Assembly (NCBI GenBank): GCA_045597145.1
Contig: JAZODU010000060.1
Location: 9,562 to 73,561, forward strand
Length of the DNA stretch: 64,000 nt
Source: Eubacteriales bacterium
GTDB taxonomy: Bacteria; Bacillota; Clostridia; Oscillospirales; CAG-272
Direction of reading: 5' to 3'
Under the pieces are notes generated by a model. That model ran no database searches, was not told where the DNA came from, and worked only from the letters and a program-made list of their open reading frames with translations. Made by a program: the position numbers and the translations under genes. Positions within the stretch are counted from its first letter, which is position 1; every line of letters starts with the position of its first letter. Positions 1 through 64,000 of this stretch are shown here, one piece after another.

Positions 1-1138
1 GATGCTTCAATTCGGAGGCGTTCTTTGCGGCAAGCTCGACCTGCCGCGCCGTGTCGCCGTCCGCCGTGCAAAGGATCGCGCAAACGCCTGCCGCTTGGAA
101 GCGGTATTCAAAGTCGTGCTCCTGCAACTGATTGGGTGCGGGAATGGCGATCGCGCCGAGCTTGTTCAGCCCCAGCATAGCAAACCAGAACTGATAGTGA
201 CGCTTGAGCACCAGCATCACGCGGTCGCCCTTTTTGATGCCGAGGGACTTGAAGTAGTTTGCGCACTGTGCCGATGCGCGCTTGATGTCCTTGAAGGTGA
301 AGCGGCGCTCGGTCTTGTCGTTTGAAACGTGGAGCATTGCGAGCTTTTCGGGCTCCTTTGCCGCCAGCTCGTCAACCAGATCGAAGGCAAAGTTGAAATG
401 CTCGGTGTTTTTGAACTTAACGGAAAGCGGCGTTCCGTTCTCGTTTTCCATCACGTCGATGTATTTCTGATAGATACGCTCCTTGGTATCCTTGACGGGA
501 ACGGCAGTTCCCTTCACGAGCTTCGCAGGGGTCAGCTCGGGGATCGGCTCGCCCGTGGGATTGAGAACGATCGCGTAAAACTCGCAATCCTGTCCGTCCA
601 CGGCGATCATTCCGTGAGGCGTGCTACTGTCGTAGTAGATGCTGTCACCCGCGTGCAGAACCTCCTTGTGAGAGCCCACCTGCACCATCAGGTGACCCGA
701 AATGACGATGTCACATTCCTGACCCGCGTGCGTGGTCAGCTCGATGTCACGGTGCTGTGCCTCCTCGTCGTACTCCGAGCGCACGTAAAGGGGCTCGGCG
801 ATACGGTTCTGGAATGCGTGCGCAAGGTTGTAATAAATCATTCCGTGCGCCTGCTCGATGCGCTGTCCCGCACCGCTACGCGTGACGGTATAGGATTTCA
901 GCGTGGGGCTGACGCCGTCGATGATATCGGTAACGTTGACGCCGAACGCCAGCGCACAACGATAGATAAACGCGAAGTTGAGGTCGCTCTGCCCGTTTTC
1001 GCAGGCAAGATACTCCTCTGCCGTCACGTCGGTCTTTGCCGCCATTTCCTCGGGGGTGTACCGCGTGATCTCGCGCAGCTCGCGGATACGCGCCGCCATC
1101 TCCCGTATCTTGAAATCCAGTCCGCTCATTTGTTTCAT
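1..1138 (-). CDS. HTH(XRE)-cupin::AMP-forming acyl-CoA synthetase fusion, N-terminal 379 codons only (3' end lies beyond the window); paralog of 1524..3791
   Basis: Absent from the supplied ORF track because no stop lies inside the window. The reverse frame is open from the ATG at 1138-1136 to the window edge. My translation MKQMSGLDFKIREMAARIRELREI...GDSIYYDSSTPHGMIAVDG...FKDIKRASAQCANYFKSLGIKKGDRVMLVLKRHYQFWFAM is colinear with the 755-aa product of 1524..3791. RBS AAAGGAGAG lies 7 nt upstream. Confidence 0.85.
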   Translation of the reverse strand, partial: MKQMSGLDFKIREMAARIRELREITRYTPEEMAAKTDVTAEEYLACENGQSDLNFAFIYRCALAFGVNVTDIIDGVSPTLKSYTVTRSGAGQRIEQAHGMIYYNLAHAFQNRIAEPLYVRSEYDEEAQHRDIELTTHAGQECDIVISGHLMVQVGSHKEVLHAGDSIYYDSSTPHGMIAVDGQDCEFYAIVLNPTGEPIPELTPAKLVKGTAVPVKDTKERIYQKYIDVMENENGTPLSVKFKNTEHFNFAFDLVDELAAKEPEKLAMLHVSNDKTERRFTFKDIKRASAQCANYFKSLGIKKGDRVMLVLKRHYQFWFAMLGLNKLGAIAIPAPNQLQEHDFEYRFQAAGVCAILCTADGDTARQVELAAKNASELKH

Positions 1139-1160
1139 CTCTGTTCTCTCCTTTCGGGAC

Positions 1161-1429
1161 GCAAAAGGCACTCGCCCCAAAGCAAAAATAACCTTGAGAC
1201 GAGTGCCTGTAACACCCGCGGTACCACTCAAATTGCGACCCTGTCGCCACTCTTGAGGTCGAACAACCTCTATGCCTTTACGCAGCAATCACGGAAGGGT
1301 TCTACTGAGGTGTCACGCACCGGTTCTTCCCTTCGGCTCGGAAACTACCGACGCAAATATCCGCCCATTGGCTTGCACCGACCGCCAACTCTCTGCAAGG
1401 TTTACGATATTTGTATCCTTTTCGTCAAC
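1161..1429 (-). promoter_or_regulatory. T-box riboswitch leader (candidate specifier GUA = Val at 1346-1348) with intrinsic terminator 1161-1208
   Basis: The minus strand shows a K-turn 5' strand GACGAAA, an AGAGAG bulge, a distal hairpin UUGGC-GGUCGGUGCAA-GCCAA and the K-turn 3' strand UUUCCGAGCC. An F-box-like UGCUGCGUAAAGG follows, then the T-box AAUUUGAGUGGUACCGCG (1217-1234). The terminator is AGGCACUCG...CGAGUGCCU plus UUUUG. The specifier call is a by-eye alignment. Confidence 0.85.
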
Positions 1430-1450
1430 GCCTTTATAATAGTATGTGTT

Positions 1451-1479
1451 ATTTTATCACATCTTTTTGGGTTTGTCAA
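1451..1479 (-). promoter_or_regulatory. sigma-A type promoter for T-box leader 1
   Basis: Minus strand TTGACA (1479-1474), a 17-nt spacer, then TAAAAT (1456-1451). Confidence 0.6.
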
Positions 1480-1523
1480 TACTTTTTTCGATTTTTTTAC
1501 GCAAAATCAACAGCACATCGCGA

Positions 1524-3791
1524 TCAAAGCTTGTTTCTCTGGATCTTACCGCTGATGGTCTTGGGAAGCTCGTCGCGGAATACGACCACACGAGGATATT
1601 TGTAGGGTGCGGTGTGCTCCTTGACGTAGTTCTGGATCTCCTTCTTCAGCTCCTCCGTAGGCTCGGTTCCCTTGGTCAGAACGATCGATGCCTTGACGAT
1701 CTGACCTCTGACCTCGTCGGGCATTGCGGACACGCCGCACTCCAGAACATAAGGCAGCTCCATGATGACGCTTTCGATCTCGAAGGGACCGATGCGGTAG
1801 CCCGAGGATTTGATGACGTCGTCCACGCGACCGACGTACCAGTAGAAACCGTCCTCATCGCGCCATGCAGTATCTCCCGTGTGGTACATACCGTCATGCC
1901 ATACCTCGGCAGTCTTTTCCGAATTGCGATAGTAGCCCGCGAAGAGCCCGCAAGGTACTTTTTTATCGGTGTGAACGACGATCTCTCCCACCTCACCGTC
2001 GGCAACGGGATTGCCGTCGGGATCGACGATGTCAACGTCGTACAACGGCACGGGCTTACCCATCGAGCCCAGCTTATGCGTTCCGCCGATGAGGTTTGCG
2101 ATGGTCAAGGTCAGCTCGGTCTGTCCAAAGCCCTCCATGATCTGCAAGCCCGTCGCCTTTTCAAACTGACGGTAGACCTCGGGGTTGAGTGCCTCGCCCG
2201 CGGTGGTCATATGGCGGATCGAGGAAAGATCGTACTTGGAGATATCCTCCTTGATCATCATGCGCAGCATCGTGGGAGGGGCGCAGAAGGTGCTGATGTT
2301 GTATTTGGCGAACATGGGGAGAATGTCCGCTGCGGAGAAGCGGTCGAAATCGTAGGTAAAGACCGCGCCCTCGCAGAGCCACTGTCCGTAGAGCTTGCCC
2401 CAGAGTGCCTTACCCCAACCGGTTTCGGAGATGGTAAAGTGGAGGCTTCCCTCGCTGACGCCGTGCCAGTATTTGGCGGTGATGTAGTGACCGAGGGGAT
2501 ATTTATAGGTGTGCGCCGCGATCTTGGGATATCCCGTAGTGCCCGACGTGAAGAACATCAGCATCGGGTCGTCGCCGCACGGCGTTTCCTCGGTGCGGTA
2601 GAAATGCGTGCTGTAAAGCACGAACTCCTCGTCGAAATCTCTCCAGCCGTCGCGCTTGCCGCCCACAAGAATCTTGGTGGTCAGGGTCTGGCACTTTTCC
2701 TGCGCCAGCTCTACCTGATGCGCCACGTCGCCGTCGGCGGTACAGATGATCGCGCTGACGCCTGCCGCATCAAAGCGGTACTCAAAATCATGCGCCTGGA
2801 GCTGGTTGGTTGCGGGGATCGCCACCGCTCCCAGCTTGTGAAGTCCGACCATGGCAAACCAGAACTGGTAGTGACGTTTGAGCACCAGCATAACGCGGTC
2901 GCCCTTTTTGATACCGAGCGCCTTGAAGTAGTTTGCACACTGCGCAGATGCCTTTTTCATATCCTTGAAGCTGAAGCGACGCTCGACCTTGTCCTTGGAG
3001 ATATGGAGCATTGCCAGCTTGTCGGGATCCTTCTTTGCGATCGCATCGACCACGTCAAAGCCGAAGTTGAACTTGTCGTCGCCGTGGAAATCGATCGCCT
3101 GCAAGAAGCCGTTTTCGTCCTCGGCGGTGGAAATGAAGTGATCGCAAACCAACTCACGGTTGACGTTTCGCGTCGGGATCAGCGTGTCGCGGATCACGGT
3201 TTCCTTTTCGTTCTCACCCGGCAGAACGACTGCCACGAACAGGCAGTCCACGCCGTCAACGGCGACCATACCGTGCGGAGTGCTACTGTTGTAATAGATG
3301 CTGTCACCCTCGCCGAGATACTCGATGTTGTCACCGATCTGCACCTTGAGTCTGCCCTTCATGACGAAGTCGAACTCCTGCCCGGAGTGCTTGGTCAGGT
3401 GAATGGGCTTGTTCTGGAGTGCAGGGTTGTATTCGTAGCGAACCCAGTAAGGCTCTGCGATCTTTTTGCGGAACATGGGGGCTAAGTTGGAAATTTCAAT
3501 GCCGTCCTCCTTAGCGGTCTGCTGTCCCTGACCGCGGCGGGTCACGGTGTAGGACGACAGGTGTGCGCTGCGTCCCTCAAGCAGATCCGTAATACCGATA
3601 CCGAACGCAAGAGAGCACTTGTGAATGAACGTGAACGGAAAATCCAGCTCGCCCTTCTCGTACTGGCGGTATGCCTCAACGCTTACCTCCGTCTTCTCTG
3701 CCATCGTTTCTTCGGTATAGTCGAAGATCTCGCGCATCTCTCGAATTCGCAAAGCGACCTCTTTCAGCTTTTCTGATTCGATGATTGCCAT
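1524..3791 (-). CDS. HTH(XRE)-cupin::AMP-forming (medium-chain type) acyl-CoA synthetase fusion protein, 755 aa
   Basis: The N-terminus has an XRE-like HTH (EVALRIREMREIFDYTEETMAEKTEVSVEAYRQYEKGE) and a cupin (KHSGQEFDFVMKGRLKVQIG..GDSIYYNSSTPHGMVAV). ANL-superfamily motifs follow: FFTSGTTGYPK, EGFGQTE, YHTGD..DGFYWYVGRVDDVIKSSGYRIGPFEIE and PKTISGKIQR. RBS GGAGGG is upstream. Confidence 0.9.
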   Translation of the reverse strand: MAIIESEKLKEVALRIREMREIFDYTEETMAEKTEVSVEAYRQYEKGELDFPFTFIHKCSLAFGIGITDLLEGRSAHLSSYTVTRRGQGQQTAKEDGIEISNLAPMFRKKIAEPYWVRYEYNPALQNKPIHLTKHSGQEFDFVMKGRLKVQIGDNIEYLGEGDSIYYNSSTPHGMVAVDGVDCLFVAVVLPGENEKETVIRDTLIPTRNVNRELVCDHFISTAEDENGFLQAIDFHGDDKFNFGFDVVDAIAKKDPDKLAMLHISKDKVERRFSFKDMKKASAQCANYFKALGIKKGDRVMLVLKRHYQFWFAMVGLHKLGAVAIPATNQLQAHDFEYRFDAAGVSAIICTADGDVAHQVELAQEKCQTLTTKILVGGKRDGWRDFDEEFVLYSTHFYRTEETPCGDDPMLMFFTSGTTGYPKIAAHTYKYPLGHYITAKYWHGVSEGSLHFTISETGWGKALWGKLYGQWLCEGAVFTYDFDRFSAADILPMFAKYNISTFCAPPTMLRMMIKEDISKYDLSSIRHMTTAGEALNPEVYRQFEKATGLQIMEGFGQTELTLTIANLIGGTHKLGSMGKPVPLYDVDIVDPDGNPVADGEVGEIVVHTDKKVPCGLFAGYYRNSEKTAEVWHDGMYHTGDTAWRDEDGFYWYVGRVDDVIKSSGYRIGPFEIESVIMELPYVLECGVSAMPDEVRGQIVKASIVLTKGTEPTEELKKEIQNYVKEHTAPYKYPRVVVFRDELPKTISGKIQRNKL

Positions 3792-3808
3792 TGTTGTTCC
3801 CTCCTTGG

Positions 3809-4075
3809 AAAAAAAATAAATAAACCCGTCTCAAAGATTTTTCTTTGAGACGGGTGTAAAACACTCGCGGTACCACTCAAATTGCGATGCTATCATCGCC
3901 ACTCTCGGAATCCGACAATTCCTATGCCTTTACGCAGCAATCACGGAAGCGCTCTACTCGGTTGCCCTTTGGAGCCTTCGGCTCGGAAGTGATGGGTGCT
4001 TGAACGCTTGCACTGTCGGTTCACACCAATCCCGACTCTCTGTAAGTGCGCCTGCTCGACCTTCTTCGTCACAGC
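3809..4075 (-). promoter_or_regulatory. T-box riboswitch leader (candidate specifier AUC = Ile at 3991-3993) with intrinsic terminator 3809-3857
   Basis: The minus strand shows K-turn GACGAAG, an AGAGAG bulge, a distal hairpin UCGG-GAUUGGUGUGAA-CCGA and CUUCCGAGCC. UGCUGCGUAAAGG follows, then the T-box AAUUUGAGUGGUACCGCG (3866-3883). The terminator is CCCGUCUCAAAG...CUUUGAGACGGG plus a long U tract. Confidence 0.85.
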
Positions 4076-4096
4076 CTTTTTTATGAACTTGCGCCT

Positions 4097-4125
4097 ATTA
4101 TAGCACGCAAAAAAGTATTTGTCAA
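4097..4125 (-). promoter_or_regulatory. sigma-A type promoter for T-box leader 2
   Basis: Minus strand TTGACA (4125-4120), a 17-nt spacer, then TATAAT (4102-4097). Confidence 0.7.
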
Positions 4126-4153
4126 GAGCTTTTTAAAAAATTTATGTTTTTGT

Positions 4154-4181
4154 GGGGGAACTTCTTGCAAGAAGTTCCCCC
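4154..4181. repeat. solo copy of the GGGGGAAC-TTCTT..AAGAA-GTTCCCCC palindrome family
   Basis: gggggaacttcttgcaagaagttccccc is a perfect 12-bp inverted repeat. The same unit recurs at 48874, with variants at 18528, 18948, 34371, 49273, 59859 and 60081. Confidence 0.8.
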
Positions 4182-4204
4182 TCCTCTCCGAGGTCTATCT
4201 CCCA

Positions 4205-4936
4205 TCAATCACAATTTTCCCAGTTGTGATAAACGTCCATGACGTCGTCGTCTTCTTCGAGCTTTTCGATCAGAAGATTCATGAACTTGATATCATCCTC
4301 GTTGTCAAGAGTAACGTAATTCGACGCCTGCTTGGTCTTTTCTGCCGAGAGGATCTCGTAGCCCGCGTTCTTCAGATCCTCCTGGATGCCGTAAACGTCG
4401 TCTGGCTCAGTGGTAATAACGAACACGTCGCCCTCTGCCTTGAAGTCGGCAGCACCCGCTTCAAGTGCCTGCTCCATCAGCTTGTCCTCGTCCACGTCGC
4501 CGTCCTCGTTGTTGATCACGATCTCGCCAACGTCGGTAAAGAGGTAGCCCACGCAACCGGTCTGACCCATGTTGCCGTGGTATTTGGAGAAATAGGAGCG
4601 CACGTTCCCTGCGGTACGGTTGCGGTTGTCGGTGGTGGCGGTCACGATGACGGCAACGCCTGCGGGGCCGTAGCCCTCGTAAGCGACCTCCTCGTAGGTT
4701 TCGCTCGTCGCGCCCATTGCCTTTTTGATGCAACGCTCGATGTTATCGTTGGGCACGTTGTTCGCCTTTGCCTTCTGGATCAGGTCGCGCAGCTTGGAGT
4801 TGGAAACGGGATCGCCGCCGCCCTCCTTGACCGCTACGGTGATCTCCTTACCGATCTTGGTAAAGATCTTACCTCTTGCGGCATCGGTCTTTTCCTTCTT
4901 ATGCTTGATATTCGCCCATTTGCTATGTCCGGACAT
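4205..4936 (-). CDS. yebC: YebC/PmpR family DNA-binding transcriptional regulator
   Basis: 243 aa beginning MSGHSKWANIKHKKEKTDAARGKIFTKIGKEI, the signature family N-terminus. RBS AAGGGAG. Confidence 0.95.
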   Translation of the reverse strand: MSGHSKWANIKHKKEKTDAARGKIFTKIGKEITVAVKEGGGDPVSNSKLRDLIQKAKANNVPNDNIERCIKKAMGATSETYEEVAYEGYGPAGVAVIVTATTDNRNRTAGNVRSYFSKYHGNMGQTGCVGYLFTDVGEIVINNEDGDVDEDKLMEQALEAGAADFKAEGDVFVITTEPDDVYGIQEDLKNAGYEILSAEKTKQASNYVTLDNEDDIKFMNLLIEKLEEDDDVMDVYHNWENCD

Positions 4937-4949
4937 GATTTATACTCCC

Positions 4950-5621
4950 TTATTCTTCGTTTTCATCATTTTTATTTTGTTGATTTGCGGCTACGGTATG
5001 ATTAGCATATGTATTCCATGTAGGTTCATAATCATCGCTCGCTTGATTCCCCCACATATCCCAACCTTCACGATTTCCTCTTGCAAACAATTCCAAATAG
5101 GGACCGGAAGAACAATTTTCGATCAGTGGAATAAACTCATCGGGTTTTCTTGAATGCTCACGCTTCATGGCGCGAACCAAATTCACCTGCGATCTGCCGG
5201 CATCCAAGGTTCGATTTTTATCTCCCTTAATTCCAAACAACAGAATTTCAGTTACATTCCTAAAGTAGAAACCAACACCTCGACCGTCAGGCATACCGTC
5301 TTTTCTGACTTTTTCCCATATAATATTGGTTTTATACTCAAATCCCCATGCTTTCATTACCGCCAATCCTTCCGGCAATAACGCATTGGGCACCCATAAA
5401 TACAAATGTGCTTTTTCGGCTGCAACACTTGATATAGGCAATTGCATAATATCTTCAAGTTTCATTGTGCCGTAACGATTCAATCGTTTATGCTCCGGAG
5501 CAACTTTGCCTGTTCGATTTTGAAATTGCCAAGGTGGATCTGCATATATTGTTTTATATTTTTTCCCTTCGGTATATCTTTGGAAATCCTCTATTGTCAG
5601 TTCCAACATCGTTTTTTCCAT
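4950..5621 (-). CDS. MT-A70 family DNA N6-adenine methyltransferase (type II R-M, M subunit)
   Basis: Contains YADPPWQFQNR (the DPPW catalytic motif). The start is placed at MEKTMLELT (5621), directly after the nuclease stop at 5624. The longer track ORF (to 5723) would overlap the nuclease by 100 nt. AT-rich coding sequence. Confidence 0.85.
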   Translation of the reverse strand: MEKTMLELTIEDFQRYTEGKKYKTIYADPPWQFQNRTGKVAPEHKRLNRYGTMKLEDIMQLPISSVAAEKAHLYLWVPNALLPEGLAVMKAWGFEYKTNIIWEKVRKDGMPDGRGVGFYFRNVTEILLFGIKGDKNRTLDAGRSQVNLVRAMKREHSRKPDEFIPLIENCSSGPYLELFARGNREGWDMWGNQASDDYEPTWNTYANHTVAANQQNKNDENEE

Positions 5622-5623
5622 CC

Positions 5624-6295
5624 TCAATACCCCTCTACACAAGATTTGCGAATACCGATTGCCAAAATAGGACAGCCACCATTCCGACGAGATTTTAAAC
5701 GATATTCCAATTTCCCCATCCAAGTAGTACTTGCACCATATTTGGGCATTAACGGTTTTCCGCTATTATCTGTGATTTCTTTAAAAATATCATTCAATTC
5801 CTTCGATCTTGTAACAATAATTCCAACCTCAATCAAACCACAATCAAAATACGTTCGCATTGCCAATAAATCACGGTCAAAGGTCTGATCCTTGCTATTC
5901 CACTCTAAATCAAAAGCAACTTTGTCTTTGATAAAATCGATATTATGACCGTCAATATATCCATCGATTATTTTTTCATCAGACGGTTGATCTGCGAAAT
6001 ATCCTCTTTTAGTGCCTCTTCTCGGATATAATTTAACCAACAAATCGCCCGTAATCCTAATTTCTCGCCACCCTAACGGATACAAAACATCGTCAAATTT
6101 TTTAGGAATTGCGGTTTCATTTCCACCAGCAGCTTTTAAATCATCAACAGAAATTGACAACTGCTCTAAACAATCTTGCAGTTCATTCCACTCTACAGGA
6201 AAAGCTTCATTCAAAATTTCCAAAGCATGACCATAATTTTGAAACTCAAATTTATCCAGTAATTGCGGGCGAATATACTGTGCGATATCATTCAT
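5624..6295 (-). CDS. BglII/BamHI-fold type II restriction endonuclease
   Basis: The N-terminus NYGHALEILNEAFPVEWNELQDCL resembles BglII YNHADEILNPQLWKEIEETL. The catalytic block NIDFIKDKVAFDLEWNSKD resembles BglII DIDFGKRDTLVEVQFSN and the BamHI EVEF block. BglII and BamHI sequences are recalled from memory. ATG at 6295; an alternative TTG lies at 6313. Confidence 0.75.
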   Translation of the reverse strand: MNDIAQYIRPQLLDKFEFQNYGHALEILNEAFPVEWNELQDCLEQLSISVDDLKAAGGNETAIPKKFDDVLYPLGWREIRITGDLLVKLYPRRGTKRGYFADQPSDEKIIDGYIDGHNIDFIKDKVAFDLEWNSKDQTFDRDLLAMRTYFDCGLIEVGIIVTRSKELNDIFKEITDNSGKPLMPKYGASTTWMGKLEYRLKSRRNGGCPILAIGIRKSCVEGY

Positions 6296-6319
6296 AAAGC
6301 AACACTCTACCAAGACAAA

Positions 6320-8053
6320 TCAGACCTTTTCAGCCTTTTTCAGGCAGATGAGGTCAAATGCGTTTCCAAGCACGGTCTTGGCTGCCGCCGTGAGCTTCAG
6401 GCGTGACGCGCGCACCTCGGGGTCGGTTGCCGAGAGGATCGGACAGTTGTGATAGAAGCGGTTAAACGCCGCCGCAACGTCCAGAATGAAGCGCGTGATA
6501 TAGCTGGGCTCGTAGTCCGCGATCGCAGCGCAAACGCGCTCACCGAAGCGGCACAGGGTCTTGACCAGCGTAGCCTCCTCCTCGGTGGTGATCTTCACGG
6601 GAGCATCCGCAACCTCTCCCGCACGCGAGAGCACGGAGCAAGCGCGCGCGTAGGTGTACTGCACGTAGGGGCCCGTGTTTCCGTCGAAGCTGAGTGCCTC
6701 CTCCATGACGAAGTTGATATCCTTCATGCGGTTGTTGGTGAGGTAGTAGAACACGATCGCGCCCACGCCGATCGCCTCTGCGACCTCTTCCTTGTTTTCA
6801 AGGTTGGGGTTCTTCTCCTCCATGATGCCCGCGACCTTTTCGATCGCCAGAGCAAACAGATCCTTGAGAAGCACCACGTTACCCGTGCGCGTTGCAAGCT
6901 TTTCGCCGTTGAGCGAAACGGTGCCGTAAGGCACGTGAACAAGCTCGTCATACCACGGATATCCCATCATCTCCACGACCTTGAACCACTGCGCAAAGTG
7001 CAGGCACTGCTGAGCACCGGTGACGTAGATTGCCTTGTCGAACTTGTATTCTTCCTTGCGGTAGACTGCCGCTGCGATGTCACGCGTGGGATAGAGGGTC
7101 GAGCCGTCGCGCTTGAGGATCAGGCAGGGCGGCATATTGTACTCGGACAGATCCACGATAGACGCGCCGTCGTCGATCTTGAGAAGCTCCATATCGCGCA
7201 GCTTCTGCACCTGCGCGGGCATTTTGTCGGTATAAAAGCTCTCGCCCTTGTAGGAATCAAAGGTAATTCCCAGCTGCCGATAGGTCTTGTTATACTCATC
7301 AAGGCTGATGGAAACGAACCATTTCCAAAGCTCGAGATTCTCCTCATCACCCGTTTCCAGCTTGTGGAACTCGGCGCGCGATGCGTCAGCCAGCTCCCGG
7401 TCGGCGGGGATCCCGTTTTCGGGGTCGCCCTTAATGGCGTTGTTGATGCGGACGTAAAGCTCGACCAGCTTATCGATGCCGCCCTCCTCGACCGCCTCGC
7501 GGCTTCCCCACTTGCGGTACGCCACGATGAGCTTACCGAATTGCGTGCCCCAGTCGCCAAGGTAATTGATACCGTAGCATTGGTAGCCCGCAAACTCGTG
7601 CAGCTTGCGCAGTGCGTGACCGATCACGGTCGTACCGAGATGCCCGATATGGAAGGGCTTTGCGACGTTGGGGGAAGAATAATCCAGAACGACCATTTTG
7701 CCCTCTCCAAAGGTCTGCGCACCGTAGCGGTCACCCTTTTCCAGAATTTCGGGAACGATCTGCTCACCGAGATATGCGTTGGAAAGCGTAATATTCAGAT
7801 ATCCGTTGACCGCCTCTGCGCGCTCGATGCAATCGTCGTTCAGCTTTTCAGCCAAGGCAAGGGCGATCTGCACCGGAGAACGGCGCAGGAGCTTGCTCAG
7901 GCGAAAGCATGGGAACGCGAGGTCACCCATATTGGAGTCGGGGGGATATTCCAGCATAGCGGCTACGTCGTTTGCATTCAGCTGTGCGTCTGCCGACACG
8001 GCAAGCACGCTTTCCACGATCCGCTCTGCGATCCTTTTCTTGATGTTCTGCAT
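6320..8053 (-). CDS. argS: arginine--tRNA ligase
   Basis: The class I HIGH motif appears as PFHIGHLG. The overall ArgRS layout is present, and the start is at MQNIKKRIAERIV. Confidence 0.95.
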   Translation of the reverse strand: MQNIKKRIAERIVESVLAVSADAQLNANDVAAMLEYPPDSNMGDLAFPCFRLSKLLRRSPVQIALALAEKLNDDCIERAEAVNGYLNITLSNAYLGEQIVPEILEKGDRYGAQTFGEGKMVVLDYSSPNVAKPFHIGHLGTTVIGHALRKLHEFAGYQCYGINYLGDWGTQFGKLIVAYRKWGSREAVEEGGIDKLVELYVRINNAIKGDPENGIPADRELADASRAEFHKLETGDEENLELWKWFVSISLDEYNKTYRQLGITFDSYKGESFYTDKMPAQVQKLRDMELLKIDDGASIVDLSEYNMPPCLILKRDGSTLYPTRDIAAAVYRKEEYKFDKAIYVTGAQQCLHFAQWFKVVEMMGYPWYDELVHVPYGTVSLNGEKLATRTGNVVLLKDLFALAIEKVAGIMEEKNPNLENKEEVAEAIGVGAIVFYYLTNNRMKDINFVMEEALSFDGNTGPYVQYTYARACSVLSRAGEVADAPVKITTEEEATLVKTLCRFGERVCAAIADYEPSYITRFILDVAAAFNRFYHNCPILSATDPEVRASRLKLTAAAKTVLGNAFDLICLKKAEKV

Positions 8054-8085
8054 ATAAAAACCTCTCAATGATAATTCACTAAAAT

Positions 8086-8114
8086 ATTATACTATATCCG
8101 TCTTTGGATTTCAA
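8086..8114 (-). promoter_or_regulatory. sigma-A type promoter for argS (and probably the downstream R-M/yebC genes)
   Basis: Minus strand TTGAAA (8114-8109), a 17-nt spacer, then TATAAT (8091-8086). There is no T-box in the 74-bp leader. Confidence 0.65.
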
Positions 8115-8127
8115 GTCTAAAAATACA

Positions 8128-8601
8128 TTATTTTACGGTGATATCCGCCGTTTTGGCTTGTATAAATTGCAACAACGCCGCACGGTTGAGCAAGAGCTGT
8201 GCACCGCGCGTGCCGGCGGACACCGTGATCTCGTCAAACTGCAACGCACTTTCGTCCACATACGTGGGAAATGCTTTTTTCATACCGATCGGCGAGCAGC
8301 CGCCACGGATATAACCCGTGAGTGCCGGAAGATCCTTGACGTGCACCATTTCGATCCGCTTGTTTCCCGTGATCGCGGCGGCGCGCTTCAGATCCAACTC
8401 CTGTGCCACGGGAATACAGAACACCAAGGACCCTGTTTTGTCTCCGCGTGCCACCAGCGTTTTGAACATTTTTTCGGGCGGAAACTGCAACTGCTCCGCA
8501 ATGTGCATACCCGAAAGATCACTCTCGTCCACGGTATAGGTCAAGGTTTCGTATGGGATTTTTGCGGTGTCAAGCCGCCGCATCGCATTTGTTTTTTGCA
8601 T
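8128..8601 (-). CDS. ybaK: Cys-tRNA(Pro)/Cys-tRNA(Cys) deacylase YbaK/EbsC
   Basis: 157 aa, with the YbaK family pattern MQKTNAMRRLD...FKTLV...GYIRGGCSPIG. Confidence 0.9.
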   Translation of the reverse strand: MQKTNAMRRLDTAKIPYETLTYTVDESDLSGMHIAEQLQFPPEKMFKTLVARGDKTGSLVFCIPVAQELDLKRAAAITGNKRIEMVHVKDLPALTGYIRGGCSPIGMKKAFPTYVDESALQFDEITVSAGTRGAQLLLNRAALLQFIQAKTADITVK

Positions 8602-8611
8602 AGTGTTTCCT

Positions 8612-10276
8612 TTATCTGTATTCGGCGATCATCTCCCGTGCCGCTATGCGCTGTGCGTCCGTGACCTCGATGCCGCCCAAAATACGGGCAATCTCCTCGA
8701 CGCGCTCCTCGTCGGACAGCTCGCACACATCGGTTTCCGCGCGTCCGTCGCGCTCACTTTTACTGATACGGTAATGCGTATCCGCCAGAGACGCGATCTG
8801 TGCCGAGTGCGTCACGCAGAGCACCTGCGTGCTCTTTGCCGTTTGAGAGAGCTTGATGCCGACCTTGCGCGAGGTCTTGCCCGACACGCCCGTGTCGACC
8901 TCGTCAAAGATGACGGTATCTGCGCCCTCGCGGTCGTTGAGCACCGAGCGCAGCGCCAGCATGATGCGCGACAGCTCACCGCCCGATGCAATTTTGATCA
9001 TGGGAAGCAAGGGCTCGCCCGGGTTGGTCGCGATCAAAAACTCGATATCGTCGGCACCGTGCTCCGAAAGCTCTGCCGAAGAGATCTTGACCTCAAAGCG
9101 CACCTTGGGCATATCCAGAAATGCCAGCGACTCTGTGACGGACGCCACGACCTCGCGAGATGCCTGCGTGCGCACGGCGGTCAACGCTGCCGCCTTTTCC
9201 TTGGCAAGGCGCGTCAATGCTCTGACTTCCTTTTCCAGATTGATGCGTGCCTCGTCGGACAGCTCCAGCTCCTCAAGCTCTGCCGCGGCGCGTGCGCGGA
9301 ATGCCAGAATGTCGGCAACCGTCGCGCCGTATTTGCGCTTGAGCTTGGAAATGGCATCCAATCTGCTCTCTATCTTGTCGATACGCGCGGTGGGGTCGCC
9401 CGTTTCCTCCTCGCCAAAGCCGTCTACGGTGTCGGCAATATCCTCGACCTCGGACGCGACCGCCTCCAAGCGTTCTGCCAAGGCACCCGCGCCCTCGATC
9501 AGCCCCTCCAAGGAGTACAGCGCGTTTTGTGCACGGCGAATCAGATCGTAAGCACTCCCCTTTTCACCGCCGCGCAGAGCGCGGTAAGATACGCGCACCT
9601 GGCGGTTGATCTGCTCGGCGTTGGCAAGGCGGTCACGCTCGCGCGTGAGTGCTTCCTCCTCGCCGTCACGGAGCTTGAGCGCGTCGATATCCTCTATCTG
9701 GTAGCGCAGCATTTCGGAAAGGCGCACCTTTTCGGATTCGTCGCGCGACACGGATTCAAGCTTCGCCTGCGTTTGTCTGAGCCGCGCATATACCTCGGTG
9801 TACGCCGCCAGCTCCTGCACGGGATCGGCATAGGCATCGATCAGTGCGCGGTGTGCGCTCCTTTGCAGCAGCTTCTGATTGTCGGACTGCCCGTGTATGC
9901 TGACCAGCATCGCGGCGATCTCTTTTTGCACCGCCTGCGTGATGATCTGTCCGTCAAGGCGCGTCTGCGAGCGTCCGTCTGCATTCAGCGTTCTCTGCAG
10001 CATCAGCGATCCATCCTCGCAGGAAAAGCCCATATCGGCAAGGCGCGTGCACACGCTCTCGCTCAGGTTTTCAAACACGGCGCGCACGGTCGCACAGCTC
10101 TCGCCCGAGCGAATGATCTCGCGCGACATACGGTTGCCGAGCAGGAGGTTGATGCTGTCCACGATCATGGATTTACCTGCGCCCGTTTCACCCGTCAGGA
10201 CGGAAAAGCCGCCCGCAAGATCAATATCGGCGCGGCGTATGACCGCGATGTTTTCGATATGTAAGGATTTCAGCAT
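8612..10276 (-). CDS. recN: DNA repair protein RecN
   Basis: 554 aa. Walker A GETGAGKS at the N-terminus, long coiled-coil middle, and C-terminal SGGELSRIMLA plus FDEVDTGVSG. Confidence 0.95.
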   Translation of the reverse strand: MLKSLHIENIAVIRRADIDLAGGFSVLTGETGAGKSMIVDSINLLLGNRMSREIIRSGESCATVRAVFENLSESVCTRLADMGFSCEDGSLMLQRTLNADGRSQTRLDGQIITQAVQKEIAAMLVSIHGQSDNQKLLQRSAHRALIDAYADPVQELAAYTEVYARLRQTQAKLESVSRDESEKVRLSEMLRYQIEDIDALKLRDGEEEALTRERDRLANAEQINRQVRVSYRALRGGEKGSAYDLIRRAQNALYSLEGLIEGAGALAERLEAVASEVEDIADTVDGFGEEETGDPTARIDKIESRLDAISKLKRKYGATVADILAFRARAAAELEELELSDEARINLEKEVRALTRLAKEKAAALTAVRTQASREVVASVTESLAFLDMPKVRFEVKISSAELSEHGADDIEFLIATNPGEPLLPMIKIASGGELSRIMLALRSVLNDREGADTVIFDEVDTGVSGKTSRKVGIKLSQTAKSTQVLCVTHSAQIASLADTHYRISKSERDGRAETDVCELSDEERVEEIARILGGIEVTDAQRIAAREMIAEYR

Positions 10277-10277
10277 A

Positions 10278-10733
10278 TCAGACGTTCTTCATGAGTCCGC
10301 GGAAGCGATCCGCAATATTTTGGGCGCACTCCTCGTCGCGCGACACGATTATAATGGTGTCGTCGCCCGCCACGCAGCCAAGTATTTGCTGCATATTCAT
10401 CGCATCGATCCCGACCGCCACGGCGTTTGCCATGCCCGGATAGGTCTTGAGAACCGCTATATTGCACGCATGATCGACGCTGACGATCGAATCGATGAGC
10501 GCGGCGTTGAGCTTCATGCCCGAGCCGTTGTCCACCTGCTTGGGAAGCACGTAGCGGTAGGTTCCCTTACCCGTGGTCATTTTGGCGATCTTCAATTCGC
10601 GAATGTCACGCGAAACGGTTGCCTGCGTGACGTCGTATCCGTTCTCGCGCAGGCGCGCGATCAGCTCGTCCTGCGTGTCGATTTCATATCTGGAGATCAG
10701 CTCCAGCATTTTTTCCTGTCTGTTTCTTTTCAT
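10278..10733 (-). CDS. argR: arginine repressor
   Basis: 151 aa with QDELIARLRENGYDVTQATVSRDIRELK (winged helix) and C-terminal GCVAGDDTIIIV. The argR-recN synteny matches Bacillus. Confidence 0.95.
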   Translation of the reverse strand: MKRNRQEKMLELISRYEIDTQDELIARLRENGYDVTQATVSRDIRELKIAKMTTGKGTYRYVLPKQVDNGSGMKLNAALIDSIVSVDHACNIAVLKTYPGMANAVAVGIDAMNMQQILGCVAGDDTIIIVSRDEECAQNIADRFRGLMKNV

Positions 10734-10747
10734 TTTGGCAGCACTCC

Positions 10748-11647
10748 TTAATCGGTCGTTCTGCGGTCGCCCTGCGATCCCGCCATCTTTTGCCAGAGCT
10801 TTTTATAAAATCCGCAGGATTTGAGGCGAATCAGGTTGGTCTGCATCGCAGATTTCGTGATACGCACGACCTGATTGCGGTAAAGCTCAAAGTTCATTCG
10901 CCCGTCAACGGTCAGATACAGCATCTTCTCACGCGCGCAGATGTTGCGCACCTCCAAGGTGGAGCTGTCCGCGAAAATCAGCGGACGCGCGATGAAGGAA
11001 TGTGGGCAGATGGGCGTGACGCAGAAGCATTCCACGCGCGGATCGACGATCGCGCCGCCCGCCGACATGGAATACGCAGTCGAGCCCGTGGGGGTTGCAA
11101 TGATCAAGCCGTCGGCGCGATAGGTCGCCACGCGGTTGCCTCCCTCCGAAAGCTCCACGTCCACAATGCGCGACACGCTTCCGTTGGAGATCACGGCGTC
11201 GTTGAGGGCGTAGCAGAAGGAGCGCAGCTCTCCGTTTACAAGCAGCTCCACGCGAAGCATGGAACGCTTGTCAAGCGTGTAGTCGCCGCTGAACAGGCGC
11301 GAGAGCTGATCGAGATCCCCCATTTCCAGCTCTGCCATGTAGCCAAGCCGCCCGAGATTGATCCCGAGAATGGGTGTTCCTCTTTGTGCCGCGCGTCTTG
11401 CCGCCTCGAGAATGGTTCCGTCGCCGCCCAGGACAATCAGAATATTCGCCTCGGCATACACCTGCTCCAATGGTAAAAAGCGAAACGCCTTTTGCTCCTG
11501 ATTCATGCGCATCAGCTTTTCGCGGTTGAATGCGGCAACAAGGATCTCGCAATCCTCGCGCTCCAAACGCTCCGCCACCTTCATGGCGGCGTTCGCCTTT
11601 TCATGTATATTGAAATTCGTAAGCAGTGCAATCTTTAACACTGTCAT
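10748..11647 (-). CDS. nadK: NAD(+) kinase
   Basis: Motifs VLGGDGT, INLGRLGYM and ADGLIIATPTGSTAYSMSAGG. The start is moved to MTVLKIALL (11647); the 61-aa upstream extension overlaps tlyA. Confidence 0.9.
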   Translation of the reverse strand: MTVLKIALLTNFNIHEKANAAMKVAERLEREDCEILVAAFNREKLMRMNQEQKAFRFLPLEQVYAEANILIVLGGDGTILEAARRAAQRGTPILGINLGRLGYMAELEMGDLDQLSRLFSGDYTLDKRSMLRVELLVNGELRSFCYALNDAVISNGSVSRIVDVELSEGGNRVATYRADGLIIATPTGSTAYSMSAGGAIVDPRVECFCVTPICPHSFIARPLIFADSSTLEVRNICAREKMLYLTVDGRMNFELYRNQVVRITKSAMQTNLIRLKSCGFYKKLWQKMAGSQGDRRTTD

Positions 11648-12471
11648 CGACTCCTTTCGGTTGAAATTCGATCGGCAACGCGCCGAATATCCTGCGGTGT
11701 CAGGGGGGGCAGGTTCTTTGTATGCTTGGTACAAAGGCGCAGGAGAAACTCGCGGTTGCCATCCCCGCCCGTGATGGGAGACGGAATCAAGCCCACGGGC
11801 AACAGCCCCACGGCGGTCGCACATTCGCAAACACGCTCGATCGCATAGCGGTGTGCCGCAGGCTCCTTGACGATCCCGCCCTTGCCGAGCATTGCCTTGC
11901 CGACCTCAAACTGCGGCTTGACGAGAATGATTGCCTCGCCCCCGTCGCCAAGCAGTACGGGAAAGCGCGGAATAATATAGGTCGCGGAAATAAAGGAGAC
12001 GTCCATGACGATCAGGTCGATCCGCTCGCCGCCAACGTCCGCCGGTGTCAGCTCGCGTGCGTTAAGATGCTCGCGCGAGATCACGCGCGCGTCCTTGCAC
12101 AGCTTTTTGGCAAGCTGTCGCTCCCCCGCGTCAATGGCATGCACGCGTGCCGCTCCCCGTTGCAGCAGGCAATCGGTGAAGCCGCCCGTGGAAGCCCCGA
12201 CGTCAAGTGCGGTCAAGCCCTGCACGTCGATCCCAAAGGCATCAAGTGCCCCTTCGAGCTTGAGCCCCCCGCGGCTGACGTACGCCAGCGGATCCTCCAC
12301 GACGACCGTGTGTGCGCCGTCGGAGATCTCCTGCGCGGGCTTTTTCACGGGAACACCGTCCACCGTGACGCTACCGCTCTCGATCATGAGCCGCGCGCGT
12401 CCGCGGCTGGGCGCATAGCCGTTTTCGGTCAGATAGACATCCGCTCTCATTTTTTTCTCGTGCAGAGCCAT
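11644..12471 (-). CDS. tlyA: TlyA family rRNA (cytidine-2'-O)-methyltransferase
   Basis: An S4-like N-terminus (RADVYLTENGYAPSRGRA) is followed by an FtsJ fold (LDVGASTGGFTDCLLQRGA). The start may instead be M8 at 12450. Confidence 0.9.
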   Translation of the reverse strand: MALHEKKMRADVYLTENGYAPSRGRARLMIESGSVTVDGVPVKKPAQEISDGAHTVVVEDPLAYVSRGGLKLEGALDAFGIDVQGLTALDVGASTGGFTDCLLQRGAARVHAIDAGERQLAKKLCKDARVISREHLNARELTPADVGGERIDLIVMDVSFISATYIIPRFPVLLGDGGEAIILVKPQFEVGKAMLGKGGIVKEPAAHRYAIERVCECATAVGLLPVGLIPSPITGGDGNREFLLRLCTKHTKNLPPLTPQDIRRVADRISTERSR

Positions 12472-13337
12472 TCCGCCAAGGAACGTAGCGCGTCGGATTC
12501 GGGGTATTTGCGAAGTGCATCGGTCGCCTCGCGCGTCAGGGTCTCGGCGTAGAATTGCGCCTCCTCGACCGAATAAAAGCTCAAAAAGGTACTCTTTTGG
12601 TGCACCTTGTCCACGCCGACGTTCTTACCCAGCGCCTCGGCGTCCCCCGTTGCGTCCAGAATGTCGTCAACGATCTGGAATGCAAGGCCGACGTTTTCGG
12701 CATAGGTGACAACGTCGCGCATACGGGGATCGTTCAGTGTCACGCCTGCCGCAAGCGCGCCAAGCACCGCCGACGCGCTGATCAGCGCCCCCGTTTTGAG
12801 CGAATGAAGCTTTAACAGCTCGTCCAGCGAGAGCGTTCTTTTCTCGCCCTCCAGATCCATGATCTGACCGCCGACCATGCCGTAGCGTCCCGCACAGCTT
12901 GCAAGATACGCCACCGCAACGGCAGAAGCCTCCATACCCGCCTCGGTATTGGACGCCGCCGCCTCGAACGCACCCGTCAGCAAGGAATCCCCTGCCAAAA
13001 GTGCGGTCGCCTCACCGAACACCTTATGATTGGTTGGCTTGCCGCGGCGCAGGTCATCGTCGTCCATGCACGGCAGATCGTCGTGAATGAGCGAGTAGGT
13101 ATGGATCATTTCCACGGCGCAGGCAAACGGCAGTGCCGCCGCGTCGTCGCCGCCGAACAGACGGCAAAACTCCAGCGTAAGCACGGGGCGGATCCGCTTG
13201 CCCCCCGCAAAAAGGCTGTATCTTTCCGCGTCAAGCAGGGATCTGATGTCCTCGTCCTCATCGTAATATTTACGCAACGCGTCCTCGGTCATTACCGCGT
13301 CGCGGTGCATCAACAGCTCCAGAGCTTCCGCAATCAT
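12447..13337 (-). CDS. ispA: polyprenyl (farnesyl/geranylgeranyl) diphosphate synthase
   Basis: Two Asp-rich motifs, LIHDDLPCMDDDDLRRG and FQIVDDILD. Confidence 0.9.
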   Translation of the reverse strand: MIAEALELLMHRDAVMTEDALRKYYDEDEDIRSLLDAERYSLFAGGKRIRPVLTLEFCRLFGGDDAAALPFACAVEMIHTYSLIHDDLPCMDDDDLRRGKPTNHKVFGEATALLAGDSLLTGAFEAAASNTEAGMEASAVAVAYLASCAGRYGMVGGQIMDLEGEKRTLSLDELLKLHSLKTGALISASAVLGALAAGVTLNDPRMRDVVTYAENVGLAFQIVDDILDATGDAEALGKNVGVDKVHQKSTFLSFYSVEEAQFYAETLTREATDALRKYPESDALRSLAEWLCTRKK

Positions 13338-13573
13338 TCCGCGCCCTCCCCTTTAAAATCCGCGAGCGTCGCCGTGCCGTCTGCCTGCATTTGCAGGATC
13401 TTGACGCTTTGCTCGGCGTTTTCCAGCTTCTCCGAGCAGGCGCGGATCAAGGAGATCCCCTCCTCGTAAAGCTTGAGGGAGGCATCCAGCCCCTCGCTTC
13501 CGCTTTCCAATGTATGCAATATTTCCTCAAGGCGCGCCATTGCCGCCTCAAAGGTCACCGTTTTCTTCGTCAT
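13334..13573 (-). CDS. xseB: exodeoxyribonuclease VII small subunit
   Basis: 79 aa, FEAAMARLEEILHTLESG...LKLYEEG, sitting directly after xseA. Confidence 0.9.
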   Translation of the reverse strand: MTKKTVTFEAAMARLEEILHTLESGSEGLDASLKLYEEGISLIRACSEKLENAEQSVKILQMQADGTATLADFKGEGAE

Positions 13574-13574
13574 A

Positions 13575-14777
13575 TCATTCTTCCTTTCCGTTTACCGTGG
13601 CGCGCACCCGTCCGTCCGAGAATCGGATCTGCACCTCGTCGCCCACGGCAAGCTCGTGCGCCAGAGTCACCGTGTTTCCCTCTTTTGCGATCGCGGCGTA
13701 TCCGCGCGAGAGAACTGCGAGCGGGTTGAGTGCCTCCAGGCGTCCCGCGCTACTGCCAAGCTGTTGTTTTTTGTTGCCAAGCACACCCTGCATCGCGCGC
13801 TCCAGTGCTGCTTCGCGCTCGTCAAGACGCAGACGGTAGGGCTCCAGCATTTGCTCGGGGCGAGTAAAGACCCGTGCGCCCGCAATCGTTTGCAAAACCC
13901 TCTTTTCCTGCGCGATTTTCTGCCCGATCAGCACGCGAAGCCGCTCCCCCGTGGCACGCAAGCCCTGCAGGATATCCTGCAAAACCGGCACGGCAAGCTC
14001 TGCCGCTGCCGACGGTGTCGGTGCGCGTCGATCCGCCACAAAGTCGCAGATGGTAAAATCGCTTTCGTGCCCCACCGCCGAGATCACGGGGATACGGCAC
14101 GCGGCGACCGCACGCGCAAGTCCCTCGTCATTGAACGCCCACAGATCCTCGGCTGATCCGCCGCCGCGGCCGAGAATGATCACGTCGACAAGATCGGTGA
14201 CCCGGAAAAATTCCAGTCCCGCGATCAGCTGCATGGGAGCCTCCGCGCCCTGCACCTGCGAGGGAAAGAGGATCATTTGTGCGCACGGAAAGCGTCTGCC
14301 CAAAATATTCATGATGTCATGCACCGCCGCGCCCGAGGGCGAGGTGATCACGCCGATACGCATCGGCATGGGCGGCAGTGGCTTTTTACGGCTCTCGTCA
14401 AAGAGCCCTTCGGCGGCAAGCTGACGCTTGAGCTGCTCAAATCGCAGGGCAAGCGAGCCCGCGCCGTCGGGGATCAGCTCGTCGACGTAGAGCTGGTACT
14501 GCCCCCCCTCGGGATACACCGACACGCGGCCGTGTGCGATCACGCGCATGCCGTCCACGGGACGGAACGAAAGCCGCGCGGCATAGGAGCGAAACATGAC
14601 CGATCTGAGCTGCCCCGTTTCGTCCTTCATGGTAAAATAGCAATGCCCCGATGAATAGGTTTTGAAATTGGAGAGCTCGCCGCGCACGAACACGCTTGAA
14701 AGCACGCGGTCGCCGTCAAGGATCATTTTGAGATATTCGTTGACCTGTGTGACCGACAACGGATCCTTTTGTATCAT
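13575..14777 (-). CDS. xseA: exodeoxyribonuclease VII large subunit
   Basis: Start placed at [17 protein letters not shown] (14777). An OB-fold N-terminus ([10 protein letters not shown]) precedes the catalytic core ([16 protein letters not shown]). Confidence 0.9.
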
Positions 14778-14799
14778 GCTGTGCCCTCCCTTCAAAGCG

Positions 14800-15747
14800 T
14801 TAAGGCTTTTGGTATTTCTGCCGACAGAGCAACGCAATGCCTGCGGCGTTGTCTGCCGAGAACTGCGGCTCGGCAAAATAGGTATCGGGACGAGCCGAAA
14901 GCACGCCCTGCAAATAGCGGTTGCTCATCACGCCGCCCGCGTACACCACGGGGATCGACGGATAGTGTTCATCTAAATTCTCTGTCATCTGCTTCAGGGT
15001 TTCCCCGATAAAGGCGAGCACGAACGCGCTGACGTATGCGCGGTCGCCCGTTTCCCGCCAAAGCTTTTCGGCGAGATTCTGCAATCCCGACAGATTGCAA
15101 ACGCCGTCCCGCACGCTCACGCGCAGACGCGGCACGGGACGCAAATTCTCTGCGGCGAGCGCTTCGAGCTCCTTGCCGCACGGGAACGCAAGCCCCATCA
15201 TTACACCGACGCGGTCGATCGCCTGTCCTGCGTTGAGGTCAGCCGTTTCACCGACAAGAGAAACGCTGAAGCCCACGCGGCTTGGGGTCACGTGCAAGAC
15301 CTCGGTCGTGCCTCCCGACACGTGAAACGCCGCAAAGGGCTTTTGCAAAAGTGTTTTCATAGCTCCCGACGAATACGCCGCCGCCATGATGTGCCCGTTC
15401 TGATGGGAAAAGCCAAATACCGGCACGTCGATCGCCGCCGCAAACGCCTCTGCCGCCGCAACTCCCGAAAGGAAGCACGGCATATACGAGCCGTCCTCGT
15501 CGCGCGGCGTGCGCGACGCGCCGACCGCACAAACGTGCAGATCCTTGATTTCACGGCGCAACCGCTCCATAACGGAGGGCAGATTTTTAACGTGCGCGAA
15601 CACCGCGTCACTCTGCCGCAGACCGCACTCCCCGTTTTTCACGGGCAGCGGCTCCTTGATATTGGCGATCACGCGCCCGTCGGCGGTGCAGAGCGCCGCA
15701 GACGTGGTATAGTTGCTGGTATCGATCCCAACGAATACGTCCGTCAT
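14800..15747 (-). CDS. Kae1/TsaD (glycoprotease M22, ASKHA-fold) family paralog
   Basis: 315 aa with [10 protein letters not shown] (TsaD has GIETSCDET), the metal-site-like SHQNGH, and C-terminal AGGVMSN...DNAAGIA. Confidence 0.7.
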
Positions 15748-16163
15748 GCCCGTGCTTCTTCGATCTCGGACTTCGCGCCGTTGAGCACGCCGTTGACGAA
15801 AGCACGCATTTTTGCGTCGTCAAAGGTCTTGACCAGCTCGATCGCCTCGTTGATCGACACCGCCATGGGGATCTCCTCCATGAACTTCATTTCATAAATG
15901 CACAGACGCATAGCATTTCTGGAAACCGCCGTGATGCGGCTGGGCTTCCAGCCGTTGGAGTGGCGCATGATCATAGCGTCAATCTCCTCCAGATGCTCGC
16001 GCACGCCGAAATAAACGCGCTTGATGTACTCGTTGTCGGCGAAGTCGCGATCCTCCTTGGAGAGCGCGTAGATCGCGTCGGGAGCTGCATCCGTGCGAAA
16101 TTCGGTTTCAAACAGCAGTTGAAATGCCTCTTGTCTCGCTTCTTTTCTCGTCATTCCTGCCAT
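15744..16163 (-). CDS. nusB: transcription antitermination factor NusB
   Basis: 139 aa, with REARQEAFQLLFETEF at the N-terminus and FVNGVLN near the C-terminus. Confidence 0.9.
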   Translation of the reverse strand: MAGMTRKEARQEAFQLLFETEFRTDAAPDAIYALSKEDRDFADNEYIKRVYFGVREHLEEIDAMIMRHSNGWKPSRITAVSRNAMRLCIYEMKFMEEIPMAVSINEAIELVKTFDDAKMRAFVNGVLNGAKSEIEEARA

Positions 16164-16237
16164 ATGCTTTCGTTTTGTCCTTTCTTTGGTGCCTGTGCCG
16201 CGCAGGGCGCAGGATCGTATAATAATCCATCATATCT

Positions 16238-16265
16238 ATTATACAACAAAATCCAAAAAAGTCAA
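16238..16265 (-). promoter_or_regulatory. sigma-A type promoter for the nusB operon
   Basis: Minus strand TTGACT (16265-16260), a 16-nt spacer, then TATAAT (16243-16238). Confidence 0.55.
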
Positions 16266-16274
16266 CTGCAAAAA

Positions 16275-16303
16275 TGAATATTTTCATCTTTTTATGCATA
16301 ATA
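16275..16303 (+). promoter_or_regulatory. possible forespore sigma-G/F-like promoter upstream of cwlD
   Basis: TGAATA (16275-16280), a 16-nt spacer, then CATAATA (16297-16303). This resembles the GHATR...CATNNTA consensus and B. subtilis cwlD has a sigma-G promoter. By-eye match only. Confidence 0.3.
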
Positions 16304-16337
16304 TCGATACCAAATCCCTTTCAAAGGAGGCGCTTTC

Positions 16338-17066
16338 ATGCAGACCACCCGCGCAACGCCCGTAAAACATCTCTTTCCCCTGCTCCTGACGCTGATTTTA
16401 TGCTGCACGTTCTTCTCGCGGCTCTCGATCCGCTACGTCTCGCCAGCGATCCTTACAGAATCCGTTCCGACCAAAGCCCGTACCCTTACGGTGGTTCTGG
16501 ACGCTGGGCACGGCGGCGAGGACGGAGGGGCTGTGAGTGCCGACGGGCTTGTGGAAAAGGATATCAATCTGTCTGTCGTGCTTTTATTGCGCGATATGCT
16601 GACGGCAAACGGCATCAACGTCGTTCTGACGCGCAGCACCGACACCCTGCTCTACGACAAAAACGCCGACTACGAGGGGCGAAAAAAGGCACTTGATATG
16701 GCAGAGCGGCAACGGATCGCCGAGGAAACGCCCGATTGCATCTTTGTCAGCATCCACATGAACACCTATCCGCTCCCCACCTGCCACGGGCTTCAGGTGT
16801 GGTACTCCCCTAACAATCCCGCGTCGCAAACGCTTGCCTCCGCCATGCAAGCCACCGCCAAAAGCGTGCTGCAGCCCGAAAACGACCGCCACGTCAACGC
16901 CGCCGGGAGCGGCATTTATCTCTTGCACCGCCTGAGTGTCCCCGCGATTTTGGTGGAATGTGGCTTCCTTTCCACGCCCGACGAGGCGGCACTGTTGGCG
17001 ACGGAGGAATATCAGCGTCAGCTGGCGTTTACGATCTTTTGCGGGATTCTGTCGTTTGAGGGATAA
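16338..17066 (+). CDS. cwlD: N-acetylmuramoyl-L-alanine amidase, CwlD-like (spore cortex)
   Basis: An N-terminal membrane anchor is followed by the Amidase_3 motifs VVLDAGHGGEDGGAV and FVSIHMN. Confidence 0.85.
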   Translation: MQTTRATPVKHLFPLLLTLILCCTFFSRLSIRYVSPAILTESVPTKARTLTVVLDAGHGGEDGGAVSADGLVEKDINLSVVLLLRDMLTANGINVVLTRSTDTLLYDKNADYEGRKKALDMAERQRIAEETPDCIFVSIHMNTYPLPTCHGLQVWYSPNNPASQTLASAMQATAKSVLQPENDRHVNAAGSGIYLLHRLSVPAILVECGFLSTPDEAALLATEEYQRQLAFTIFCGILSFEG

Positions 17067-17073
17067 AAAACTC

Positions 17074-17102
17074 TTGCAAAACACGCACGAATGCGCTATA
17101 AT
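17074..17102 (+). promoter_or_regulatory. sigma-A type promoter for radA
   Basis: TTGCAA (17074-17079), a 17-nt spacer, then TATAAT (17097-17102). Confidence 0.6.
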
Positions 17103-17131
17103 AGAGGTAACACGAAGAAAGGCTTGGATCT

Positions 17132-18517
17132 ATGAAAGGCTTAAAGACGTTTTACATCTGCTCGGAATGTGAATATAAAAGCCCCAAGTGGCTCGGGAAA
17201 TGCCCCGGCTGTGGGGCGTGGAACAGCTTTGTTGAGGACGTGCAGGAGGTCGTACCTGCGGCAAGTACCCCAAAGCGTGTGAGCATGATCCCCTCCACGG
17301 GCGACAACCGTGCGGTGGGCTTTGCGGATCTGGAGATCCCCGACTATATGCGCCAAGGCACGGGACTTGGCGAGCTTGACCGCGTGCTGGGCGGCGGGCT
17401 TGTGCACGGCTCGGTCGTGCTTCTCTCGGGTGAGCCCGGCATCGGTAAATCCACGCTACTCATGCAGATCTGCGACGCGCTGGGTGGCACGAGAAAGGTT
17501 CTTTATATTTCGGGCGAGGAATCGGGCGGTCAGCTCAAGCTGCGTGCGGGACGCCTTGGCGTCAAGGGCGCGTCGCTTTATATTCTGACCGAAACCAATA
17601 TTGAAAACATTCTCAAGGAAACCGACAAGATAAAGCCTGACGTGATGATCGTGGACTCCATCCAGACCATCTACTCGGCATCGGTCAACTCGACCCCCGG
17701 AAGCATCACGCAGGTCAAGGAAACCGCGCTTTCCTTTATCAACAAGGCAAAATCCGACGGCATTTCGGTGATCATGGTGGGACACGTGAACAAGGAAGGC
17801 TCGATCGCGGGTCCGAAGGTTTTGGTGCACATGGTGGACGCGGTTCTCTATTTTGAGGGCGAGCGTCAGCAGGCGTACCGTATCATTCGCGCGATCAAGA
17901 ACCGCTACGGCTCGACCAACGAAATCGGCGTGTTTGAAATGACCGACAAGGGACTTTTGGAGGTGGAAAATCCGTCCGAAATGCTGCTGGCGGGCAGACC
18001 CAAGAACATTTCGGGCAACTGTGCCGTTTGCACCCTGGAGGGCACGCGCCCGCTGATCGCGGAAATTCAGGCACTCGTCACGCCCACCGCCTTCCCCGCG
18101 CCTCGCCGCACCACCAACGGCATTGATTACAACCGTATGTGCCTGATCATTGCGGTTCTGGAAAAGCGGCTCGGCTTGAAATTTTACCAGAACGACGTGT
18201 ATCTCAACGTCATCGGCGGGCTTCATCTGGACGAGCCTGCGTCCGACGTGTCGGTTGCGATGGCGCTGATCTCCTCGATGACCGACCGCATCATTCCCGA
18301 CGATCTGATCGCCATCGGCGAGCTTGGCTTGGCAGGCGAATGCCGCGCCGTCTCTAACCTCGAGCAGCGCATCAAGGAAGCGGCGCGCCTTGGCTTCAAG
18401 CACGCGATCGTCCCCTACCGCAACGTCGAAAAACGACCCGCCGAGGTCGACGGCATCAACATCATTCCGATCCGCGGCATTTATGAAGTTTTGAATATGA
18501 TGAAAAAGAGTGAGTGA
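17132..18517 (+). CDS. radA: DNA repair protein RadA/Sms
   Basis: Zinc finger CSECEYKSPKWLGKCPGCGAWNSF, Walker A GEPGIGKST, the KNRYG motif and a Lon-like C-terminus. Confidence 0.95.
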   Translation: MKGLKTFYICSECEYKSPKWLGKCPGCGAWNSFVEDVQEVVPAASTPKRVSMIPSTGDNRAVGFADLEIPDYMRQGTGLGELDRVLGGGLVHGSVVLLSGEPGIGKSTLLMQICDALGGTRKVLYISGEESGGQLKLRAGRLGVKGASLYILTETNIENILKETDKIKPDVMIVDSIQTIYSASVNSTPGSITQVKETALSFINKAKSDGISVIMVGHVNKEGSIAGPKVLVHMVDAVLYFEGERQQAYRIIRAIKNRYGSTNEIGVFEMTDKGLLEVENPSEMLLAGRPKNISGNCAVCTLEGTRPLIAEIQALVTPTAFPAPRRTTNGIDYNRMCLIIAVLEKRLGLKFYQNDVYLNVIGGLHLDEPASDVSVAMALISSMTDRIIPDDLIAIGELGLAGECRAVSNLEQRIKEAARLGFKHAIVPYRNVEKRPAEVDGINIIPIRGIYEVLNMMKKSE

Positions 18518-18527
18518 GGACACGTGC

Positions 18528-18985
18528 GAGGGGGACTTTTTGAAAAAAGTCCCCCTCGTCCCCCCCTCAAAAACTTTCACCAAATAGGTATTGTCTACCC
18601 ACTAAAAAAGGACGCACACCGTGCGTCCCTCTTTTGTTTGTGCGTTGGTGAAAGTCCCGCAAGCTCACGAAAGCAAAAAATCCAATCGCGCCCTCTCCGT
18701 CACGCTTCGCGTGCCACCTCTCCCGGAGTGTTAGGCTCTCCCAATGGGAGAGCTGGCACCGTAAGGCGACTGAGAGGGTTTAGAACGAAAACAAGCCCCC
18801 TTCCCTACGGCAAAAAGGCTTTGTTTGGCTATACCCACTACCCAAAATGCGCTTCACAGAAGCGCACACGCCCCGCGCGTTCATGTTGTGAAGACATGAA
18901 TGCGCGGGGCGTGCCCTTTTATGAAGGTTTTGAGGGGTGAGGGGTTTGGGGAGAGGGGGACTTTTGCAAAAGTCTCCCTCTCCCC
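18528..18985. repeat. composite palindrome-bounded intergenic element (copy 1 of 3), MITE-like
   Basis: Bounded by gagggggactttttgaaaaaagtccccctc (18528-18557) and ggggagagggggacttttgcaaaagtctccctctcccc (18948-18985). Inner inverted arms are tcaaaaactttcacc and gaaggttttgaggg. The left arm and right-hand hairpin are homologous to copies at 48874-49309 and 59859-60120. Confidence 0.75.
18610..18640 (+). terminator. intrinsic terminator after radA (inside repeat element)
   Basis: ggacgcac-acc-gtgcgtcc followed by ctcttttgtttg. Confidence 0.7.
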
Positions 18986-18991
18986 AAGATC

Positions 18992-20821
18992 TTATTCCAC
19001 CGTAACACTCTTCGCAAGATTACGAGGGCGATCGATATCACAGCCGCGCAGAGCCGCCGTTTCGTAGGCGAGCATCTGGATCGCGGTCATCGCGGCAAAG
19101 AGCGTCGCCGCCTCGGAGGTCGAGGGCAAGAGAATGACATCCTCGGCAGAGAAATTCTCTTCACCCACATCGTCGCGGCAGATCAATACCACCCGCGCCC
19201 CACGGCTTGCCACCTCGCGCACGTTGCTCTCGGTCTTGTCGTACAGCACCGCCTCGGTCGAGATCGCAATCACGGGCGTTCCCTCCTCGATCAAGGAAAT
19301 TGTCCCGTGCTTGAGCTCTCCTGCCGCATACGCCTCGGCGTGGATATAGGAGATCTCCTTGAGCTTGAGCGACCCTTCCATCGACATCGCGTAAGATACG
19401 CCGCGCCCGATATAGAAAATATGCTCCGCCGACGCAAGCTTTGCGGCAATGCGGCGGTATGCGTCCTTGTATTGCTCCAGCATCAAGGAAATCGCACGCG
19501 GCGCGTCCTTGACAAGGCTTTCCACCGTTTCGCGAATCCTTTGCTCGGGCTTCTTGCCGCAGGCGTGCGCGATCGCGGCGGCAATCAGATACAGCACGGA
19601 CACCTGCGTGCAGTAGCCCTTGGTGGTCGCCACGGCAATTTCGGGGCCCGCGTAGGTGTAAATGCGGCGGTCAGCCTCCCGCGCGATGGTCGTTTCCACT
19701 GCGTTGACGATCGCCAACGTAGGAAGCCCCACGGATTTTGCATAGCGCAGTGCCGCCAAGGAATCCGCCGTTTCGCCCGACTGCGAGATCACGATCACCA
19801 GCGTCCCCTCCTGCGACAGCGGCGGATGGTAGCGGTATTCGGACGCGATGTGGACGCTTGTCGGGATCTTGGCATAGTCCTCCAGAATCCGCGCGCCGAC
19901 AAGACCTGCGTGCATGGCAGAGCCGCACGCCACGATCTGAATGCTCCTGACCGCGCGCCAAAAGCCCCCGTCAATGCCGTCCACGCCGAAATCGGGCAAG
20001 CCGCTTTGCGTGCGCGTGGCAAGCGACTTGACGATCGCCTCGGGCTGCTCAAAGATCTCCTTGAGCATAAAATGCTCGTATCCGCCCTTTTGTGCCGCCG
20101 CGGGCGAGAGCGTCGTGACGCTCCACGTGGGTGTTTGCACCCCACCCAGCGTCGGGAACAGCACGGCAGAGGTCTGCGTCAGGTGCGCGATCTCGCCCTC
20201 CTCCATCGCACGGTATTCGCGCGAAAAGGGCAACAGCGCGGTCAGATCCGATGCCAGATAGTAGCCATCCTCCGCTTTGGCAAGGATCAGAGGGCTGCCG
20301 CATCGCACCGCCCAGACCTCGCTCGGGCGGTCTTCAAAGAGGATCGCAAAGGCATACGAGCCGCGCAGCAGCTCCATGCAGGCACGAATGGCACGCAACG
20401 GGTCGCGCGTCCGCTCGTAGCAACGGTTCAGCACCGCGGCGGCAACCTCGGTGTCGGTTTCGGAGGCAAGCGCAACGCCGTCGCGCATCAGTCCCTCCTT
20501 GAGCTCCTTGTAGTTTTCAATGATCCCGTTATGCACAAGCACCACGCGCCCTGCGCGGTGCGGATGCGCGTTGACGTCGCTCGGCCCCCCGTGCGTTGCC
20601 CAACGCGTGTGCCCGATGGCACAGGTCGACTTCAGCTCGTTGATCTCCTTTTTTTTCTTCAGATCTCCAATGCGTCCGCGACATTTGACAACGGCGATCC
20701 CCACGTCTGTTTCCGCGGCAACACCTACGGAATCGTAGCCGCGGTATTCAAGGACGGAAAGCCCTTCCGTCATCTTCGGAAGCGCGTTCTCGCTTCCCGT
20801 ATATCCGATAATTCCACACAT
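18992..20821 (-). CDS. glmS: glutamine--fructose-6-phosphate aminotransferase
   Basis: Start at MCGIIGYTG (Cys2 nucleophile, 20821), two SIS domains, and C-terminal KSVTVE. Confidence 0.95.
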   Translation of the reverse strand: MCGIIGYTGSENALPKMTEGLSVLEYRGYDSVGVAAETDVGIAVVKCRGRIGDLKKKKEINELKSTCAIGHTRWATHGGPSDVNAHPHRAGRVVLVHNGIIENYKELKEGLMRDGVALASETDTEVAAAVLNRCYERTRDPLRAIRACMELLRGSYAFAILFEDRPSEVWAVRCGSPLILAKAEDGYYLASDLTALLPFSREYRAMEEGEIAHLTQTSAVLFPTLGGVQTPTWSVTTLSPAAAQKGGYEHFMLKEIFEQPEAIVKSLATRTQSGLPDFGVDGIDGGFWRAVRSIQIVACGSAMHAGLVGARILEDYAKIPTSVHIASEYRYHPPLSQEGTLVIVISQSGETADSLAALRYAKSVGLPTLAIVNAVETTIAREADRRIYTYAGPEIAVATTKGYCTQVSVLYLIAAAIAHACGKKPEQRIRETVESLVKDAPRAISLMLEQYKDAYRRIAAKLASAEHIFYIGRGVSYAMSMEGSLKLKEISYIHAEAYAAGELKHGTISLIEEGTPVIAISTEAVLYDKTESNVREVASRGARVVLICRDDVGEENFSAEDVILLPSTSEAATLFAAMTAIQMLAYETAALRGCDIDRPRNLAKSVTVE

Positions 20822-20910
20822 AAATAAAGCACCTTTCTTGATTTTGGTACGGCAAAAAGACCCCTTCCAAAGGATGTACTTCGGAAACGGCAATGTGCCA
20901 TATATGAAAA

Positions 20911-21054
20911 CCAAGCAGGGTTTGTTTTGCGGTTACCCGCATATTTGAGTCTGCTGCTTACGACGGAATATTCCGCCGGAGAAGCATCCGCCGAACATTC
21001 GATCACTTCTCTCCTCGTCAACCGCACACACGTCCCGCGTGCGGTCTGGCGCTA
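20911..21054 (-). ncRNA. glmS ribozyme: glmS ribozyme (GlcN6P-dependent self-cleaving leader)
   Basis: The minus strand reads A/GCGCCAGACCGCACGCGGGACGUGUGUGCGGUUGACGAGGAGAGAAGUGAUCGAAUGUUCGGCGGAUGCUUCUCC. This contains the conserved AGCGCC cleavage site, GACGAGG, GAUCGAA and UCGGCGGAUGC blocks. It lies 90 nt upstream of the glmS ATG. Confidence 0.9.
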
Positions 21055-21106
21055 TCTTTTCCCTGATTTTCGGGGGTATTTTCTGTTTTTGAGGCGCAGA
21101 GTCCAT

Positions 21107-21799
21107 TCAGGACTTGGTTACAATGTTGTCTTGACTTTTAAAAATGCTGTTTACGGGCACGTAGCCGCGCACCGTGGAGCGCGGATAGATGTTGGAGTGC
21201 GCACCGATGACCGTGCCGGGGTTGAGGACGCTGTTGCAGCCCACCTCGACGTAATCCCCAAGCATCGCACCGAATTTCTTGCGCCCCGTTTCGATTTTTT
21301 CCTCACCCACGCGAACCGTGACAAGGGTTTTGTCGCTTTTGACGTTGGAGGTCACTGCCCCCGCACCCATGTGCGACTTATAGCCGAGGATCGAATCCCC
21401 GACGTAGTTGTAGTGCGGCACCTGCACGCCGTCGAACAAAATGCAGTTTTTCAATTCGGTGGAGTTCCCCACCACGGCATCGCGCCCGATGAGTGCCGCG
21501 CCGCGCACGAAGGCGCAATGGCGGATCTCCGCCCCCTCGCAAACGATGCAAGGACCTCCGATAAACGCCGTGGGCCAGACGGTTGCGCTTTTTGCGATCC
21601 AGATATCCTTTCCGACACGGTCGTATTTCTCGGGTTCGAGCGTTTCGCCAAGTGTCAGGATCATATCCGAAATCGCCGCCAACGCCTCCCACGGATAGGT
21701 GAACGCCAGCAAGCGCTCGTATGCGATCGAGCGTCCCGCCTCCCTGTAAAGGGAGGCTGTTTTCAATTCGTTTGTCATGTCTTCTCTCTTTCCGATCAC
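21107..21799 (-). CDS. left-handed beta-helix (hexapeptide) acetyltransferase resembling the GlmU C-terminal domain, stand-alone
   Basis: Hexapeptide repeats are visible (IGGPCIVCEGAEIRHCAFVRGAALIGRDAVVGNSTELKNCILFDGVQVPHYNYVGDSILG...). A GTG start overlaps the glmM stop (GTGA); an alternative ATG lies at 21778. Confidence 0.7.
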   Translation of the reverse strand: MIGKREDMTNELKTASLYREAGRSIAYERLLAFTYPWEALAAISDMILTLGETLEPEKYDRVGKDIWIAKSATVWPTAFIGGPCIVCEGAEIRHCAFVRGAALIGRDAVVGNSTELKNCILFDGVQVPHYNYVGDSILGYKSHMGAGAVTSNVKSDKTLVTVRVGEEKIETGRKKFGAMLGDYVEVGCNSVLNPGTVIGAHSNIYPRSTVRGYVPVNSIFKSQDNIVTKS

Positions 21800-23169
21800 G
21801 CAAGGGAGAGCCCCGAGGATATGACCTGTGATACGACCTCACCCGTGTAGTCCTCGCACAGCTCGGTCGTGGGTGCCTCTACCATCACGCGGATCACAGG
21901 CTCGGTGCCGCTTTCACGCAAAAGGATCCGTCCGTTGTCACCAAGCCGCACGCCGATATCCTCGATCAGCGCCTTGATTCCGGGATGGTTACGCACCGCC
22001 GCCTTATCCCCCACGCGAATGTTTTTGGTGACCTGCGGGAGCATCTGCACGGGCTCGGCAAGCTTTGAAAGCGTGGTTTTTTCGGACACGACCGCCTCCA
22101 TGAGCTTGATCGCGGTCAGGATCCCGTCCCCCGTGGTCGCGTATTTGCTTAAAATAATATGCCCCGATTGCTCGCCGCCGATACAGTTTCCCGTCGCGCG
22201 CATATTTTCATACACGTAACGGTCGCCGACGGTCGTCTGCTCGTAGGCAATTCCCGCTTTGCGCAGTGCCCGATAAAGCCCCATGTTGGACATGATCGTG
22301 GTCACGACCGTGTTATTGACCAGCTCGCCGCGCTTTTTGAGCTGCATACCGAGAATATAAAGGATATGATCCCCGTTGACAATCTCGCCGCGCTCATCCA
22401 CGGCAATACATCTGTCGGCATCACCGTCAAAGGCAAAGCCGATATCCAAGGCCTCCTTTTTCACGTATTCCGCCAGCACCTCGATGTGCGTCGATCCCGC
22501 ACTCCGATTGATATTGAGCCCGTTCGGATCGGCATTGATCGTATAGGTTCTGGCTCCCAGCGCATCGAACACGCTTTTGGCGATCATCCACGCGCTTCCG
22601 TTTGCACAGTCCAATCCCACGCGAAAATCGCGGAAGGAGCGGCTGGAAAGCGAGATCAGATACCCGATATAGCGGTTTCTGCCTGCGGCATAATCCACAA
22701 TCTGCCCCACGGCAGCCCCCGTGGCAAACGGAATATCTTCACCCTCAATCCCTAAAAGCGACAGTTGACCGTCCAGGTACAATTCGATCTGCGCTATCGT
22801 TTCGTCGTCGATCTTTTCCCCCTTTTCGTTGACAATTTTGATACCGTTGTCGGTATACGGGTTGTGGCTTGCGGAGATCATGATCCCGCAATCGAAATCG
22901 TCGCCTGCAACCGCATAGGATACGCTGGGCGTGGTGGTGACGTGCATCATGTAGGCATCCGCCCCCGAGGATGTCAGTCCTGCGGCGATCGCATATTCCA
23001 GCATGTAGCTGGAGCGTCTGGTATCCTTACCGATCACGGCCTGCACTCTGCGCGTGCCTCCGCGTGCATAGTACCACCCCAAAAAACGACCGATCTTGTA
23101 TGCGTGCTCGGACGTCAGCGTGACACCTGCCTCGCCGCGGAAGCCGTCTGTGCCAAAATATTTTCCCAT
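21796..23169 (-). CDS. glmM: phosphoglucosamine mutase
   Basis: MGKYFGTDGFRG at the N-terminus, active-site SASHNP, 457 aa. Confidence 0.95.
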   Translation of the reverse strand: MGKYFGTDGFRGEAGVTLTSEHAYKIGRFLGWYYARGGTRRVQAVIGKDTRRSSYMLEYAIAAGLTSSGADAYMMHVTTTPSVSYAVAGDDFDCGIMISASHNPYTDNGIKIVNEKGEKIDDETIAQIELYLDGQLSLLGIEGEDIPFATGAAVGQIVDYAAGRNRYIGYLISLSSRSFRDFRVGLDCANGSAWMIAKSVFDALGARTYTINADPNGLNINRSAGSTHIEVLAEYVKKEALDIGFAFDGDADRCIAVDERGEIVNGDHILYILGMQLKKRGELVNNTVVTTIMSNMGLYRALRKAGIAYEQTTVGDRYVYENMRATGNCIGGEQSGHIILSKYATTGDGILTAIKLMEAVVSEKTTLSKLAEPVQMLPQVTKNIRVGDKAAVRNHPGIKALIEDIGVRLGDNGRILLRESGTEPVIRVMVEAPTTELCEDYTGEVVSQVISSGLSLA

Positions 23170-23316
23170 TTCGTTATTTCCCTCCGTTTTGTGTTTTGCG
23201 CCTCACAAACCAAAGCAGAAAATAGCCTACTTACAGTATAGCATACCCCGCGCAAAATGCCAATATTCGTTTTCAAAGACTTTTTTCTAAAATTGAAGAT
23301 TTTCGCCATATTTGTC

Positions 23317-23348
23317 GCAAAAAAGAGCACCTCACGTGAGGTGCTCTT
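23317..23348 (-). terminator. intrinsic terminator after tsf
   Basis: The palindrome aagagcacctcac/gtgaggtgctctt is followed on the minus strand by UUUUUUGC. Confidence 0.8.
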
Positions 23349-23364
23349 GAATATTCGGTTCAGA

Positions 23365-24288
23365 TTACTTGCCTGCAGCCATCTTTGCGATTTCGTCAGC
23401 AAAGTTCTCTTCTCTCTTCTGGATGCCTTCGCCCTTCTCAAAGCGGTAGAAGTCAACCACAGCGATCTCGCCGTCCATTTCCTTGGCAGATGCCTTGACA
23501 TACTGACCAACCTTCATGTCCTCGTCCTTGACGTAGGTCATGTCAAGCAGGCAGTTGTTGTCGTAGAACTTGGAAATACGACCCTCGACCATCTTCAGCT
23601 TGATCTGCTCGGGCTTCTTTGCGTTTGCGGGATCGTTTGCGATCTGCGCCAAAAGAATGTTCTTTTCCTCTTCCAGAACGGAAGCGGGAACCTGCTCGCG
23701 AGAGAGGTAAGGCGTGGGATATGCACCGATCTGGAGCGCGATGTTCTTCGCAAACACAGCGAACTCTGCCTTGTCAGCCACGTTGGTCTCGAACTTAGCG
23801 ATAACGCCGATGGAGCCCGTGCCGTGGATATAGGTGCTGGTAATGCCGTCAACAACGACGAAACGACGGATGGTCAGCTTCTCGCCGATCTTGAAGATCA
23901 TTTCCTTAACCTTTGCGTCAACGTTCATCTCATCGTCGTACTTGCAAGCCATCAGAGCGTCGATGTCTGCGGGCTTCTGTGCGATGATGATCTTGAGCAG
24001 CTCGCCAACGAACTCCTTGAAGGTCTCGTTCTTTGCAACGAAGTCGGTCTCGGAGTTTACCTCGATCATAGCGGTGCTGTTGCCTTCCTTCAGGATCTCA
24101 ACGATACCGTCAGCGGCAATTCTGGTAGCCATCTTGGACTCAGCCTTCAGCTCACCCTTCTCACGAAGGATCTTGATCGCAGCGTCCATATCGCCGTTTG
24201 CATCAACAAGAGCCTTCTTGCACTCCATTATACCGATACCGGTTCTCTTACGGAGCTCTGCTACGTCTTTTGCTGTAATGTTAGCCAT
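23365..24288 (-). CDS. tsf: translation elongation factor Ts
   Basis: MANITAKDVAELRKRTGIGIMECKKAL (UBA-like N-terminus), 307 aa, directly downstream of rpsB. Confidence 0.95.
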   Translation of the reverse strand: MANITAKDVAELRKRTGIGIMECKKALVDANGDMDAAIKILREKGELKAESKMATRIAADGIVEILKEGNSTAMIEVNSETDFVAKNETFKEFVGELLKIIIAQKPADIDALMACKYDDEMNVDAKVKEMIFKIGEKLTIRRFVVVDGITSTYIHGTGSIGVIAKFETNVADKAEFAVFAKNIALQIGAYPTPYLSREQVPASVLEEEKNILLAQIANDPANAKKPEQIKLKMVEGRISKFYDNNCLLDMTYVKDEDMKVGQYVKASAKEMDGEIAVVDFYRFEKGEGIQKREENFADEIAKMAAGK

Positions 24289-24311
24289 TTTTCAAATCCT
24301 CCAAAAATGAA

Positions 24312-25043
24312 TTACTCTGCGTCAGCAGCCTCAACTGCCTTTGCTTCCTCAGCGGTTTCCTCACCCTGCTTGCCCTCGATGATTGCATCTGCCAGCGTGG
24401 AGGAGATCAGCTTGATTGCACGGATCGCGTCGTCGTTGCCGGGGATCACGTAATCAGCGTCGTCGGGATCGCAGTTGGTGTCAACGATAGCAATCACCGG
24501 GATGCCCAGCTTCTTTGCCTCGAGAACTGCATTTCTTTCCTTCTTGGGGTCAACGATGAACACAGCGTCGGGAAGTCTGTCCATGGTCTTGATACCGCCG
24601 TAGCTCTTCTCAAGGTCAAAGATCTCCTTCTGCATGGTTGCAACTTCCTTCTTGGGAAGCAGATCGAACGTGCCGTCCTCCTGCATCTTGTACAGGTCGT
24701 TGAGACGGTTGATGGACTTCTTGATGGTCTTGAAGTTGGTCATCATACCACCGGGCCAACGGACGTTGACGTAGTACATACCGCAACGGACAGCCTCTTC
24801 CTTGATTGCCTCTGCGGCCTGCTTCTTGGTACCAACGAAGAGCAGAGTGCCATTGTTCTCGGAGAGCTCGCGAACGAACGCATAAGCCTCGTCAAACTTC
24901 TTCACCGTTTTAGCCAGGTCAATGATATAGATACCATTTCTCTCGGTGAAGATGTATTCCTGCATCTTGGGGTTCCATCTTCTGGTGTGGTGTCCGAAAT
25001 GAACACCTGCTTCAAGCAGCTGCTTGATAGAAATAACAGACAT
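24312..25043 (-). CDS. rpsB: 30S ribosomal protein S2
   Basis: Start at [27 protein letters not shown] (25043); the upstream 40-aa extension is not S2-like. Confidence 0.95.
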
Positions 25044-25408
25044 TTCAATGTCCTCCTTCGGTTTTTCCACCACCGAAACGCCGATTGCCAAAACCGCTTT
25101 TCGCGGCACCGATGCAACGCTCGTTCGGTGTGTGTATTTATTTGTCCTGTGCTCTTCACACAAGCCTTGATATTATATCATATCTTTCATGTCAATGCAA
25201 CACAAATCTTCTTTGTTTACATTTTTTTTACATTTTTGGCGTTTTTCAAGGCTTGACGAGCGATATTCGCTCGGAGAAACGCCCTTTTCGGCACGCGCTT
25301 CCAAGGAAACGTCCCCAAGGGGAGCGAAGCGACAGAGCGTTAGCCTCCCACTCCGGGGGAGGTGGCATTTTTGCTTGCAAAAATGCCGGAGAGGCATCGT
25401 TCCCTACA

Positions 25409-25450
25409 ATAAAAACGAAATCCACCCCGAGGGAAACCCCTCGGGGTGGG
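25409..25450 (-). terminator. intrinsic terminator ending the LamG-protein/small-ORF transcript
   Basis: Minus strand CCACCCCGAGGGG-UUU-CCCUCGGGGUGG followed by AUUUCGUUUUUAUU. Confidence 0.8.
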
Positions 25451-25485
25451 CGCTTATTCAGCTTTTTCTTGATACTGAGGTGGAA

Positions 25486-25605
25486 TCAGATTTCCTCTTC
25501 CTTTTTTTCGAAGAAAATATCGCTCAAATAGTTGTCACTGGAAGTCAGAACGTCCTCGTTCTCAAGATAAAGAAGATTTACAACAGGTGCAATATAATTT
25601 TTCAT
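25486..25605 (-). CDS. candidate 39-aa acidic small protein (MKNYIAPVVNLLYLENEDVLTSSDNYLSDIFFEKKEEEI)
   Basis: Below the size cut-off of the ORF track. The ATG lies 20 nt after the stop of the 1497-aa gene, preceded by AAAGGAG with 9-nt spacing. A TGA stop lies just before the terminator. AT-rich. Confidence 0.35.
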   Translation of the reverse strand: MKNYIAPVVNLLYLENEDVLTSSDNYLSDIFFEKKEEEI

Positions 25606-25625
25606 TGTTTCAATCTCCTTTCAAA

Positions 25626-28600
25626 TTATTTCGCAAGAGCTGCATACTTCTTGAGAATCTCGATCCGTGCAGCGGAAGGAGTTGCGATCATGCCTTCCTC
25701 GATTGCATCAAGCGTCTTCCGAGCCTGATCTGCAACGCTGACGGTGTGAATGTTCTCAGAGTAGATTCTGTAGACAGTACCGTTGTTCAGCGTGATCTCA
25801 ACGTAACCACGACCGGAGAAATCACGGTCATAGTTGTTGTTGGCATCATCCTCATACCAGATTTTGACGATGGAGCCCACGAAGTGCGTGGTCTTGTCGC
25901 TGTCGTCAACGTTGAAGTAGTTGTCGTAATCAGCCTCAACGTCGAGAACGGTTTTGCCTGCTACAAGGCTCTCAAGAGAGAGATCGGTGTAGCCGTCCAG
26001 AGGAGCGATCAGAGTACCGAAGCGAACGGACTTGATCGTGCCTTCCTCAGCCATAGCGTAGAGTGCATCAAGGAGATCCTTGTCAACCTTGGTTGCAAAA
26101 CGCAGACCGCTTTCGGTCAGGATATCCTTGAGGCGGATGGAAGCGGTGTTGGTGGTTGCGATCATGTTCTGATAATCAGCAAAGAACTCATCCGCAGTGG
26201 TATCGCTGTAGCCGTTGGGAGCGTAGAGCTGCACGGTTTCAGCCATGGTAACCTTGTAGGTCACACCGTTAATGGTGTAATCCATAAGGTTGGTGGTGTC
26301 AAGGCTTACGAGATCGCTTGCGTTCAGAGCCTCGATGGAGATATCATCCATGTAGATGTAACCGTTAGCAGCCTTGCACGCATCAAAGGTCGTGCACTTG
26401 TTGGGCTTGGAAACGATCCAGCTGTTTGCGTTGATCGCACCGTTTGCAGCGGTGCCGCCGGTCAGCGTACCGTTAGCCACGAATATGCCGTTGAGGTAAA
26501 TCGCAACGTCAACAGATGTTTCATTCAGGGTTACAACCATGGAAACGTTGTTCCATGCATCCACGGTCAGAGCAGCACTCTTGCTGAATGCTTCCAGCTT
26601 GTTGTCCTGCAGGTTCATCGTGTAGAGGCTGAGGTATGCGCCGGTGTGGAACTGTGCATCGCTCTTACCGTAAGCGTCGTTGGAAACGTAGTAGTTTACG
26701 GAGAATGCGTAGGTGTTGTTGCCCTCTGCATTGTAAGTGAGTGCGGGGTTGTTGATATAGAGGTTCTTGTCAAGGTTAAGGTCGGTACCGCTGCCCATTG
26801 CATAGTACTTCGCATTGTAGTTGTCCTCGGTGAGCGTGAACGTGCCTACCAGTACCGCATCATTTGCAGAGGTCACTTGGGCGCCCTTGCCACCCTTATG
26901 ATCGTAGACGTAAACGGTATCGCCGAACTTTTCACCCGTACCAACACGGACATAGTATGCGTAGCGACCGTCCGAATAGGATTCGTTCTTCGACAGCAGT
27001 GCCCACTGATCAGCGGTGGGAGTGGTTCCTGCCTCGCCGAAGGTCGCGGCACCGATCGCTTCGGCAGTAATGTTGTGAGCGCGGCTTCTGATACCGATCA
27101 CGAAGGGATCCGCAGTTTCGCCGGATGCAACACCCCGGAAGCCGACACGAACAGCCATATCGCCATCGATCTCATCGGTGAAGATCGCACCTGCGGGAGC
27201 ATGGGCAGTTGCCTGATATCCCTTCGCGCCGATGACTTCGATGCCGCTGACACGATTCTCGAAATCGCCCAGCAGACCGCTCGGGGTAGTGCCGGAAGCG
27301 GGGGTCGTGGTCGCTCTGGGAGCGGTGCCCTCGTAGATCTTTACGTCATCGATTGCATAGCAACCGGTGTAACCGTAAGGATACGTAGTGTTGTAAGGCT
27401 GGTTTTTCATGTTGGTCAGCTTTGCGGGAGCAAATGCGCCTGCATCAAGAGAGCTGATGCTCGTCAGGACACCATTTCTGTAGAGACGCCAGGAAGCAAG
27501 CCGGACACCGTTTACGTAAACAGTCGCAACAGCCGTGTCAAGATCGACAACCGTGCTGACGGTGAACCACTCGCCTACGGGAACCGACATACTCTCCTTA
27601 CCCGAACTCTCAACACCATTGGTGTTGAAGTCGGGTACCGAAATGGTTGCGGTATCGTTTGCGATGTTCTTGATCGTATAGATGGCAATGTGCTTTTGGG
27701 TTGCAGGTGCCGCACCGTTTACACTTACCGTAGCCTGACGGAAGTGAGTTTCCAGTGCCTGAATAGAGCCGTGAGGCAGGAAATACTTGGATTCAAATAC
27801 AACTGAATCGTAGTCGGATGCGGAGAGTGCGGGACCGAAGCCGTAGGGCGCATCGAGGTTCGTGATGCCCGTGCCGTTTGCCTTGTTCGGGTAATCGTAG
27901 GTATCGGAATCGAATACCATTGCGTTGTGACCCTCGAAGTACTCATATGTGAACTTCGAGCTGCCTGTCAACCAGATTCTGAGCTGAGAAGCTGAGCCGG
28001 TTTCGAAGTTCTCGGTATGGATGTTTGTCTCGTCGTAGATAGCGGAAACCGTGTCACCCGCATAGATAACGACGTTATCTACGTATACAGTACCTTGGTT
28101 CTGGGAGGGGAGGCTGAGACGTGCGTTGTGACCGAGGTTAAGAGCCGTGATCTCTGTCAGCTCAGTGCCATCCATAATGTATTCACCTACAAGGTAACCG
28201 TCAACGTAGCCCTTGATGCGGGTATCCTCGCCGTTCATGGACGCATCAACAACCCAAGTGAAGTTGTGCCACTCGCCCTTGGTAACCTTGAGGGTTTTCG
28301 TAGCACTGACCGCATTGGTAAGGCTACTGTGCATCATTACGGTAACGTAATCGTTTGCCTGCGCAGCCTGAACCTGGAAGAAGTGTACCTTAGTATCCTT
28401 GTTGATACGAATATCCAGATTGCCAAGTGCTACGTCCATGTCGAAGTAGTAATCAGCGGAAACGGTGAACGTCTGACCCGTAACACCGGTTACTTTCAGC
28501 ACGCTTTCCGCTCCGACGATACCGTTAGGGATTTGGGAGTGCGTTTCACGGTATGCCATCGTGCAGAGGTAATACTCCTTCTCGGAGGCAACTGTGTTAT

Positions 28601-30119
28601 AGTTGGCATCGGTATACAGCGTTACCATGTCCACGCCTACGGAGGGGTCTGCATCGCGGAAGATGGTCGTATCCTTGAAATAATACGTAGTACCGCCAAA
28701 GGTAGCCGTACCGGTTGCCTTACCGGTGGATTGGTCCACGGTAGCCTCGATGGTTGCGCTCACCCAGTTGTGGGAAAGTTTATAGTTAGCACCGGCAATC
28801 ATCAGATCATACTCGGTTTCACTGCCAATGGGAGTAAGAGGACGTGCGAATACGTTGCCGTGACCCGTGGTGGAAAACTTGCCCGTGTTGATCGAAGACG
28901 TAGAGGAGTAAGTTGCAAAGACATCAGCCAGAGTCTTACCCGTGAAGTCCATTGAGAAGAGCGCGTTCTGCTTTGCAGCGTAGAAGCCGTTGTCAAGCGT
29001 CAGCGCGTCGTCAGAGGTGTAGATCTCGCAGTTGTCTGCAGCAAAGAAGTTGTCAGATGCGTTGAGCGTTACAGGGTCGATACCGCGGGTCATGTGACCG
29101 AGGTTCCAGGTGTTTGCATCGATGTAATCAACGCTTGCGTATCCTGCCCAGTCGGTGCTTTCTGCCGAAACGAACGCAAGCTCGTCATTGACGTAGCAGT
29201 ATACGGTAGGTACACCGGAGGTAGCGTCAATCAGGAACTTGATGTTGACCCACTCGCCCTTGTTAATCATCATACCAACGTTTGCGTTCCAAACGTCAAC
29301 AATGCCGCTGTGCTTAACGATCATAACCTGATCGTCGTTTGCCTCCTGAACGAAGAACAGGTCGATCGGAAGTCTTTTCTGCGTGCTGCCCTTCGTACCG
29401 TGAGCGTACACACGACCCTCGATGGTCTGACGGAGCGTGTCGGTGCTGAAGTAGTAATCAGCAGAGAGAACGACTACCTTCTCGGAGGTAAGGGTTACCT
29501 TGCTGTTCTTCAGGTAGGAGGAACGTTCAATGGTGGAGGTTGCCCATGAGGCATCACCGACGATTGCGTTTGCGGTGATACCCTCTACGATAGCAATGTC
29601 CATGGTGCCCGTGTAGGAACCCTTGTCGGTTACGGACACTGCATTCTTCCGATTAGAGCCAACCGTTGCAGCGGGGGTGATAACACCCTTGATGTCGGTG
29701 TGAGTAGTGGTTCCGTCAGCCGCAACCGCAGTTACAACAACCTCAGAGCCGTCGTAGGTGTCGTAATCAAAGTCGCCCTTGCTTGCATCCGCATATGCAA
29801 TGGAGGTGACCTTCCAGTACGCACTGCGCCCCTTATCCATAACAGCGAACTGCGTATCGCAGGTTGCCTTAAGATCAACGAAGTATGCGTTGGTCTTGTT
29901 ACCGCCGATACCGTTAATGATGTCAGCGGTTGCCGGGAACGAAAGCAGATGGTCTGCGACAGTTCCGTTGTCGAAGTCCTCGGTCCAGACAGGAGTGGTG
30001 ACAACAGCTTCTGCTTGTGCTGCCGCATCATCTGCCAGAGCGGGGATGCTAATCAGGGGAACAATCATCATCAACGCCAAAACGATGGCGGTGATTCTGC
30101 TCGAATTTCTGATTTTCAT
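25626..30119 (-). CDS. large secreted protein with four LamG/ConA-like lectin-fold repeats (1497 aa)
   Basis: Start at MKIRNSSRITAIVLALMMIVPLISIPALADD (signal peptide; RBS AAGGAG). A block recurs four times: GEW..(V/F)..V(V/I)D....V..Y(V/L)(N/D)G......, each closing with a D(D/N).(K/V/E/S)I(Y/E) strand. No LPXTG, SLH or choline-binding anchor was seen. Confidence 0.75.
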   Translation of the reverse strand: MKIRNSSRITAIVLALMMIVPLISIPALADDAAAQAEAVVTTPVWTEDFDNGTVADHLLSFPATADIINGIGGNKTNAYFVDLKATCDTQFAVMDKGRSAYWKVTSIAYADASKGDFDYDTYDGSEVVVTAVAADGTTTHTDIKGVITPAATVGSNRKNAVSVTDKGSYTGTMDIAIVEGITANAIVGDASWATSTIERSSYLKNSKVTLTSEKVVVLSADYYFSTDTLRQTIEGRVYAHGTKGSTQKRLPIDLFFVQEANDDQVMIVKHSGIVDVWNANVGMMINKGEWVNIKFLIDATSGVPTVYCYVNDELAFVSAESTDWAGYASVDYIDANTWNLGHMTRGIDPVTLNASDNFFAADNCEIYTSDDALTLDNGFYAAKQNALFSMDFTGKTLADVFATYSSTSSINTGKFSTTGHGNVFARPLTPIGSETEYDLMIAGANYKLSHNWVSATIEATVDQSTGKATGTATFGGTTYYFKDTTIFRDADPSVGVDMVTLYTDANYNTVASEKEYYLCTMAYRETHSQIPNGIVGAESVLKVTGVTGQTFTVSADYYFDMDVALGNLDIRINKDTKVHFFQVQAAQANDYVTVMMHSSLTNAVSATKTLKVTKGEWHNFTWVVDASMNGEDTRIKGYVDGYLVGEYIMDGTELTEITALNLGHNARLSLPSQNQGTVYVDNVVIYAGDTVSAIYDETNIHTENFETGSASQLRIWLTGSSKFTYEYFEGHNAMVFDSDTYDYPNKANGTGITNLDAPYGFGPALSASDYDSVVFESKYFLPHGSIQALETHFRQATVSVNGAAPATQKHIAIYTIKNIANDTATISVPDFNTNGVESSGKESMSVPVGEWFTVSTVVDLDTAVATVYVNGVRLASWRLYRNGVLTSISSLDAGAFAPAKLTNMKNQPYNTTYPYGYTGCYAIDDVKIYEGTAPRATTTPASGTTPSGLLGDFENRVSGIEVIGAKGYQATAHAPAGAIFTDEIDGDMAVRVGFRGVASGETADPFVIGIRSRAHNITAEAIGAATFGEAGTTPTADQWALLSKNESYSDGRYAYYVRVGTGEKFGDTVYVYDHKGGKGAQVTSANDAVLVGTFTLTEDNYNAKYYAMGSGTDLNLDKNLYINNPALTYNAEGNNTYAFSVNYYVSNDAYGKSDAQFHTGAYLSLYTMNLQDNKLEAFSKSAALTVDAWNNVSMVVTLNETSVDVAIYLNGIFVANGTLTGGTAANGAINANSWIVSKPNKCTTFDACKAANGYIYMDDISIEALNASDLVSLDTTNLMDYTINGVTYKVTMAETVQLYAPNGYSDTTADEFFADYQNMIATTNTASIRLKDILTESGLRFATKVDKDLLDALYAMAEEGTIKSVRFGTLIAPLDGYTDLSLESLVAGKTVLDVEADYDNYFNVDDSDKTTHFVGSIVKIWYEDDANNNYDRDFSGRGYVEITLNNGTVYRIYSENIHTVSVADQARKTLDAIEEGMIATPSAARIEILKKYAALAK

Positions 30120-30338
30120 AGCATTTTTTCTCCTTTTTAAATTTTGTTGGGCTTTTGCCCCTTTTTGGGTTGGGACAAACGAACAAACTGCGCTCGCCCC
30201 TCCCTCACTCGTTTCGCCTTGGATAGCCCCGTATTCTTTAGCAATACAGAGGTCCGCGCCGCTACGTATGCAGGTTGGCAATCGCCCTTTTTCGTTTGCA
30301 GAACAGTGTAATAGGAACACTATTGCACTATACAGTTT

Positions 30339-30367
30339 ATTTTACCATGTACGCCTTTTTTTGTCAA
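30339..30367 (-). promoter_or_regulatory. sigma-A type promoter with ~215-nt leader for the LamG-repeat gene
   Basis: Minus strand TTGACA (30367-30362), a 17-nt spacer, then TAAAAT (30344-30339). Confidence 0.6.
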
Positions 30368-30498
30368 GTAGAATTTTGCACAATTTCGCACATTTCTTTT
30401 GGGCATTTTGGACAATTTCTGTCATTTTCAGCGTTTTTACCTTTTTATTATATAGTGTTCTCCTTGAAGCGGGGGTTCTGCCTTATAAGCAGACGTTC

Positions 30499-30692
30499 TT
30501 TCAGACAACCCTTCCGTCATTTGTCACACGCGGCAAATGACACCTCCCCTTGCTCAGGGGAGGCTTGGATAGTGCATTCAAAGCAAATCTATCTCCAAAA
30601 GTGCTGAAAGCGGAGGCTTTTTCGGCTTGTTCGCGCTTATCTTTTGCCTCCCCTGTGCAAGGGGAGGTGCGGAGCGTCAGCGACGCGGAGGG
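30499..30692. repeat. 194-bp structured direct repeat, copy A
   Basis: Identical to copy B except for one extra g in B (gcttggatag versus gcttgggatag). Contains the hairpins gtcatttg..caaatgac, cctcccc-ttgctca-ggggagg and cctcccc-tgtgcaa-ggggagg. Confidence 0.9.
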
Positions 30693-30737
30693 TTGAAAAG
30701 TAGCAAAACACACTTGTATGGCAAAAAAGCAGCTTCG

Positions 30738-30932
30738 TTTCAGACAACCCTTCCGTCATTTGTCACACGCGGCAAATGACACCTCCCCTTGCTCAGGGGA
30801 GGCTTGGGATAGTGCATTCAAAGCAAATCTATCTCCAAAAGTGCTGAAAGCGGAGGCTTTTTCGGCTTGTTCGCGCTTATCTTTTGCCTCCCCTGTGCAA
30901 GGGGAGGTGCGGAGCGTCAGCGACGCGGAGGG
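30738..30932. repeat. 195-bp structured direct repeat, copy B, abutting the DUF559 stop codon
   Basis: See copy A. It ends 9 nt from the DUF559 stop (30942). Confidence 0.9.
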
Positions 30933-30941
30933 GGTGGTCAT

Positions 30942-31298
30942 TCAAATTCTTTCTTGAATGATTCGATCCAAATAATCACAAACGCCTTTAAAATTGCTGT
31001 GAATCTCCAAATTGGATATCCGAATAACCGTTAAACCGTAACCTACTAAAAATGCCGTTCGCTCGGCATCGTTCTCTTTGCCTTGATCACTGTAATGACC
31101 TGATCCGTCCAGCTCTATAACCAATTTTGCTTTCGCGCAATAAAAATCTGCGATGTATTTTCCCAAAACCTTTTGACGCGTAATTTTGACTGGATAAAAG
31201 CGCAGAAAATCATACCACAGCCGTTTCTCTTCCTTTGTCATATTCTTACGTAATATTCTGGCGATTGAAACCAGCTTTGGATTGCGCTTGCTTTGCAT
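30942..31298 (-). CDS. DUF559 (Vsr-like endonuclease fold) domain protein
   Basis: 118 aa with ARILRKNMTKEEKRLWYDFLR...IADFYCAKAKLVIELDGSGHY...D..R...L...G..V.R. This is the typical DUF559 pattern. Markedly AT-rich relative to its neighbours. Confidence 0.85.
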   Translation of the reverse strand: MQSKRNPKLVSIARILRKNMTKEEKRLWYDFLRFYPVKITRQKVLGKYIADFYCAKAKLVIELDGSGHYSDQGKENDAERTAFLVGYGLTVIRISNLEIHSNFKGVCDYLDRIIQERI

Positions 31299-31319
31299 TT
31301 TTATATTCTCCTCTTGTTC

Positions 31320-31613
31320 CTAAAACCGAAAGCCCTTTTTCTTGGGGCGCGGACACAGGCAACAGGACAGATCCGACGCCGACAGGCGCACGAGGATCGT
31401 GTCCTCGCCAAAGCATTCGATCTTGTGCCACGGGATCACAATGTCGTCCTCCCTGCCCAACCCGAACACGCCGTTACACCCCGAAATCACAAGCGCCAGA
31501 ATCCGCGCGTCCTCTTTGTCAAATTCAAAGTCCGAAGCATACCCCAGCCGCGCGCCGTCACAGAGATTGATGATCTCCAGCTTGCGCAGCTCCGCCGTAC
31601 TGCACCGTTTCAT
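31320..31613 (-). CDS. ylmC: YlmC/YmxH family (PRC-barrel) sporulation protein
   Basis: Only the last 97 aa of the 246-aa track ORF look real: MKRCSTAELRKLEIINLCDGARLGYASDFEFDKEDARILALVI...IPWHKIECFGEDTILV. This is the only gene in the window that ends in TAG. Confidence 0.8.
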   Translation of the reverse strand: MKRCSTAELRKLEIINLCDGARLGYASDFEFDKEDARILALVISGCNGVFGLGREDDIVIPWHKIECFGEDTILVRLSASDLSCCLCPRPKKKGFRF

Positions 31614-31663
31614 TCCCCTCACCTCACATATATCGTTACAGCAGTATATGCAGGCGGGGCTTG

Positions 31664-34351
31664 TTACTTGGCTGTCCGCCGAAAAACGGACAGGCAGAAT
31701 TTTGTAACAAGGTACAAAACGGGACAGAGCGGCAGGGACAGAAGCGTGACGAGCGTCCATGCGGAAGCGAGCAAAAGGTGCGTCAGAAGCAACAAAATGC
31801 ACGCGGGAAGGAGTGTGAGAAGGAGCGGAATTGCCGCTTGGAGCGGGCGGAGCTTGGTGTGCTTCCCGCTTGCGGTGTCGTACAAAAGGATCAGGTGCAA
31901 AAGAAGCAGCGACGAAAAGAGGAAGGTTGCCGCGACCGTGGGGGAAAGGACGCCGCACCAGACGAGAATCGCGGCGTAGAGCGCGGTCACGACGGTGGCG
32001 GTAAGCGCGGACAACGTGGCGCCGCGCGGGAAGAACAAGACTTGGAGTGTGCTTTCGCAAAAGCGCACGTCACGCCGCAAAATGCTTTGCGGCACGGGCA
32101 AGGCGAGAATCCAAAGTGTGCCGACGAGGGCGCTCCACGCGCCGAGCCAGAGCATGGCGGCACCGTTTGGCAGTCCCGTTCCGAGAACGGTGCCAAGGGC
32201 GCACGCGGCAAGGAGCGAGAGGCGCGTGGTGCACAGGAACGCCAGAAGCACACAGACCCGCCAACGCGCGGCGCGTGTGTGCGAAAATGCTTGCAGGACG
32301 GCAGCAAGACCGCCCGTGTGCTTCCCTGCTCGCTCGACGAGGATATCCGCGCGGCGGCGCGTGGCTTGCGAGCAGCGCGCGCTGTTTACAAGCCCTTCGC
32401 GCGGAAGCGACTCAAGCGCCGCCTCCTCGGTGTCGCGGCGGTGGTAATCGGTGGGATCGCAGGCGATCAGCAGAGGGGCTTGGCGCAACACGGAACGGTC
32501 GGCGTGATTGCAGAAAACAGCGACGCGTCTGCCGTTTTTGCGCAGCTCGGCGATGAGATGTGCGACGTCCGCGCTGTCAAAGCCCAAGAACACACGGTGG
32601 CGATCCAAAAGCTCCTGCGTGAGCGTTGGCGCGGCGTCGGATTTGACGGCGTATGGGGTCGGCAGTCGGCAGGAGTCGGCGTAAAGTACGTCCTGCGCGC
32701 TCAAAAAGAAGGCGGTGCGTACGCCGCTTTGCATAAGCTCCTCGCAGACCGACGGCAGGACGCGCTGAGAATCCTCGCGGATCACGACCGTGCCCAGAAG
32801 CGCGGGCGTTCCGTCGCGCATACGCCGCAAAACCGTTACCGTTTTTGCGGCTTCGGCGTGTGCGGCGGCTTCAAAATGATAAAATCCTTGGCGCAGAGCA
32901 GGTGAGATCGCGCAATAGCGTTCGCCGTCCTCGTAGACTACGCAACGGTCTGCCATGGCGAACTGCTCGAGAAAGATCAGCGAAAACGCGCGCTCCTTCA
33001 TTTCAACCGCGACCTCGCGCATGCCGTTATTGTGCGGGATCAGCGTGGCGCGCGTCAGGCGCACGCGCAGAGCGGGCAGGTCAAAGCCCGACGCCGCAAG
33101 CAGCTCCTCGAGGAACGCGGTATCGTCCTCGCCACTCTCGCGCATCGTGACGCTGACGCCCTCAGACGCCATTTTCAAGAGAAAAAACGCTTCGCAAAGC
33201 GGATTCAAGAGGGGCTGCGGGGCTTGCGGATCGGGCATGATCTCACCGCGCCCGATTGCGGCACGCGCAAAATGCGGCACGCCGTCCGTGCTTCCCACGT
33301 GCCCGATCACGAACAGATCGGTCGCGCCGCAAAGCGCGTCCGATGCACGTGCGGATTTGAGGATCGCACGGTTTTCCCGCGGGCGGTTCTTCATACAATC
33401 CACGGGCTCACACATGGAAATCATGCGCACGCACAGCAAGATCAGTGCAGGCGATGCACAGCCGACAGCCGCACACAGCGCGAAAAAGAGGTCGATCATA
33501 TCAAAGCCGTCGGGTGTGCGCAGGATCGCAACAACCGTCAGCAACAGCAGCAACGCAAGTCCCGAGATGCCAAAAACGCGCAGATACGGTGCGATCGCAC
33601 GCGATGCCTCGCTGTCGTTCCTCTTCCCCATCGGCTCTGCGGGAACCGAGAACAGTGCCATTGCACCCACGTATGTAGCCGCGCCGATCTCGACCGCCAC
33701 GGCACGCGCCTCGCCAAAGAGCACCTCCGAGCCGCCGCTCAGCATATTTTCGCGCTGCACAAGCGGCGTTTTATCGCCGTACGGATAGACAATTTGTGCG
33801 TTTTTGGCGTATTCGGTATACACGGGCTTGCCGTCGGCGGACGGTGTCAGGGTCAGGACACGCAATCCGCTTGCGGACAGTATGCGGCAATCGCACGGAA
33901 CGATATCCCCTGCCCGCAGGATAAGGATATCCCCGCGCACCACGCGGCGCGCAGACACGGAACAGAGGGTTCCCTCGCGCACGACGCGCGCGGTGGGGAT
34001 CCGATATTGGGCAATGCTCTCCTCGGCGCGGTTCCATTGGTGAACCGTCCGCCGACAGATCCCGATGCACGCGATCAGCGTCACGAAAAACGCGATCCCC
34101 GACGCAATTTTTGCAAAGCAAAGTGCCAAAAGCGCACCGAAAATCATCAAGAGGAGGGCAGGATCACAAAAAAGGGGGCGCAAAACCGCCGCGATGCCCG
34201 CTCTTTTACGGTCGAACAGCGTGTTTGCTCCCTCTTTTTTAAAACGCGAACGAGCCGCCCGACGGTCAAGTCCCGCGGCGGCATCGGTATGCAATTGCGC
34301 GCAGACGGCGGCTGCCGTCATCAGGTGCCATTTTGCACGTCCGTCGTTCAT
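31664..34351 (-). CDS. P-type ATPase homolog with degenerate catalytic motifs (probable pseudo-enzyme)
   Basis: Start at MNDGRAKWHLMTAAAVCAQLHTD (Cation_ATPase_N-like). The A-domain region ARVVREGTL..VVRGDILILRAGDIVPCDCRIL is recognisable. TGES is replaced by SADG, DKTGT by GHVGSTDG, and GDGxND by CNHADRS. C-terminal TM helices are present. Confidence 0.75.
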   Translation of the reverse strand: MNDGRAKWHLMTAAAVCAQLHTDAAAGLDRRAARSRFKKEGANTLFDRKRAGIAAVLRPLFCDPALLLMIFGALLALCFAKIASGIAFFVTLIACIGICRRTVHQWNRAEESIAQYRIPTARVVREGTLCSVSARRVVRGDILILRAGDIVPCDCRILSASGLRVLTLTPSADGKPVYTEYAKNAQIVYPYGDKTPLVQRENMLSGGSEVLFGEARAVAVEIGAATYVGAMALFSVPAEPMGKRNDSEASRAIAPYLRVFGISGLALLLLLTVVAILRTPDGFDMIDLFFALCAAVGCASPALILLCVRMISMCEPVDCMKNRPRENRAILKSARASDALCGATDLFVIGHVGSTDGVPHFARAAIGRGEIMPDPQAPQPLLNPLCEAFFLLKMASEGVSVTMRESGEDDTAFLEELLAASGFDLPALRVRLTRATLIPHNNGMREVAVEMKERAFSLIFLEQFAMADRCVVYEDGERYCAISPALRQGFYHFEAAAHAEAAKTVTVLRRMRDGTPALLGTVVIREDSQRVLPSVCEELMQSGVRTAFFLSAQDVLYADSCRLPTPYAVKSDAAPTLTQELLDRHRVFLGFDSADVAHLIAELRKNGRRVAVFCNHADRSVLRQAPLLIACDPTDYHRRDTEEAALESLPREGLVNSARCSQATRRRADILVERAGKHTGGLAAVLQAFSHTRAARWRVCVLLAFLCTTRLSLLAACALGTVLGTGLPNGAAMLWLGAWSALVGTLWILALPVPQSILRRDVRFCESTLQVLFFPRGATLSALTATVVTALYAAILVWCGVLSPTVAATFLFSSLLLLHLILLYDTASGKHTKLRPLQAAIPLLLTLLPACILLLLTHLLLASAWTLVTLLSLPLCPVLYLVTKFCLSVFRRTAK

Positions 34352-34370
34352 GTGTGTCCTTTCTTTTTTC

Positions 34371-34402
34371 GAGGGGAAAACTTTTGAAAAAGTTTTCCCC
34401 TC
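34371..34402. repeat. solo palindrome unit plus flanking arm of the intergenic repeat family
   Basis: gaggggaaaacttttgaaaaagttttcccctc is followed by acccatttcaaagctttcaccatgtggatattgg. This matches the left arm of the elements at 18528 and 48874. Confidence 0.75.
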
Positions 34403-34477
34403 ACCCATTTCAAAGCTTTCACCATGTGGATATTGGCAAGAGCTCCAAATGCTCTGCGGTGTAGTTTAAACAGAAAT

Positions 34478-36805
34478 TTACAGGCACGCCACGGTCAGCT
34501 CATTTTCATCGCAGGAGATCAGGGCTTTCGTGTAGGTGCGTGCGTGATCGGCAATGATCAGCTCTGCCAGACGGTCCTCGATCTCGCGCTGGATATAGCG
34601 GCGCATATTGCGCGCTCCGTATTTGCGCGAATAGGAATTTTGGGCGATGCAGGCAAGTGCCTTGTCGGTATAAGTCAGTGCAATATCCTTTTCCGCAAGT
34701 GAAATTTTAAGCTCGTCCAAAAGGATCGCCGCGATACGCACGAAATCCGCCTCCTCAAGCTGACGGAAGGTGATGATCTCGTCGACACGGTTAATAAATT
34801 CGGGACGCAAAAATCCCTCGAGTGCCTTTTGCGTTTTGCTCTCCTCGGCACTGCCCTCGGAAGCGGAAAAGCCGGCCAGAGCCGCCGTGCGGTCGGAGCC
34901 TGCGTTGGTGGTCATGACGATCACGGTATTTTCAAAGTTGACGGTTTTTCCGCGCGCGTCGGTGATGTGCCCGTCGTCAAGAATCTGCAACAGGATATTG
35001 AGCACGTCGGGGTGCGCCTTTTCGATCTCGTCGAACAACACGATCGAATAGGGTCTGCGGCGGATCTTTTCGGTCAACTGCCCCGCCTCGTCGTATCCGA
35101 CGTATCCGGGAGGTGCGCCGATGATGCGCGACACGGAGTGCTTTTCCATAAACTCGGACATATCCAGTCGGATCAGGGTTTCGGGCGTATGGAAAAGCTC
35201 ACTTGCCAGCGTTTTGACAAGCTCGGTCTTACCCACACCCGTCGGCCCCGCAAAAATGAAGGACACGGGCTTTCTCTTATACGCGATTCCCGCGCGGTTG
35301 CGCTTGATCGCCTTGGCAACCGCCTCAACGGCGCGATCCTGACCGATGATGCGCGCCTTCAGGCGGGATTCCAATCGGTCGATCTGCTCAAATTCGTTCT
35401 CGGTAATGGTCGTTGCGGGCACGCCCGTCCAAAGCTCGATCACCTCGGCGATCTCGTTGGCGGTCAGCGTGACCGTTTTGGTTTCGGGCTCGATCTCGGA
35501 CAAGCGCTCAGAGAGCTGAAGCTCCTCGGCGCGGATCTTGGCGATCTCCTCGTATCTGCCCTGCTCCGCCGCGTCGTTCCCCGCGATTTCACCCTCCAGC
35601 TCCTCGCGCTTTTGCTTGATGGCAAGCAGGCGGTCGCGGATACGGTAGGACTCGTTGATCACGGCAGACGAAAGCGACAGTGCAGACGCTGCCTCGTCGA
35701 GCAGGTCGATCGCCTTATCGGGAAGATAGCGGTCGGTGATATAGCGCTCGGAGAGGATCACCGCGCGGCGCAAAAGCGCGTCGGGGATCATCACGCCGTG
35801 AAAGTCCTCGTAATAGTGCTTGATGCCGCTGAGCATCTCAACGGTTTCCTCCACGGAGGGCTCGTTGACCGTGATGGGCTGGAAGCGACGCTCCAATGCG
35901 GAATCCTTTTCGATATACTTGCGGTACTCGTTCAAGGTCGTAGCACCGATGATCTGCACCTCGCCGCGCGAGAGTGCGGGCTTTAAGATATTGGCGGCAT
36001 TGACGCTGCCCTCTGCCTCGCCCGTTCCGACAATGTTGTGAACCTCGTCGATCACCAGAATGGCGTTGCCGACCGTGTGCACCTCGTTGAGAAGCCCCAG
36101 AATCCGCGACTCGAACTGTCCGCGGAACTGCGTGCCCGCCACGAGTGCGGTCATATCCAAAAGATAGATTTCCTTGCCTTGCAGCTTGTAAGGCACTTCA
36201 CCCGCGGCAATGCGAATGGCAAGTGCCTCTGCAATGGCGGTCTTTCCCACGCCCGGCTCACCGATCAGACAAGGGTTGTTCTTTTGTCTGCGGCACAGAA
36301 TCTGGATCACGCGCGAGAGCTCGCGGTCACGCCCGATGATACGGTCGAGCTTTCCGTCTCTTGCATATTGCGTGAGATTGCGGCTGTACATGGGAAGAAA
36401 TTTCAGCTTCTTTTCTTCCTTTTCGCGCTTTTTATCGCTCTTTTTGTCGCGCTCCTTGGGTGCTTGCGGAGCGGGTGCGTTCTGCTCGGCGTTCTGCCCC
36501 ATGAGCCCCACGTCGCGGAAGAGCTTGGGAAGATCGATCGCAGGCGCGCCGCCGTCCTCGTTATCGTCACAATCCGAGGGGGTCAGTGCCTGTCCGAGCA
36601 TCGCGTTGATATCCTCCTCGGCACTCTCCATCTGCTCGGGAGAGAGCCCCAGCTGTCCCATGACGTTTCCCATCAGATTATCCACGGGAACGCCCATTTC
36701 CTTGGCACACTTCAGGCAAAGCCCCTGCGTGCTTTTTTCGCCGCTTTCCACCTTTGTCACAAAAATGACCGCCATACGCTTATGGCATTTTGAACACATA
36801 ACCAT
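34478..36805 (-). CDS. ClpA/ClpC-type double-AAA+ chaperone with an N-terminal CxxC..CxxC zinc ribbon instead of Clp_N repeats
   Basis: CSKCHK...CLKCAKEMG at the N-terminus. AAA-1 [18 protein letters not shown]-2 [15 protein letters not shown], and signature [12 protein letters not shown]. Confidence 0.85.
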
Positions 36806-36898
36806 GTAAATTTATCTCCGAACACTCGGATCCTTTCCTTCACGTTTCAGAAAAGCCCACCGACAGCGGCAGGCTTTTCGGAGTTTTCAAATGAAAGC

Positions 36899-37591
36899 TC
36901 AAGCAAACCATGTACCAACGTCTAAAAAGCTGAACGTTTCAAGCAATGCCGAATCGGCAAAGAATTTCACAACCACGGAATTGTCGTAGGCATCAAGATT
37001 GCCAAAGAGCAGCTTGATCACCGAGGACAGAGCCAACAGCCCCAGCATTGCGGTAAGCGCGCCGAACACACCGCCCAGGACGTGATTGACCGTACCCACG
37101 AACGGGATCTTGTCGGTCAGCTTCGTTAAGAACCAAGCCGCAACGCTCAAGCCGATAAATGCAAGAATGAATACGATCACCGAGCCGATCACATTGCTGA
37201 CAACGGTTGCAATGGGGTTGGAGATCGACTTGGCAACGGTCTTGACGGCATCGTCGGTCGAGCCATCAGCCAACGCCTTTTCCAGATCTGTCTTGAGATC
37301 ATCCGTAACAGCGAACGCAGGCAGCTCCTCGATCAAATCATCAACGTCCACGTCTTTCTTTGCGTCCTCAAAGGTCTCGTCGACCCATTCGTATACGGGC
37401 TTGTAAACCACGTCGCCCACGAACGCATCCTTCAATACGCCGCCAAGCACGCTGCCCAGCAAAAATGCAAGAAGCACGCACAAAAGCAGCTTTGCCACCT
37501 GCATAAGGCTTTTGATCAAGCCGCGCTTCACACCGAGCAAAACAGAAATAACGGCGATCACGATAAATAAAATATCAACGACAATCATCAT
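36899..37591 (-). CDS. cvpA: CvpA family membrane protein
   Basis: 230 aa. The N-terminus DILFIVIAVISVLLGVKRGLIKSL is typical of CvpA, and there are 4 or more TM segments. Confidence 0.7.
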   Translation of the reverse strand: MMIVVDILFIVIAVISVLLGVKRGLIKSLMQVAKLLLCVLLAFLLGSVLGGVLKDAFVGDVVYKPVYEWVDETFEDAKKDVDVDDLIEELPAFAVTDDLKTDLEKALADGSTDDAVKTVAKSISNPIATVVSNVIGSVIVFILAFIGLSVAAWFLTKLTDKIPFVGTVNHVLGGVFGALTAMLGLLALSSVIKLLFGNLDAYDNSVVVKFFADSALLETFSFLDVGTWFA

Positions 37592-37611
37592 GCTTCTCCT
37601 TTTTCAAAGCT

Positions 37612-38841
37612 TCAGTTGCGGAAGGATATATAATGCGCCTTTTGTGCCGAGCAGCACAGTGCCTCCCGCTCGCTCACGGCAAGCAGGGTGCGATCGGTCG
37701 TGTCGCACGCCTCAAAGGAAACGGTATCCGCGTCCACGTTGGCGCAAGCCACGCCGCGCTTGGTCATCCAGAACACCGAATCACCGCTGCGCGCCAGCTG
37801 AACGACCTCCTCGCCGACATCTTCATTATACACTATTTTTCCGTTTTTGTCAAACGCTATGACAATATTTTTTGCGGAAACCGTGCTTTTTTTGAGGGAC
37901 ACACAAACGCCGTCCTCCCCGATGTCATACGACACGGGGATACGTCCGTCAAAATCGTATTTTTCACGCACCTCGCCGCGATTCGTGACGTATCGCACGC
38001 CACCGTCGCACAACACCGCGATCCGCCCCGATGCCGTAAAGGCGCAGGCAAGCCCTGTCAAGCCGTCAAAGCTTGCACGTGCGCGTGCTTCGCTCTCCCC
38101 CGGCTTTACCAGCATCAGCTCCGTCGAAAGAAGCCCTTCGTCGGGAAGCACCGTCAAAACAGCCAGCAGTTCCCCCGTGGGATCGATCGCCATATCGGTG
38201 ACGTATCCGCTTTTTCCGTAGCGTCCCAAAAGCTTGAAGCGCTCGCTGTAAAGCGAGACGACCGTGGTGGAATCCTTCCCGAAGGCACTCAAGGCATACA
38301 TCCCCGACTCGGACACGGCAGCACCGCTGATCGGATAGTCACTCTTTCCCGAATGGATCTTCGTATAGGAGTTATAGAGCGAATACTGCAAGCCGCCCAT
38401 TTCGTAAACGAGCAGATATTTTCCCGTGCCGACGGCGACGGGGTTGCGGTAATTGACCGATTCACTGACGATCTGCCGACCCGTTGCCGAAAAAACCGTG
38501 ACCGACGTATTCCCCGCAACCGCCAAGCCCTTGCGGTAGACCGTAAAGCTCTGCTCGTCCGCCACAGGATACGAGAGCGAATCGGTGCTGAAGATATCCA
38601 CCGTTTCGGCGGATGCGTTCAGATCCTGAAAGAACAGATAAAAATTGCGGTAGGTGATCAGCTCCGTGTTAAAAAGCAAGGAGAGCACAACGAAGGCAAG
38701 GAGAGAGAGATACAGGATCACCTGCACCGTACCCATACGCACGGACACGTTTTCATAGTATTCGTTGCGCGGCTTGTCCGATACCGACACAGCCTTCTTT
38801 TTTCCCCGCCTTGCTTGCAGACATGCGCGGATAGGGTTCAT
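37612..38841 (-). CDS. hypothetical membrane-anchored protein (single N-terminal TM, repetitive beta-rich ectodomain)
   Basis: 409-aa ORF with TM VQVILYLSLLAFVVLSLLF. No motif that I can name. Confidence 0.6.
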   Translation of the reverse strand: MNPIRACLQARRGKKKAVSVSDKPRNEYYENVSVRMGTVQVILYLSLLAFVVLSLLFNTELITYRNFYLFFQDLNASAETVDIFSTDSLSYPVADEQSFTVYRKGLAVAGNTSVTVFSATGRQIVSESVNYRNPVAVGTGKYLLVYEMGGLQYSLYNSYTKIHSGKSDYPISGAAVSESGMYALSAFGKDSTTVVSLYSERFKLLGRYGKSGYVTDMAIDPTGELLAVLTVLPDEGLLSTELMLVKPGESEARARASFDGLTGLACAFTASGRIAVLCDGGVRYVTNRGEVREKYDFDGRIPVSYDIGEDGVCVSLKKSTVSAKNIVIAFDKNGKIVYNEDVGEEVVQLARSGDSVFWMTKRGVACANVDADTVSFEACDTTDRTLLAVSEREALCCSAQKAHYISFRN

Positions 38842-38865
38842 GCTCTTCTCCTTTCCGTAAGAATA

Positions 38866-39648
38866 TTATTTGTCGAACGTCACGCTTTCATAACACACAC
38901 GGTTGAGATACAGCCCGCACGCGGGCATGGTCATGCCTGCGTTGGCACGGTCGCGTGACGCGGTGACATGCCCGATATCCTCGGGCGAAAGCCTTCCCAG
39001 TCCCACGTCCAACAGCGTCCCCGCAAGGATCCTGACCATATTGTAAAGAAATCCGTCCGCCGCAACGCGGAAGATAAGAAGATCTCCCTGCCGCACGACC
39101 TCCGCCGCCGTGACCGTGCGGACGGTGCTTGCCACGCAGGAGCCCTGCGCCATATAGGCGCAAAAATCCTGTCTGCCGACCAGTGCCTGCGCCGCTTGAT
39201 TCATGCGCGCCACACCCGTCTCGTCGATCACACGCGGCACGTGCGCCGCGCGCCCCTCCTCGAAGGGATTGCGCACGGGAGCGTTGTAGATGCGATAGAT
39301 ATATTCCTTTTCCTTAACGTCGTACCGCGCGTGAAAATCCGCGGGCACCCACAAGGCATCAAACACGCTGATATCCTCGGGCAAATGCGCCGACATTGCC
39401 AGCGGGATCTTGGAAAGCGGCACCGTCGTTTCAAGCGTATCCGTGCCCTTTTTTGACACCGTTGCGCAAAAAGCGTTGGCGTGAACGCCGCTATCGGTGC
39501 GGCTACAGCCCACGACGTCACAGTCAAAGCCAAAGAGGGCGCGTGCCGCTTCGTTGAGCTTTTGTTGGATACTGACGGCGTTGGGCTGCACCTGATAGCC
39601 GCAGTAATGCGTTCCGATATATCGGATTCTTAATAACAGCTTCATCAT
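38866..39648 (-). CDS. truA: tRNA pseudouridine(38-40) synthase
   Basis: YIGTHYCGYQVQP...GCSRTDSGVHA (catalytic Asp), with ecfT-truA synteny. Confidence 0.95.
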   Translation of the reverse strand: MMKLLLRIRYIGTHYCGYQVQPNAVSIQQKLNEAARALFGFDCDVVGCSRTDSGVHANAFCATVSKKGTDTLETTVPLSKIPLAMSAHLPEDISVFDALWVPADFHARYDVKEKEYIYRIYNAPVRNPFEEGRAAHVPRVIDETGVARMNQAAQALVGRQDFCAYMAQGSCVASTVRTVTAAEVVRQGDLLIFRVAADGFLYNMVRILAGTLLDVGLGRLSPEDIGHVTASRDRANAGMTMPACGLYLNRVCYESVTFDK

Positions 39649-39649
39649 A

Positions 39650-40471
39650 TCACTTCATCACGTAAACAAGATCCACGCGGTTGAGGAAGAACAGACCGAC
39701 ACCAAGTCCGATCATCACGATCAGCGCGATCACATCCCACACGCGGCACTTCAGCACGTTCAATCGCGTGCGCCCCTCGCCGCCGTGGTAGCAACGGCAT
39801 TCCATGGCGTTGGCAAGCTCCAGCGCGCGGTTGATCGCGGAAACAAACAAGGGGATCAGGATCGGGATCAGTGCCTTTGCACGCTTGACAAGGCTTCCGC
39901 TCGTAAAGTCGGCTCCCCTCGCCTTTTGCGCGTTCATGATCTTCTCGGTTTCCTCGGTCAGAGTCGGAATAAAGCGCAGCGTGATGGACATCATCATCGC
40001 AAACACGTGCACGGGAATATGCAGCTTTTTCAAGGGAGAAAGCAGAGCCTCCAGCGCGTCAGTCAGATCCATCGGTGTGGTCGTATAGGTCAGAAAAAGT
40101 CCCGTTCCCGTGATCAGCGAAAAGATGCGCAGGAACATAAAGAGCGCGTTCCAGAGTCCCTCGGCGTAGATCGTGATAAATCTCCACTCAAAAACCACGA
40201 CCTCCCCCTTACTCCAGAAAATGTTGATGACAAAGGTGAACGCGATGATAAAGAGCAACGGGCGCAGAGAGCGCAGAATGACACCGAGCGGAATACGGCT
40301 GACAAGGATCAGAAAAATAACCGAAAACGTCAGCACCGCAAAGCTGACAAGGCTACGGCACAAAAAGGTGCAAACGATATAAGCCACCGCCAGAAGCACC
40401 TTGAAGCGCGGATCCATGCGGTGCAAAAAGGAGCTTGCGGGATAGTACTGTCCAAAGGAAAAGCCTTTCAT
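39650..40471 (-). CDS. ecfT: energy-coupling factor transporter transmembrane component
   Basis: 273 aa, starting FGQYYPASSFLHRMDPRFK. Contains the conserved ARGAD coupling motif (KARGADF). Confidence 0.9.
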   Translation of the reverse strand: MKGFSFGQYYPASSFLHRMDPRFKVLLAVAYIVCTFLCRSLVSFAVLTFSVIFLILVSRIPLGVILRSLRPLLFIIAFTFVINIFWSKGEVVVFEWRFITIYAEGLWNALFMFLRIFSLITGTGLFLTYTTTPMDLTDALEALLSPLKKLHIPVHVFAMMMSITLRFIPTLTEETEKIMNAQKARGADFTSGSLVKRAKALIPILIPLFVSAINRALELANAMECRCYHGGEGRTRLNVLKCRVWDVIALIVMIGLGVGLFFLNRVDLVYVMK

Positions 40472-41418
40472 TGCGCACCTCCCTCAAAGAGCTGCCGCAC
40501 GGCGGCAAGCGCCTCGTCCACGGTATACACGTTTTGCGGCACGGGAATGCCGCGTGCGCGCAAAAGCCCCATCAGCCGCGTGATCTGCGGAATATCCAGC
40601 CCCGTTTCGGAAAGCTCCTCCACGTGTGCAAAGACCTCCTCACGCGAGCCGTGACGAAGCACCCGTGCGCCTGCCATGACGACGACATCGTCGGAATATT
40701 TCGCCATGTCCTCCATGCTGTGGCTGACGATCAGCACCGTAGAGCCAGTCTTTTTCCGATATTCGCGGATCCCATTGAAAATGTGCGTTCTTCCCAACGG
40801 GTCAAGCCCTGCTGCGGGCTCGTCAAGCACCAGCACCTCGGGGCGCATGGCGATCACGCCCGCAAGCGCGACGCGCCGCTTCTGTCCGCCCGAGAGGTCG
40901 AAGGGGGACTTGTCCAAAAGCTCCTCGGGGATATCGGTAAACGCCGCCGCCTCAAGCACGCGCTCGCGGATCTCCGCATCGGTTAGCCCCATGTTGCGAG
41001 GGCCGAACGCGATATCGCGCTCCACGGTCTCCTCAAAGAGCTGATATTCGGGATATTGCATCACAAGACCGACGCGGAAGCAAAGCTGCGCGCGTCTTTT
41101 CTTGATCTCGCATGCGATCGCCTTTTTGGCGGCACGCTTTGACATTTTTTCGTATTCGGGCAACCTGTGCCACTCCTCAAGCAGATCGGACAGATCTGCG
41201 TTGATGTCGTAGCCGTCCAGCAGAACACGTCCGTGCGTGGGCTTGGCAAGACCGTTGAGCAGCTGCATCATGGTGGATTTTCCCGAGCCCGTATGCCCGA
41301 TGATCCCCGTAATACAGCCGCCGCGGATCCCAAGAGTTACGTCGTTGAGCGCCCTTTGCTCAAACGGCGTTCCCTTGCCGTATATATAACTGACATGATC
41401 CAAATAAATCTTATCCAT
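40468..41418 (-). CDS. ecfA2: ECF transporter ATPase EcfA2
   Basis: Start at MDKIYLDHVSY (41418). Walker A GHTGSGKST, signature LSGGQKRRVA, Walker B VLVLDEP. Confidence 0.9.
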   Translation of the reverse strand: MDKIYLDHVSYIYGKGTPFEQRALNDVTLGIRGGCITGIIGHTGSGKSTMMQLLNGLAKPTHGRVLLDGYDINADLSDLLEEWHRLPEYEKMSKRAAKKAIACEIKKRRAQLCFRVGLVMQYPEYQLFEETVERDIAFGPRNMGLTDAEIRERVLEAAAFTDIPEELLDKSPFDLSGGQKRRVALAGVIAMRPEVLVLDEPAAGLDPLGRTHIFNGIREYRKKTGSTVLIVSHSMEDMAKYSDDVVVMAGARVLRHGSREEVFAHVEELSETGLDIPQITRLMGLLRARGIPVPQNVYTVDEALAAVRQLFEGGAQ

Positions 41419-42313
41419 TGGTTTCCTCTTGCGTTTTTGAGCGTTTGGCGTAAGCACGCGCGATCAGATCGGCGCACGCCTCTGTCTGCGAGATGGCTTC
41501 TCCGTCCACGTCGAGCCCCAAAAGGCGCATACGGTGGATCAGCTCCGCGCATTGCGGAACCTCAAGTCCGACCTCTTGCAGCTCGTTCCGACGCGCAAAG
41601 ATCTCGTCGGGCGTGCCGTCCATCAGCAGCTCTCCGTCGTTGATCACGATGATGCGGTCTGCCTCCGCCGCCTCGTTCATATAGTGCGTGATATTGAGCA
41701 CGGTCATGCCGTATTCGCGGTTGAGCAGGCGGATCGTGTCCAGCACCTCGCGCCTGCCGCCGGGATCGAGCATGGCGGTGGATTCGTCGAAGATCACGCA
41801 TTTGGGCATCATGGCAAGCACGCCCGCGATGGCAACGCGCTGCTTCTGTCCGCCCGAGAGCCTGTGCGGCTCGTGATGTGCGTAATCGGTCATACCGACC
41901 GTTTTCAAGGCGTCGTCCACGCGGCGGCGCAGCTCTGTGCGTTCCACGCCGAGATTCTCGGGACCGAACGCCACGTCCTGCTCGACGACGGTGGCAACCA
42001 GCTGATTGTCGGGATTCTGGAACACCATTCCCACGTTTTTGCGCAACTCGAGCACCTGCTCGTCGGAAAGCTCGCTTGAGGTCAGGTCAATGCCGCCGAC
42101 CGTCAACTGCCCCGACGTTGGCTCAAGGATCAGATTGAGGAGCTTGGCAAAGGTGGATTTTCCGGAGCCGTTGTGCCCCAGCACCGCCACGTATTCGCCC
42201 TCGTAAATATCGACCGAGAAATTTTGCAGAGCGGGCTGTGTCTCCCTGCCGTTTCCCTCCTTATAGGCAAAGCAAAGATCCTTTGCGCTGATATACAGGT
42301 TTGCCAAATTCAT
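41411..42313 (-). CDS. ecfA1: ECF transporter ATPase EcfA1
   Basis: Walker A GHNGSGKST, signature LSGGQKQRVA, Walker B CVIFDEST. Confidence 0.9.
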   Translation of the reverse strand: MNLANLYISAKDLCFAYKEGNGRETQPALQNFSVDIYEGEYVAVLGHNGSGKSTFAKLLNLILEPTSGQLTVGGIDLTSSELSDEQVLELRKNVGMVFQNPDNQLVATVVEQDVAFGPENLGVERTELRRRVDDALKTVGMTDYAHHEPHRLSGGQKQRVAIAGVLAMMPKCVIFDESTAMLDPGGRREVLDTIRLLNREYGMTVLNITHYMNEAAEADRIIVINDGELLMDGTPDEIFARRNELQEVGLEVPQCAELIHRMRLLGLDVDGEAISQTEACADLIARAYAKRSKTQEETNG

Positions 42314-43188
42314 TCATCCTTTCCGTTTTCGATAAACCAACGGGAGCTGGCACCGCACGGCAAAAACGCACCCGTTTGCGACACACGCAGACCAAGCTCG
42401 CCCGATTCGATCACGCCGCCGTAGCGCGCGCGCACCTTCAGATCCAACAGATAGCTCATCGTCAGGGGAGAGAGCCCCGTCGTGTAGGAATTGACGAGGA
42501 AGAAAAGCGGCTTGTCGGAGAGGAGCTTTGCCGTCAGCGTGATCAATTCGTCGATGCTGTCCTCCAGCTTCCAGACCTCGCCGCCGGGGCCTCTGCCGTA
42601 GGAGGGCGGGTCCATGATGATGCCGTCGTAGGTGTTCCCTCGGCGGATCTCACGCTCGACGAACTTTTTACAGTCGTCCACGATATAGCGGATCGGCGCA
42701 TCGGCAAGTCCCGAGAGCGCGGCGTTTTCCTTTGCCTGTGCCACGATCCCCTTGGAAGCGTCCACGTGAACGACCGCCGCGCCCGCCTTTGCCGCCGCAA
42801 CGGTTGCACCGCCCGTATAAGCAAAGAGGTTGAGCACCTTGATCGGGCGTCTCGCGTCGCGGATCAGACCCGAAAACCAATCCCAGTTTGCCGCCTGCTC
42901 GGGAAAAAGTCCCGTGTGCTTAAAGCCCATGGGACGCAGGACGAAGCCGAGATCGCCGTATTTGATGTTCCATGATTGCGGCAGGTTATTTTTGACCCAC
43001 GCGCCGCCGCCCGATGAGGAGCGACGGTAGATACCGTCGGCACGCTTCCATGCGGGGTGGCGTGCGACGCCCTTCCAGATGATCTGGGGGTCGGGACGGA
43101 TCAAAATATAATCTCCCCATCTCTCCAGACGCTCGCCGTCCGACGTGTCCAGCAATTCATAGTCCTTCCAATTTTGCGAAAACCACAT
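42310..43188 (-). CDS. class I SAM-dependent methyltransferase (RlmI/PF10672-like, no PUA domain)
   Basis: Start at MWFSQNWKDYELLD (43188). LNLFAYTGGATVAAAKAGA (motif I) and IIMDPPSYG (motif IV). The upstream 125-aa extension is Arg/Gly-rich junk. Confidence 0.8.
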   Translation of the reverse strand: MWFSQNWKDYELLDTSDGERLERWGDYILIRPDPQIIWKGVARHPAWKRADGIYRRSSSGGGAWVKNNLPQSWNIKYGDLGFVLRPMGFKHTGLFPEQAANWDWFSGLIRDARRPIKVLNLFAYTGGATVAAAKAGAAVVHVDASKGIVAQAKENAALSGLADAPIRYIVDDCKKFVEREIRRGNTYDGIIMDPPSYGRGPGGEVWKLEDSIDELITLTAKLLSDKPLFFLVNSYTTGLSPLTMSYLLDLKVRARYGGVIESGELGLRVSQTGAFLPCGASSRWFIENGKDE

Positions 43189-43217
43189 TGTTGTATCTTC
43201 CTTTGCAAAAGCGTATT

Positions 43218-43718
43218 TTACGGTTTGTTGTAATAGCTTGCCAGACGTGACGCGCCGCTGTGCGCGTGGCAGATGGCAATGGCAAGTGCGTCTGCCGTAT
43301 CGTCGGGCTTGGGCGGCGATTTCAGCCCCAGGAGCATGGTCACCATGGAAATGACCTGCTTCTTTTCGGCTCTGCCGTATCCCACGACCGCCTGCTTGAC
43401 CTGCGGCGGCGTATATTCCTGAATGGTAAGCCCCGCCTGCTCGGCGGCAAGCAGGATCACACCCCTCGCCTCCGCCACGCGGATACCCGTGGTGATGTTG
43501 TTGGTAAAGAACAGCTCCTCGACCGCGACCGCTTCCGGGTGATAGGTGCTGATCAGGTCGCACATACCGTCATAGATCGCCTTGAGCCGCTCCTCGGTCC
43601 GTATGCCCGCAGGGGTCTGGAGCGATCCGTAAGCGATCGTATGAAAGCGTGCGTTTTTGTATTCGATAACGCCCCAGCCGACGATCGCCAATCCGGGGTC
43701 AATGCCAAGAATGATCAC
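43218..43718 (-). CDS. ruvC: crossover junction endodeoxyribonuclease RuvC
   Basis: (V)IILGIDPGLAIVGWG matches the canonical RuvC N-terminus. GTG at 43718 has AAGGGAG upstream; the track ORF starts at 43742. Confidence 0.9.
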   Translation of the reverse strand: MIILGIDPGLAIVGWGVIEYKNARFHTIAYGSLQTPAGIRTEERLKAIYDGMCDLISTYHPEAVAVEELFFTNNITTGIRVAEARGVILLAAEQAGLTIQEYTPPQVKQAVVGYGRAEKKQVISMVTMLLGLKSPPKPDDTADALAIAICHAHSGASRLASYYNKP

Positions 43719-43836
43719 AGTGCCGCTCCCTTTCCATAACATAATTATCCAAGATAATTATACCACTCTTTTTCCTATAAGTCAAATATTTATTTTGAAT
43801 TTTTGTGAAATTCTGTTCAAAAATCCGTTTTTTCGG

Positions 43837-43865
43837 TTTACAGCCGTGATTTTTTATGTTATAAT
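43837..43865 (+). promoter_or_regulatory. sigma-A type promoter for DUF951-yfhO-ruvAB
   Basis: TTTACA (43837-43842), a 17-nt spacer, then TATAAT (43860-43865). Confidence 0.55.
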
Positions 43866-43905
43866 AAGATTTATAAAGTACTATTTACTCGAAAAGGAGG
43901 CACGC

Positions 43906-44124
43906 ATGCCGATTATTCCTCTTCACGTCGGGGATCGCGTACAGCTGAAAAAGCCGCATCCCTGCGGCGGTAAGGTGTTCAAACTCCTGCGCATTGGCGG
44001 CGAGGTTCGCGTCGTGTGCGAATCCTGCGGACGCGATATGACGATCGACCGCATCAAGCTGGAAAAGGCGATCAAGCAGATCCTCCCCGATCCCGAAAAA
44101 AAAGGAGAGCCGCAAAATGGATAA
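43906..44124 (+). CDS. DUF951 family protein
   Basis: 72 aa, VGDRVQLKKPHPCGGKVFKLLRIGGEVRVVCESCGRDMTIDR, the DUF951 signature. RBS AAAGGAGG. Confidence 0.85.
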   Translation: MPIIPLHVGDRVQLKKPHPCGGKVFKLLRIGGEVRVVCESCGRDMTIDRIKLEKAIKQILPDPEKKGEPQNG

Positions 44125-47098
44125 CACGTCCCTCTCTCCCCAGGCATCGCCAAAGCAGACCAAGCGCGCGCGCATTGCCGACTTTTTGCGCACGGCGTGG
44201 CAACGATACTGGCATATCCTGATCGGCGCACTCGCGCCCGCGCTCATCGTTTATCTGATCTACCTTGTGCGCGGCGAGCACCCCTTTGGCGACGGCTGCG
44301 TGCTGGTGCTGGATCTCAACGGACAGTACGTCTATTTCTTTGAGGCGTTGCGCCGTGCGGTATGGGGCGACGGTGAGCTTCTCTACTCCTTCTCTCGCGC
44401 GCTCGGCGGCGAATTTCTCGGCATTTACGCCTATTATCTCGCAAGCCCCTTCTCCTATATCGTCTGCCTCTTCCCCGAGTCGCGGATGCTGGAGGCTCTG
44501 CTCTTTATTTTCCTGCTCAAAACCGCGATCTGCGGCGGCACGTTCGGCTATTACATGCACAAAATCGCGAAAGAGCCGAACCGCTTTGCCATCATTCTCT
44601 TCTCCGCGTGCTACGCACTCTCCGCATACGCGCTGGTACAGCAGCACAACACCATGTGGATCGATGCCGTGATGTGGCTGCCGCTTGTGACGCTGGGAAT
44701 CGAATCGCTGATCAAATACGGAAAATTCAAGATGTACGTGATCTTCCTCTCCCTCTCGGTCATCAGCAACTTCTATATCGGCTACATGGTCTGTCTGTGG
44801 TGCTTGATCTACTTTTTCGTGTACTATATCGCACACGCAGAGGATCACCGCAACAATCCGTTTTATGAAAAGCTGCATTTTTTGCGCTCGCTGTTGCGCA
44901 TGGCACTCTACTCCCTTTTGGCAGTCGGTATCGCCGCGCTCCTGATCTTTGGCGCGTACTACTCGCTCAACTTCGGCAAGACCACCTTCTCGGATCCCGA
45001 TTGGACGCTCAAGACGAATTTCGACCTTCTGGATTTCTTCTACAAGCTCTTGCCGGGCTCCTATGACACCGTGCGCCCCGAGGGGCTTCCCTTCGTTTAC
45101 TGCGGTATGCTGACGCTGCTGCTCGTTCCCGCGTATTTTCTCTCCAAAAAGTACTCCATGCGCGAAAAGATCCTGTCGGGTGCGCTTCTTCTCATTCTGT
45201 ACCTGACCTGTGCGATCAACATCACCGACCTGATCTGGCACGGCTTCCAAGCCCCCAACTGGCTCAATTACCGCTACAGCTTTATGATCTGCTTCGTCCT
45301 CTGCGTGCTTGCCTGCCGCGCCTTCTCGGATTTCGAGGGGCTCTCGCTCAAGGCGACCATGTGCACGGGCGGGCTGATCGCGGTGCTGTGCGTAGTACTG
45401 CAAAAATACACGAACGGCGAATACGTGGATCCCAAGGATTTTACCTGTATTTATTTCTCCCTGCTTCTCATTTTCGTCTATCTTGCCGTGCTGGTAATCT
45501 TTAAAAGGGGCATCAAGCCGAAGGTCGGGCGCGCCGCGCTTTCGACCGTTCTCGCACTTGAGCTCTTTCTCAACGGCGTGCTCTGCATCTGCGCCCTGGA
45601 CATGGACGTGGGATACTCGCGTTACAGCTATCACAACAATTTTCTCAAGAGCACGCGACCGCTCGTCGAGCGCGTCAAGGAGAGCGACGATTCCTTTTAC
45701 CGTATGGAAAAAACCATGTTCCGCAAGGTCAACGATAACATGGCGTTGGGGCTCCGCGGGCTTTCGGGCTCAACCTCCACGCTGAACAAGGAGACCATTC
45801 AGCTGCTCAGCAAAATGGGCTACGCGTCGCAATCGCATCTGTCGAAATACGTGGGCGGCAATCCCGTCAACGATTCGCTTCTGGGGCTGAAATATATCAT
45901 TTCGGACAATCCCGTATATGCCGAATATTACGACGTTTACATGCGCGACAGCGCAACAGGCTACGTCGTTTACAAAAACCCCTACGCCCTCTCGATCGCT
46001 TACGGCGTTTCGGTGGACGTGCTGGACTTCCCGCTCGGCTTCCTGCCCCTTGACGAGGCAAAGAAAGAAGAGGATGACGCCGCGGACACGGAGAGTGACG
46101 AGCTTGAGATCAAGCTGGACGGCATTTCCTCCATTGTGGATTCCCTCAAGGCCACGCTCAACAAGCTCTTCGGCATTGAGGAATCCAACGGCGAGGTCTA
46201 CGCGGACGCTTACGACAGCCCGTTTGAGCGTCTCAACGCGATGCTCACCGCAATGCTTGGCGAGGACGCACCCGTTCGCGTATTCCTCCCCATCAAGGAT
46301 TACGAGGTCAGCACCTCGGGCGTACAAAAGGGCTATTACGAGGGCGCGGAGCACGGCTACGTTTGCACCTCGAGCTTTGAAGGCACCGTGACCTATACCG
46401 TAACGGTCACGCAGACGGGCGAGGTTTATTTCAACCAGCCCACCGATTACCCGCAGGAGGTTTCGTTGGCGCTGTCGGTCAACGGCGGCGAATATCGGGA
46501 GCTCGGCATGCTCAACGGGCTTGAAACGACCTGCATCATGTCGCTCGGTCACCACAACGCAGGAGACACGCTGAACGTGCGACTCACGCTGACGAACGAC
46601 AACCGCGCGATCTATATCAAGACCAACGAGCATTATTTCTACTATATCGATTGGAGCGTCCTTGAAAATGCGATGTCGCGTCTTGCGGCGCATCAGTTCA
46701 AGGTGACCGACTACACCGAGCACTCCTTTAAGGGCACGTACACCTCTGCCAACGCGAAGGATCTCGTCATGACGACGATCCCCTACGACAGCGGCTGGAA
46801 GATTTACGTGGACGGCGAACGCGTGGAGCTCGAAAAGGCGTTTGGCGGCTTGATCGCATTCTACGTGGACGGCAAGGCGGGTCAAGCGCACGAGATCACA
46901 ATGGTATACGATCCCCCCATGATCAAGATCGGGCTGTTCATCTCCATCTTCTCGCTCCTCCTCTTGATCGCGCTGATCGTGATCGACCGATATCGCCCTT
47001 TGGGCTGTCGTTCCACGGTCAACGCCCCTATCCCCGTAACGGAAGAGACGCCGACGGAGGATCCCGAGACTGAAGAAGAAAAAAGCGACGGCGATTGA
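44117..47098 (+). CDS. yfhO: YfhO family polytopic membrane protein (putative glycosyltransferase)
   Basis: 993 aa. The N-terminal PFGDGCVLVLDLNGQYVYFFEAL matches the YfhO D..QY..F motif. There are 12 or more TM segments and a large C-terminal extracytoplasmic domain. Confidence 0.85.
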   Translation: MDNTSLSPQASPKQTKRARIADFLRTAWQRYWHILIGALAPALIVYLIYLVRGEHPFGDGCVLVLDLNGQYVYFFEALRRAVWGDGELLYSFSRALGGEFLGIYAYYLASPFSYIVCLFPESRMLEALLFIFLLKTAICGGTFGYYMHKIAKEPNRFAIILFSACYALSAYALVQQHNTMWIDAVMWLPLVTLGIESLIKYGKFKMYVIFLSLSVISNFYIGYMVCLWCLIYFFVYYIAHAEDHRNNPFYEKLHFLRSLLRMALYSLLAVGIAALLIFGAYYSLNFGKTTFSDPDWTLKTNFDLLDFFYKLLPGSYDTVRPEGLPFVYCGMLTLLLVPAYFLSKKYSMREKILSGALLLILYLTCAINITDLIWHGFQAPNWLNYRYSFMICFVLCVLACRAFSDFEGLSLKATMCTGGLIAVLCVVLQKYTNGEYVDPKDFTCIYFSLLLIFVYLAVLVIFKRGIKPKVGRAALSTVLALELFLNGVLCICALDMDVGYSRYSYHNNFLKSTRPLVERVKESDDSFYRMEKTMFRKVNDNMALGLRGLSGSTSTLNKETIQLLSKMGYASQSHLSKYVGGNPVNDSLLGLKYIISDNPVYAEYYDVYMRDSATGYVVYKNPYALSIAYGVSVDVLDFPLGFLPLDEAKKEEDDAADTESDELEIKLDGISSIVDSLKATLNKLFGIEESNGEVYADAYDSPFERLNAMLTAMLGEDAPVRVFLPIKDYEVSTSGVQKGYYEGAEHGYVCTSSFEGTVTYTVTVTQTGEVYFNQPTDYPQEVSLALSVNGGEYRELGMLNGLETTCIMSLGHHNAGDTLNVRLTLTNDNRAIYIKTNEHYFYYIDWSVLENAMSRLAAHQFKVTDYTEHSFKGTYTSANAKDLVMTTIPYDSGWKIYVDGERVELEKAFGGLIAFYVDGKAGQAHEITMVYDPPMIKIGLFISIFSLLLLIALIVIDRYRPLGCRSTVNAPIPVTEETPTEDPETEEEKSDGD

Positions 47099-47148
47099 AA
47101 ACACGCCTTCGCCAACAAGACAATACCGAAAACAGAAAGGATTCACCT

Positions 47149-47778
47149 ATGTTTCATTATATCAGCGGAACGCTTGCGCATCTGGAAGCCGGTATGGCGG
47201 TCGTAGACGTTGGCGGCGTGGGCTACAAGCTCACTATCAGCGGCACGACCTACGAGGCCATGCCCCCCAACCGCTCGGTCAAAACGCCTCCCACGGTCAA
47301 GCTTTACACGCACATGGCAGTGCGCGAGGACGATATCGAGCTGTTCGGCTTTGCAACCGAATCCGAGCTTGCCACCTTCAAGCTGCTCATCACGGTGTCG
47401 GGCATTGGCCCCAAGGCGGCAATGTCGATTCTCTCGCTCCTCACGCCCGAAAAATTTGCGCTCGCCGTTTGTACAGACGACAAAAAGACCATTGCCAAGG
47501 CGAACGGCATCGGCCCCAAGACCGCCGCGCGCGTGATTTTGGAGCTGAAGGACAAGCTGATGAAGGAGCACGCGGGCGAGAATTTCGCGGCATCTCCCCT
47601 TGCCGCCGCTCCCATAACCGTCGCGGGTTCGGGAAAGCTGCACGAGGCAACCGACGCGCTCATGGTGTTGGGTTACTCCCGTGCCGAGGCACAGGCGGCA
47701 CTCAAGGACATGGATATTGCCTCCATAGAGCTGGAAGAAATCATTCGCCTCTCTCTTAAAAAGATCGCAAAATTTTAA
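47149..47778 (+). CDS. ruvA: Holliday junction branch migration complex subunit RuvA
   Basis: Start at MFHYISGTLAHLEAGMAVVDVGGVGYKL (47149), with HhH motifs VSGIGPKAA and ANGIGPKTA. Confidence 0.95.
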   Translation: MFHYISGTLAHLEAGMAVVDVGGVGYKLTISGTTYEAMPPNRSVKTPPTVKLYTHMAVREDDIELFGFATESELATFKLLITVSGIGPKAAMSILSLLTPEKFALAVCTDDKKTIAKANGIGPKTAARVILELKDKLMKEHAGENFAASPLAAAPITVAGSGKLHEATDALMVLGYSRAEAQAALKDMDIASIELEEIIRLSLKKIAKF

Positions 47779-47798
47779 GGCGGCAGAAAGGATTTTGA

Positions 47799-48851
47799 AT
47801 GGATACCAACGAATTTGACTTTGAAAATCGGATCATGAATACGAGCTACAGCGCACAGGACTCCGACGTGGAGTTTTCCCTGCGCCCCAAAACGCTCGAC
47901 GATTACATCGGTCAGGAAAAGGTCAAGGAAAACCTCAAGGTGTATATTGAGGCGGCGAAAAAGCGCAACGATCCCTTGGATCACGTGCTTCTCTACGGGC
48001 CTCCCGGACTTGGTAAGACCACGCTTTCCAACATCATTGCCGCCGAAATGGGGGTCAACATCCGCGTCACGTCGGGACCTGCCATTGAAAAGCAGGGAGA
48101 TCTTGCCGCGATCCTGACCAACCTCAACGAGGGCGACGTGCTCTTTATTGACGAGATCCACCGTCTGTCCCGCTCGGTTGAGGAGATCCTTTACCCCGCG
48201 ATGGAGGACTATGCGCTGGATATCATCATCGGAAAGGGGCCGTCGGCGCGCTCGATCCGCATTGATCTGCCGCGCTTTACGCTCATCGGTGCGACAACGC
48301 GCGCAGGTCAGATGACCACACCCCTGCGCGACCGCTTTGGCGTGATCCTCAAGCTGGAGCTCTACACCCCCGAGGAGCTGGCAACCATCGTGCGCCGCAA
48401 CGCGGGAATTTTGGAGATGGAGATCACCGACGACGGTGCGATGGAGATCGCAAGCCGTTCGCGCGGCACGCCGCGTATTGCAAACCGCCTGCTCAAGCGT
48501 GTGCGCGATTTTGCGCAGATCCTCGGTGATGGAAGGATCGATTCCAAGATCGCCAACTACGCGCTCAATAAGCTGGAGATCGACGGCTTGGGGCTTGACA
48601 ACGTAGACCGTCGGATGCTCGAAACCATCATCAAGTTCTACGACGGAGGTCCCGTGGGATTGGAAACGCTTGCCGCAACGGTTGGCGAGGAGGCGATCAC
48701 CCTGGAGGATATGTACGAGCCGTACCTGATGCAGATCGGATTCCTCTCGCGCACGCCGCGCGGTCGGTGCGTCACTCGTCTGGCGTACGATCACCTCGGC
48801 CTCCCCTTCCACGCGCGCGCCGAGCAGATGAAGATTTTTGATGAGGAGTAA
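47799..48851 (+). CDS. ruvB: Holliday junction branch migration DNA helicase RuvB
   Basis: [13 protein letters not shown], Walker [18 protein letters not shown]. Confidence 0.95.
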
Positions 48852-48873
48852 AAAAGAATTAGAGATTGTTTGT

Positions 48874-49309
48874 GGGGGAACTTCTTTCAAGAAGTTCCCC
48901 CACTTCAAGAACTTTCACCGCATGGGTATTGACCACCCTCGCAAGGAACCGCAAGCATGACGGTTCCTTTTTTGTTTGTGCGCGGTAAAAGCCCGTTCAT
49001 GCAGTACAGATTTTGCTTCATGTGGTGTTTTTATCGCTGTTCCGCAGGAACTCCCGCTATCACTTGCGCCCCGCATCCCAAGTGCTCCACCAAGTTAGTT
49101 TAATCGAGAAGAAAAATCCCCCGAAATGCGCTTTAGAGAAGCACACCCGACAAATGCCCCTTGCAGATCCCTTGGCACAGCCTCGTGCTTTTTGAACCGC
49201 GTTCAAAAAATTCGACTCCGCGCAGGATGACGCAAGGGGCGTTTGTTGTGCCCTTTTTGTGAAAGTTTTGAAGGGAGAGGGCGACCTTTGAAAAAGTCCC
49301 CCTCTCCCC
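48874..49309. repeat. composite palindrome-bounded intergenic element (copy 2 of 3)
   Basis: Bounded by gggggaacttctttcaagaagttccccc (48874-48901) and gggagagggcgacctttgaaaaagtccccctctccc (49273-49309). Inner inverted arms are tcaagaactttcacc and gtgaaagttttgaaggg. The left ~130 bp aligns with 18558-18690. Confidence 0.75.
48943..48977 (+). terminator. intrinsic terminator after ruvB (inside repeat element)
   Basis: aaggaaccg-caagcatga-cggttcctt followed by ttttgtttg. Confidence 0.7.
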
Positions 49310-49322
49310 AAATTCTCAACCT

Positions 49323-50624
49323 TTAAATATCATTCATACAAACGTCCGCAAAGCTTTCGCGCTTGACGGCGACGTAGCTCTCGCCGCCCTTGAGCATAAC
49401 AACGGGCGGGCGCGGAATACGGTTGTAATTGGACGACATGGAGTAATTATACGCGCCCGTAGTCAGCACCGCCAGAATTTCTCCCCGCGCCACGTTTTCG
49501 GGCAGATCCACGTTCTCCTGCAGAATATCGCCGCTCTCACAGCATCTGCCTGCAACCGTGCAACGGAATTTCGGGCTTCGATCATTTGCGCGGTTCGCCA
49601 GAAGAACCGTATAGGGCGAGCCATACAGGGCGTAGCGCGGGTTGTCGGTCATGCCGCCGTCAACCGATACGTAATCCTTGTACCCCGGGATCCGCTTGAC
49701 CGTGCCGACGCTGTAGAGCGTCATGCCCGCATCGGCAACGATGCTGCGCCCCGGCTCCATGCGTACAGCAGGCAGGGGCATATTCAAAACCGAGCAATGC
49801 GCCTTTACGGCAAGTCCCACGGCGATGATGTTCGCGGTAATGTCGATCTCGGGATGCTCCTCAAGATAGCGCACGCCATAGCCGCCGCCAAGGTCGAGCT
49901 CCTCCAGCACAAAGCCGTATTTCTCACGCATTTTTGCGGCAAAATCCAGCATGATCGCCGCCGCGCGCAGGAACACGTCCGAGTCGAACACCTGCGAGCC
50001 CACGTGACAGTGGTAGCCCGACAGATGAATATGTGAAAGCCCCAGCGTATACACGGTGATCTCCTCTGCCTGCCCCGTTTCGATCGCGGAGCCGAACTTG
50101 GAATCCACCTTGCCCGTGGCGACCGCCGCATAGGTGTGCGGATCGATCCCCGGTGTCAGGCGCAAAAGGATCTTTTGAACCGTTCCGCGCTTTGCAGCCT
50201 CGCGCTCGATCGCGTCCAGCTCCTCGCGGTTGTCCACCACAAAGTAACCGATTCCGCTATCCATGGCATAGGCAATATCCGCGTCGGTCTTGTTATTGCT
50301 GTGAAAATAAGCACGCTCCATGGGAAAGCCCGCGCTCGCGGCGGTGTAGACCTCACCCGAGGACACCACGTCCACGCCCATTCCCTCCTCGCGCATGATG
50401 CGATAGATCTGCTTGAAGGAAGCCGCCTTGCTCGCATACAGCGGCAAAGCCTTTGAGCCGAACGCCTCCAGCATGGCTTTTTTATAGGTGCGGCAACGCT
50501 CGCGGATGCGATCCTCGTCCAAAAGGTACAGGGGCGTGCCGTACTGCTCTGCCAGCGCGGTCGTATCCTGGCCGCCCAAGCACAAATGTCCCTCTGCGTT
50601 GACAGAAAGATTGTTACAAATCAT
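49323..50624 (-). CDS. lysA: diaminopimelate decarboxylase
   Basis: 433 aa with a fold-III PLP decarboxylase layout (YASKA, HSNNK, GGGYG, CESGD). Confidence 0.95.
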   Translation of the reverse strand: MICNNLSVNAEGHLCLGGQDTTALAEQYGTPLYLLDEDRIRERCRTYKKAMLEAFGSKALPLYASKAASFKQIYRIMREEGMGVDVVSSGEVYTAASAGFPMERAYFHSNNKTDADIAYAMDSGIGYFVVDNREELDAIEREAAKRGTVQKILLRLTPGIDPHTYAAVATGKVDSKFGSAIETGQAEEITVYTLGLSHIHLSGYHCHVGSQVFDSDVFLRAAAIMLDFAAKMREKYGFVLEELDLGGGYGVRYLEEHPEIDITANIIAVGLAVKAHCSVLNMPLPAVRMEPGRSIVADAGMTLYSVGTVKRIPGYKDYVSVDGGMTDNPRYALYGSPYTVLLANRANDRSPKFRCTVAGRCCESGDILQENVDLPENVARGEILAVLTTGAYNYSMSSNYNRIPRPPVVMLKGGESYVAVKRESFADVCMNDI

Positions 50625-50662
50625 TCATTTATCCTCGTTTTTCGGATTTCGGTGTCAACGCC

Positions 50663-51412
50663 TCAATCGGCGTCGATCATCGACTTCATGTCGTAAAGAC
50701 CTGCGTTTTTGCCGCACAGAAATTCCGCCGCGGCGATCGCACCCTCGGCAAAGAGTGCGCGGCTGTGCGCCTCGTGCTTGAGCGTGATGGTCTGGGTGTC
50801 CGTGCCCACGATGACCTCGTGCTCGCCGATGATGTTGCCCATGCGGATCGCGTGAACGCCGATCTCGTCTGCCTCGCGCTTTGCCTGCCCTGCGCGACCG
50901 AAGATCAGACGCGCCTTGGTGCGGATCTCACGGATCGCGTTCGCCAGAAGCAATGCTGTGCCGCTGGGCGCGTCCAGCTTGCGGTTGTGGTGCTTTTCGA
51001 TGATCTCGATGTCAGCGTCGGGAAAGGTCTTGGCAGTCATTTTGGCAAGCTCGACCAACAGCGCGATCCCGAGCGACATATTTGCCGAACGGAACACGGG
51101 GATCTCTCTTGCCGCCGCCTCGATATAGGCGTTCTCCTCGTCGGTGTGCCCCGTTGTGGCAAGCACGACTGGCAGCTTTTTTGCTACGGAAAAATCCAGC
51201 ATGGCACGCGTTCCCGTGTGGTGGGAGAAATCCACGATGCAATCGATCTCACCGCAAACGGCACTCCAATCGGTGTACGTGGGAAATTCGCGCGTATCCA
51301 CGGGCAGAATATCAAAGCCCGCGACCGCCTCGGCTCCGCGCACGCCGTCAAGCGCAAGCTTTGCCACTTCTCTTCCCATGCGTCCGCCAACGCCGCAAAT
51401 CAGTATCTTCAT
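50663..51412 (-). CDS. dapB: 4-hydroxy-tetrahydrodipicolinate reductase
   Basis: MKILICGVGGRMG at the N-terminus and EIIEKHHNRKLDAPSGTA. Confidence 0.95.
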   Translation of the reverse strand: MKILICGVGGRMGREVAKLALDGVRGAEAVAGFDILPVDTREFPTYTDWSAVCGEIDCIVDFSHHTGTRAMLDFSVAKKLPVVLATTGHTDEENAYIEAAAREIPVFRSANMSLGIALLVELAKMTAKTFPDADIEIIEKHHNRKLDAPSGTALLLANAIREIRTKARLIFGRAGQAKREADEIGVHAIRMGNIIGEHEVIVGTDTQTITLKHEAHSRALFAEGAIAAAEFLCGKNAGLYDMKSMIDAD

Positions 51413-51432
51413 GTGTTCGTTTCCTTTCGGGA

Positions 51433-52317
51433 TCAGATCAGGTTCTGCTCTTTCATGAGTGCGAGCAGCTTTGCCTCGTTCTGCGCTTCCATGGGCGTCA
51501 GCGGCAGGCGCAGGCTGTTCTCACCGTAGCCCATTGCAGACACCGCCGCCTTGACGGGGATCGGGTTGACCTCGCAGAAGAGCGCGTTGATCAGGTTCAA
51601 AAGATCCAACTGCATCGCGGCACTTCCCGCCACGTCACCCGCAAAGAACTTGCGGCACATCTCGCTCGTCGCCTTCGGCATGATGTTGGAGAGCACCGAG
51701 ATCACGCCCTTACCGCCCAAGGAGAGGACGGGGACGATCTGGTCGTCGTTGCCCGAATAGATGTCCATTTTGCCGCGCACGAGGGACGCCAACTCCGCGA
51801 TCTGCGAAATATTACCGCACGCCTCCTTGATCGCCACGATGTTGGGGTGATCCGCCAGCGCCGCCGCACTTGCGGGCAGAAGATTACAGCCCGTACGCGA
51901 GGGAACGTTATACAGAATGATGGGCTTGGTGCTGATATCCGCCACCGCCTCGAAGGACTTGATCAGTCCCTTCTGGGTCGCCTTGTTGTAGTAAGGCGTG
52001 ACGAGCAGCATCGCGTCAGCCCCCACCTCACACGCGAACTTGGTCAGGTCGATCGCGTAAGCGGTATCGTTCGAGCCTGTGCCCGCGATCACGGGCACCC
52101 GTCCCGCAACCTTCCCCACGGCATAGCGGATCACCTCGCGGTGCTCTTCGTCGGTCAGCGTCGAGCCCTCGCCCGTCGTGCCGCATGCCACGATCGCGTC
52201 GATGCCCTCGGCGATCTGCCATTCAATGAGGCGTCCGAACTGCTCGTAGTCGACCTCTCCGTTCTTGAAGGGGGTCACGATCGCGGTTGCCGCGCCTGTA
52301 AAAATCGTCTGTTTCAT
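51433..52317 (-). CDS. dapA: 4-hydroxy-tetrahydrodipicolinate synthase
   Basis: GAATAIVTPF, CGTTGE, YNVPSRTG and the AIKEA active-site Lys. Confidence 0.95.
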   Translation of the reverse strand: MKQTIFTGAATAIVTPFKNGEVDYEQFGRLIEWQIAEGIDAIVACGTTGEGSTLTDEEHREVIRYAVGKVAGRVPVIAGTGSNDTAYAIDLTKFACEVGADAMLLVTPYYNKATQKGLIKSFEAVADISTKPIILYNVPSRTGCNLLPASAAALADHPNIVAIKEACGNISQIAELASLVRGKMDIYSGNDDQIVPVLSLGGKGVISVLSNIMPKATSEMCRKFFAGDVAGSAAMQLDLLNLINALFCEVNPIPVKAAVSAMGYGENSLRLPLTPMEAQNEAKLLALMKEQNLI

Positions 52318-52342
52318 GTTGTTCGTCCTTTCATGCGTTACA

Positions 52343-52381
52343 TCAAAATGGGCAGAGAAAGCAAGCGCATTTCTCTGCCCA
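52343..52381 (-). terminator. expression-platform terminator of the lysine riboswitch
   Basis: Minus strand GGGCAGAGAAA-UGCGCUUGC-UUUCUCUGCCC followed by AUUUUGAUG. Confidence 0.8.
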
Positions 52382-52415
52382 TCTGCGAATCAAAATTCAC
52401 TCATAACGGGTTCAA

Positions 52416-52575
52416 GATAGCACTCCGCATTTCTGCGACAGCACGGCGGATCTTGTCCGCAATGCCAGGATCACGCGCGCGCCCCGCATGTCCTTCGGCA
52501 CCCAATCCTTTTCCCACCGCAACGCCTGCGCAGGCTGTTCCGCGGCAGCTACTCTTATATAGGTGCGCCTCTATC
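52416..52575 (-). promoter_or_regulatory. lysine riboswitch (L-box) controlling dapA-dapB-lysA
   Basis: The minus strand reads GAUAGAGGCGCACC..AAGAGUAGC...GGGAAAAGG..GUGCCGAAGG...CUGUCGCAGAAAUGCGGAGUGCUAUC. This matches the conserved L-box blocks AGAGGCGC, AGAGUA, GCCGAAG, CUGUC and GGAG.GCUAUC. Confidence 0.9.
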
Positions 52576-52588
52576 ATTATTGGTTGCT

Positions 52589-52617
52589 ATTATAACATAC
52601 TTTCACGGGCTTGTCAA
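52589..52617 (-). promoter_or_regulatory. sigma-A promoter for the lysine-riboswitch operon
   Basis: Minus strand TTGACA (52617-52612), a 17-nt spacer, then TATAAT (52594-52589). Confidence 0.75.
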
Positions 52618-52652
52618 TGCCCTTATGGCATTTTTTGTCGCTTTTTTTAAAA

Positions 52653-53891
52653 TCAGTCGTAGATCGGGAATTTCTCGCAAAGAGCCACGACCTCGGCACT
52701 CACGCGCTCGCGATTTGCCTCGAAGTCGGATGCGATATCCTTCATCCACTGCGCGATCTTGAGCATCTCCGCTTCCTTAAAGCCACGGGAGGTCACGGCA
52801 GGCGTACCCACGCGGATACCGCTGGTGACAAAGGGCTTCTCGGGATCGTTGGGGATCGCGTTCTTGTTGACGGTGATGTGCACCTCGTCAAGACGCTTTT
52901 CCATTTCCTTACCCGTAATGCCGAAGGGGCGCAGGTCGATGAGCATCAGGTGGTTGTCGGTGTCGCCCGAAACGATGCGGAAGCCTGCCTCCTTGAGCGC
53001 GTCGCACAGAACCTTTGCGTTCTTGACGATCTGGGTCTGATATTCCTTAAATTCATCGGTCATCGCCTCGCCAAGGGCTACTGCCTTTGCCGCGATGATG
53101 TGCATCAGGGGTCCTCCCTGCGTTCCCGGGAACACAGCCTTGTCAATCTGCTTTGCGTACTGCTCACGGCAAAGGATCAAGCCGCCACGAGGGCCGCGCA
53201 GCGTTTTGTGCGTGGTGGTGGTGACGACGTCGGCATACGGAACGGGGCTGGGATGAAGCCCTGCCGCAACAAGACCTGCGATGTGCGCCATATCGACCAT
53301 ATAGATCGCGCCCACCTCGTCTGCGATCTCGCGGATCTTTGCAAAATCGATGGTTCTGGAGTATGCGCTAGCACCCGCGATGATCATCTTGGGCTTGCAC
53401 TCAAGAGCTACGCGGCGGATATCCTCATAGTCCAGCATCTCGGTTTCGTCGGACACGCTGTATGGAACGACGTTGAAATACTTACCCGAAATATTGACGG
53501 GAGAGCCGTGGGAAAGATGTCCGCCGTGTGCCAGATTCAGCCCCATGACGGTGTCGCCGGGCTCAAGGAATGCGAAAAAGGTTGCAAGGTTTGCGCTTGC
53601 GCCGCAGTGGGGCTGCACGTTTGCGTGCTCCGCGCCGAAGAGCTTCTTTGCTCTCTCACGTGCGATATCCTCAACGATGTCAACGTACTGACAGCCACCG
53701 TAGTAACGCTTGCCGGGAAAGCCCTCGGCATATTTATTGGTCAGCACCGTGCCTGCCGCCAGAAGCACCGCCTTGGAAACGATGTGCTCGGACGCGATCA
53801 GCTCGATGTTGTTGCGCTGACGGTTCAGCTCCAGCGTACATGCGTCGTACACTTCCTTGTCGTAATTTACCAGCTCATCAAAAAAGTTCAT
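52653..53891 (-). CDS. glyA: serine hydroxymethyltransferase
   Basis: [23 protein letters not shown] (PLP Lys), 412 aa. Confidence 0.95.
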
Positions 53892-53921
53892 TTTGTATTC
53901 CTCTCTTTCGGGGGTATTGAT

Positions 53922-54749
53922 TTAAATTTTTTGTTTTTTCCAACCGTTTGCGGTCATGGTCATGACCGATGAAATGCCGCACGCGCGAAGCCGCTCGAGT
54001 GCCTCGTCGAAGGCGCACAGCAGGTGATCCTTATTATGCGCATCGGAATTGAGCGTCACGCTTCCCTTTTTCTCGGCGATCCGCCGCAAAATAAAGGGAG
54101 ACGGATACGGCGTTTTGCGGTAGCCGCGCGAGATCGCGCCCGTGTTGACCTCAAAAATGACGTCCTTTTCAAGCAATGCGTCAAGTGCCTCAAGCGCATA
54201 TCCTACGTATCTCGGGTCACTCTCGTCAATCAGTTCGTCCTTTTCGTTGAATTTGGTCAAGAGGTCGAAATGTCCGACGATATCGCATTTCGTAACGTCG
54301 GCAACGCGCGCGACGCTGTCGTAATACGCCTTGGCATAGCGCATGATATCACCGCCGCAATGCTCCTTTACGGTTTTCACGGTGCGCTCTGCGGAATAAT
54401 CCACGCCGCAGTATTCGCCGTCCAGATGCACGTAATGCACCGAGCCGATCACGTAATCGTAGGGTGCGGTCGGCGCGCCTGCGTGGAAATCCTGCTCCAC
54501 GCCGAGCAAAATATGAATGCGGTCGCCGTATACCTCTTGCAAGCGCTTGACCTCGGCGCGGTAGAGCGGAACGCTCTCCGGCTTCATACCGAACACGCCC
54601 TCAACGCCCGTGCAGCAATGCTCGGAAAAGCCGAGCACCTCCATACCCGCGTCGATCGCCGCCAGAACGACCTCCTCGGGGGTATGCGCACCGTCGCAAA
54701 AGCGGGTGTGCGTGTGCAGATTGCTCCGCACCTGTATCATATCAGGCAT
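53922..54749 (-). CDS. PHP-family histidinol-phosphatase (HisJ-like)
   Basis: SNLHTHTRFCDGAHTPEE and GFSEH, 275-283 aa. Start at MPDMIQ (54749) or 54773. Confidence 0.75.
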   Translation of the reverse strand: MPDMIQVRSNLHTHTRFCDGAHTPEEVVLAAIDAGMEVLGFSEHCCTGVEGVFGMKPESVPLYRAEVKRLQEVYGDRIHILLGVEQDFHAGAPTAPYDYVIGSVHYVHLDGEYCGVDYSAERTVKTVKEHCGGDIMRYAKAYYDSVARVADVTKCDIVGHFDLLTKFNEKDELIDESDPRYVGYALEALDALLEKDVIFEVNTGAISRGYRKTPYPSPFILRRIAEKKGSVTLNSDAHNKDHLLCAFDEALERLRACGISSVMTMTANGWKKQKI

Positions 54750-55554
54750 CGTTTTCCTTCTTTCCAAGCCCATTCTCGATCGTTTCGCGCACGTGTGCGC
54801 AAAGCTCGGACAAGGACTGTGCTTTTACCGTTTCGCTGTCAATGACCTCAAGCACCTCAAGCTCCACCTGCGTTCTCCTGCGCAGCGCGCGCTTGGAGAT
54901 CTGATTGGTGCCCTTTGTGGTGATCACGACAATGGGGGCGTTCGTGCGCTTGGCGAGGAGGAACGCGCCCTCCTTGAATTCCAGCAATTCGCCCGACTTG
55001 CTCCGTGTTCCCTCGGGATAGATCCCCATGATCATCTGCTCGCTCAGCATCATTTCGCCCGCGCGCTTGATCGTACGCATCGCCTTCATGGGGTTCTCGC
55101 GGTCGATCGGCAGAAAGCCTGCGTTATGCACGTAAGAGCCCGCAACGGGGATCTTGAAGTTGGATTGCTTGGAAATGAACGCGATCTTGCGGTGCTTGAC
55201 CTTGGAAAGCACCACGATCGGGTCAAAATTGGACAAATGATTGGACACCAGCACGAAGGGCTCGTTCGGGAATTGCTCCATTCCCTTGAAGCGGACCCTG
55301 ACACCAAGGAGCGTCAGAAGCCAATCACAACTGAATTGGATCATGAAATAGACGCCGCGCAAGGGCTTTTCGATGGGCTTATCCTTTTTGGGAAAGAAAA
55401 GCGTGGAAAGCCAGAGCAGGCAGAAATAGAGCGGATTGATCAGAATGAACAAGCCGATAAAGATCGGAATTGCCCACAAAAGGTGGATCTCCGCCAAAAG
55501 CGCGATACCGACACTGCCGAGTGCCGACAGCACCAGAAAAATGTAACAAAGCAT
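54742..55554 (-). CDS. plsC: 1-acyl-sn-glycerol-3-phosphate acyltransferase
   Basis: The HX4D motif appears as SNHLSNFD, with IYPEGTRS and N-terminal TM helices. Confidence 0.85.
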   Translation of the reverse strand: MLCYIFLVLSALGSVGIALLAEIHLLWAIPIFIGLFILINPLYFCLLWLSTLFFPKKDKPIEKPLRGVYFMIQFSCDWLLTLLGVRVRFKGMEQFPNEPFVLVSNHLSNFDPIVVLSKVKHRKIAFISKQSNFKIPVAGSYVHNAGFLPIDRENPMKAMRTIKRAGEMMLSEQMIMGIYPEGTRSKSGELLEFKEGAFLLAKRTNAPIVVITTKGTNQISKRALRRRTQVELEVLEVIDSETVKAQSLSELCAHVRETIENGLGKKENDA

Positions 55555-55566
55555 TCCTTACCTCAA

Positions 55567-56478
55567 TTATTTTGCGGCTACGGGCTCTTCCTTTGCCGCT
55601 TTTTTGCCCGAGCGGACGGTGTAGGAGGTCACGCCGAGAACCGTTTCTCCGTCGATCTGCAGGGATCTGGGAGAATCAAATTCCACGGTGATCTCGTGTC
55701 CCGTGCCGATCGCAACGATCTTTTCGTGCTTGACGTGCTCACCCTTGAAGATCGACGGGAACACCATCAGCGTTTTCAGAGCGCTTGAACCGTGGAACAT
55801 GCAGAAGGACACCTTGCCCTCGGGATCGAGGCGATCCTGTTGGGGTGTCACCATCATGCCGCCACCGTAGTATCTGCCCTTCATCGTGGGTGCAATCCAC
55901 GTTTTGGGATATTTTTTCGTCACGCCGTCCACCGTGACCGTTGCGTTTGCGGGCTTGAACTTTCCAAGCAGCCCCTTGATCGCAATCGCGGTGTAATTGA
56001 CGGGCTTATCCGACGTTTCGCGGATCTTATCCCCCATCTCACAGCAATATCCGTCGATGCCAAATCCGATGCCGTTGATGAAGCGGTAGGTCTTGCCGTT
56101 GACCGTGACAGTTGGCAGATCCTTGATGTAATTGCCGAGCGGGATCAGCTCGTCGGAATCGGGAGATACGTCCTTTTTGAAGTCGTTTCCGCTTCCTGCG
56201 GGATAGTAAAAGAGCTTTTCGGGAAGTGCGTTGCCCTCGTTTTCGTTGATAAAGCGATTGAGCGTTCCGTCACCGCCAGCGAGAATGACCGTGTCGTTTT
56301 GGAGGTCGACCGTGCTCCAGAATGCGGAATAATCGCCCAGCTTGCAAAGATCCACGAAGGTATGCTCCTCGTTTCCCAGCTTTTCGGCGAGTACCTTTGC
56401 CAGCGCCTCTCCTTGCTTGCTTGCAGAGAGCGGATTGTAGAGAATGTAATACATAAACGAATTTTCCTGCCCTTTCAT
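55567..56478 (-). CDS. diacylglycerol/lipid kinase family protein (YegS/DagK-like)
   Basis: ILAGGDGTLN motif, 303 aa. Confidence 0.8.
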   Translation of the reverse strand: MKGQENSFMYYILYNPLSASKQGEALAKVLAEKLGNEEHTFVDLCKLGDYSAFWSTVDLQNDTVILAGGDGTLNRFINENEGNALPEKLFYYPAGSGNDFKKDVSPDSDELIPLGNYIKDLPTVTVNGKTYRFINGIGFGIDGYCCEMGDKIRETSDKPVNYTAIAIKGLLGKFKPANATVTVDGVTKKYPKTWIAPTMKGRYYGGGMMVTPQQDRLDPEGKVSFCMFHGSSALKTLMVFPSIFKGEHVKHEKIVAIGTGHEITVEFDSPRSLQIDGETVLGVTSYTVRSGKKAAKEEPVAAK

Positions 56479-56515
56479 GATCTTTTGAATCGAACTCTGT
56501 CGAAAAATTCATCTT

Positions 56516-56544
56516 ATTATAACATATATTTATTCTGCGGTCAA
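56516..56544 (-). promoter_or_regulatory. sigma-A type promoter for lipid kinase-plsC-PHP operon
   Basis: Minus strand TTGACC (56544-56539), a 17-nt spacer, then TATAAT (56521-56516). Confidence 0.6.
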
Positions 56545-56595
56545 GGCGTTTTTGCCCCGTTCTTTTGGGCAATCGCGTCTAAATGCACAAAAAGA

Positions 56596-57384
56596 TCAGC
56601 AAGTATACACCGAAACAAATTCCTTCGGGGTCATATCGGTCAATTCCTTAAAGACCTTGCAAAAATAGGCGGCGTTGGAAAAGCCGCACCGCTCTGCAAC
56701 TTCACCGACGCGCACGCTCGGCGTTTGCAGAAGGATCTGCTTGGCGCGGCGGATGCGCGTACGTCGCAGAAAATCGGTTGGCGTCGTGTGCTCCTCCTCA
56801 CGAAACAGGCGGAACAGAAGCGAGGGAGAGATCCCCGCCTCGCGCGCCACCTCCCCGACCGAAAGCTCGGCATCGTAGCAATGCTGCTCGATGTAGTTTT
56901 TCGCACGCATGAAGCTCGGCGTTGCTTGGTTTCCGTGGAGCTCGGCAAAAAAGCGGGTCAGGATCTCGTAGAGTGCGCAGGAGAGCCGATCGGGCGTGCA
57001 ATTGCGCGCGCCCAAGCGCGCGCTGTGCCCGATCATGGACATCAGAGCGTCGCTTTTGAGATAAGTAAAATTCTCGGCGCGCCAATATTCCAGCAGCCGA
57101 TCCGCCATTTCGCCGTCAAAGGTGAGAAAGCCTACCTTGAAGGTGTTCTCTGCAGGATAATAGCACGTGGGATAATTTTTGCGGATAAAGAGGACGGTTC
57201 CCGCGCCCAGCGTAACGCGCCCGTTCGGCGTTTCAAACACGCCGCTTCCCTCTTCCACACAAAAAATGTGATGCCCCCAAAAGCCTTCGGGGCGATCGAC
57301 TCTCGGCTGATCGTAATCCGTTCCCGCCGTGATCACGTAAAGCGGCAACAGCTCGCATCGGGTATCGTCCGTATAAAAAAACAT
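56596..57384 (-). CDS. AraC family transcriptional regulator (cupin + HTH)
   Basis: The C-terminus GEVAERCGFSNAAYFCKVFKELTDMTPKEF is a typical AraC HTH-2. Divergent from the GH2 gene. Confidence 0.9.
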   Translation of the reverse strand: MFFYTDDTRCELLPLYVITAGTDYDQPRVDRPEGFWGHHIFCVEEGSGVFETPNGRVTLGAGTVLFIRKNYPTCYYPAENTFKVGFLTFDGEMADRLLEYWRAENFTYLKSDALMSMIGHSARLGARNCTPDRLSCALYEILTRFFAELHGNQATPSFMRAKNYIEQHCYDAELSVGEVAREAGISPSLLFRLFREEEHTTPTDFLRRTRIRRAKQILLQTPSVRVGEVAERCGFSNAAYFCKVFKELTDMTPKEFVSVYTC

Positions 57385-57509
57385 GCGCGTTCCTTTCGTG
57401 TAGAATTTTTATATTTTTGCAGAAATTTGTTATTTACATTCCTTTGATAATCCATTATACTACAATCAAGACCAAATGTCAACCACTAACCCAAAAAAGG
57501 AGAAAAGAC

Positions 57510-59850
57510 ATGAAAAAGACTTGCATCTCAAAGGATTGGTACGTCGTTGCCGCAGGAGAAAAGCACTTTGGAAACTACCTCAACGAGGAAAATTCCGACT
57601 TTTTCGGAACAGTGGATCTGCCGCACGATTTTGCAATCTCCCTGCCCCGCCTCCCCGACGCTGACGGCGGTGCGTTCAACGGTTATTTTCAGGGTGGGCG
57701 TGCGGATTACACCAAGTTTTTGACCTTTGACGCCGACGTCGAGCACGTGATCCTCGGAGTGGACGGCTCCAATATGCACACTGAGGTCATGTTCAACGAG
57801 GATATCCTCTATAAGCATCATCACGGCTACACGCCGTTTCTGGTGGACCTGACGAGCCGCGTGCGTCGCGGAGGGCTCTCCAACAAGCTACGCATGCGGA
57901 TCCTCGCACAGCAGCCCTCGACGCGTTGGTACGCGGGCGGCGGTCTTTACCGCGACGTCTATCTTTGGACGGGCGGCAAGGCGCGCATCGAGCCTTACGA
58001 TCTGTTCGTCAGCACTCCGACGGTCACAGCAGAGGACGCAACCGTGCGCGTAGACGCGACGGTCGCATCCGACCTGCATACCGACGTGACACTGCGCGCG
58101 CGCATTCTTGACGCCGACGTCCTTTTACATGCACGTCCCCGCACCGCATCTTTGGGACATTGACGCGCCCAATCTTTACACGATGCTGACCGAGGTCGTG
58201 CCGAACGGCGAGGTGACCGACACCGACGAATGCACATTCGGCATCCGCACGATCTCTGCCGACGCCAAGCGTGGTTTTCTTCTCAACGGACGCCCCTTGA
58301 AGATGAAGGGCGGCTGTATGCACCACACGCACGCGGTGCTGGGGGCAGCAGATTTTGCCGAGGCGGTGGAGCGTCAGATCCGTCAGCTCAAGAGCGTTGG
58401 CTACAACGCCATTCGCTCGGCGCACAATCCCCCCTCCTCCACGCTTCTTGAGGTCTGCGACCGCCTTGGCATGATGCTCATGGACGAGGCGTTTGACATG
58501 TGGCGCGTGAGCAAAACGATCCTTGATTACAACCAGTGGTTTGAATACTGCTGGGCTGACGATATCATGCGCATGGTCAAGCGCGACCGCAACCACCCAT
58601 GTGTGATCTCCTATTCGATCGGCAACGAGATCGAGGAGATTCATTCAATCTCCGAGGGCGGCAATTTTGCCAAAAAGCTTGCGGACCGCGTGCGCGAGTT
58701 TGACAACACGAAATTCGTCACGGCAGGCGGCCGGGCGCTGTTCCGCCGCGCGAGCGAAAGCGACCCTGCGGACTATCAGGATTTTTTCAATCGAGGCTTG
58801 CCCGACAGCGGCTACGGCGAGGTGCCCTCCACCTGGGACACGCGCACCGAGCAATTCTATGCGCCGCTTGACATTGTAGGCTACAATTACCTCTACTACC
58901 GCTATGAAAACGACAAGCATCTCTACCCCGAGCGCGTGATCTGGGGGTCGGAGAACAGAATGCAGCATTTTTACGATTCCTGGAAAGCCACAATAGAAAA
59001 TGACAACGTCATCGGCGACTTTTGCTGGACCTGCTACGACAACCTCGGCGAAGCGGGCACGGGACGCTTTGACTGGGCGCGCGATTACGTGCACACAGGG
59101 CTCTCTCTCGGAGATTTTTCCTGGATCGCCTGCTATCAGGGCGACTTTGATCTATGCGGCTACCGCCGCCCGCAGTCCTATTTCCGCGAAGCGATCTGGC
59201 AGGAGGACAAGACCGCGCACAAGATCTTTACAACGCACCCCGAGCACTTTGGCGAGGGATTCTCGGGCACCTCGTGGCACTGGTTTGACGTGCACGAGTG
59301 CTGGACGTTTGCCGACGAATATCTCGGCAAGCCCGTAAAGGCGGAGATCTACACGCAATGCGACGAGGTCGTCTGGTATCTCAATGGGCGCGAGATCGCC
59401 CGCTCCGTTCCCGAACGAGCGATCGCTTACGCGACGATCCCGTATGAGCGCGGCATTTTGGAGGCGGTGCTTTACAAGGACGGAAAAGAGTACGCCCGCG
59501 CCTCGCTTCACACGGTCGGCGCACCCGAAAAGCTGCATATGTATGCAGAAAAAGCCGAAATTTGCGCCGACAACCGAGAGCTTTGCTATCTGCCGATCTC
59601 GATCGTTGACAAAAACGGCGACCGCGTCACCGACAGCCGCGCGCCCCTGCATTGCACGGTCACGGGCGGCGAGCTGATGGGAATCTTCAGTGGGAATCCG
59701 CAGTCCACCGATCAATACACCTCCCCCGATTGCCACGCCTTTGAAGGGCGCGCCATGGCGATCGTGCGCGCCTCCGCGTCCGGCAAGGTGACCGTAACCG
59801 TGAGCTCCGACGGGCTCGGCAAAGCCCTTGTAAATATTGAAGCTGTTTGA
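57510..59850 (+). pseudogene. glycoside hydrolase family 2 (beta-galactosidase/glucuronidase-like), interrupted by a frameshift near 58110-58125
   Basis: ORF 57510..58163 holds the sugar-binding domain and the start of the Ig-like domain. ORF 58108..59850 in a different frame continues with VPAPHLWDIDAPNLY, LNGRPLKMKGGCMHH, NAIRSAHNP and SIGNEIEE (acid/base Glu). Confidence 0.8.
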
Positions 59851-59858
59851 TTTTTTGT

Positions 59859-60120
59859 GGGAAACTCCTTTCAAGAAGTTTCCCCGGCAAAGAGCAAGCT
59901 TTACAAAACAAAAACATCGTTTGAGTAAAAGAAAAACACCTTGCGCGTTTCAAATGCCTCTTAAAATCCGTTGACGAAACGCACCTCAACCGAAAATACA
60001 CTTCGCAAAAGCGACACGCCCCGGGGGCGGTGTTGTTAAGACACCGCCCCCGGGGCGTGCTCTTTTGTGACGTTCTTGATGGGAGAGAGGGACTTCTCCG
60101 TAAGAAGTCCCCCTCTCTCC
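59859..60120. repeat. composite palindrome-bounded intergenic element (copy 3 of 3, shorter)
   Basis: Bounded by gggaaactcctttcaagaagtttcccc (59859-59885) and gggagagagggacttctccgtaagaagtccccctctctcc (60081-60120). The right arm, with the 19-bp-stem hairpin cacgccccgggggcggtgt/acaccgcccccggggcgtg (60015-60059), is homologous to 18867-18913. Confidence 0.75.
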
Positions 60121-60130
60121 AAATTCTATC

Positions 60131-62059
60131 TTATCTCTTCTTGGTCGCCACTTCAACAAGTGCGTCAGCGAGGAATGCGTCAACGGGCTTGGAAACGGTT
60201 TCGCCCGCGCGATTACGCACGGAAACGGTTCCCTCCTCGACCTCCTTGCCGCCGATGATCAGCATATACGGCACCTTTTGCAACTGCGTATTGCGGATCT
60301 TGTAGCCGATGGTATTGGAGGAATCGTCCAGAACGACGCGCAAGCCTGCTGCGTCCAGCTTTTCCTTGACAGCCTTTGCGTATTCCACGTGCTCGTCACC
60401 AATGGGAAGCAGGCGAACCTGCTCGGGAGCGAGCCAGAGCGGGAACGCGCCTGCGTACTTCTCGATCAGAAGCGCCAGCGTTCTCTCGTAGCAGCCCATG
60501 GACGTGCGGTGAATGATATAGGGATTGACCAGCTGATTATTGGAATCCACGTACTCCATACCGAATTTCTTTGCCAGCAGCATGTCGATCTGAATGGTGA
60601 TCAGCGTGTCCTCTTTTCCAAATACGTTCTTAATCTGGATATCCAGCTTCGGTCCGTAGAACGCCGCCTCGTCGATACCGATCGCGTAGTCGATGCCGTT
60701 CGCATCCAGCAGATCCTTCATGATACCCTGCGCCTCATTCCACTGCTCGGGCGTGCCCTCGTACTTGTCGGTTCTTGTGGGATCCCACTGCGAGAAGCGG
60801 AAGGAGCAATCCTCCTTAAGCCCCAAGGTTTCCAGCATATACATTGCAAGATCAAGACAGCCCTTGAACTCCTCTGCCAGCTGATCGGGACGCAGGACGA
60901 GGTGTCCCTCGGAGATCGTGAACTGGCGCACACGGATCAAACCGTGCATCTCGCCCGAATCCTCGTTACGGAAGAGCGTGGAGGTCTCCCCCAAACGCAT
61001 GGGCAGGTCGCGGTAGGAGCGCTTCTTGTTCAAGAACACCTGATACTGGAAGGGACAGGTCATGGGACGGAGCGCGAAGCACTCCTTGGTTTCGTCGTGG
61101 GGGTCCCCCAACACGAACATGCCGTCAAGATAGTGATCCCAGTGACCCGAGATCTTATAAAGCTCTCTCTTTGCCATCAAGGGCGTTTTGGTGAGCAGGT
61201 AGCCGCGCTTCTGCTCCTCGTCCTCGACCCATCTCTGAAGCGTCTGGATCACGCGCGCGCCCTTGGGAAGCATGATGGGAAGTCCCTGACCGATGACGTC
61301 AACGGTTGTAAAGAGCTCCAATTCGCGTCCGAGCTTGTTGTGGTCGCGCTTGAGTGCCTCCTCCTGCTGTTGGACATATGCGTTCAGCTCGTCCTTGGTC
61401 GGGAACGCGATGCCGTAGATTCTCTGGAGCATCTTGTTCTTCTGGTCGCCCTTCCAATATGCGCCCGTGCACTGGGACGGCATGATCGCCTTGACGGCAC
61501 CCGTGGTAAAGAGGTGCGGGCCTGCGCACAGATCGGTAAATTCACCCTGCTTGTAGAAGCTGATGACCGCGTCCTCGGGCAGCTCCTCGATCAGCTGTAC
61601 CTTATAGGGCTCGTTCTTTTCCTGCATCAGCGCGATCGCCTCGGCGCGAGGCAGCTCAAATCTCTCGATTTTAAGGTTCTCCTTGACGATCTTCTACATC
61701 TCACCCTCAAGTGCCTTAAGCGCCTCGGGCGTGAAGGTGACATCGGAGTCGATATCGTAATAAAAGCCGTTTTCAACGGCAGGACCGATGGTCAGCTTGG
61801 CATCGGGATACAGGCGCTTGACCGCCTGCGCGAGAATATGCGACGCGGTATGGCGAAACAGATGCTTTCCAGCGGTGTCCTCAAAGGTCAGAAGCTTGAC
61901 CTCGGCATCCTCGGTCAGCTCGTACGTCATGGCAACGGTCTTGCCGCCGATCTCGGCACCGATGTGCGCGCGCGTGACCAACTCCATATCCCTTGCGGCG
62001 TCGTACACCGTTACGGGGGCGTCGTATTCGCGTACCTGATCCATAATTTTGATTTGCAT
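60131..62059 (-). pseudogene. thrS: threonine--tRNA ligase with one in-frame TAG at 61694-61696 (pseudogene, base-call error or recoding)
   Basis: Two track ORFs (61694..62113 and 60131..61627) share one frame. The joined read is ...[48 protein letters not shown]..., colinear with ThrRS (TGS domain, HTASHILAQA editing motif, class II core, anticodon domain). Start at MQIKIMDQ (62059). Confidence 0.85.
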
Positions 62060-62098
62060 GGTGTTGTTTTCCTTTCTGTATGTAAGTAAAATAATTAA

Positions 62099-62285
62099 CA
62101 AAAAATACCACACCCCGACAGATGATCACTCTCTGCTCGGGGTGTGGAAAATTCCGCACGGTTCCACCCGGACGTTTTACTTCATTGGTATGAAATTGTC
62201 ATAGAAAAGTGGTACCCCATACCCTCTGCGCGAGCTCTTCCAGCGAATCCTTTCGGAAACGAGCCCTTCTCTGTGACGCAGGTCG
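62099..62285 (-). promoter_or_regulatory. T-box riboswitch leader, Thr specifier ACC (62211-62213)
   Basis: On the minus strand Stem I runs GUCACAGAGAAG...GGGGU-ACC-A-CUUUUCUAUGAC. The T-box is GGGUGGAACCGUGCGG (62154-62169). The terminator is CCACACCCCGA...UCGGGGUGUGG plus UAUUUUUUG (62099-62147). Confidence 0.85.
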
Positions 62286-62315
62286 GACACAGGACGTGTC
62301 TTTCCCGTTTTTGCA

Positions 62316-62762
62316 TTACACCTCGGCGTTTGCCTTGGCGCGCTGCTTCATGTTATATGCCGAGCGCGGGTTCATGATCTCGCGCCAATCGAGGTCGCCT
62401 CTGTCAAGCGCGGTAACGATGACCTCCGCCGTTGCAATGTTGGTTGCAACCGGCACGTTGTAAAGATCGCACAGGCGCAACAGCTCCATTTCGACCTCAT
62501 CGACCGTGGCATCGGGGCGCGTATCCTTGAAATACAGAAGCACGTCGATCTCATTGCAGGAGATACGCGATGCGATCTGCTGCTTGCCGCCCTGCATACC
62601 TGCCAAAAGCCGTTCGATTTCAAGTCCGGTGGCTTCCGAAATATATTTTGCCGTGATATTGGTGGCACAAAGATTATGCTTGCTCAAAATGCCGCAGTAA
62701 GCAATACAAAACTGCGTCATCAATTCTTTTTTAAGGTCATGTGCAATGATAGCAATCTCCAT
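62316..62762 (-). CDS. methylglyoxal synthase-like (MGS-fold) protein lacking catalytic residues
   Basis: Start at MEIAIIAHDLKKE (62762) on an MGS scaffold. GGDQQ is replaced by GGKQQ, ATGTTG by ATNITA, and PHDPD by ATVDE. The E. coli MgsA comparison is from memory. Confidence 0.75.
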   Translation of the reverse strand: MEIAIIAHDLKKELMTQFCIAYCGILSKHNLCATNITAKYISEATGLEIERLLAGMQGGKQQIASRISCNEIDVLLYFKDTRPDATVDEVEMELLRLCDLYNVPVATNIATAEVIVTALDRGDLDWREIMNPRSAYNMKQRAKANAEV

Positions 62763-62937
62763 TCGTTCGGTAGCCCCTTTCTTTTTGGTTGTTCTATAGT
62801 CCTGCCACTGCGTGTTACAAGATTTCTCTATCATTATAACACAAATAGACACAAATTGTCAATAGAAAAAACAGATTTTTTGCTGTTCTGTGAAAAAACA
62901 AACGATCCAACGAAGGATTTACCGAAAAAAACGGGAT

Positions 62938-63474
62938 TTATTCATAGCGTGCGCGGATTCCGCCAATATATTTCGGGCGCGTGCGCGCAGCGAGAAGCGG
63001 TGCGGCACCGATTGCCTTGACCGACAGACGCACGGGCACTGCGACCTCGCGCAGGTGCATACCGATCAGCGTGCCGCCGATATCCAACCCCGCGTGTGCG
63101 CGGATATGCTCGACCGCAACGGGAGCATCAAACGCGCCCCATGCAGACGTTGCAAAGGAGCCCCCCGCCTTGGGCTGCGGAACGACGGACACCTCGTCGA
63201 TGCCGTACTCCTCGGCGCACGCACGCTCGATAATGAGCGCACGGTTGAGATGCTCACAGCATTGCGCCGCAAGGTAAATTCCCTTTTCCTTCAAAATCGG
63301 ATAGATCTCACCAAACACCGCTTGTGCGGTTTCAAAGCTTGATCCGTGTCCGATGGTTTCTCCGACGATCTCGGAGGACGAGCAGCCGATCACGAGGATC
63401 TGCCCTGCCTTCAGGTCAGCTGCCTCGATCAGCTCTCTGACTGCCTGCGCCGCCTGTTGCTTAATTGTTTCCAT
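62938..63474 (-). CDS. TIGR01440/DUF436 family protein
   Basis: 178 aa with ILVIGCSSSEI...AAQCCEHLNRAL...PKAGGSFA, the characteristic family blocks. Confidence 0.8.
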   Translation of the reverse strand: METIKQQAAQAVRELIEAADLKAGQILVIGCSSSEIVGETIGHGSSFETAQAVFGEIYPILKEKGIYLAAQCCEHLNRALIIERACAEEYGIDEVSVVPQPKAGGSFATSAWGAFDAPVAVEHIRAHAGLDIGGTLIGMHLREVAVPVRLSVKAIGAAPLLAARTRPKYIGGIRARYE

Positions 63475-63486
63475 AAAAACGCCTCC

Positions 63487-64000
63487 TTACCAACGGTCGC
63501 TGTCGTCGTCGGGGATCACGCGCTGAACAGCGGTGATCGCGCACTCGATCATATCGTCGGTGGGTTCAAAAACAGTAATGTGCTGGAGCCATACGCCCGG
63601 GAGCGAAATCAATCTCGTGAACCAGTTGTCGTGTCTGCCCGCAAATTTGATCAGCTCGTAGCCGATACCCATGATCAGAGGGATCAGGAGCACCTTGACG
63701 GCAAAGCGCAGGAGCGTGGGAAGCTCCTCGCCCGTGATCGCAATGGCAATGGGATCGATGAAAAACGTAACAAATATGCTTACCAACAGCATCAGGATCA
63801 GAAAAGACGTTCCGCAACGAGGGTGGAATCTGCGCTGGCGACGAATGTTTTCAACGGTCAATTCCTCGCCTGCCTCATAGCAGAAAATGGTCTTATGCTC
63901 GGCACCGTGGTACATAAAAGTACGTCGGATATCCTTCATCAAAGAGATCGCCGCCATGTATCCCACCAAAAGGATAATGCGCAGCACGCCCTCAAACGCA
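63487..64000 (-). CDS. DUF1385 domain membrane protein, C-terminal part (5' end beyond window)
   Basis: YHGAEHKTI...RFHPRCGTSF is the DUF1385 signature. The family is ~300 aa, so the true start lies past position 64000. Confidence 0.8.
   Translation of the reverse strand, partial: AFEGVLRIILLVGYMAAISLMKDIRRTFMYHGAEHKTIFCYEAGEELTVENIRRQRRFHPRCGTSFLILMLLVSIFVTFFIDPIAIAITGEELPTLLRFAVKVLLIPLIMGIGYELIKFAGRHDNWFTRLISLPGVWLQHITVFEPTDDMIECAITAVQRVIPDDDSDRW

Follow-up and report, generated by a model that had tools for sequence, protein, structure and literature searches.

The classical T-box leaders of genes for branched-chain amino acids (BCAAs), such as B. subtilis ilv-leu, ileS and valS, carry K-turn, specifier loop, AG bulge and distal loop in Stem I, and their UGGN bulge lies in an antiterminator in competition with a terminator. 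The specifiers of Bacillus ileS and valS are AUC and GUA, which would report the charging of the Ile and Val tRNAs, and such leaders, which control aaRS, ilv/leu and transporter genes, serve to make more of the cognate amino acid available. For about 60 years, many fibre degraders among the anaerobes have been known to require isobutyrate, 2-methylbutyrate and isovalerate, from which they build Val, Ile and Leu. Following the physiology of Allison and Bryant, rumen anaerobes are said to reductively carboxylate these isoacids to BCAAs, by way of the acyl-CoA and the 2-keto acid. As far as we found, the literature searched assigns neither genes nor regulation to this classical work, nor the isoacid-to-BCAA genes and their control in Firmicutes. 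Among described acyl-CoA synthetases, Methanosarcina Macs has a preference for 2-methylbutyrate, with Trp259 as a pocket residue (PMC10455477), while S. aureus MbcS is selective for 2-methylbutyrate and isobutyrate, is poor on isovalerate, has no activity on acetate, and supplies FabH with 2-methylbutyryl-CoA and isobutyryl-CoA (PMC10026030).

In the window, by which we mean the whole 64,000-nucleotide stretch of DNA analysed, we identified, as the preliminary description of this DNA had proposed, two σA-type promoters, two T-box leaders and two paralogous HTH-cupin::acyl-CoA synthetase genes; all lie on the minus strand (Table 1). All four domains expected there for the complete protein of gene 2 were matched: HTH_3 at residues 16-70 (23.1 bits, cut-off 23), Cupin_2 at 134-188 (38.6 bits, cut-off 27.2), and, well over their cut-offs, AMP-binding at 251-621 (PF00501, 219.7 bits) and AMP-binding_C at 671-749 (PF13193, 76.8 bits). 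The N-terminal 379 aa of gene 1 have the same architecture (Cupin_2, 46.2 bits; HTH_19, 34.3 bits, cut-off 30.2). The two proteins are 56% identical overall. At the start of the synthetase we counted by hand 71 identical residues in 83 aligned (~86%), close to the 70 of 81 counted earlier, and the HTH-cupin part was, as noted then, much more diverged than this and the most class-diverged part of the protein. The promoter architecture of the Ile unit is the same in the orthologous Ile-class loci, and that of the Val unit is conserved across the Val-class loci, in each case where the promoter could be located.

Table 1 Features of the T-box-controlled array in the window
Feature	Position	Strand	Description
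σA-type promoter, Ile unit	4097..4125	-	TTGACA-17-TATAAT, TG extended -10, 12/12 matches
T-box leader 2, Ile-specific	3843..4081	-	Stem I, Stem II/IIA-B, Stem III, antiterminator; RF00230 80.2 bits, E 6.6e-17
Specifier AUC (Ile), with A3990	3991..3993	-	Leader 2, covariance-model alignment
T-box sequence AAUUUGAGUGGUACCGCG, leader 2	3866..3883	-	UGGU bulge would pair with tRNA 3′ end ACCA
Intrinsic terminator, leader 2	3824..3855	-	14-bp stem, then U tract; -23.5 kcal/mol, z -7.9
Gene 2	1524..3791	-	755-aa HTH(XRE)-cupin::Macs-type acyl-CoA synthetase, Ile-class
σA-type promoter, Val unit	1451..1479	-	TTGACA-17-TAAAAT with TG, 11/12 matches
T-box leader 1, Val-specific	1192..1437	-	RF00230 88.4 bits, E 5.1e-19
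Specifier GUA (Val), with G1345	1346..1348	-	Leader 1, covariance-model alignment
T-box sequence AAUUUGAGUGGUACCGCG, leader 1	1217..1234	-	Antiterminator fold
Intrinsic terminator, leader 1	1162..1208	-	18-bp stem 1208..1166, then UUUU; -32.2 kcal/mol, z -6.2
Gene 1	1..1138	-	N-terminal 379 aa of Val-class HTH-cupin::acyl-CoA synthetase paralog; cut by window edge

The T-box predicted in front of each gene was recovered with the RF00230 covariance model in E-value mode, both leaders being full-length matches (model positions 1-219). Neither reached the gathering score of 93 bits, which is why a default Rfam scan missed them; the gap is narrow and the E-values settle the matter, and leaders of the same array in relatives pass that score (102.2 bits for the Ile-class leader of locus L038, 120.9 bits for the Val-class leader of locus L071). 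The covariance-model alignment placed the specifiers at the same triplets that had been read by eye. Together with an alignment of 142 leaders, it showed the Stem I K-turn/GA motif, specifier loop, AG bulge and distal loop, all as in the B. subtilis leaders, and the distal helix carries 15-63 two-sided changes per pair in the 142-leader alignment. The AGAGAG bulge, the GGUG loop, AAUUUGAGUGGUACCGCG and a competing terminator with a U tract, as described before, were present in leader 1 and leader 2 alike; the two are nearly identical between Stem II and the T-box but diverge in Stem I. The terminator of leader 1 was missed by a simple scan because its U tract consists of 4 U only. Both antiterminators, with a 7-nt UGGUACC bulge, are weaker than the terminators (-13.9 kcal/mol in leader 1 and -8.8 kcal/mol in leader 2) and share the CUCAA(A/G)G strand with them. 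The A73 discriminator usual for tRNA-Ile and tRNA-Val would pair with UGGU; no tRNA genes were found in the window. A thrS leader at 62285..62099 (-), put forward earlier as an internal control for the reading of the specifiers, was not validated as one: it shows GGGUGGAACCG and a terminator, but RF00230 gave no match at E<=0.01, nor at E<=10 in a 401-nt slice.

The array is not peculiar to this contig. Its order, with an Ile T-box before the Ile-type gene and then a Val T-box before the Val-type gene, is conserved among 80 species-level loci, and the T-box linkage asked of the orthologs was found upstream of 69/75 Ile-class and 60/68 Val-class genes with enough upstream sequence; the gene pair stood without any T-box in 4/80 loci. 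The orthologs of gene 1 are 67-89% identical to it, versus about 55% to the other paralog, and each paralog has retained its own specifier in at least 80 species. Leaders of gene 2 orthologs read AUC in 70/70 cases, whereas those of gene 1 orthologs read GUA (58/61) or GUC (3/61), a synonymous swap that fits the Val reading. In the Ile leaders the helix below the specifier loop covaries (GAAG/CUUC, GGAG/CUCC, AAAG/CUUU), and the base after the specifier is C, not the canonical purine, in 18/70. More distant fused pairs follow the same pattern, with AUC then GUC in one locus (L089) and AUC in another (L091). The carriers were found for the most part in samples of rumen and gut; one of them, Erysipelotrichaceae bacterium NK3D112, is cultured.

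AMP-forming ligases run in the direction from acid to CoA thioester. The synthetase part aligned end to end with Methanosarcina Macs (3etc, E 8.7e-183), like MbcS one of its closest characterised relatives, and this enzyme prefers 2-methylbutyrate (PMC10455477), as the preliminary description said of an archaeal enzyme of this type. With a numbering offset of +23 for Macs, verified on Arg490, Tyr525, Tyr527 and Gly459-Lys461 as named in PMC10455477, W464 of gene 2 corresponds to Macs Trp259, the Gly in place of Acs Trp416 is kept within GFGQTE, and the CoA-site residues Gly459-Tyr460-Lys461, Arg490, Tyr525 and Tyr527 are common to both. Beside the pocket Trp464, Ile-class proteins have Gly460 and Leu463, whereas Val-class proteins have Ala and Met; G460/A, 4 residues from W464, is the only strict class-specific residue of the synthetase, and L463/M, 1 residue away, appears under a relaxed definition. 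Macs has neither the HTH-cupin module nor a T-box, whereas the two specialised paralogs described here diverge from each other at the residues that align with Macs 255 and 258. The best NCBIfam match was S. aureus MbcS (NF047394) with 430.7 bits, which does not reach the equivalog cut-off of 850 bits; this indicates a related enzyme, not an ortholog, and substrate preference is for that reason extrapolated. Taking Macs, MbcS and the T-box specifiers together, the two enzymes would be expected to prefer branched C4/C5 acids.

The window ends inside gene 1, so that no Vor genes were found in its 64 kb and the oxidoreductase is deduced from relatives. There, the Val-type gene runs without gaps into genes for a P-loop NTPase, a 4Fe-4S delta subunit and VorB/beta/gamma, including in locus L005, which is syntenic with the window (RecN-YbaK-ArgS-YebC-ACS-ACS). 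These downstream genes overlap or abut and therefore form one operon. VorB scored 547 bits against an NCBIfam cut-off of 399. Past the last synthetase gene the P-loop NTPase gene was reached in 61 loci and the oxidoreductase alpha subunit in 48, and a branched-chain aminotransferase (436 bits, cut-off 307) is inserted in 10 loci. The relatives thus encode next to the synthetases the alpha, beta, gamma and delta subunits of an archaeal/clostridial-type VOR, which would supply the route from acyl-CoA to 2-keto acid that the earlier hypothesis called for. We infer that the Val unit continues to the left of the window into the same P-loop NTPase and oxidoreductase genes. The oxidoreductase sits behind the Val T-box only, though Ile synthesis would need it too.

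On the grounds of sequence and synteny, we propose that the array directs a tRNA-gated salvage of BCAAs, in which isobutyrate and 2-methylbutyrate would be converted through the acyl-CoA and the 2-keto acid to Val and Ile, and we give this reading a probability of about 0.8. Each gene has its own strong σA promoter and a classical transcriptional T-box leader; uncharged tRNA-Ile(GAU) would act on leader 2 and uncharged tRNA-Val(UAC) on leader 1. The free 3′ end of the tRNA would pair with the UGGU bulge and stabilise the weak antiterminator against the stronger terminator, giving read-through. The Ile-class synthetase would then make 2-methylbutyryl-CoA and the Val-class synthetase isobutyryl-CoA from exogenous acids, a Vor-type enzyme would reductively carboxylate them to the 2-keto acids, and the last step to Ile and Val would fall to the branched-chain aminotransferase, which some species encode within the cluster. 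Chemically, this prediction matches the rumen isoacid route, and with uncharged tRNA as the inducer an anabolic purpose is implied, as in the classical BCAA T-boxes. The switching on of isobutyrate and 2-methylbutyrate activation by uncharged tRNA-Val and tRNA-Ile, first suggested from the letters of this contig, is supported in that it passed every comparative-genomics test.

What differs from the classical systems is that control falls on acyl-CoA synthetases and a ferredoxin-dependent 2-keto acid oxidoreductase, with fatty acids as the proposed starting point of the salvage, and that a single array holds 2 or 3 T-boxes in a row, each with another specificity. We found no mention of a T-box on acyl-CoA synthetase and ferredoxin oxidoreductase genes in the T-box regulon literature searched, in agreement with the earlier view that the ligase is an undescribed regulon member. 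The array points to the long-sought genes for isoacid-to-BCAA conversion in gut and rumen anaerobes and offers a complete candidate set in more than 80 species, namely substrate-specialised CoA ligases, a Vor-type oxidoreductase and, in some, an aminotransferase, with the charging of the matching tRNA as the putative gate of each ligase. If this is true, T-box regulons extend to acyl-CoA ligase and ferredoxin oxidoreductase genes, and T-box specifiers become a free annotation of enzyme substrate specificity. Practical links exist with the feeding of isoacid supplements and with the exchange of BCAA/BCFA in the gut, and since a cultured carrier exists (NK3D112), the proposal is directly testable.

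The N-terminal module exposes a widespread, uncharacterised partnership of HTH-cupin proteins and synthetases, fused or split. PuuR-type regulators are two-domain proteins of an XRE-HTH and a cupin. The profile of the module matched 1y9q of Vibrio cholerae (E 5e-8), with the same domain order and size and a PHG motif in both, and the HppE epoxidase (1zz6) over residues 12-182. Unlike in 1y9q, PuuR and HppE, the module is here fused to a Macs-type synthetase, and in other bacteria it is a separate gene directly upstream of one, 3-40 nt away; these split homologs come first in two-gene operons that have no T-box. The fused form would derive from a separate small protein encoded upstream of the synthetase. 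Most likely, the module would respond to a small ligand by modulating the enzyme itself or how it is expressed.

Perhaps it is an allosteric or structural appendage, or a remnant of the adjacent regulator gene, with no DNA-binding role in the T-box-controlled forms; we regard this as plausible, at slightly less than even odds. One possibility is that Ile or Val binds in the cupin and exerts feedback inhibition. There is one module per enzyme in the fusion and the spacing of the split forms suggests co-production, class-specific residues cluster in the N-terminal part of the cupin region (95-125), no operator for the HTH was found at the promoters examined, and the T-box already gives transcriptional control. 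On the other hand, the HTH is conserved within each class (mean 0.75-0.79) with its signature kept, which would not be expected of a dispensable remnant, and, by our own reading of invariant columns, only 2 of the 4 canonical cupin metal-ligand positions are kept (H135, E139). The invariant ExG signature in the HTH would suit a trigger enzyme comparable to BirA, one that binds DNA according to the ligand state of its cupin or adenylating domain and represses or activates its operon or other genes, so that the operon would integrate need (tRNA charge) and supply (isoacid). BirA likewise joins an N-terminal HTH to an adenylate-forming enzyme in one polypeptide, and its adenylate intermediate controls DNA binding; both its domains are unrelated to those here and it has no cupin, so that it is a functional analogy only and a lead for how the fusion might work. 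The matches to the XRE HTH profile and 1y9q, the location of 11/12 strict class-specific positions in the module, and the leading place of the split homologs in their operons, like that of an autoregulator, argue for such a role. We nevertheless consider it unlikely, as HTH_3 lies only at its cut-off, recognition-helix positions 42-43 vary within either class, HppE is an example of this two-domain fold without a regulatory role, and neither the Ile-class nor the Val-class promoters listed contain a class-wide palindrome; inverted repeats around the -10 were not enriched past T/A runs (z 2.8, from such runs, in 69 Ile-class promoters; z -0.3 in 59 Val-class promoters). The fuller scheme, improbable on the present comparisons, is a trigger enzyme in which the state of the cupin or of adenylation, as a report on isoacid, acyl-AMP/CoA or end-product amino acid, would govern DNA binding by the HTH, so that each unit would compute "amino acid needed" (T-box) AND "precursor available" (protein); the conserved but unclassified P-loop NTPase between synthetase and oxidoreductase would be a dedicated aid to reductive carboxylation, a thermodynamically difficult step, through maturation or ATP-coupled electron delivery.

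The acyl-CoAs might instead prime anteiso- and iso-branched fatty acids, as those of MbcS do, with the T-boxes then reporting no more than the scarcity of BCAA-derived primers. MbcS, the best family match, feeds FabH with these same two acyl-CoAs (PMC10026030), and BCAA starvation would deplete the primers too. MbcS, however, has no N-terminal module, T-box or adjacent oxidoreductase, whereas the genes studied here share their operon with those for a 2-ketoisovalerate:ferredoxin oxidoreductase and, in part of the species, a branched-chain aminotransferase; the relatives' loci showed neither fab nor lipid genes, and that the Ile and the Val specifier each belong to a paralog of their own is in better accord with a supply of amino acids. 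A lipid-primer role is thus very unlikely as the explanation of the array, although the two uses are not mutually exclusive.

It is hardly credible that the specifiers are mis-registered and the leaders answer other tRNAs (e.g. UCN Ser in leader 2) or general starvation: the base after AUC does vary among A, C and G, as UCN wobble would, and the thrS control was not validated, but it is AUC and GUA that the Rfam model aligns to the specifier position, the helix beside it covaries in the same register, GUA to GUC is synonymous in this frame only, and a third leader class reads CUG with helix variants of its own (GGAA/UUCC, GAGG/CCUC, GGGG/CCCC).

This third class bears on the search for a Leu-specifier copy of the synthetase suggested in the preliminary description. 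No such paralog was found among the loci; instead, 8/80 have upstream a LeuA-like gene and a different, TIM-barrel::FadD-like CoA ligase, and a CUG (Leu) T-box was identified in 3/3 of these with upstream sequence available. The Leu T-box thus serves a different ligase, and the selectivity of MbcS, poor on isovalerate, fits this arrangement of Ile and Val copies with another enzyme behind the Leu T-box.

Two tandem paralogs, each joining an HTH and a cupin domain to an acyl-CoA synthetase, lie at 1-4125 on the minus strand, and each is preceded by its own promoter and T-box leader (table below). This arrangement, proposed in the preliminary description from the sequence, was borne out by the domain and promoter matches, and the four domains predicted there for the 755-aa protein (HTH_3, Cupin_2, AMP-binding and AMP-binding_C) were all detected. 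Here we refer to the upstream gene, behind the Ile leader, as gene 2 (Ile class) and to its downstream paralog, behind the Val leader, as gene 1 (Val class). The two proteins showed 56% identity to each other over 369 aligned aa. As had been noticed by eye, they are close at the start of the synthetase (~86% identity, hand count on the alignment) and far more divergent in the HTH-cupin part.

Features of the synthetase paralogs, their leaders and the thrS leader
Feature	Position	Strand	Description
Gene 2 promoter	4125..4097	-	near-consensus, extended -10; 12/12 matches
Leader 2	4081..3843	-	RF00230 80.2 bits, E 6.6e-17; full-length match, below gathering score
Leader 2 specifier	3993..3991	-	AUC, then A (covariance-model alignment)
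Gene 2	3791..1524	-	755 aa; HTH_3 16-70, Cupin_2 134-188, AMP-binding 251-621, AMP-binding_C 671-749
Gene 1 promoter	1479..1451	-	near-consensus, extended -10; 11/12 matches
Leader 1	1437..1192	-	RF00230 88.4 bits, E 5.1e-19; full-length match, below gathering score
Leader 1 specifier	1348..1346	-	GUA, then G (covariance-model alignment)
Gene 1	1138..<1	-	first 379 aa of paralog, architecture as gene 2; cut by window edge
thrS leader	62285..62099	-	GGGUGGAACCG and terminator present

The default Rfam scan of the window, at gathering scores, reported no T-box, only a glmS ribozyme (20903-21064, 97.6 bits) and a lysine riboswitch (52410-52581, 79.6 bits), both on the minus strand and above their gathering scores. 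The gathering score of RF00230 is 93, and the two leaders were detected in E-value mode. Both have the AGAGAG motif, the GGUG distal loop, AAUUUGAGUGGUACCGCG and the competing terminators that had been described, and in each the antiterminator, with its 7-nt UGGUACC bulge, overlaps a strong terminator. The terminator was predicted at -23.5 kcal/mol (z -7.9) vs -8.8 kcal/mol for the antiterminator in leader 2, and at -32.2 kcal/mol (z -6.2) vs -13.9 kcal/mol in leader 1; a strong terminator paired with a weaker antiterminator is typical of the energies in classical T-boxes. Between Stem II and the T-box the sequence is almost the same in both leaders, with compensatory changes in Stem III, and it diverges in Stem I. 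The covariance-model alignment placed the specifiers AUC and GUA at exactly the triplets previously read by eye.

Thousands of homologs of the 755-aa architecture are present in Clostridia MAGs. A scan of species-representative genomes gave at least 587 confirmed relatives among at least 600 pattern matches, and the best 80 loci, designated by L numbers, were retained. They come mostly from Oscillospirales, Ruminococcus and Acutalibacteraceae of rumen and gut origin, with one cultured isolate among them, Erysipelotrichaceae bacterium NK3D112. Almost all of these 80 loci carry a second synthetase copy downstream, the upstream copy being the ortholog of gene 2 (74-90% identity) and the downstream copy that of gene 1 (66-89%). 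Since identity within the ortholog classes (66-90%) exceeds that across paralogs (~55%), the duplication is older than these species. An ortholog survey, as envisaged in the preliminary description, found the T-box motif 5' of 69/75 Ile-class and 60/68 Val-class genes with enough upstream sequence. A single T-box serves both genes in a few loci, and Rfam found no T-box in four (L035, L056, L063 and L075). The pattern is kept in distant fused pairs with 40-49% identity in the N-terminal part, AUC then GUC in L089 and AUC in L091.

We aligned 142 Stem I regions to count the specifiers. The Ile-class leaders carried AUC in 70/70 cases, and the Val-class leaders GUA in 58 and GUC in one. Two Erysipelotrichaceae Val-class leaders fell outside the extraction window; that of L071 has GUC in the Rfam alignment (120.9 bits), and that of L061 is GUC by similarity to L071. 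As the exchange of GUA and GUC is synonymous in this frame only, it fixes the specifier register, together with the compensatory variants of the 4-bp helix under the specifier loop (GAAG/CUUC, GGAG/CUCC, AAAG/CUUU and GAAA/UUUC) and the strong covariation of the Stem I distal helix. RNAalifold recovered the distal helix alone from this alignment, because the length of mid-Stem I varies, so that the register is supported by the helix specified by hand beneath the specifier loop. A conserved purine normally follows the specifier in T-boxes; the base after AUC in the Ile-class leaders was C in 18/70 and G in 12/70 (L013, L016, L017, L020, L027 and others).

The synthetase part aligned end to end with Macs of Methanosarcina acetivorans (3etc, E 8.7e-183), and its best NCBIfam match was MbcS of S. 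aureus, at 430 bits, below the equivalog cut-off of 850. Macs prefers 2-methylbutyrate, in agreement with what the preliminary description had stated of an archaeal enzyme of this type, and has a Gly at the position of the acetyl-CoA synthetase pocket Trp, using Trp259 instead (PMC10455477). MbcS is selective for 2-methylbutyrate and isobutyrate, with poor use of isovalerate and none of acetate (PMC10026030). With an offset of +23 from the 3etc chain to native Macs numbering, set from five residues named in PMC10455477, Trp259 corresponds to W464 of the gene 2 protein, and the pocket Gly is kept. When 77 Ile-class sequences (gene 2 included) were compared with 59 full-length Val-class orthologs, 11 of the 12 strict class-specific positions fell in the N-terminal 125 residues. 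The sole strict one in the synthetase is Gly460 in the Ile class vs Ala in the Val class, to which a relaxed threshold adds Leu463 vs Met; these sit 4 and 1 residues from W464, respectively. We infer that the bulkier Val-class residues suit the smaller substrate, isobutyrate.

The 61 loci that extend past the last synthetase gene continue with a ~220-aa P-loop NTPase and a ~77-aa two-cluster ferredoxin (delta), followed by the alpha, beta and gamma subunits of a 2-oxoacid:ferredoxin oxidoreductase, with alpha within reach in 48 of the 61. Neither a P-loop NTPase nor an oxidoreductase gene was present in the ~1.3 kb of downstream sequence of L077. The alpha subunit matched NCBIfam VorB (3-methyl-2-oxobutanoate dehydrogenase) at 547 bits vs a cut-off of 399, and we refer to the enzyme as Vor. 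From the Val-class synthetase onward the genes abut or overlap, indicating one operon behind the Val T-box. There is no oxidoreductase gene within the window itself. In the closest long relative, L005, the two synthetases are 90% and 88% identical to those of the window, and RecN, YbaK-like, ArgS and YebC genes lie upstream as in the window; from this synteny, the P-loop NTPase and Vor genes are expected left of the window edge. The P-loop NTPase, at 10930-11592 in L005 and at the equivalent position in the 61 loci, has the Walker A motif GHYGSGKT and gave weak CbiA/ParA Pfam matches, but neither an NCBIfam family nor a relative in the PDB was found for it. A NifH-like electron-transfer role was considered for it and found nothing in its favour.

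In ten loci, a carbon-nitrogen hydrolase is inserted 5' of the P-loop gene (L027, at 10940-12865, L012, L014, L024, L030, L032, L056, L058 and L063 among them), and in eight of the ten, L012 and L014 being without it, a branched-chain aminotransferase (436 bits vs a cut-off of 307) lies beside it. The hydrolase, with the amidohydrolase PRK10438 as its best NCBIfam match, is possibly omega-amidase-like, and its pairing with the aminotransferase hints at glutamine-driven transamination. The single-synthetase loci L050 and L064 have a more distant aminotransferase after the oxidoreductase. Each of the two has an extra CUC (Leu) T-box 3' of that gene, at 10952-11181 in L050 (121.2 bits) and at ~10368 in L064, the latter known from motif and alignment alone; the genes under their control lie beyond the analyzed sequence.

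The best-supported reading of these gene neighborhoods is a tRNA-gated salvage of branched acids to Ile and Val. Uncharged tRNA-Ile or tRNA-Val would allow read-through of the respective leader, the ligases would produce 2-methylbutyryl-CoA and isobutyryl-CoA, Vor would carboxylate these reductively, and the aminotransferase would yield the final amino acids. AMP-forming ligases work from the acid to the CoA ester, and a response to uncharged tRNA by induction speaks for the anabolic direction. Vor sits solely behind the Val T-box, though the proposed route covers Ile as well. The main rival is that the synthetases supply primers for branched fatty acids, as MbcS does, which is feasible as a second use but leaves the Vor and aminotransferase partners unexplained.

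Besides the Ile and Val units, eight loci (L071, at 1368-5592, L027, L034, L056, L061, L063, L066 and L075) have two more genes 5' of the Ile unit. One is LeuA-like (476 aa, scoring below the LeuA cut-offs), and the other encodes an 826-aa protein in which a TIM barrel of the xylose-isomerase-like type (AP_endonuc_2) is joined to a FadD-like CoA ligase. A CUG (Leu) T-box precedes them in all three loci with an upstream region (L027, L061 and L071), with the helix variants GGAA/UUCC, GAGG/CCUC and GGGG/CCCC. A Leu element had been suggested left of the window; a Leu T-box does exist in some relatives, but on the opposite side and with a different ligase family. Together, the two genes may form the branch of this system for isovalerate and Leu. 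That synthetases of the Macs/MbcS type use isovalerate poorly is consistent with the lack of a Leu copy among them and with a different ligase standing behind the Leu T-box.

Mean conservation of the HTH-cupin module within each class was 0.75-0.83, and the Ile and Val class consensus sequences are ~50% identical in this module vs 83% and 97% in the two synthetase domains. Searched against the PDB as a single sequence, the N-terminal 230 aa gave no match. A 59-sequence profile of the module matched 1y9q, a Vibrio regulator with two domains (E 5e-8), as well as many XRE repressors and, along the whole module length, the HppE epoxidase. With the window sequence alone as query, 1947 relatives of the module were found among 1.8 billion representatives, many of them stand-alone proteins of ~185-195 aa with 30-46% identity. 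In all five examples with readable context, a Macs-type synthetase is encoded separately, starting 3-40 nt after the stand-alone module, and shares 43-53% identity with the synthetase part of the window protein; thus, the fusion joins a conserved two-gene partnership. A regex scan of three split loci showed no T-box motif. One of the five, the Bacteroidota split pair (L085, at 4001-6232; also L086 and L087), sits within an arginine-biosynthesis cluster with ArgR, argC-like, P5C-reductase-like and OTCase-like genes, and may serve other pathways there. Positions 42-43 of the recognition helix are variable within each class, and no class-wide palindrome was found at the Ile-class and Val-class promoters. 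An autoregulatory operator was suspected from inverted repeats seen by eye around the -10 of several promoters; as these repeats were not truly enriched over shuffled sequence, the idea was set aside for these promoters.

Neither the riboswitch class nor the enzyme superfamily nor the physiology is new in itself. No T-box 5' of an acyl-CoA synthetase or VOR was found in the full-text literature or in T-box surveys (Wels 2008, Sun 2013, TBDB), the coverage of which was partial, so that an earlier mention is possible. As far as this literature shows, three features are new: T-boxes linked to acyl-CoA ligases and a Vor operon, the arrangement of Ile/Val(/Leu) T-boxes in series, and the partnership of HTH-cupin module and synthetase. 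The old question of the genes behind the isoacid requirement thus becomes directly testable.

The thrS leader had been taken as an internal control for the specifier rule. It failed validation in this role, with no RF00230 match at E<=0.01 nor at E<=10. Its 3' half is T-box-like, with a terminator formed by CCACACCCCGA...UCGGGGUGUGG and then the U-rich UAUUUUUU, and the element may represent a T-box of reduced or atypical form. The thrS gene (60131-62113, minus strand) consists of two ORFs of 139 aa and 498 aa in one frame, split by a single in-frame TAG at 61694-61696 (GAG ATG TAG AAG ATC). This stop may reflect a sequencing error, mark a pseudogene or be a codon that is read through or suppressed in an essential gene.

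Between argS and yebC, at 4950-6313 on the minus strand, the window encodes a 229-aa restriction endonuclease resembling BglII and a 257-aa MT-A70 methyltransferase. The pair is missing from the syntenic L005, which suggests that a type II restriction-modification system was inserted here recently.

What the first reader, a model, noticed from the sequence alone, without database searches (positions are those of the whole stretch)
61691..61699. In-frame amber codon inside the only visible thrS, in a window that almost never uses TAG as a stop
thrS reads ...[23 protein letters not shown]... in a single continuous frame, with the TAG at 61694-61696. Both halves are intact, ThrRS-like and full length (643 codons in total). 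The gene keeps a well-formed Thr(ACC) T-box leader, RBS and terminator. There is no other sign of decay. At this position ThrRS proteins usually carry Lys or Glu (EMKKI-type context), and AAG or GAG is one substitution away from TAG. By my manual tally only 1 of 53 gene stops in this window is TAG (ylmC); the rest are TGA or TAA. That rarity is the usage pattern under which amber read-through or suppression is tolerated. Possible explanations are a base-call or assembly error, a recent nonsense mutation compensated by a second thrS, or suppression/recoding. Re-initiation at MQEKNEPYK would split the N2 editing domain, so a functional two-piece enzyme seems unlikely.
Basis: seen in the sequence. 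Interest (0 to 1): 0.6.

Follow-up and report, generated by a model that had tools for sequence, protein, structure and literature searches.

The report
Private nonsense codon in thrS
The threonyl-tRNA synthetase gene in this window does carry an in-frame TAG, but it is a one-base change (AAG Lys to TAG) seen in this single assembly only, next to a second private lesion in the same gene, so it looks like an ordinary defect (sequence error or fresh inactivating mutation) and not like genetic-code recoding.

Summary
thrS lies on the minus strand at 60131-62059, and codon 122 (61694-61696) is TAG in one continuous 643-codon frame.

Nothing supports recoding.
- All 120 closest ThrRS proteins have Lys at this column.
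- None of 83 thrS copies in 81 related loci has TAG (59 AAG, 14 AAA).
- Two metagenome scans found no other copy of a stop codon at this site.
- It is the only in-frame stop in the window with coding signal on both sides.
- No RNA structure follows it, and the window holds no tRNA.
- TAG ends a ylmC-like gene normally.
- TAG rarity is shared by relatives with intact thrS (about 3.4% of stops in their loci), so 1 in 49 is expected.

- Codons 193-195 read M-P-S where all 120 relatives have K-L-T. This sits in a run of five base changes within 12 nt (codons 192-195).
- The convergent GH2 gene, about 3.5 kb away, has a 62-nt frameshifting deletion.
- About 48 other genes and an ArgRS control look normal.

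The sequence comes from a single 110-kb NCBI contig with no same-species comparator. My split is: consensus error about 0.5, real recent inactivation with a backup ThrRS about 0.3, truncated editing-less enzyme about 0.08, and suppression about 0.04. Interest is low.

The parts
60131..62059 (-). thrS (threonyl-tRNA synthetase), 643 codons including the terminal TAA, interrupted at codon 122
   Evidence: Translation. 96% aa identity over residues 1-642 to P0001, without gaps. Relatives carry the Pfam domains tRNA_SAD, tRNA-synt_2b and HGTP_anticodon.
61694..61696 (-). In-frame TAG at codon 122, where relatives have AAG or AAA (Lys); a single A-to-T difference in the context ATG-TAG-AAG
61694..62059 (-). 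N-terminal fragment ORF (121 aa: the TGS domain plus the first part of the N2 editing domain with HxxxH)
   Evidence: This exact 121-aa product is on record once, from one NCBI contig of 110,390 nt.
60131..61627 (-). C-terminal fragment ORF from Met145 (498 aa: the rest of N2, the catalytic core and the anticodon-binding domain)
   Evidence: The exact product is on record once, from the same single contig. GAGG lies 11 nt upstream of the ATG.
61475..61486 (-). Second private lesion: codons 192-195 ATC ATG CCG TCC (I-M-P-S) where relatives have TTC AAG CTG ACG (F-K-L-T). There are 5 base changes in 12 nt. K, L and T are invariant in 120 of 120 relatives.
   Evidence: FKL is also present in solved ThrRS structures.
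61481..61483 (-). New in-frame ATG (K193M) with AAGG 5 nt upstream. It is a speculative internal start for a 450-aa product without the editing domain.
   Evidence: This is inference only.
60776..60778 (-). Codon 428, Thr where 115 of 120 relatives have Ala; the remaining relatives have Lys or Asn, so it is probably benign
62100..62290 (-). thrS leader. It contains a T-box-like core GGGTGGAACCGTGCGG (62154-62169), a terminator hairpin (62108-62147) with a T run, and a conserved GGTACCAC holding the ACC triplet at 62211-62213.
   Evidence: Sequence. Conserved in L001, L002, L003, L004 and L014. Not recognised by the Rfam T-box model.
60015..60059 (.). 20-bp GC-rich hairpin between the convergent GH2 and thrS genes (bidirectional terminator-like)
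57510..59850 (+). Neighbouring GH2 glycosidase gene broken by a 62-nt deletion at about 58118. This causes a frameshift and splits the gene into ORFs 57417-58163 and 58108-59850.
   Evidence: tblastn frames, DNA alignment with L001, truncated Pfam domain.
31320..31322 (-). The only genuine TAG gene end found in the window (PRC-barrel, ylmC/ymxH-like gene, about 96 aa)

Best explanation
The TAG is an unprogrammed nonsense difference: AAG (Lys) became TAG through one A-to-T change. It is private to this one deposited assembly, and the ribosome would read it as a stop. As written, the sequence would yield a 121-aa fragment and no full-length ThrRS.

I think the most likely origin is a local patch of consensus error in a draft assembly. 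The assembly is probably metagenome-derived, because all relatives found are gut MAGs. On this reading the organism really has AAG and a normal 642-aa, T-box-type-regulated ThrRS. The same patch would account for the 12-nt cluster of substitutions 210 nt downstream.

Shown here:
- The TAG is present in the sequence.
- It is unique among relatives.
- A second private lesion lies in the same gene.
- The rest of the gene and its signals are intact.

Inferred: that the cause is error and not a real mutation. Only reads can decide that.
For: - All 120 nearest ThrRS proteins have Lys at this column.
- None of 83 thrS copies in related genomes has TAG; 59 have AAG in the same ATG-AAG-AAG context.
- Metagenome scans found no contig with this sequence and no relative with TAG, TAA, TGA or TGG at the site.
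- The 121-aa and 498-aa fragments are each on record from exactly one contig.
- thrS is otherwise under strong constraint: dN/dS against L001 is 0.086 for codons 1-121 and 0.033 for codons 145-642, with no indels.
- The leader, RBS and terminator are conserved or intact. The catalytic Zn-ligand motifs MTCPF, SEGH and IIHRT are present.
- No second thrS is visible in 64 kb, and 79 of 81 related loci show a single local copy. An essential single-copy gene with a stop is therefore unlikely to be real.
- Anomalies cluster within about 3.6 kb: the TAG, the 5-substitutions-in-12-nt patch and the GH2 deletion. The other roughly 48 genes and the ArgRS control are normal. That points to a local cause.
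- Five changes in 12 nt is not how independent point mutations accumulate, and 4 of the 6 changes are A:T-to-T:A transversions.
Against: - No reads or coverage data are available, so error is not demonstrated.
- The window as a whole is of high quality, with no homopolymer frameshifts in about 50 genes. Errors are therefore not generally common in it.
- A 62-nt deletion without flanking repeats is not a typical base-calling or de Bruijn graph artefact and may be real.
- Both damaging thrS changes fall in the editing domain while the catalytic body is untouched. Real relaxed selection on that module would give the same pattern.
- Some relatives do carry two thrS copies (L044, L074), so a backup copy is possible.
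Confidence: 0.5

Rival explanations
1. The lesions are real and recent. This thrS copy is a young pseudogene, and threonyl-tRNA charging is supplied by a second ThrRS gene elsewhere in the genome (a thrS/thrZ-type arrangement). The adjacent GH2 gene is an independent pseudogene.
For: - The gene has more than one private damaging change: K122*, K193M/L194P/T195S, plus A428T. That is 5 unique changes at conserved columns, against 0-2 in 15 relatives and 1 in the ArgRS control.
- The neighbouring GH2 carries a 62-nt frameshifting deletion without repeat flanks.
- The window is otherwise clean, which argues against generally poor sequence.
- Two related genomes have tandem thrS duplicates.
Against: - No second thrS exists in the 64-kb window, and the rest of the genome cannot be seen.
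- The broken copy is the ancestral, syntenic, leader-bearing one.
- dN/dS is still 0.03-0.09, with no indels.
- Five substitutions in 12 nt is one complex event, not gradual decay.
- Counting the cluster as one event, the excess of damage in the N-terminal part is not significant (p=0.24).
Confidence: 0.3
2. The lesions are real, and the cell lives on an N-terminally truncated, editing-deficient ThrRS. It would be translated from an internal start: either the new ATG at codon 193 (created by K193M, with AAGG 5 nt upstream, 450 aa) or Met145 (498 aa). This would resemble engineered or natural ThrRS forms that lack the N1-N2 module.
For: - Both damaging changes lie in the N2 editing domain, while the catalytic and anticodon-binding parts are intact.
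- K193M creates an in-frame ATG behind an SD-like AAGG.
- Natural ThrRS forms without an editing domain exist: yeast mitochondrial ThrRS (PMC4267643) and crenarchaeal ThrRS-cat (PMC3592468).
Against: - AAGG is a weak SD and is also present in relatives, because it encodes the conserved V-K-A.
- Only one of the five clustered changes is needed to make the ATG.
- No relative has this architecture; all 120 are about 642 aa.
- Separating the yeast cytoplasmic catalytic part from its N-terminal domains strongly reduced activity and failed to complement (PMC3592468).
- There is no expression evidence.
Confidence: 0.08
3. The TAG is decoded as sense, giving full-length ThrRS. Candidate routes are a suppressor tRNA(CUA), pyrrolysine insertion at a position that is normally Lys, or leaky read-through boosted by leader-mediated induction.
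For: - The site is normally Lys, and TAG is followed by A.
- TAG is rare as a stop in the window.
- The genome outside the window is unseen, so a tRNA(CUA) or pyl genes cannot be excluded.
Against: - The TAG is not conserved in any of about 200 relatives or in metagenomes.
- It is the only in-frame TAG among about 50 genes.
- TAG terminates the ylmC-like gene.
- The window has no tRNA and no Pyl-related Pfam hits.
- There is no downstream structure (z = -0.2, no stronger than in L001, which has AAG).
- TAG rarity is shared by relatives with intact thrS.
- All known bacterial stop reassignments involve UGA (PMC8629427).
- The second lesion (KLT to MPS) would still damage a read-through product.
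Confidence: 0.04

Closest known systems
Internal-stop pseudogene or assembly error, as flagged by genome annotation pipelines
   Same: A single nonsense substitution interrupts an otherwise full-length, highly conserved ORF. It is private to one assembly, and further private lesions lie nearby.
   Different: The affected gene is normally essential and single-copy, and its regulatory leader and catalytic domains are pristine. A classical decayed pseudogene is therefore not shown.
Pyrrolysine (UAG) decoding in methylamine methyltransferase genes
   Same: An in-frame UAG at a position related to lysine.
   Different: The UAG is not conserved in orthologues, the gene is not a methyltransferase, and the window holds no pyl genes or tRNA(CUA). 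This is a single occurrence.
Split or minimal ThrRS (crenarchaeal ThrRS-cat plus ThrRS-ed; yeast mitochondrial ThrRS without an editing domain)
   Same: The catalytic core and anticodon-binding domain could in principle be made without the N-terminal editing module.
   Different: Those are conserved, separately initiated genes. Here the split is a private stop codon that cuts through the N2 domain itself, and all relatives are fused 642-aa enzymes.
T-box leader of Firmicutes aminoacyl-tRNA synthetase genes
   Same: A conserved GGGTGG-ACC-type core overlapping a terminator, with a conserved ACC triplet followed by a purine upstream.
   Different: It does not reach any score against the Rfam T-box model, even at E<=10.

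Membership tests
Genome-wide or lineage-wide TAG reassignment | Many in-frame TAGs at conserved positions of conserved genes | tested here: not met
   Only one in-frame stop has coding signal on both sides in the 64 kb. About 48 other genes are intact by Pfam coverage or by comparison with L001.
Genome-wide or lineage-wide TAG reassignment | TAG is not used as a terminator | tested here: not met
   The PRC-barrel ylmC-like gene ends at TAG 31320-31322, 17 aa after its domain.
Programmed recoding site (Pyl or other) | The stop codon is conserved at the same position in orthologues | tested here: not met
   0 of 120 proteins and 0 of 83 thrS DNA copies have it. A degenerate metagenome scan found 0 hits.
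Programmed recoding site (Pyl or other) | tRNA(CUA), pylS and pylBCD are present | not testable with these tools
   No tRNA in the window and no Pyl-related Pfam hits among the window proteins.
Programmed recoding site (Pyl or other) | A stimulatory RNA structure downstream of the stop | tested here: not met
   The MFE z-score is -0.20 for the 131 nt from the TAG. The AAG-bearing L001 sequence gives -0.98.
Pseudogene | An ORF disrupted relative to intact orthologues | tested here: met
Pseudogene | Additional lesions or relaxed constraint | tested here: inconclusive
   A second private lesion at an invariant motif and an excess of unique changes against the ArgRS control. However, dN/dS is 0.03-0.09 with no indels, and the test counting events is not significant.
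Pseudogene | A functional paralogue covers the essential function | not testable with these tools
   None in the window. The rest of the genome is unavailable. Tandem duplicates exist in L044 and L074.
Split or minimal ThrRS (ThrRS-cat type) | A stand-alone catalytic gene conserved among relatives, with its own start | tested here: not met
   All 120 close relatives are fused enzymes of about 642 aa. The possible starts at codons 145 and 193 have only weak SD-like sequences.
T-box riboswitch (Rfam RF00230) | A match to the family covariance model | tested here: not met
   No T-box hit at the gathering threshold or at E<=10 on 601-nt and 216-nt stretches.
T-box riboswitch (Rfam RF00230) | A conserved T-box core overlapping a terminator/antiterminator, with the specifier codon in a conserved context | tested here: inconclusive
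   GGGTGGAACCGTGCGG, a terminator and GGTACC(A/G)C are conserved in 5 relatives. Stem I and the specifier-loop geometry were not modelled.

The most novel reading that the evidence does not exclude
The lesions are real, and this gut Oscillospiraceae-type bacterium has lost ThrRS editing. The stop at codon 122 and the destroyed FKLT strand inactivate the N2 domain. A catalytic-core enzyme is then made from an internal start, namely the ATG newly created at codon 193 or Met145. That would make it a free-living bacterium with a naturally editing-less ThrRS and presumably Ser-for-Thr mistranslation. A still rarer variant is rescue of the essential gene by a suppressor or Pyl tRNA, at about 0.03-0.04.
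Probability: 0.1. Interest if true: 0.6.

Novelty: already known. Interest (0 to 1): 0.15.

Why it matters
As it stands the finding matters mainly as a quality flag. Codon 122 and codons 192-195 of thrS, and the GH2 gene at about 58118, should be checked against reads before this genome is used for code-usage, essential-gene or pseudogene statistics.

It also illustrates two general points. An in-frame stop in a conserved gene combined with rare TAG usage is not evidence for recoding when the stop is private to one assembly. And the TAG rarity here is shared by relatives with intact thrS.

If reads confirmed both thrS lesions and no second thrS existed, it would become an interesting natural case of an editing-deficient or suppressed ThrRS.

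Tried and rejected
1. Finding the source genome or same-species genomes.
- Exact look-ups of the 498-aa, 121-aa, DUF436 and AraC products returned no retrievable contig.
- The cluster look-up shows that they exist once, on a single 110,390-nt NCBI contig.
- The closest retrievable relative (L001) is only about 86-87% identical at the DNA level, so it is another species.
- The genome-contig scan returned 80 other species and not the source.

2. Metagenome scans. A window-specific 32-mer with N at the mutated base and a degenerate EM-[TAG/TAA/TGA/TGG]-KIVKENLKI pattern both gave 0 hits. There is no population information.

3. The Rfam T-box model gave no hit in three searches.

4. A recoding structure downstream of the TAG was rejected.

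5. A compensated frameshift as the cause of the I-M-P-S cluster was rejected. By inspection of the sequences, gapped alignments are no better than ungapped ones.

6. A donor sequence for gene conversion or template switching in the window was not found.

7. Window-wide poor sequence quality was rejected. The ArgRS control and 11 syntenic genes are clean.

8. The crude codon-usage gene finder produced many apparent frameshift candidates that were simply adjacent operon genes. Only GH2 was confirmed by homology.

Full report
**1. Observation**

thrS lies on the minus strand from 62059 (ATG, preceded by GAAAGGA) to 60131 (TAA). The plus strand reads CTA at 61694-61696, so codon 122 is TAG. The frame is continuous: 121 codons, TAG, then 520 further sense codons and the terminal TAA, 643 codons in all.

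tblastn with the closest relative aligns residues 1-642 at 96% identity without a gap. It finds no other thrS in the window. A scan of all six frames for stops flanked by at least 60 open codons with coding-like codon usage on both sides ranks this TAG first. The next two candidates are normal gene boundaries that happen to be in frame.

**2. What relatives have at the site**

A search of about 5.8 billion protein clusters returned thousands of ThrRS sequences. The best 120 are 86-96% identical, and nearly all are 642 aa long (633-660). All 120 have Lys at the aligned column.

I fetched 81 related loci: one from ENA and 80 species representatives, nearly all gut or rumen MAGs labelled Oscillospiraceae, Eubacteriales or Clostridia. 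Their 83 thrS copies have these codons at the site: AAG 59, AAA 14, CGN 6, GCG 2, CAG 1, ACC 1, and TAG 0. The closest one reads GAG ATG AAG AAG ATC where the window reads GAG ATG TAG AAG ATC. The TAG is thus one A-to-T step from the ancestral AAG.

Two metagenome scans found nothing. One used a window-specific 32-mer with N at the changed base. The other used a degenerate pattern for EM-[TAG/TAA/TGA/TGG]-KIVKENLKI.

**3. Provenance**

- Exact look-ups show that the 121-aa and 498-aa fragments, and three other window proteins, each occur once in a 15-billion-protein collection.
- All come from a single NCBI contig of 110,390 nt, which the locus tools did not return.
- The nearest retrievable genome (L001) is syntenic over 50669-64000 but only 86-87% identical in DNA, so it is a different species.
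- No same-species comparator exists, and the TAG is known from exactly one assembly.

**4. Tests of recoding**

- The window has no tRNA and nothing Pyl-related among about 50 Pfam-annotated proteins.
- The 131 nt starting at the TAG fold no better than shuffles (z = -0.20). The L001 sequence, which has AAG, gives z = -0.98.
- TAG does terminate a gene here, the ylmC-like PRC-barrel gene at 31320.
- This rarity is not special to this genome. In the 81 related loci, all with intact thrS, a crude gene caller gives 22 TAG among 654 stops (3.4%). At that rate, at most 1 in 50 has probability 0.49.
- UAG use is low across bacteria in general (PMC4989110).
- A screen of more than 250,000 genomes states that all known bacterial stop reassignments involve UGA. 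It attributes stray in-frame stops to pseudogenes (PMC8629427).
- Recoding is therefore not supported, although a private suppressor tRNA elsewhere in the genome cannot be excluded.

**5.

Against L001, the only run of consecutive amino-acid differences in thrS is at codons 192-195. The window has GCG ATC ATG CCG TCC CAG (A-I-M-P-S-Q). L001 has GCG TTC AAG CTG ACG CAG (A-F-K-L-T-Q). That is five base changes in 12 nt.

- K, L and T are invariant in all 120 relatives.
- Across 83 more distant thrS copies the motif is always [FIVLY]-[KR]-[LIV]-[TLM], and never M-P-S.
- The FKL strand is also present in solved S. aureus and other ThrRS structures.

In total, the window's ThrRS has five changes that are unique at columns conserved in at least 95% of relatives: K122*, K193M, L194P, T195S and A428T. 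Each of the 15 nearest relatives has 0-2. A428T lies in a loop where other relatives have K or N, so it is probably harmless.

Both damaging events fall in the N2 editing domain, between or after the HxxxH (70-74) and CxxxH (178-182) motifs. The catalytic motifs are intact. A compensated frameshift does not explain the cluster, and no donor sequence exists in the window.

**6. Is the whole window of poor quality?**

It is not.

- ArgRS from the same window was tested the same way against its own 119 relatives. It has one unique change at conserved columns, within the 0-2 range of its relatives.
- Eleven other genes syntenic with L001 are gapless and stop-free, with dN/dS of 0.01-0.16.
- All other Pfam-annotated genes show essentially full profile coverage.

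The exception is the gene convergent with thrS. The GH2 glycosidase (57510-59850, plus strand) lacks 62 nt relative to L001 at about 58118, which shifts the frame and truncates the PF00703 domain.

The anomalies are therefore local: three of them within about 3.6 kb of an otherwise clean 64 kb.

**7. Constraint on thrS**

Against L001 (dS about 0.47), dN/dS is 0.086 for codons 1-121, 0 for codons 123-144 and 0.033 for codons 145-642, with no indels.

The leader is conserved with five relatives: GGTACC(A/G)C, GGGTGGAACCGTGCGG and the terminator. A strong hairpin follows the gene. Whatever happened is very recent on the evolutionary scale, or it is not biological.

The leader looks like a T-box by eye. 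However, the Rfam T-box model gave no match at the gathering threshold or at E<=10.

**8. Explanations**

(a) *Local consensus error in a draft, probably metagenome-derived assembly (about 0.5).*
- For: the gene is essential and normally single-copy; the change is private; the anomalies are spatially clustered; five changes in 12 nt form one complex event; four of the six changes are A:T-to-T:A transversions.
- Against: the window is otherwise of high quality, and a 62-nt deletion without repeats is not a typical artefact.

(b) *Real, recent inactivation with a second ThrRS elsewhere (about 0.3).*
- For: there are multiple private lesions in this gene only; a broken neighbour suggests that real lesions are recorded faithfully; L044 and L074 show that tandem thrS duplicates occur in the clade.
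- Against: no backup copy is visible, and the broken copy is the ancestral, regulated one.

(c) *Real lesions with a truncated, editing-less enzyme (about 0.08).*
- K193M creates an in-frame ATG 5 nt after AAGG, and Met145 has GAGG 11 nt upstream.
- Natural precedents for ThrRS without an editing domain exist (PMC4267643, PMC3592468).
- However, the SD-like sequences are weak, only one of the five clustered changes is needed to make the ATG, and separating the yeast catalytic part from its N-terminal domains impaired function (PMC3592468).

(d) *Suppression or Pyl insertion (about 0.04).* See section 4. In addition, a read-through product would still carry the Leu-to-Pro motif damage.

**9. 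Comparison with known things, and verdict**

This behaves like an ordinary internal-stop lesion of the kind annotation pipelines flag. It fails the tested defining features of TAG reassignment, programmed recoding and split ThrRS families. Membership in the class "pseudogene" is only half met, because disruption is shown but relaxed constraint and a backup copy are not.

There is no novelty as the evidence stands, and interest is low (0.15). The decisive data are the read pile-ups at 61475-61486, 61694-61696 and about 58118, together with a whole-genome search for a second thrS, a tRNA(CUA) and pyl genes.

Noticed in passing
window 57417-59850 (+), break at about 58118: The GH2 glycoside hydrolase gene convergent with thrS has a 62-nt deletion relative to L001. 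The deletion shifts the frame and splits the gene into 248-aa and 580-aa ORFs. The gene is otherwise conserved (dN/dS 0.06-0.11).
   Followed up: yes
window 61475-61486 (-): Five substitutions within 12 nt of thrS convert the invariant F-K-L-T motif of the editing domain to I-M-P-S and create an in-frame ATG at codon 193.
   Followed up: yes
window 62100-62290 (-): The thrS leader has a T-box-like core, a terminator and a conserved ACC context shared with relatives. It gives no hit to the Rfam T-box model even at E<=10, so it may be a divergent or shortened T-box variant in this clade.
   Followed up: partly
L044 about 10001-13900 and L074 about 7700-11550: Two related genomes carry two thrS copies in tandem, with the Lys-site codons about 1.93-1.97 kb apart. 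In L074 the 21 nt around the Lys codon are identical in the two copies.
   Followed up: no
window 20903-21064 (-): A glmS ribozyme (Rfam, 97.6 bits) lies directly upstream of glmS (18992-20914).
   Followed up: no
window 52410-52581 (-): A lysine riboswitch (Rfam, 79.6 bits) lies upstream of the dapA and dapB genes (51433-52317 and 50663-51412).
   Followed up: no
window 25626-30320 (-): A 1564-aa ORF with strong coding signal has no Pfam family at E<=0.001. It lies just upstream of rpsB-tsf on the minus strand.
   Followed up: no
window 61766-61780 (-): A terminator-like hairpin followed by a T run lies inside the thrS coding region, about 70 nt upstream of the TAG. It encodes the conserved P-A-V-E-N-G-F-Y-Y motif, so it is probably a chance match.
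   Followed up: no
window 4950-5723 (-) and 30942-31298 (-): An MT-A70 family adenine methyltransferase gene and a DUF559 endonuclease-like gene sit among housekeeping genes.
   Followed up: no
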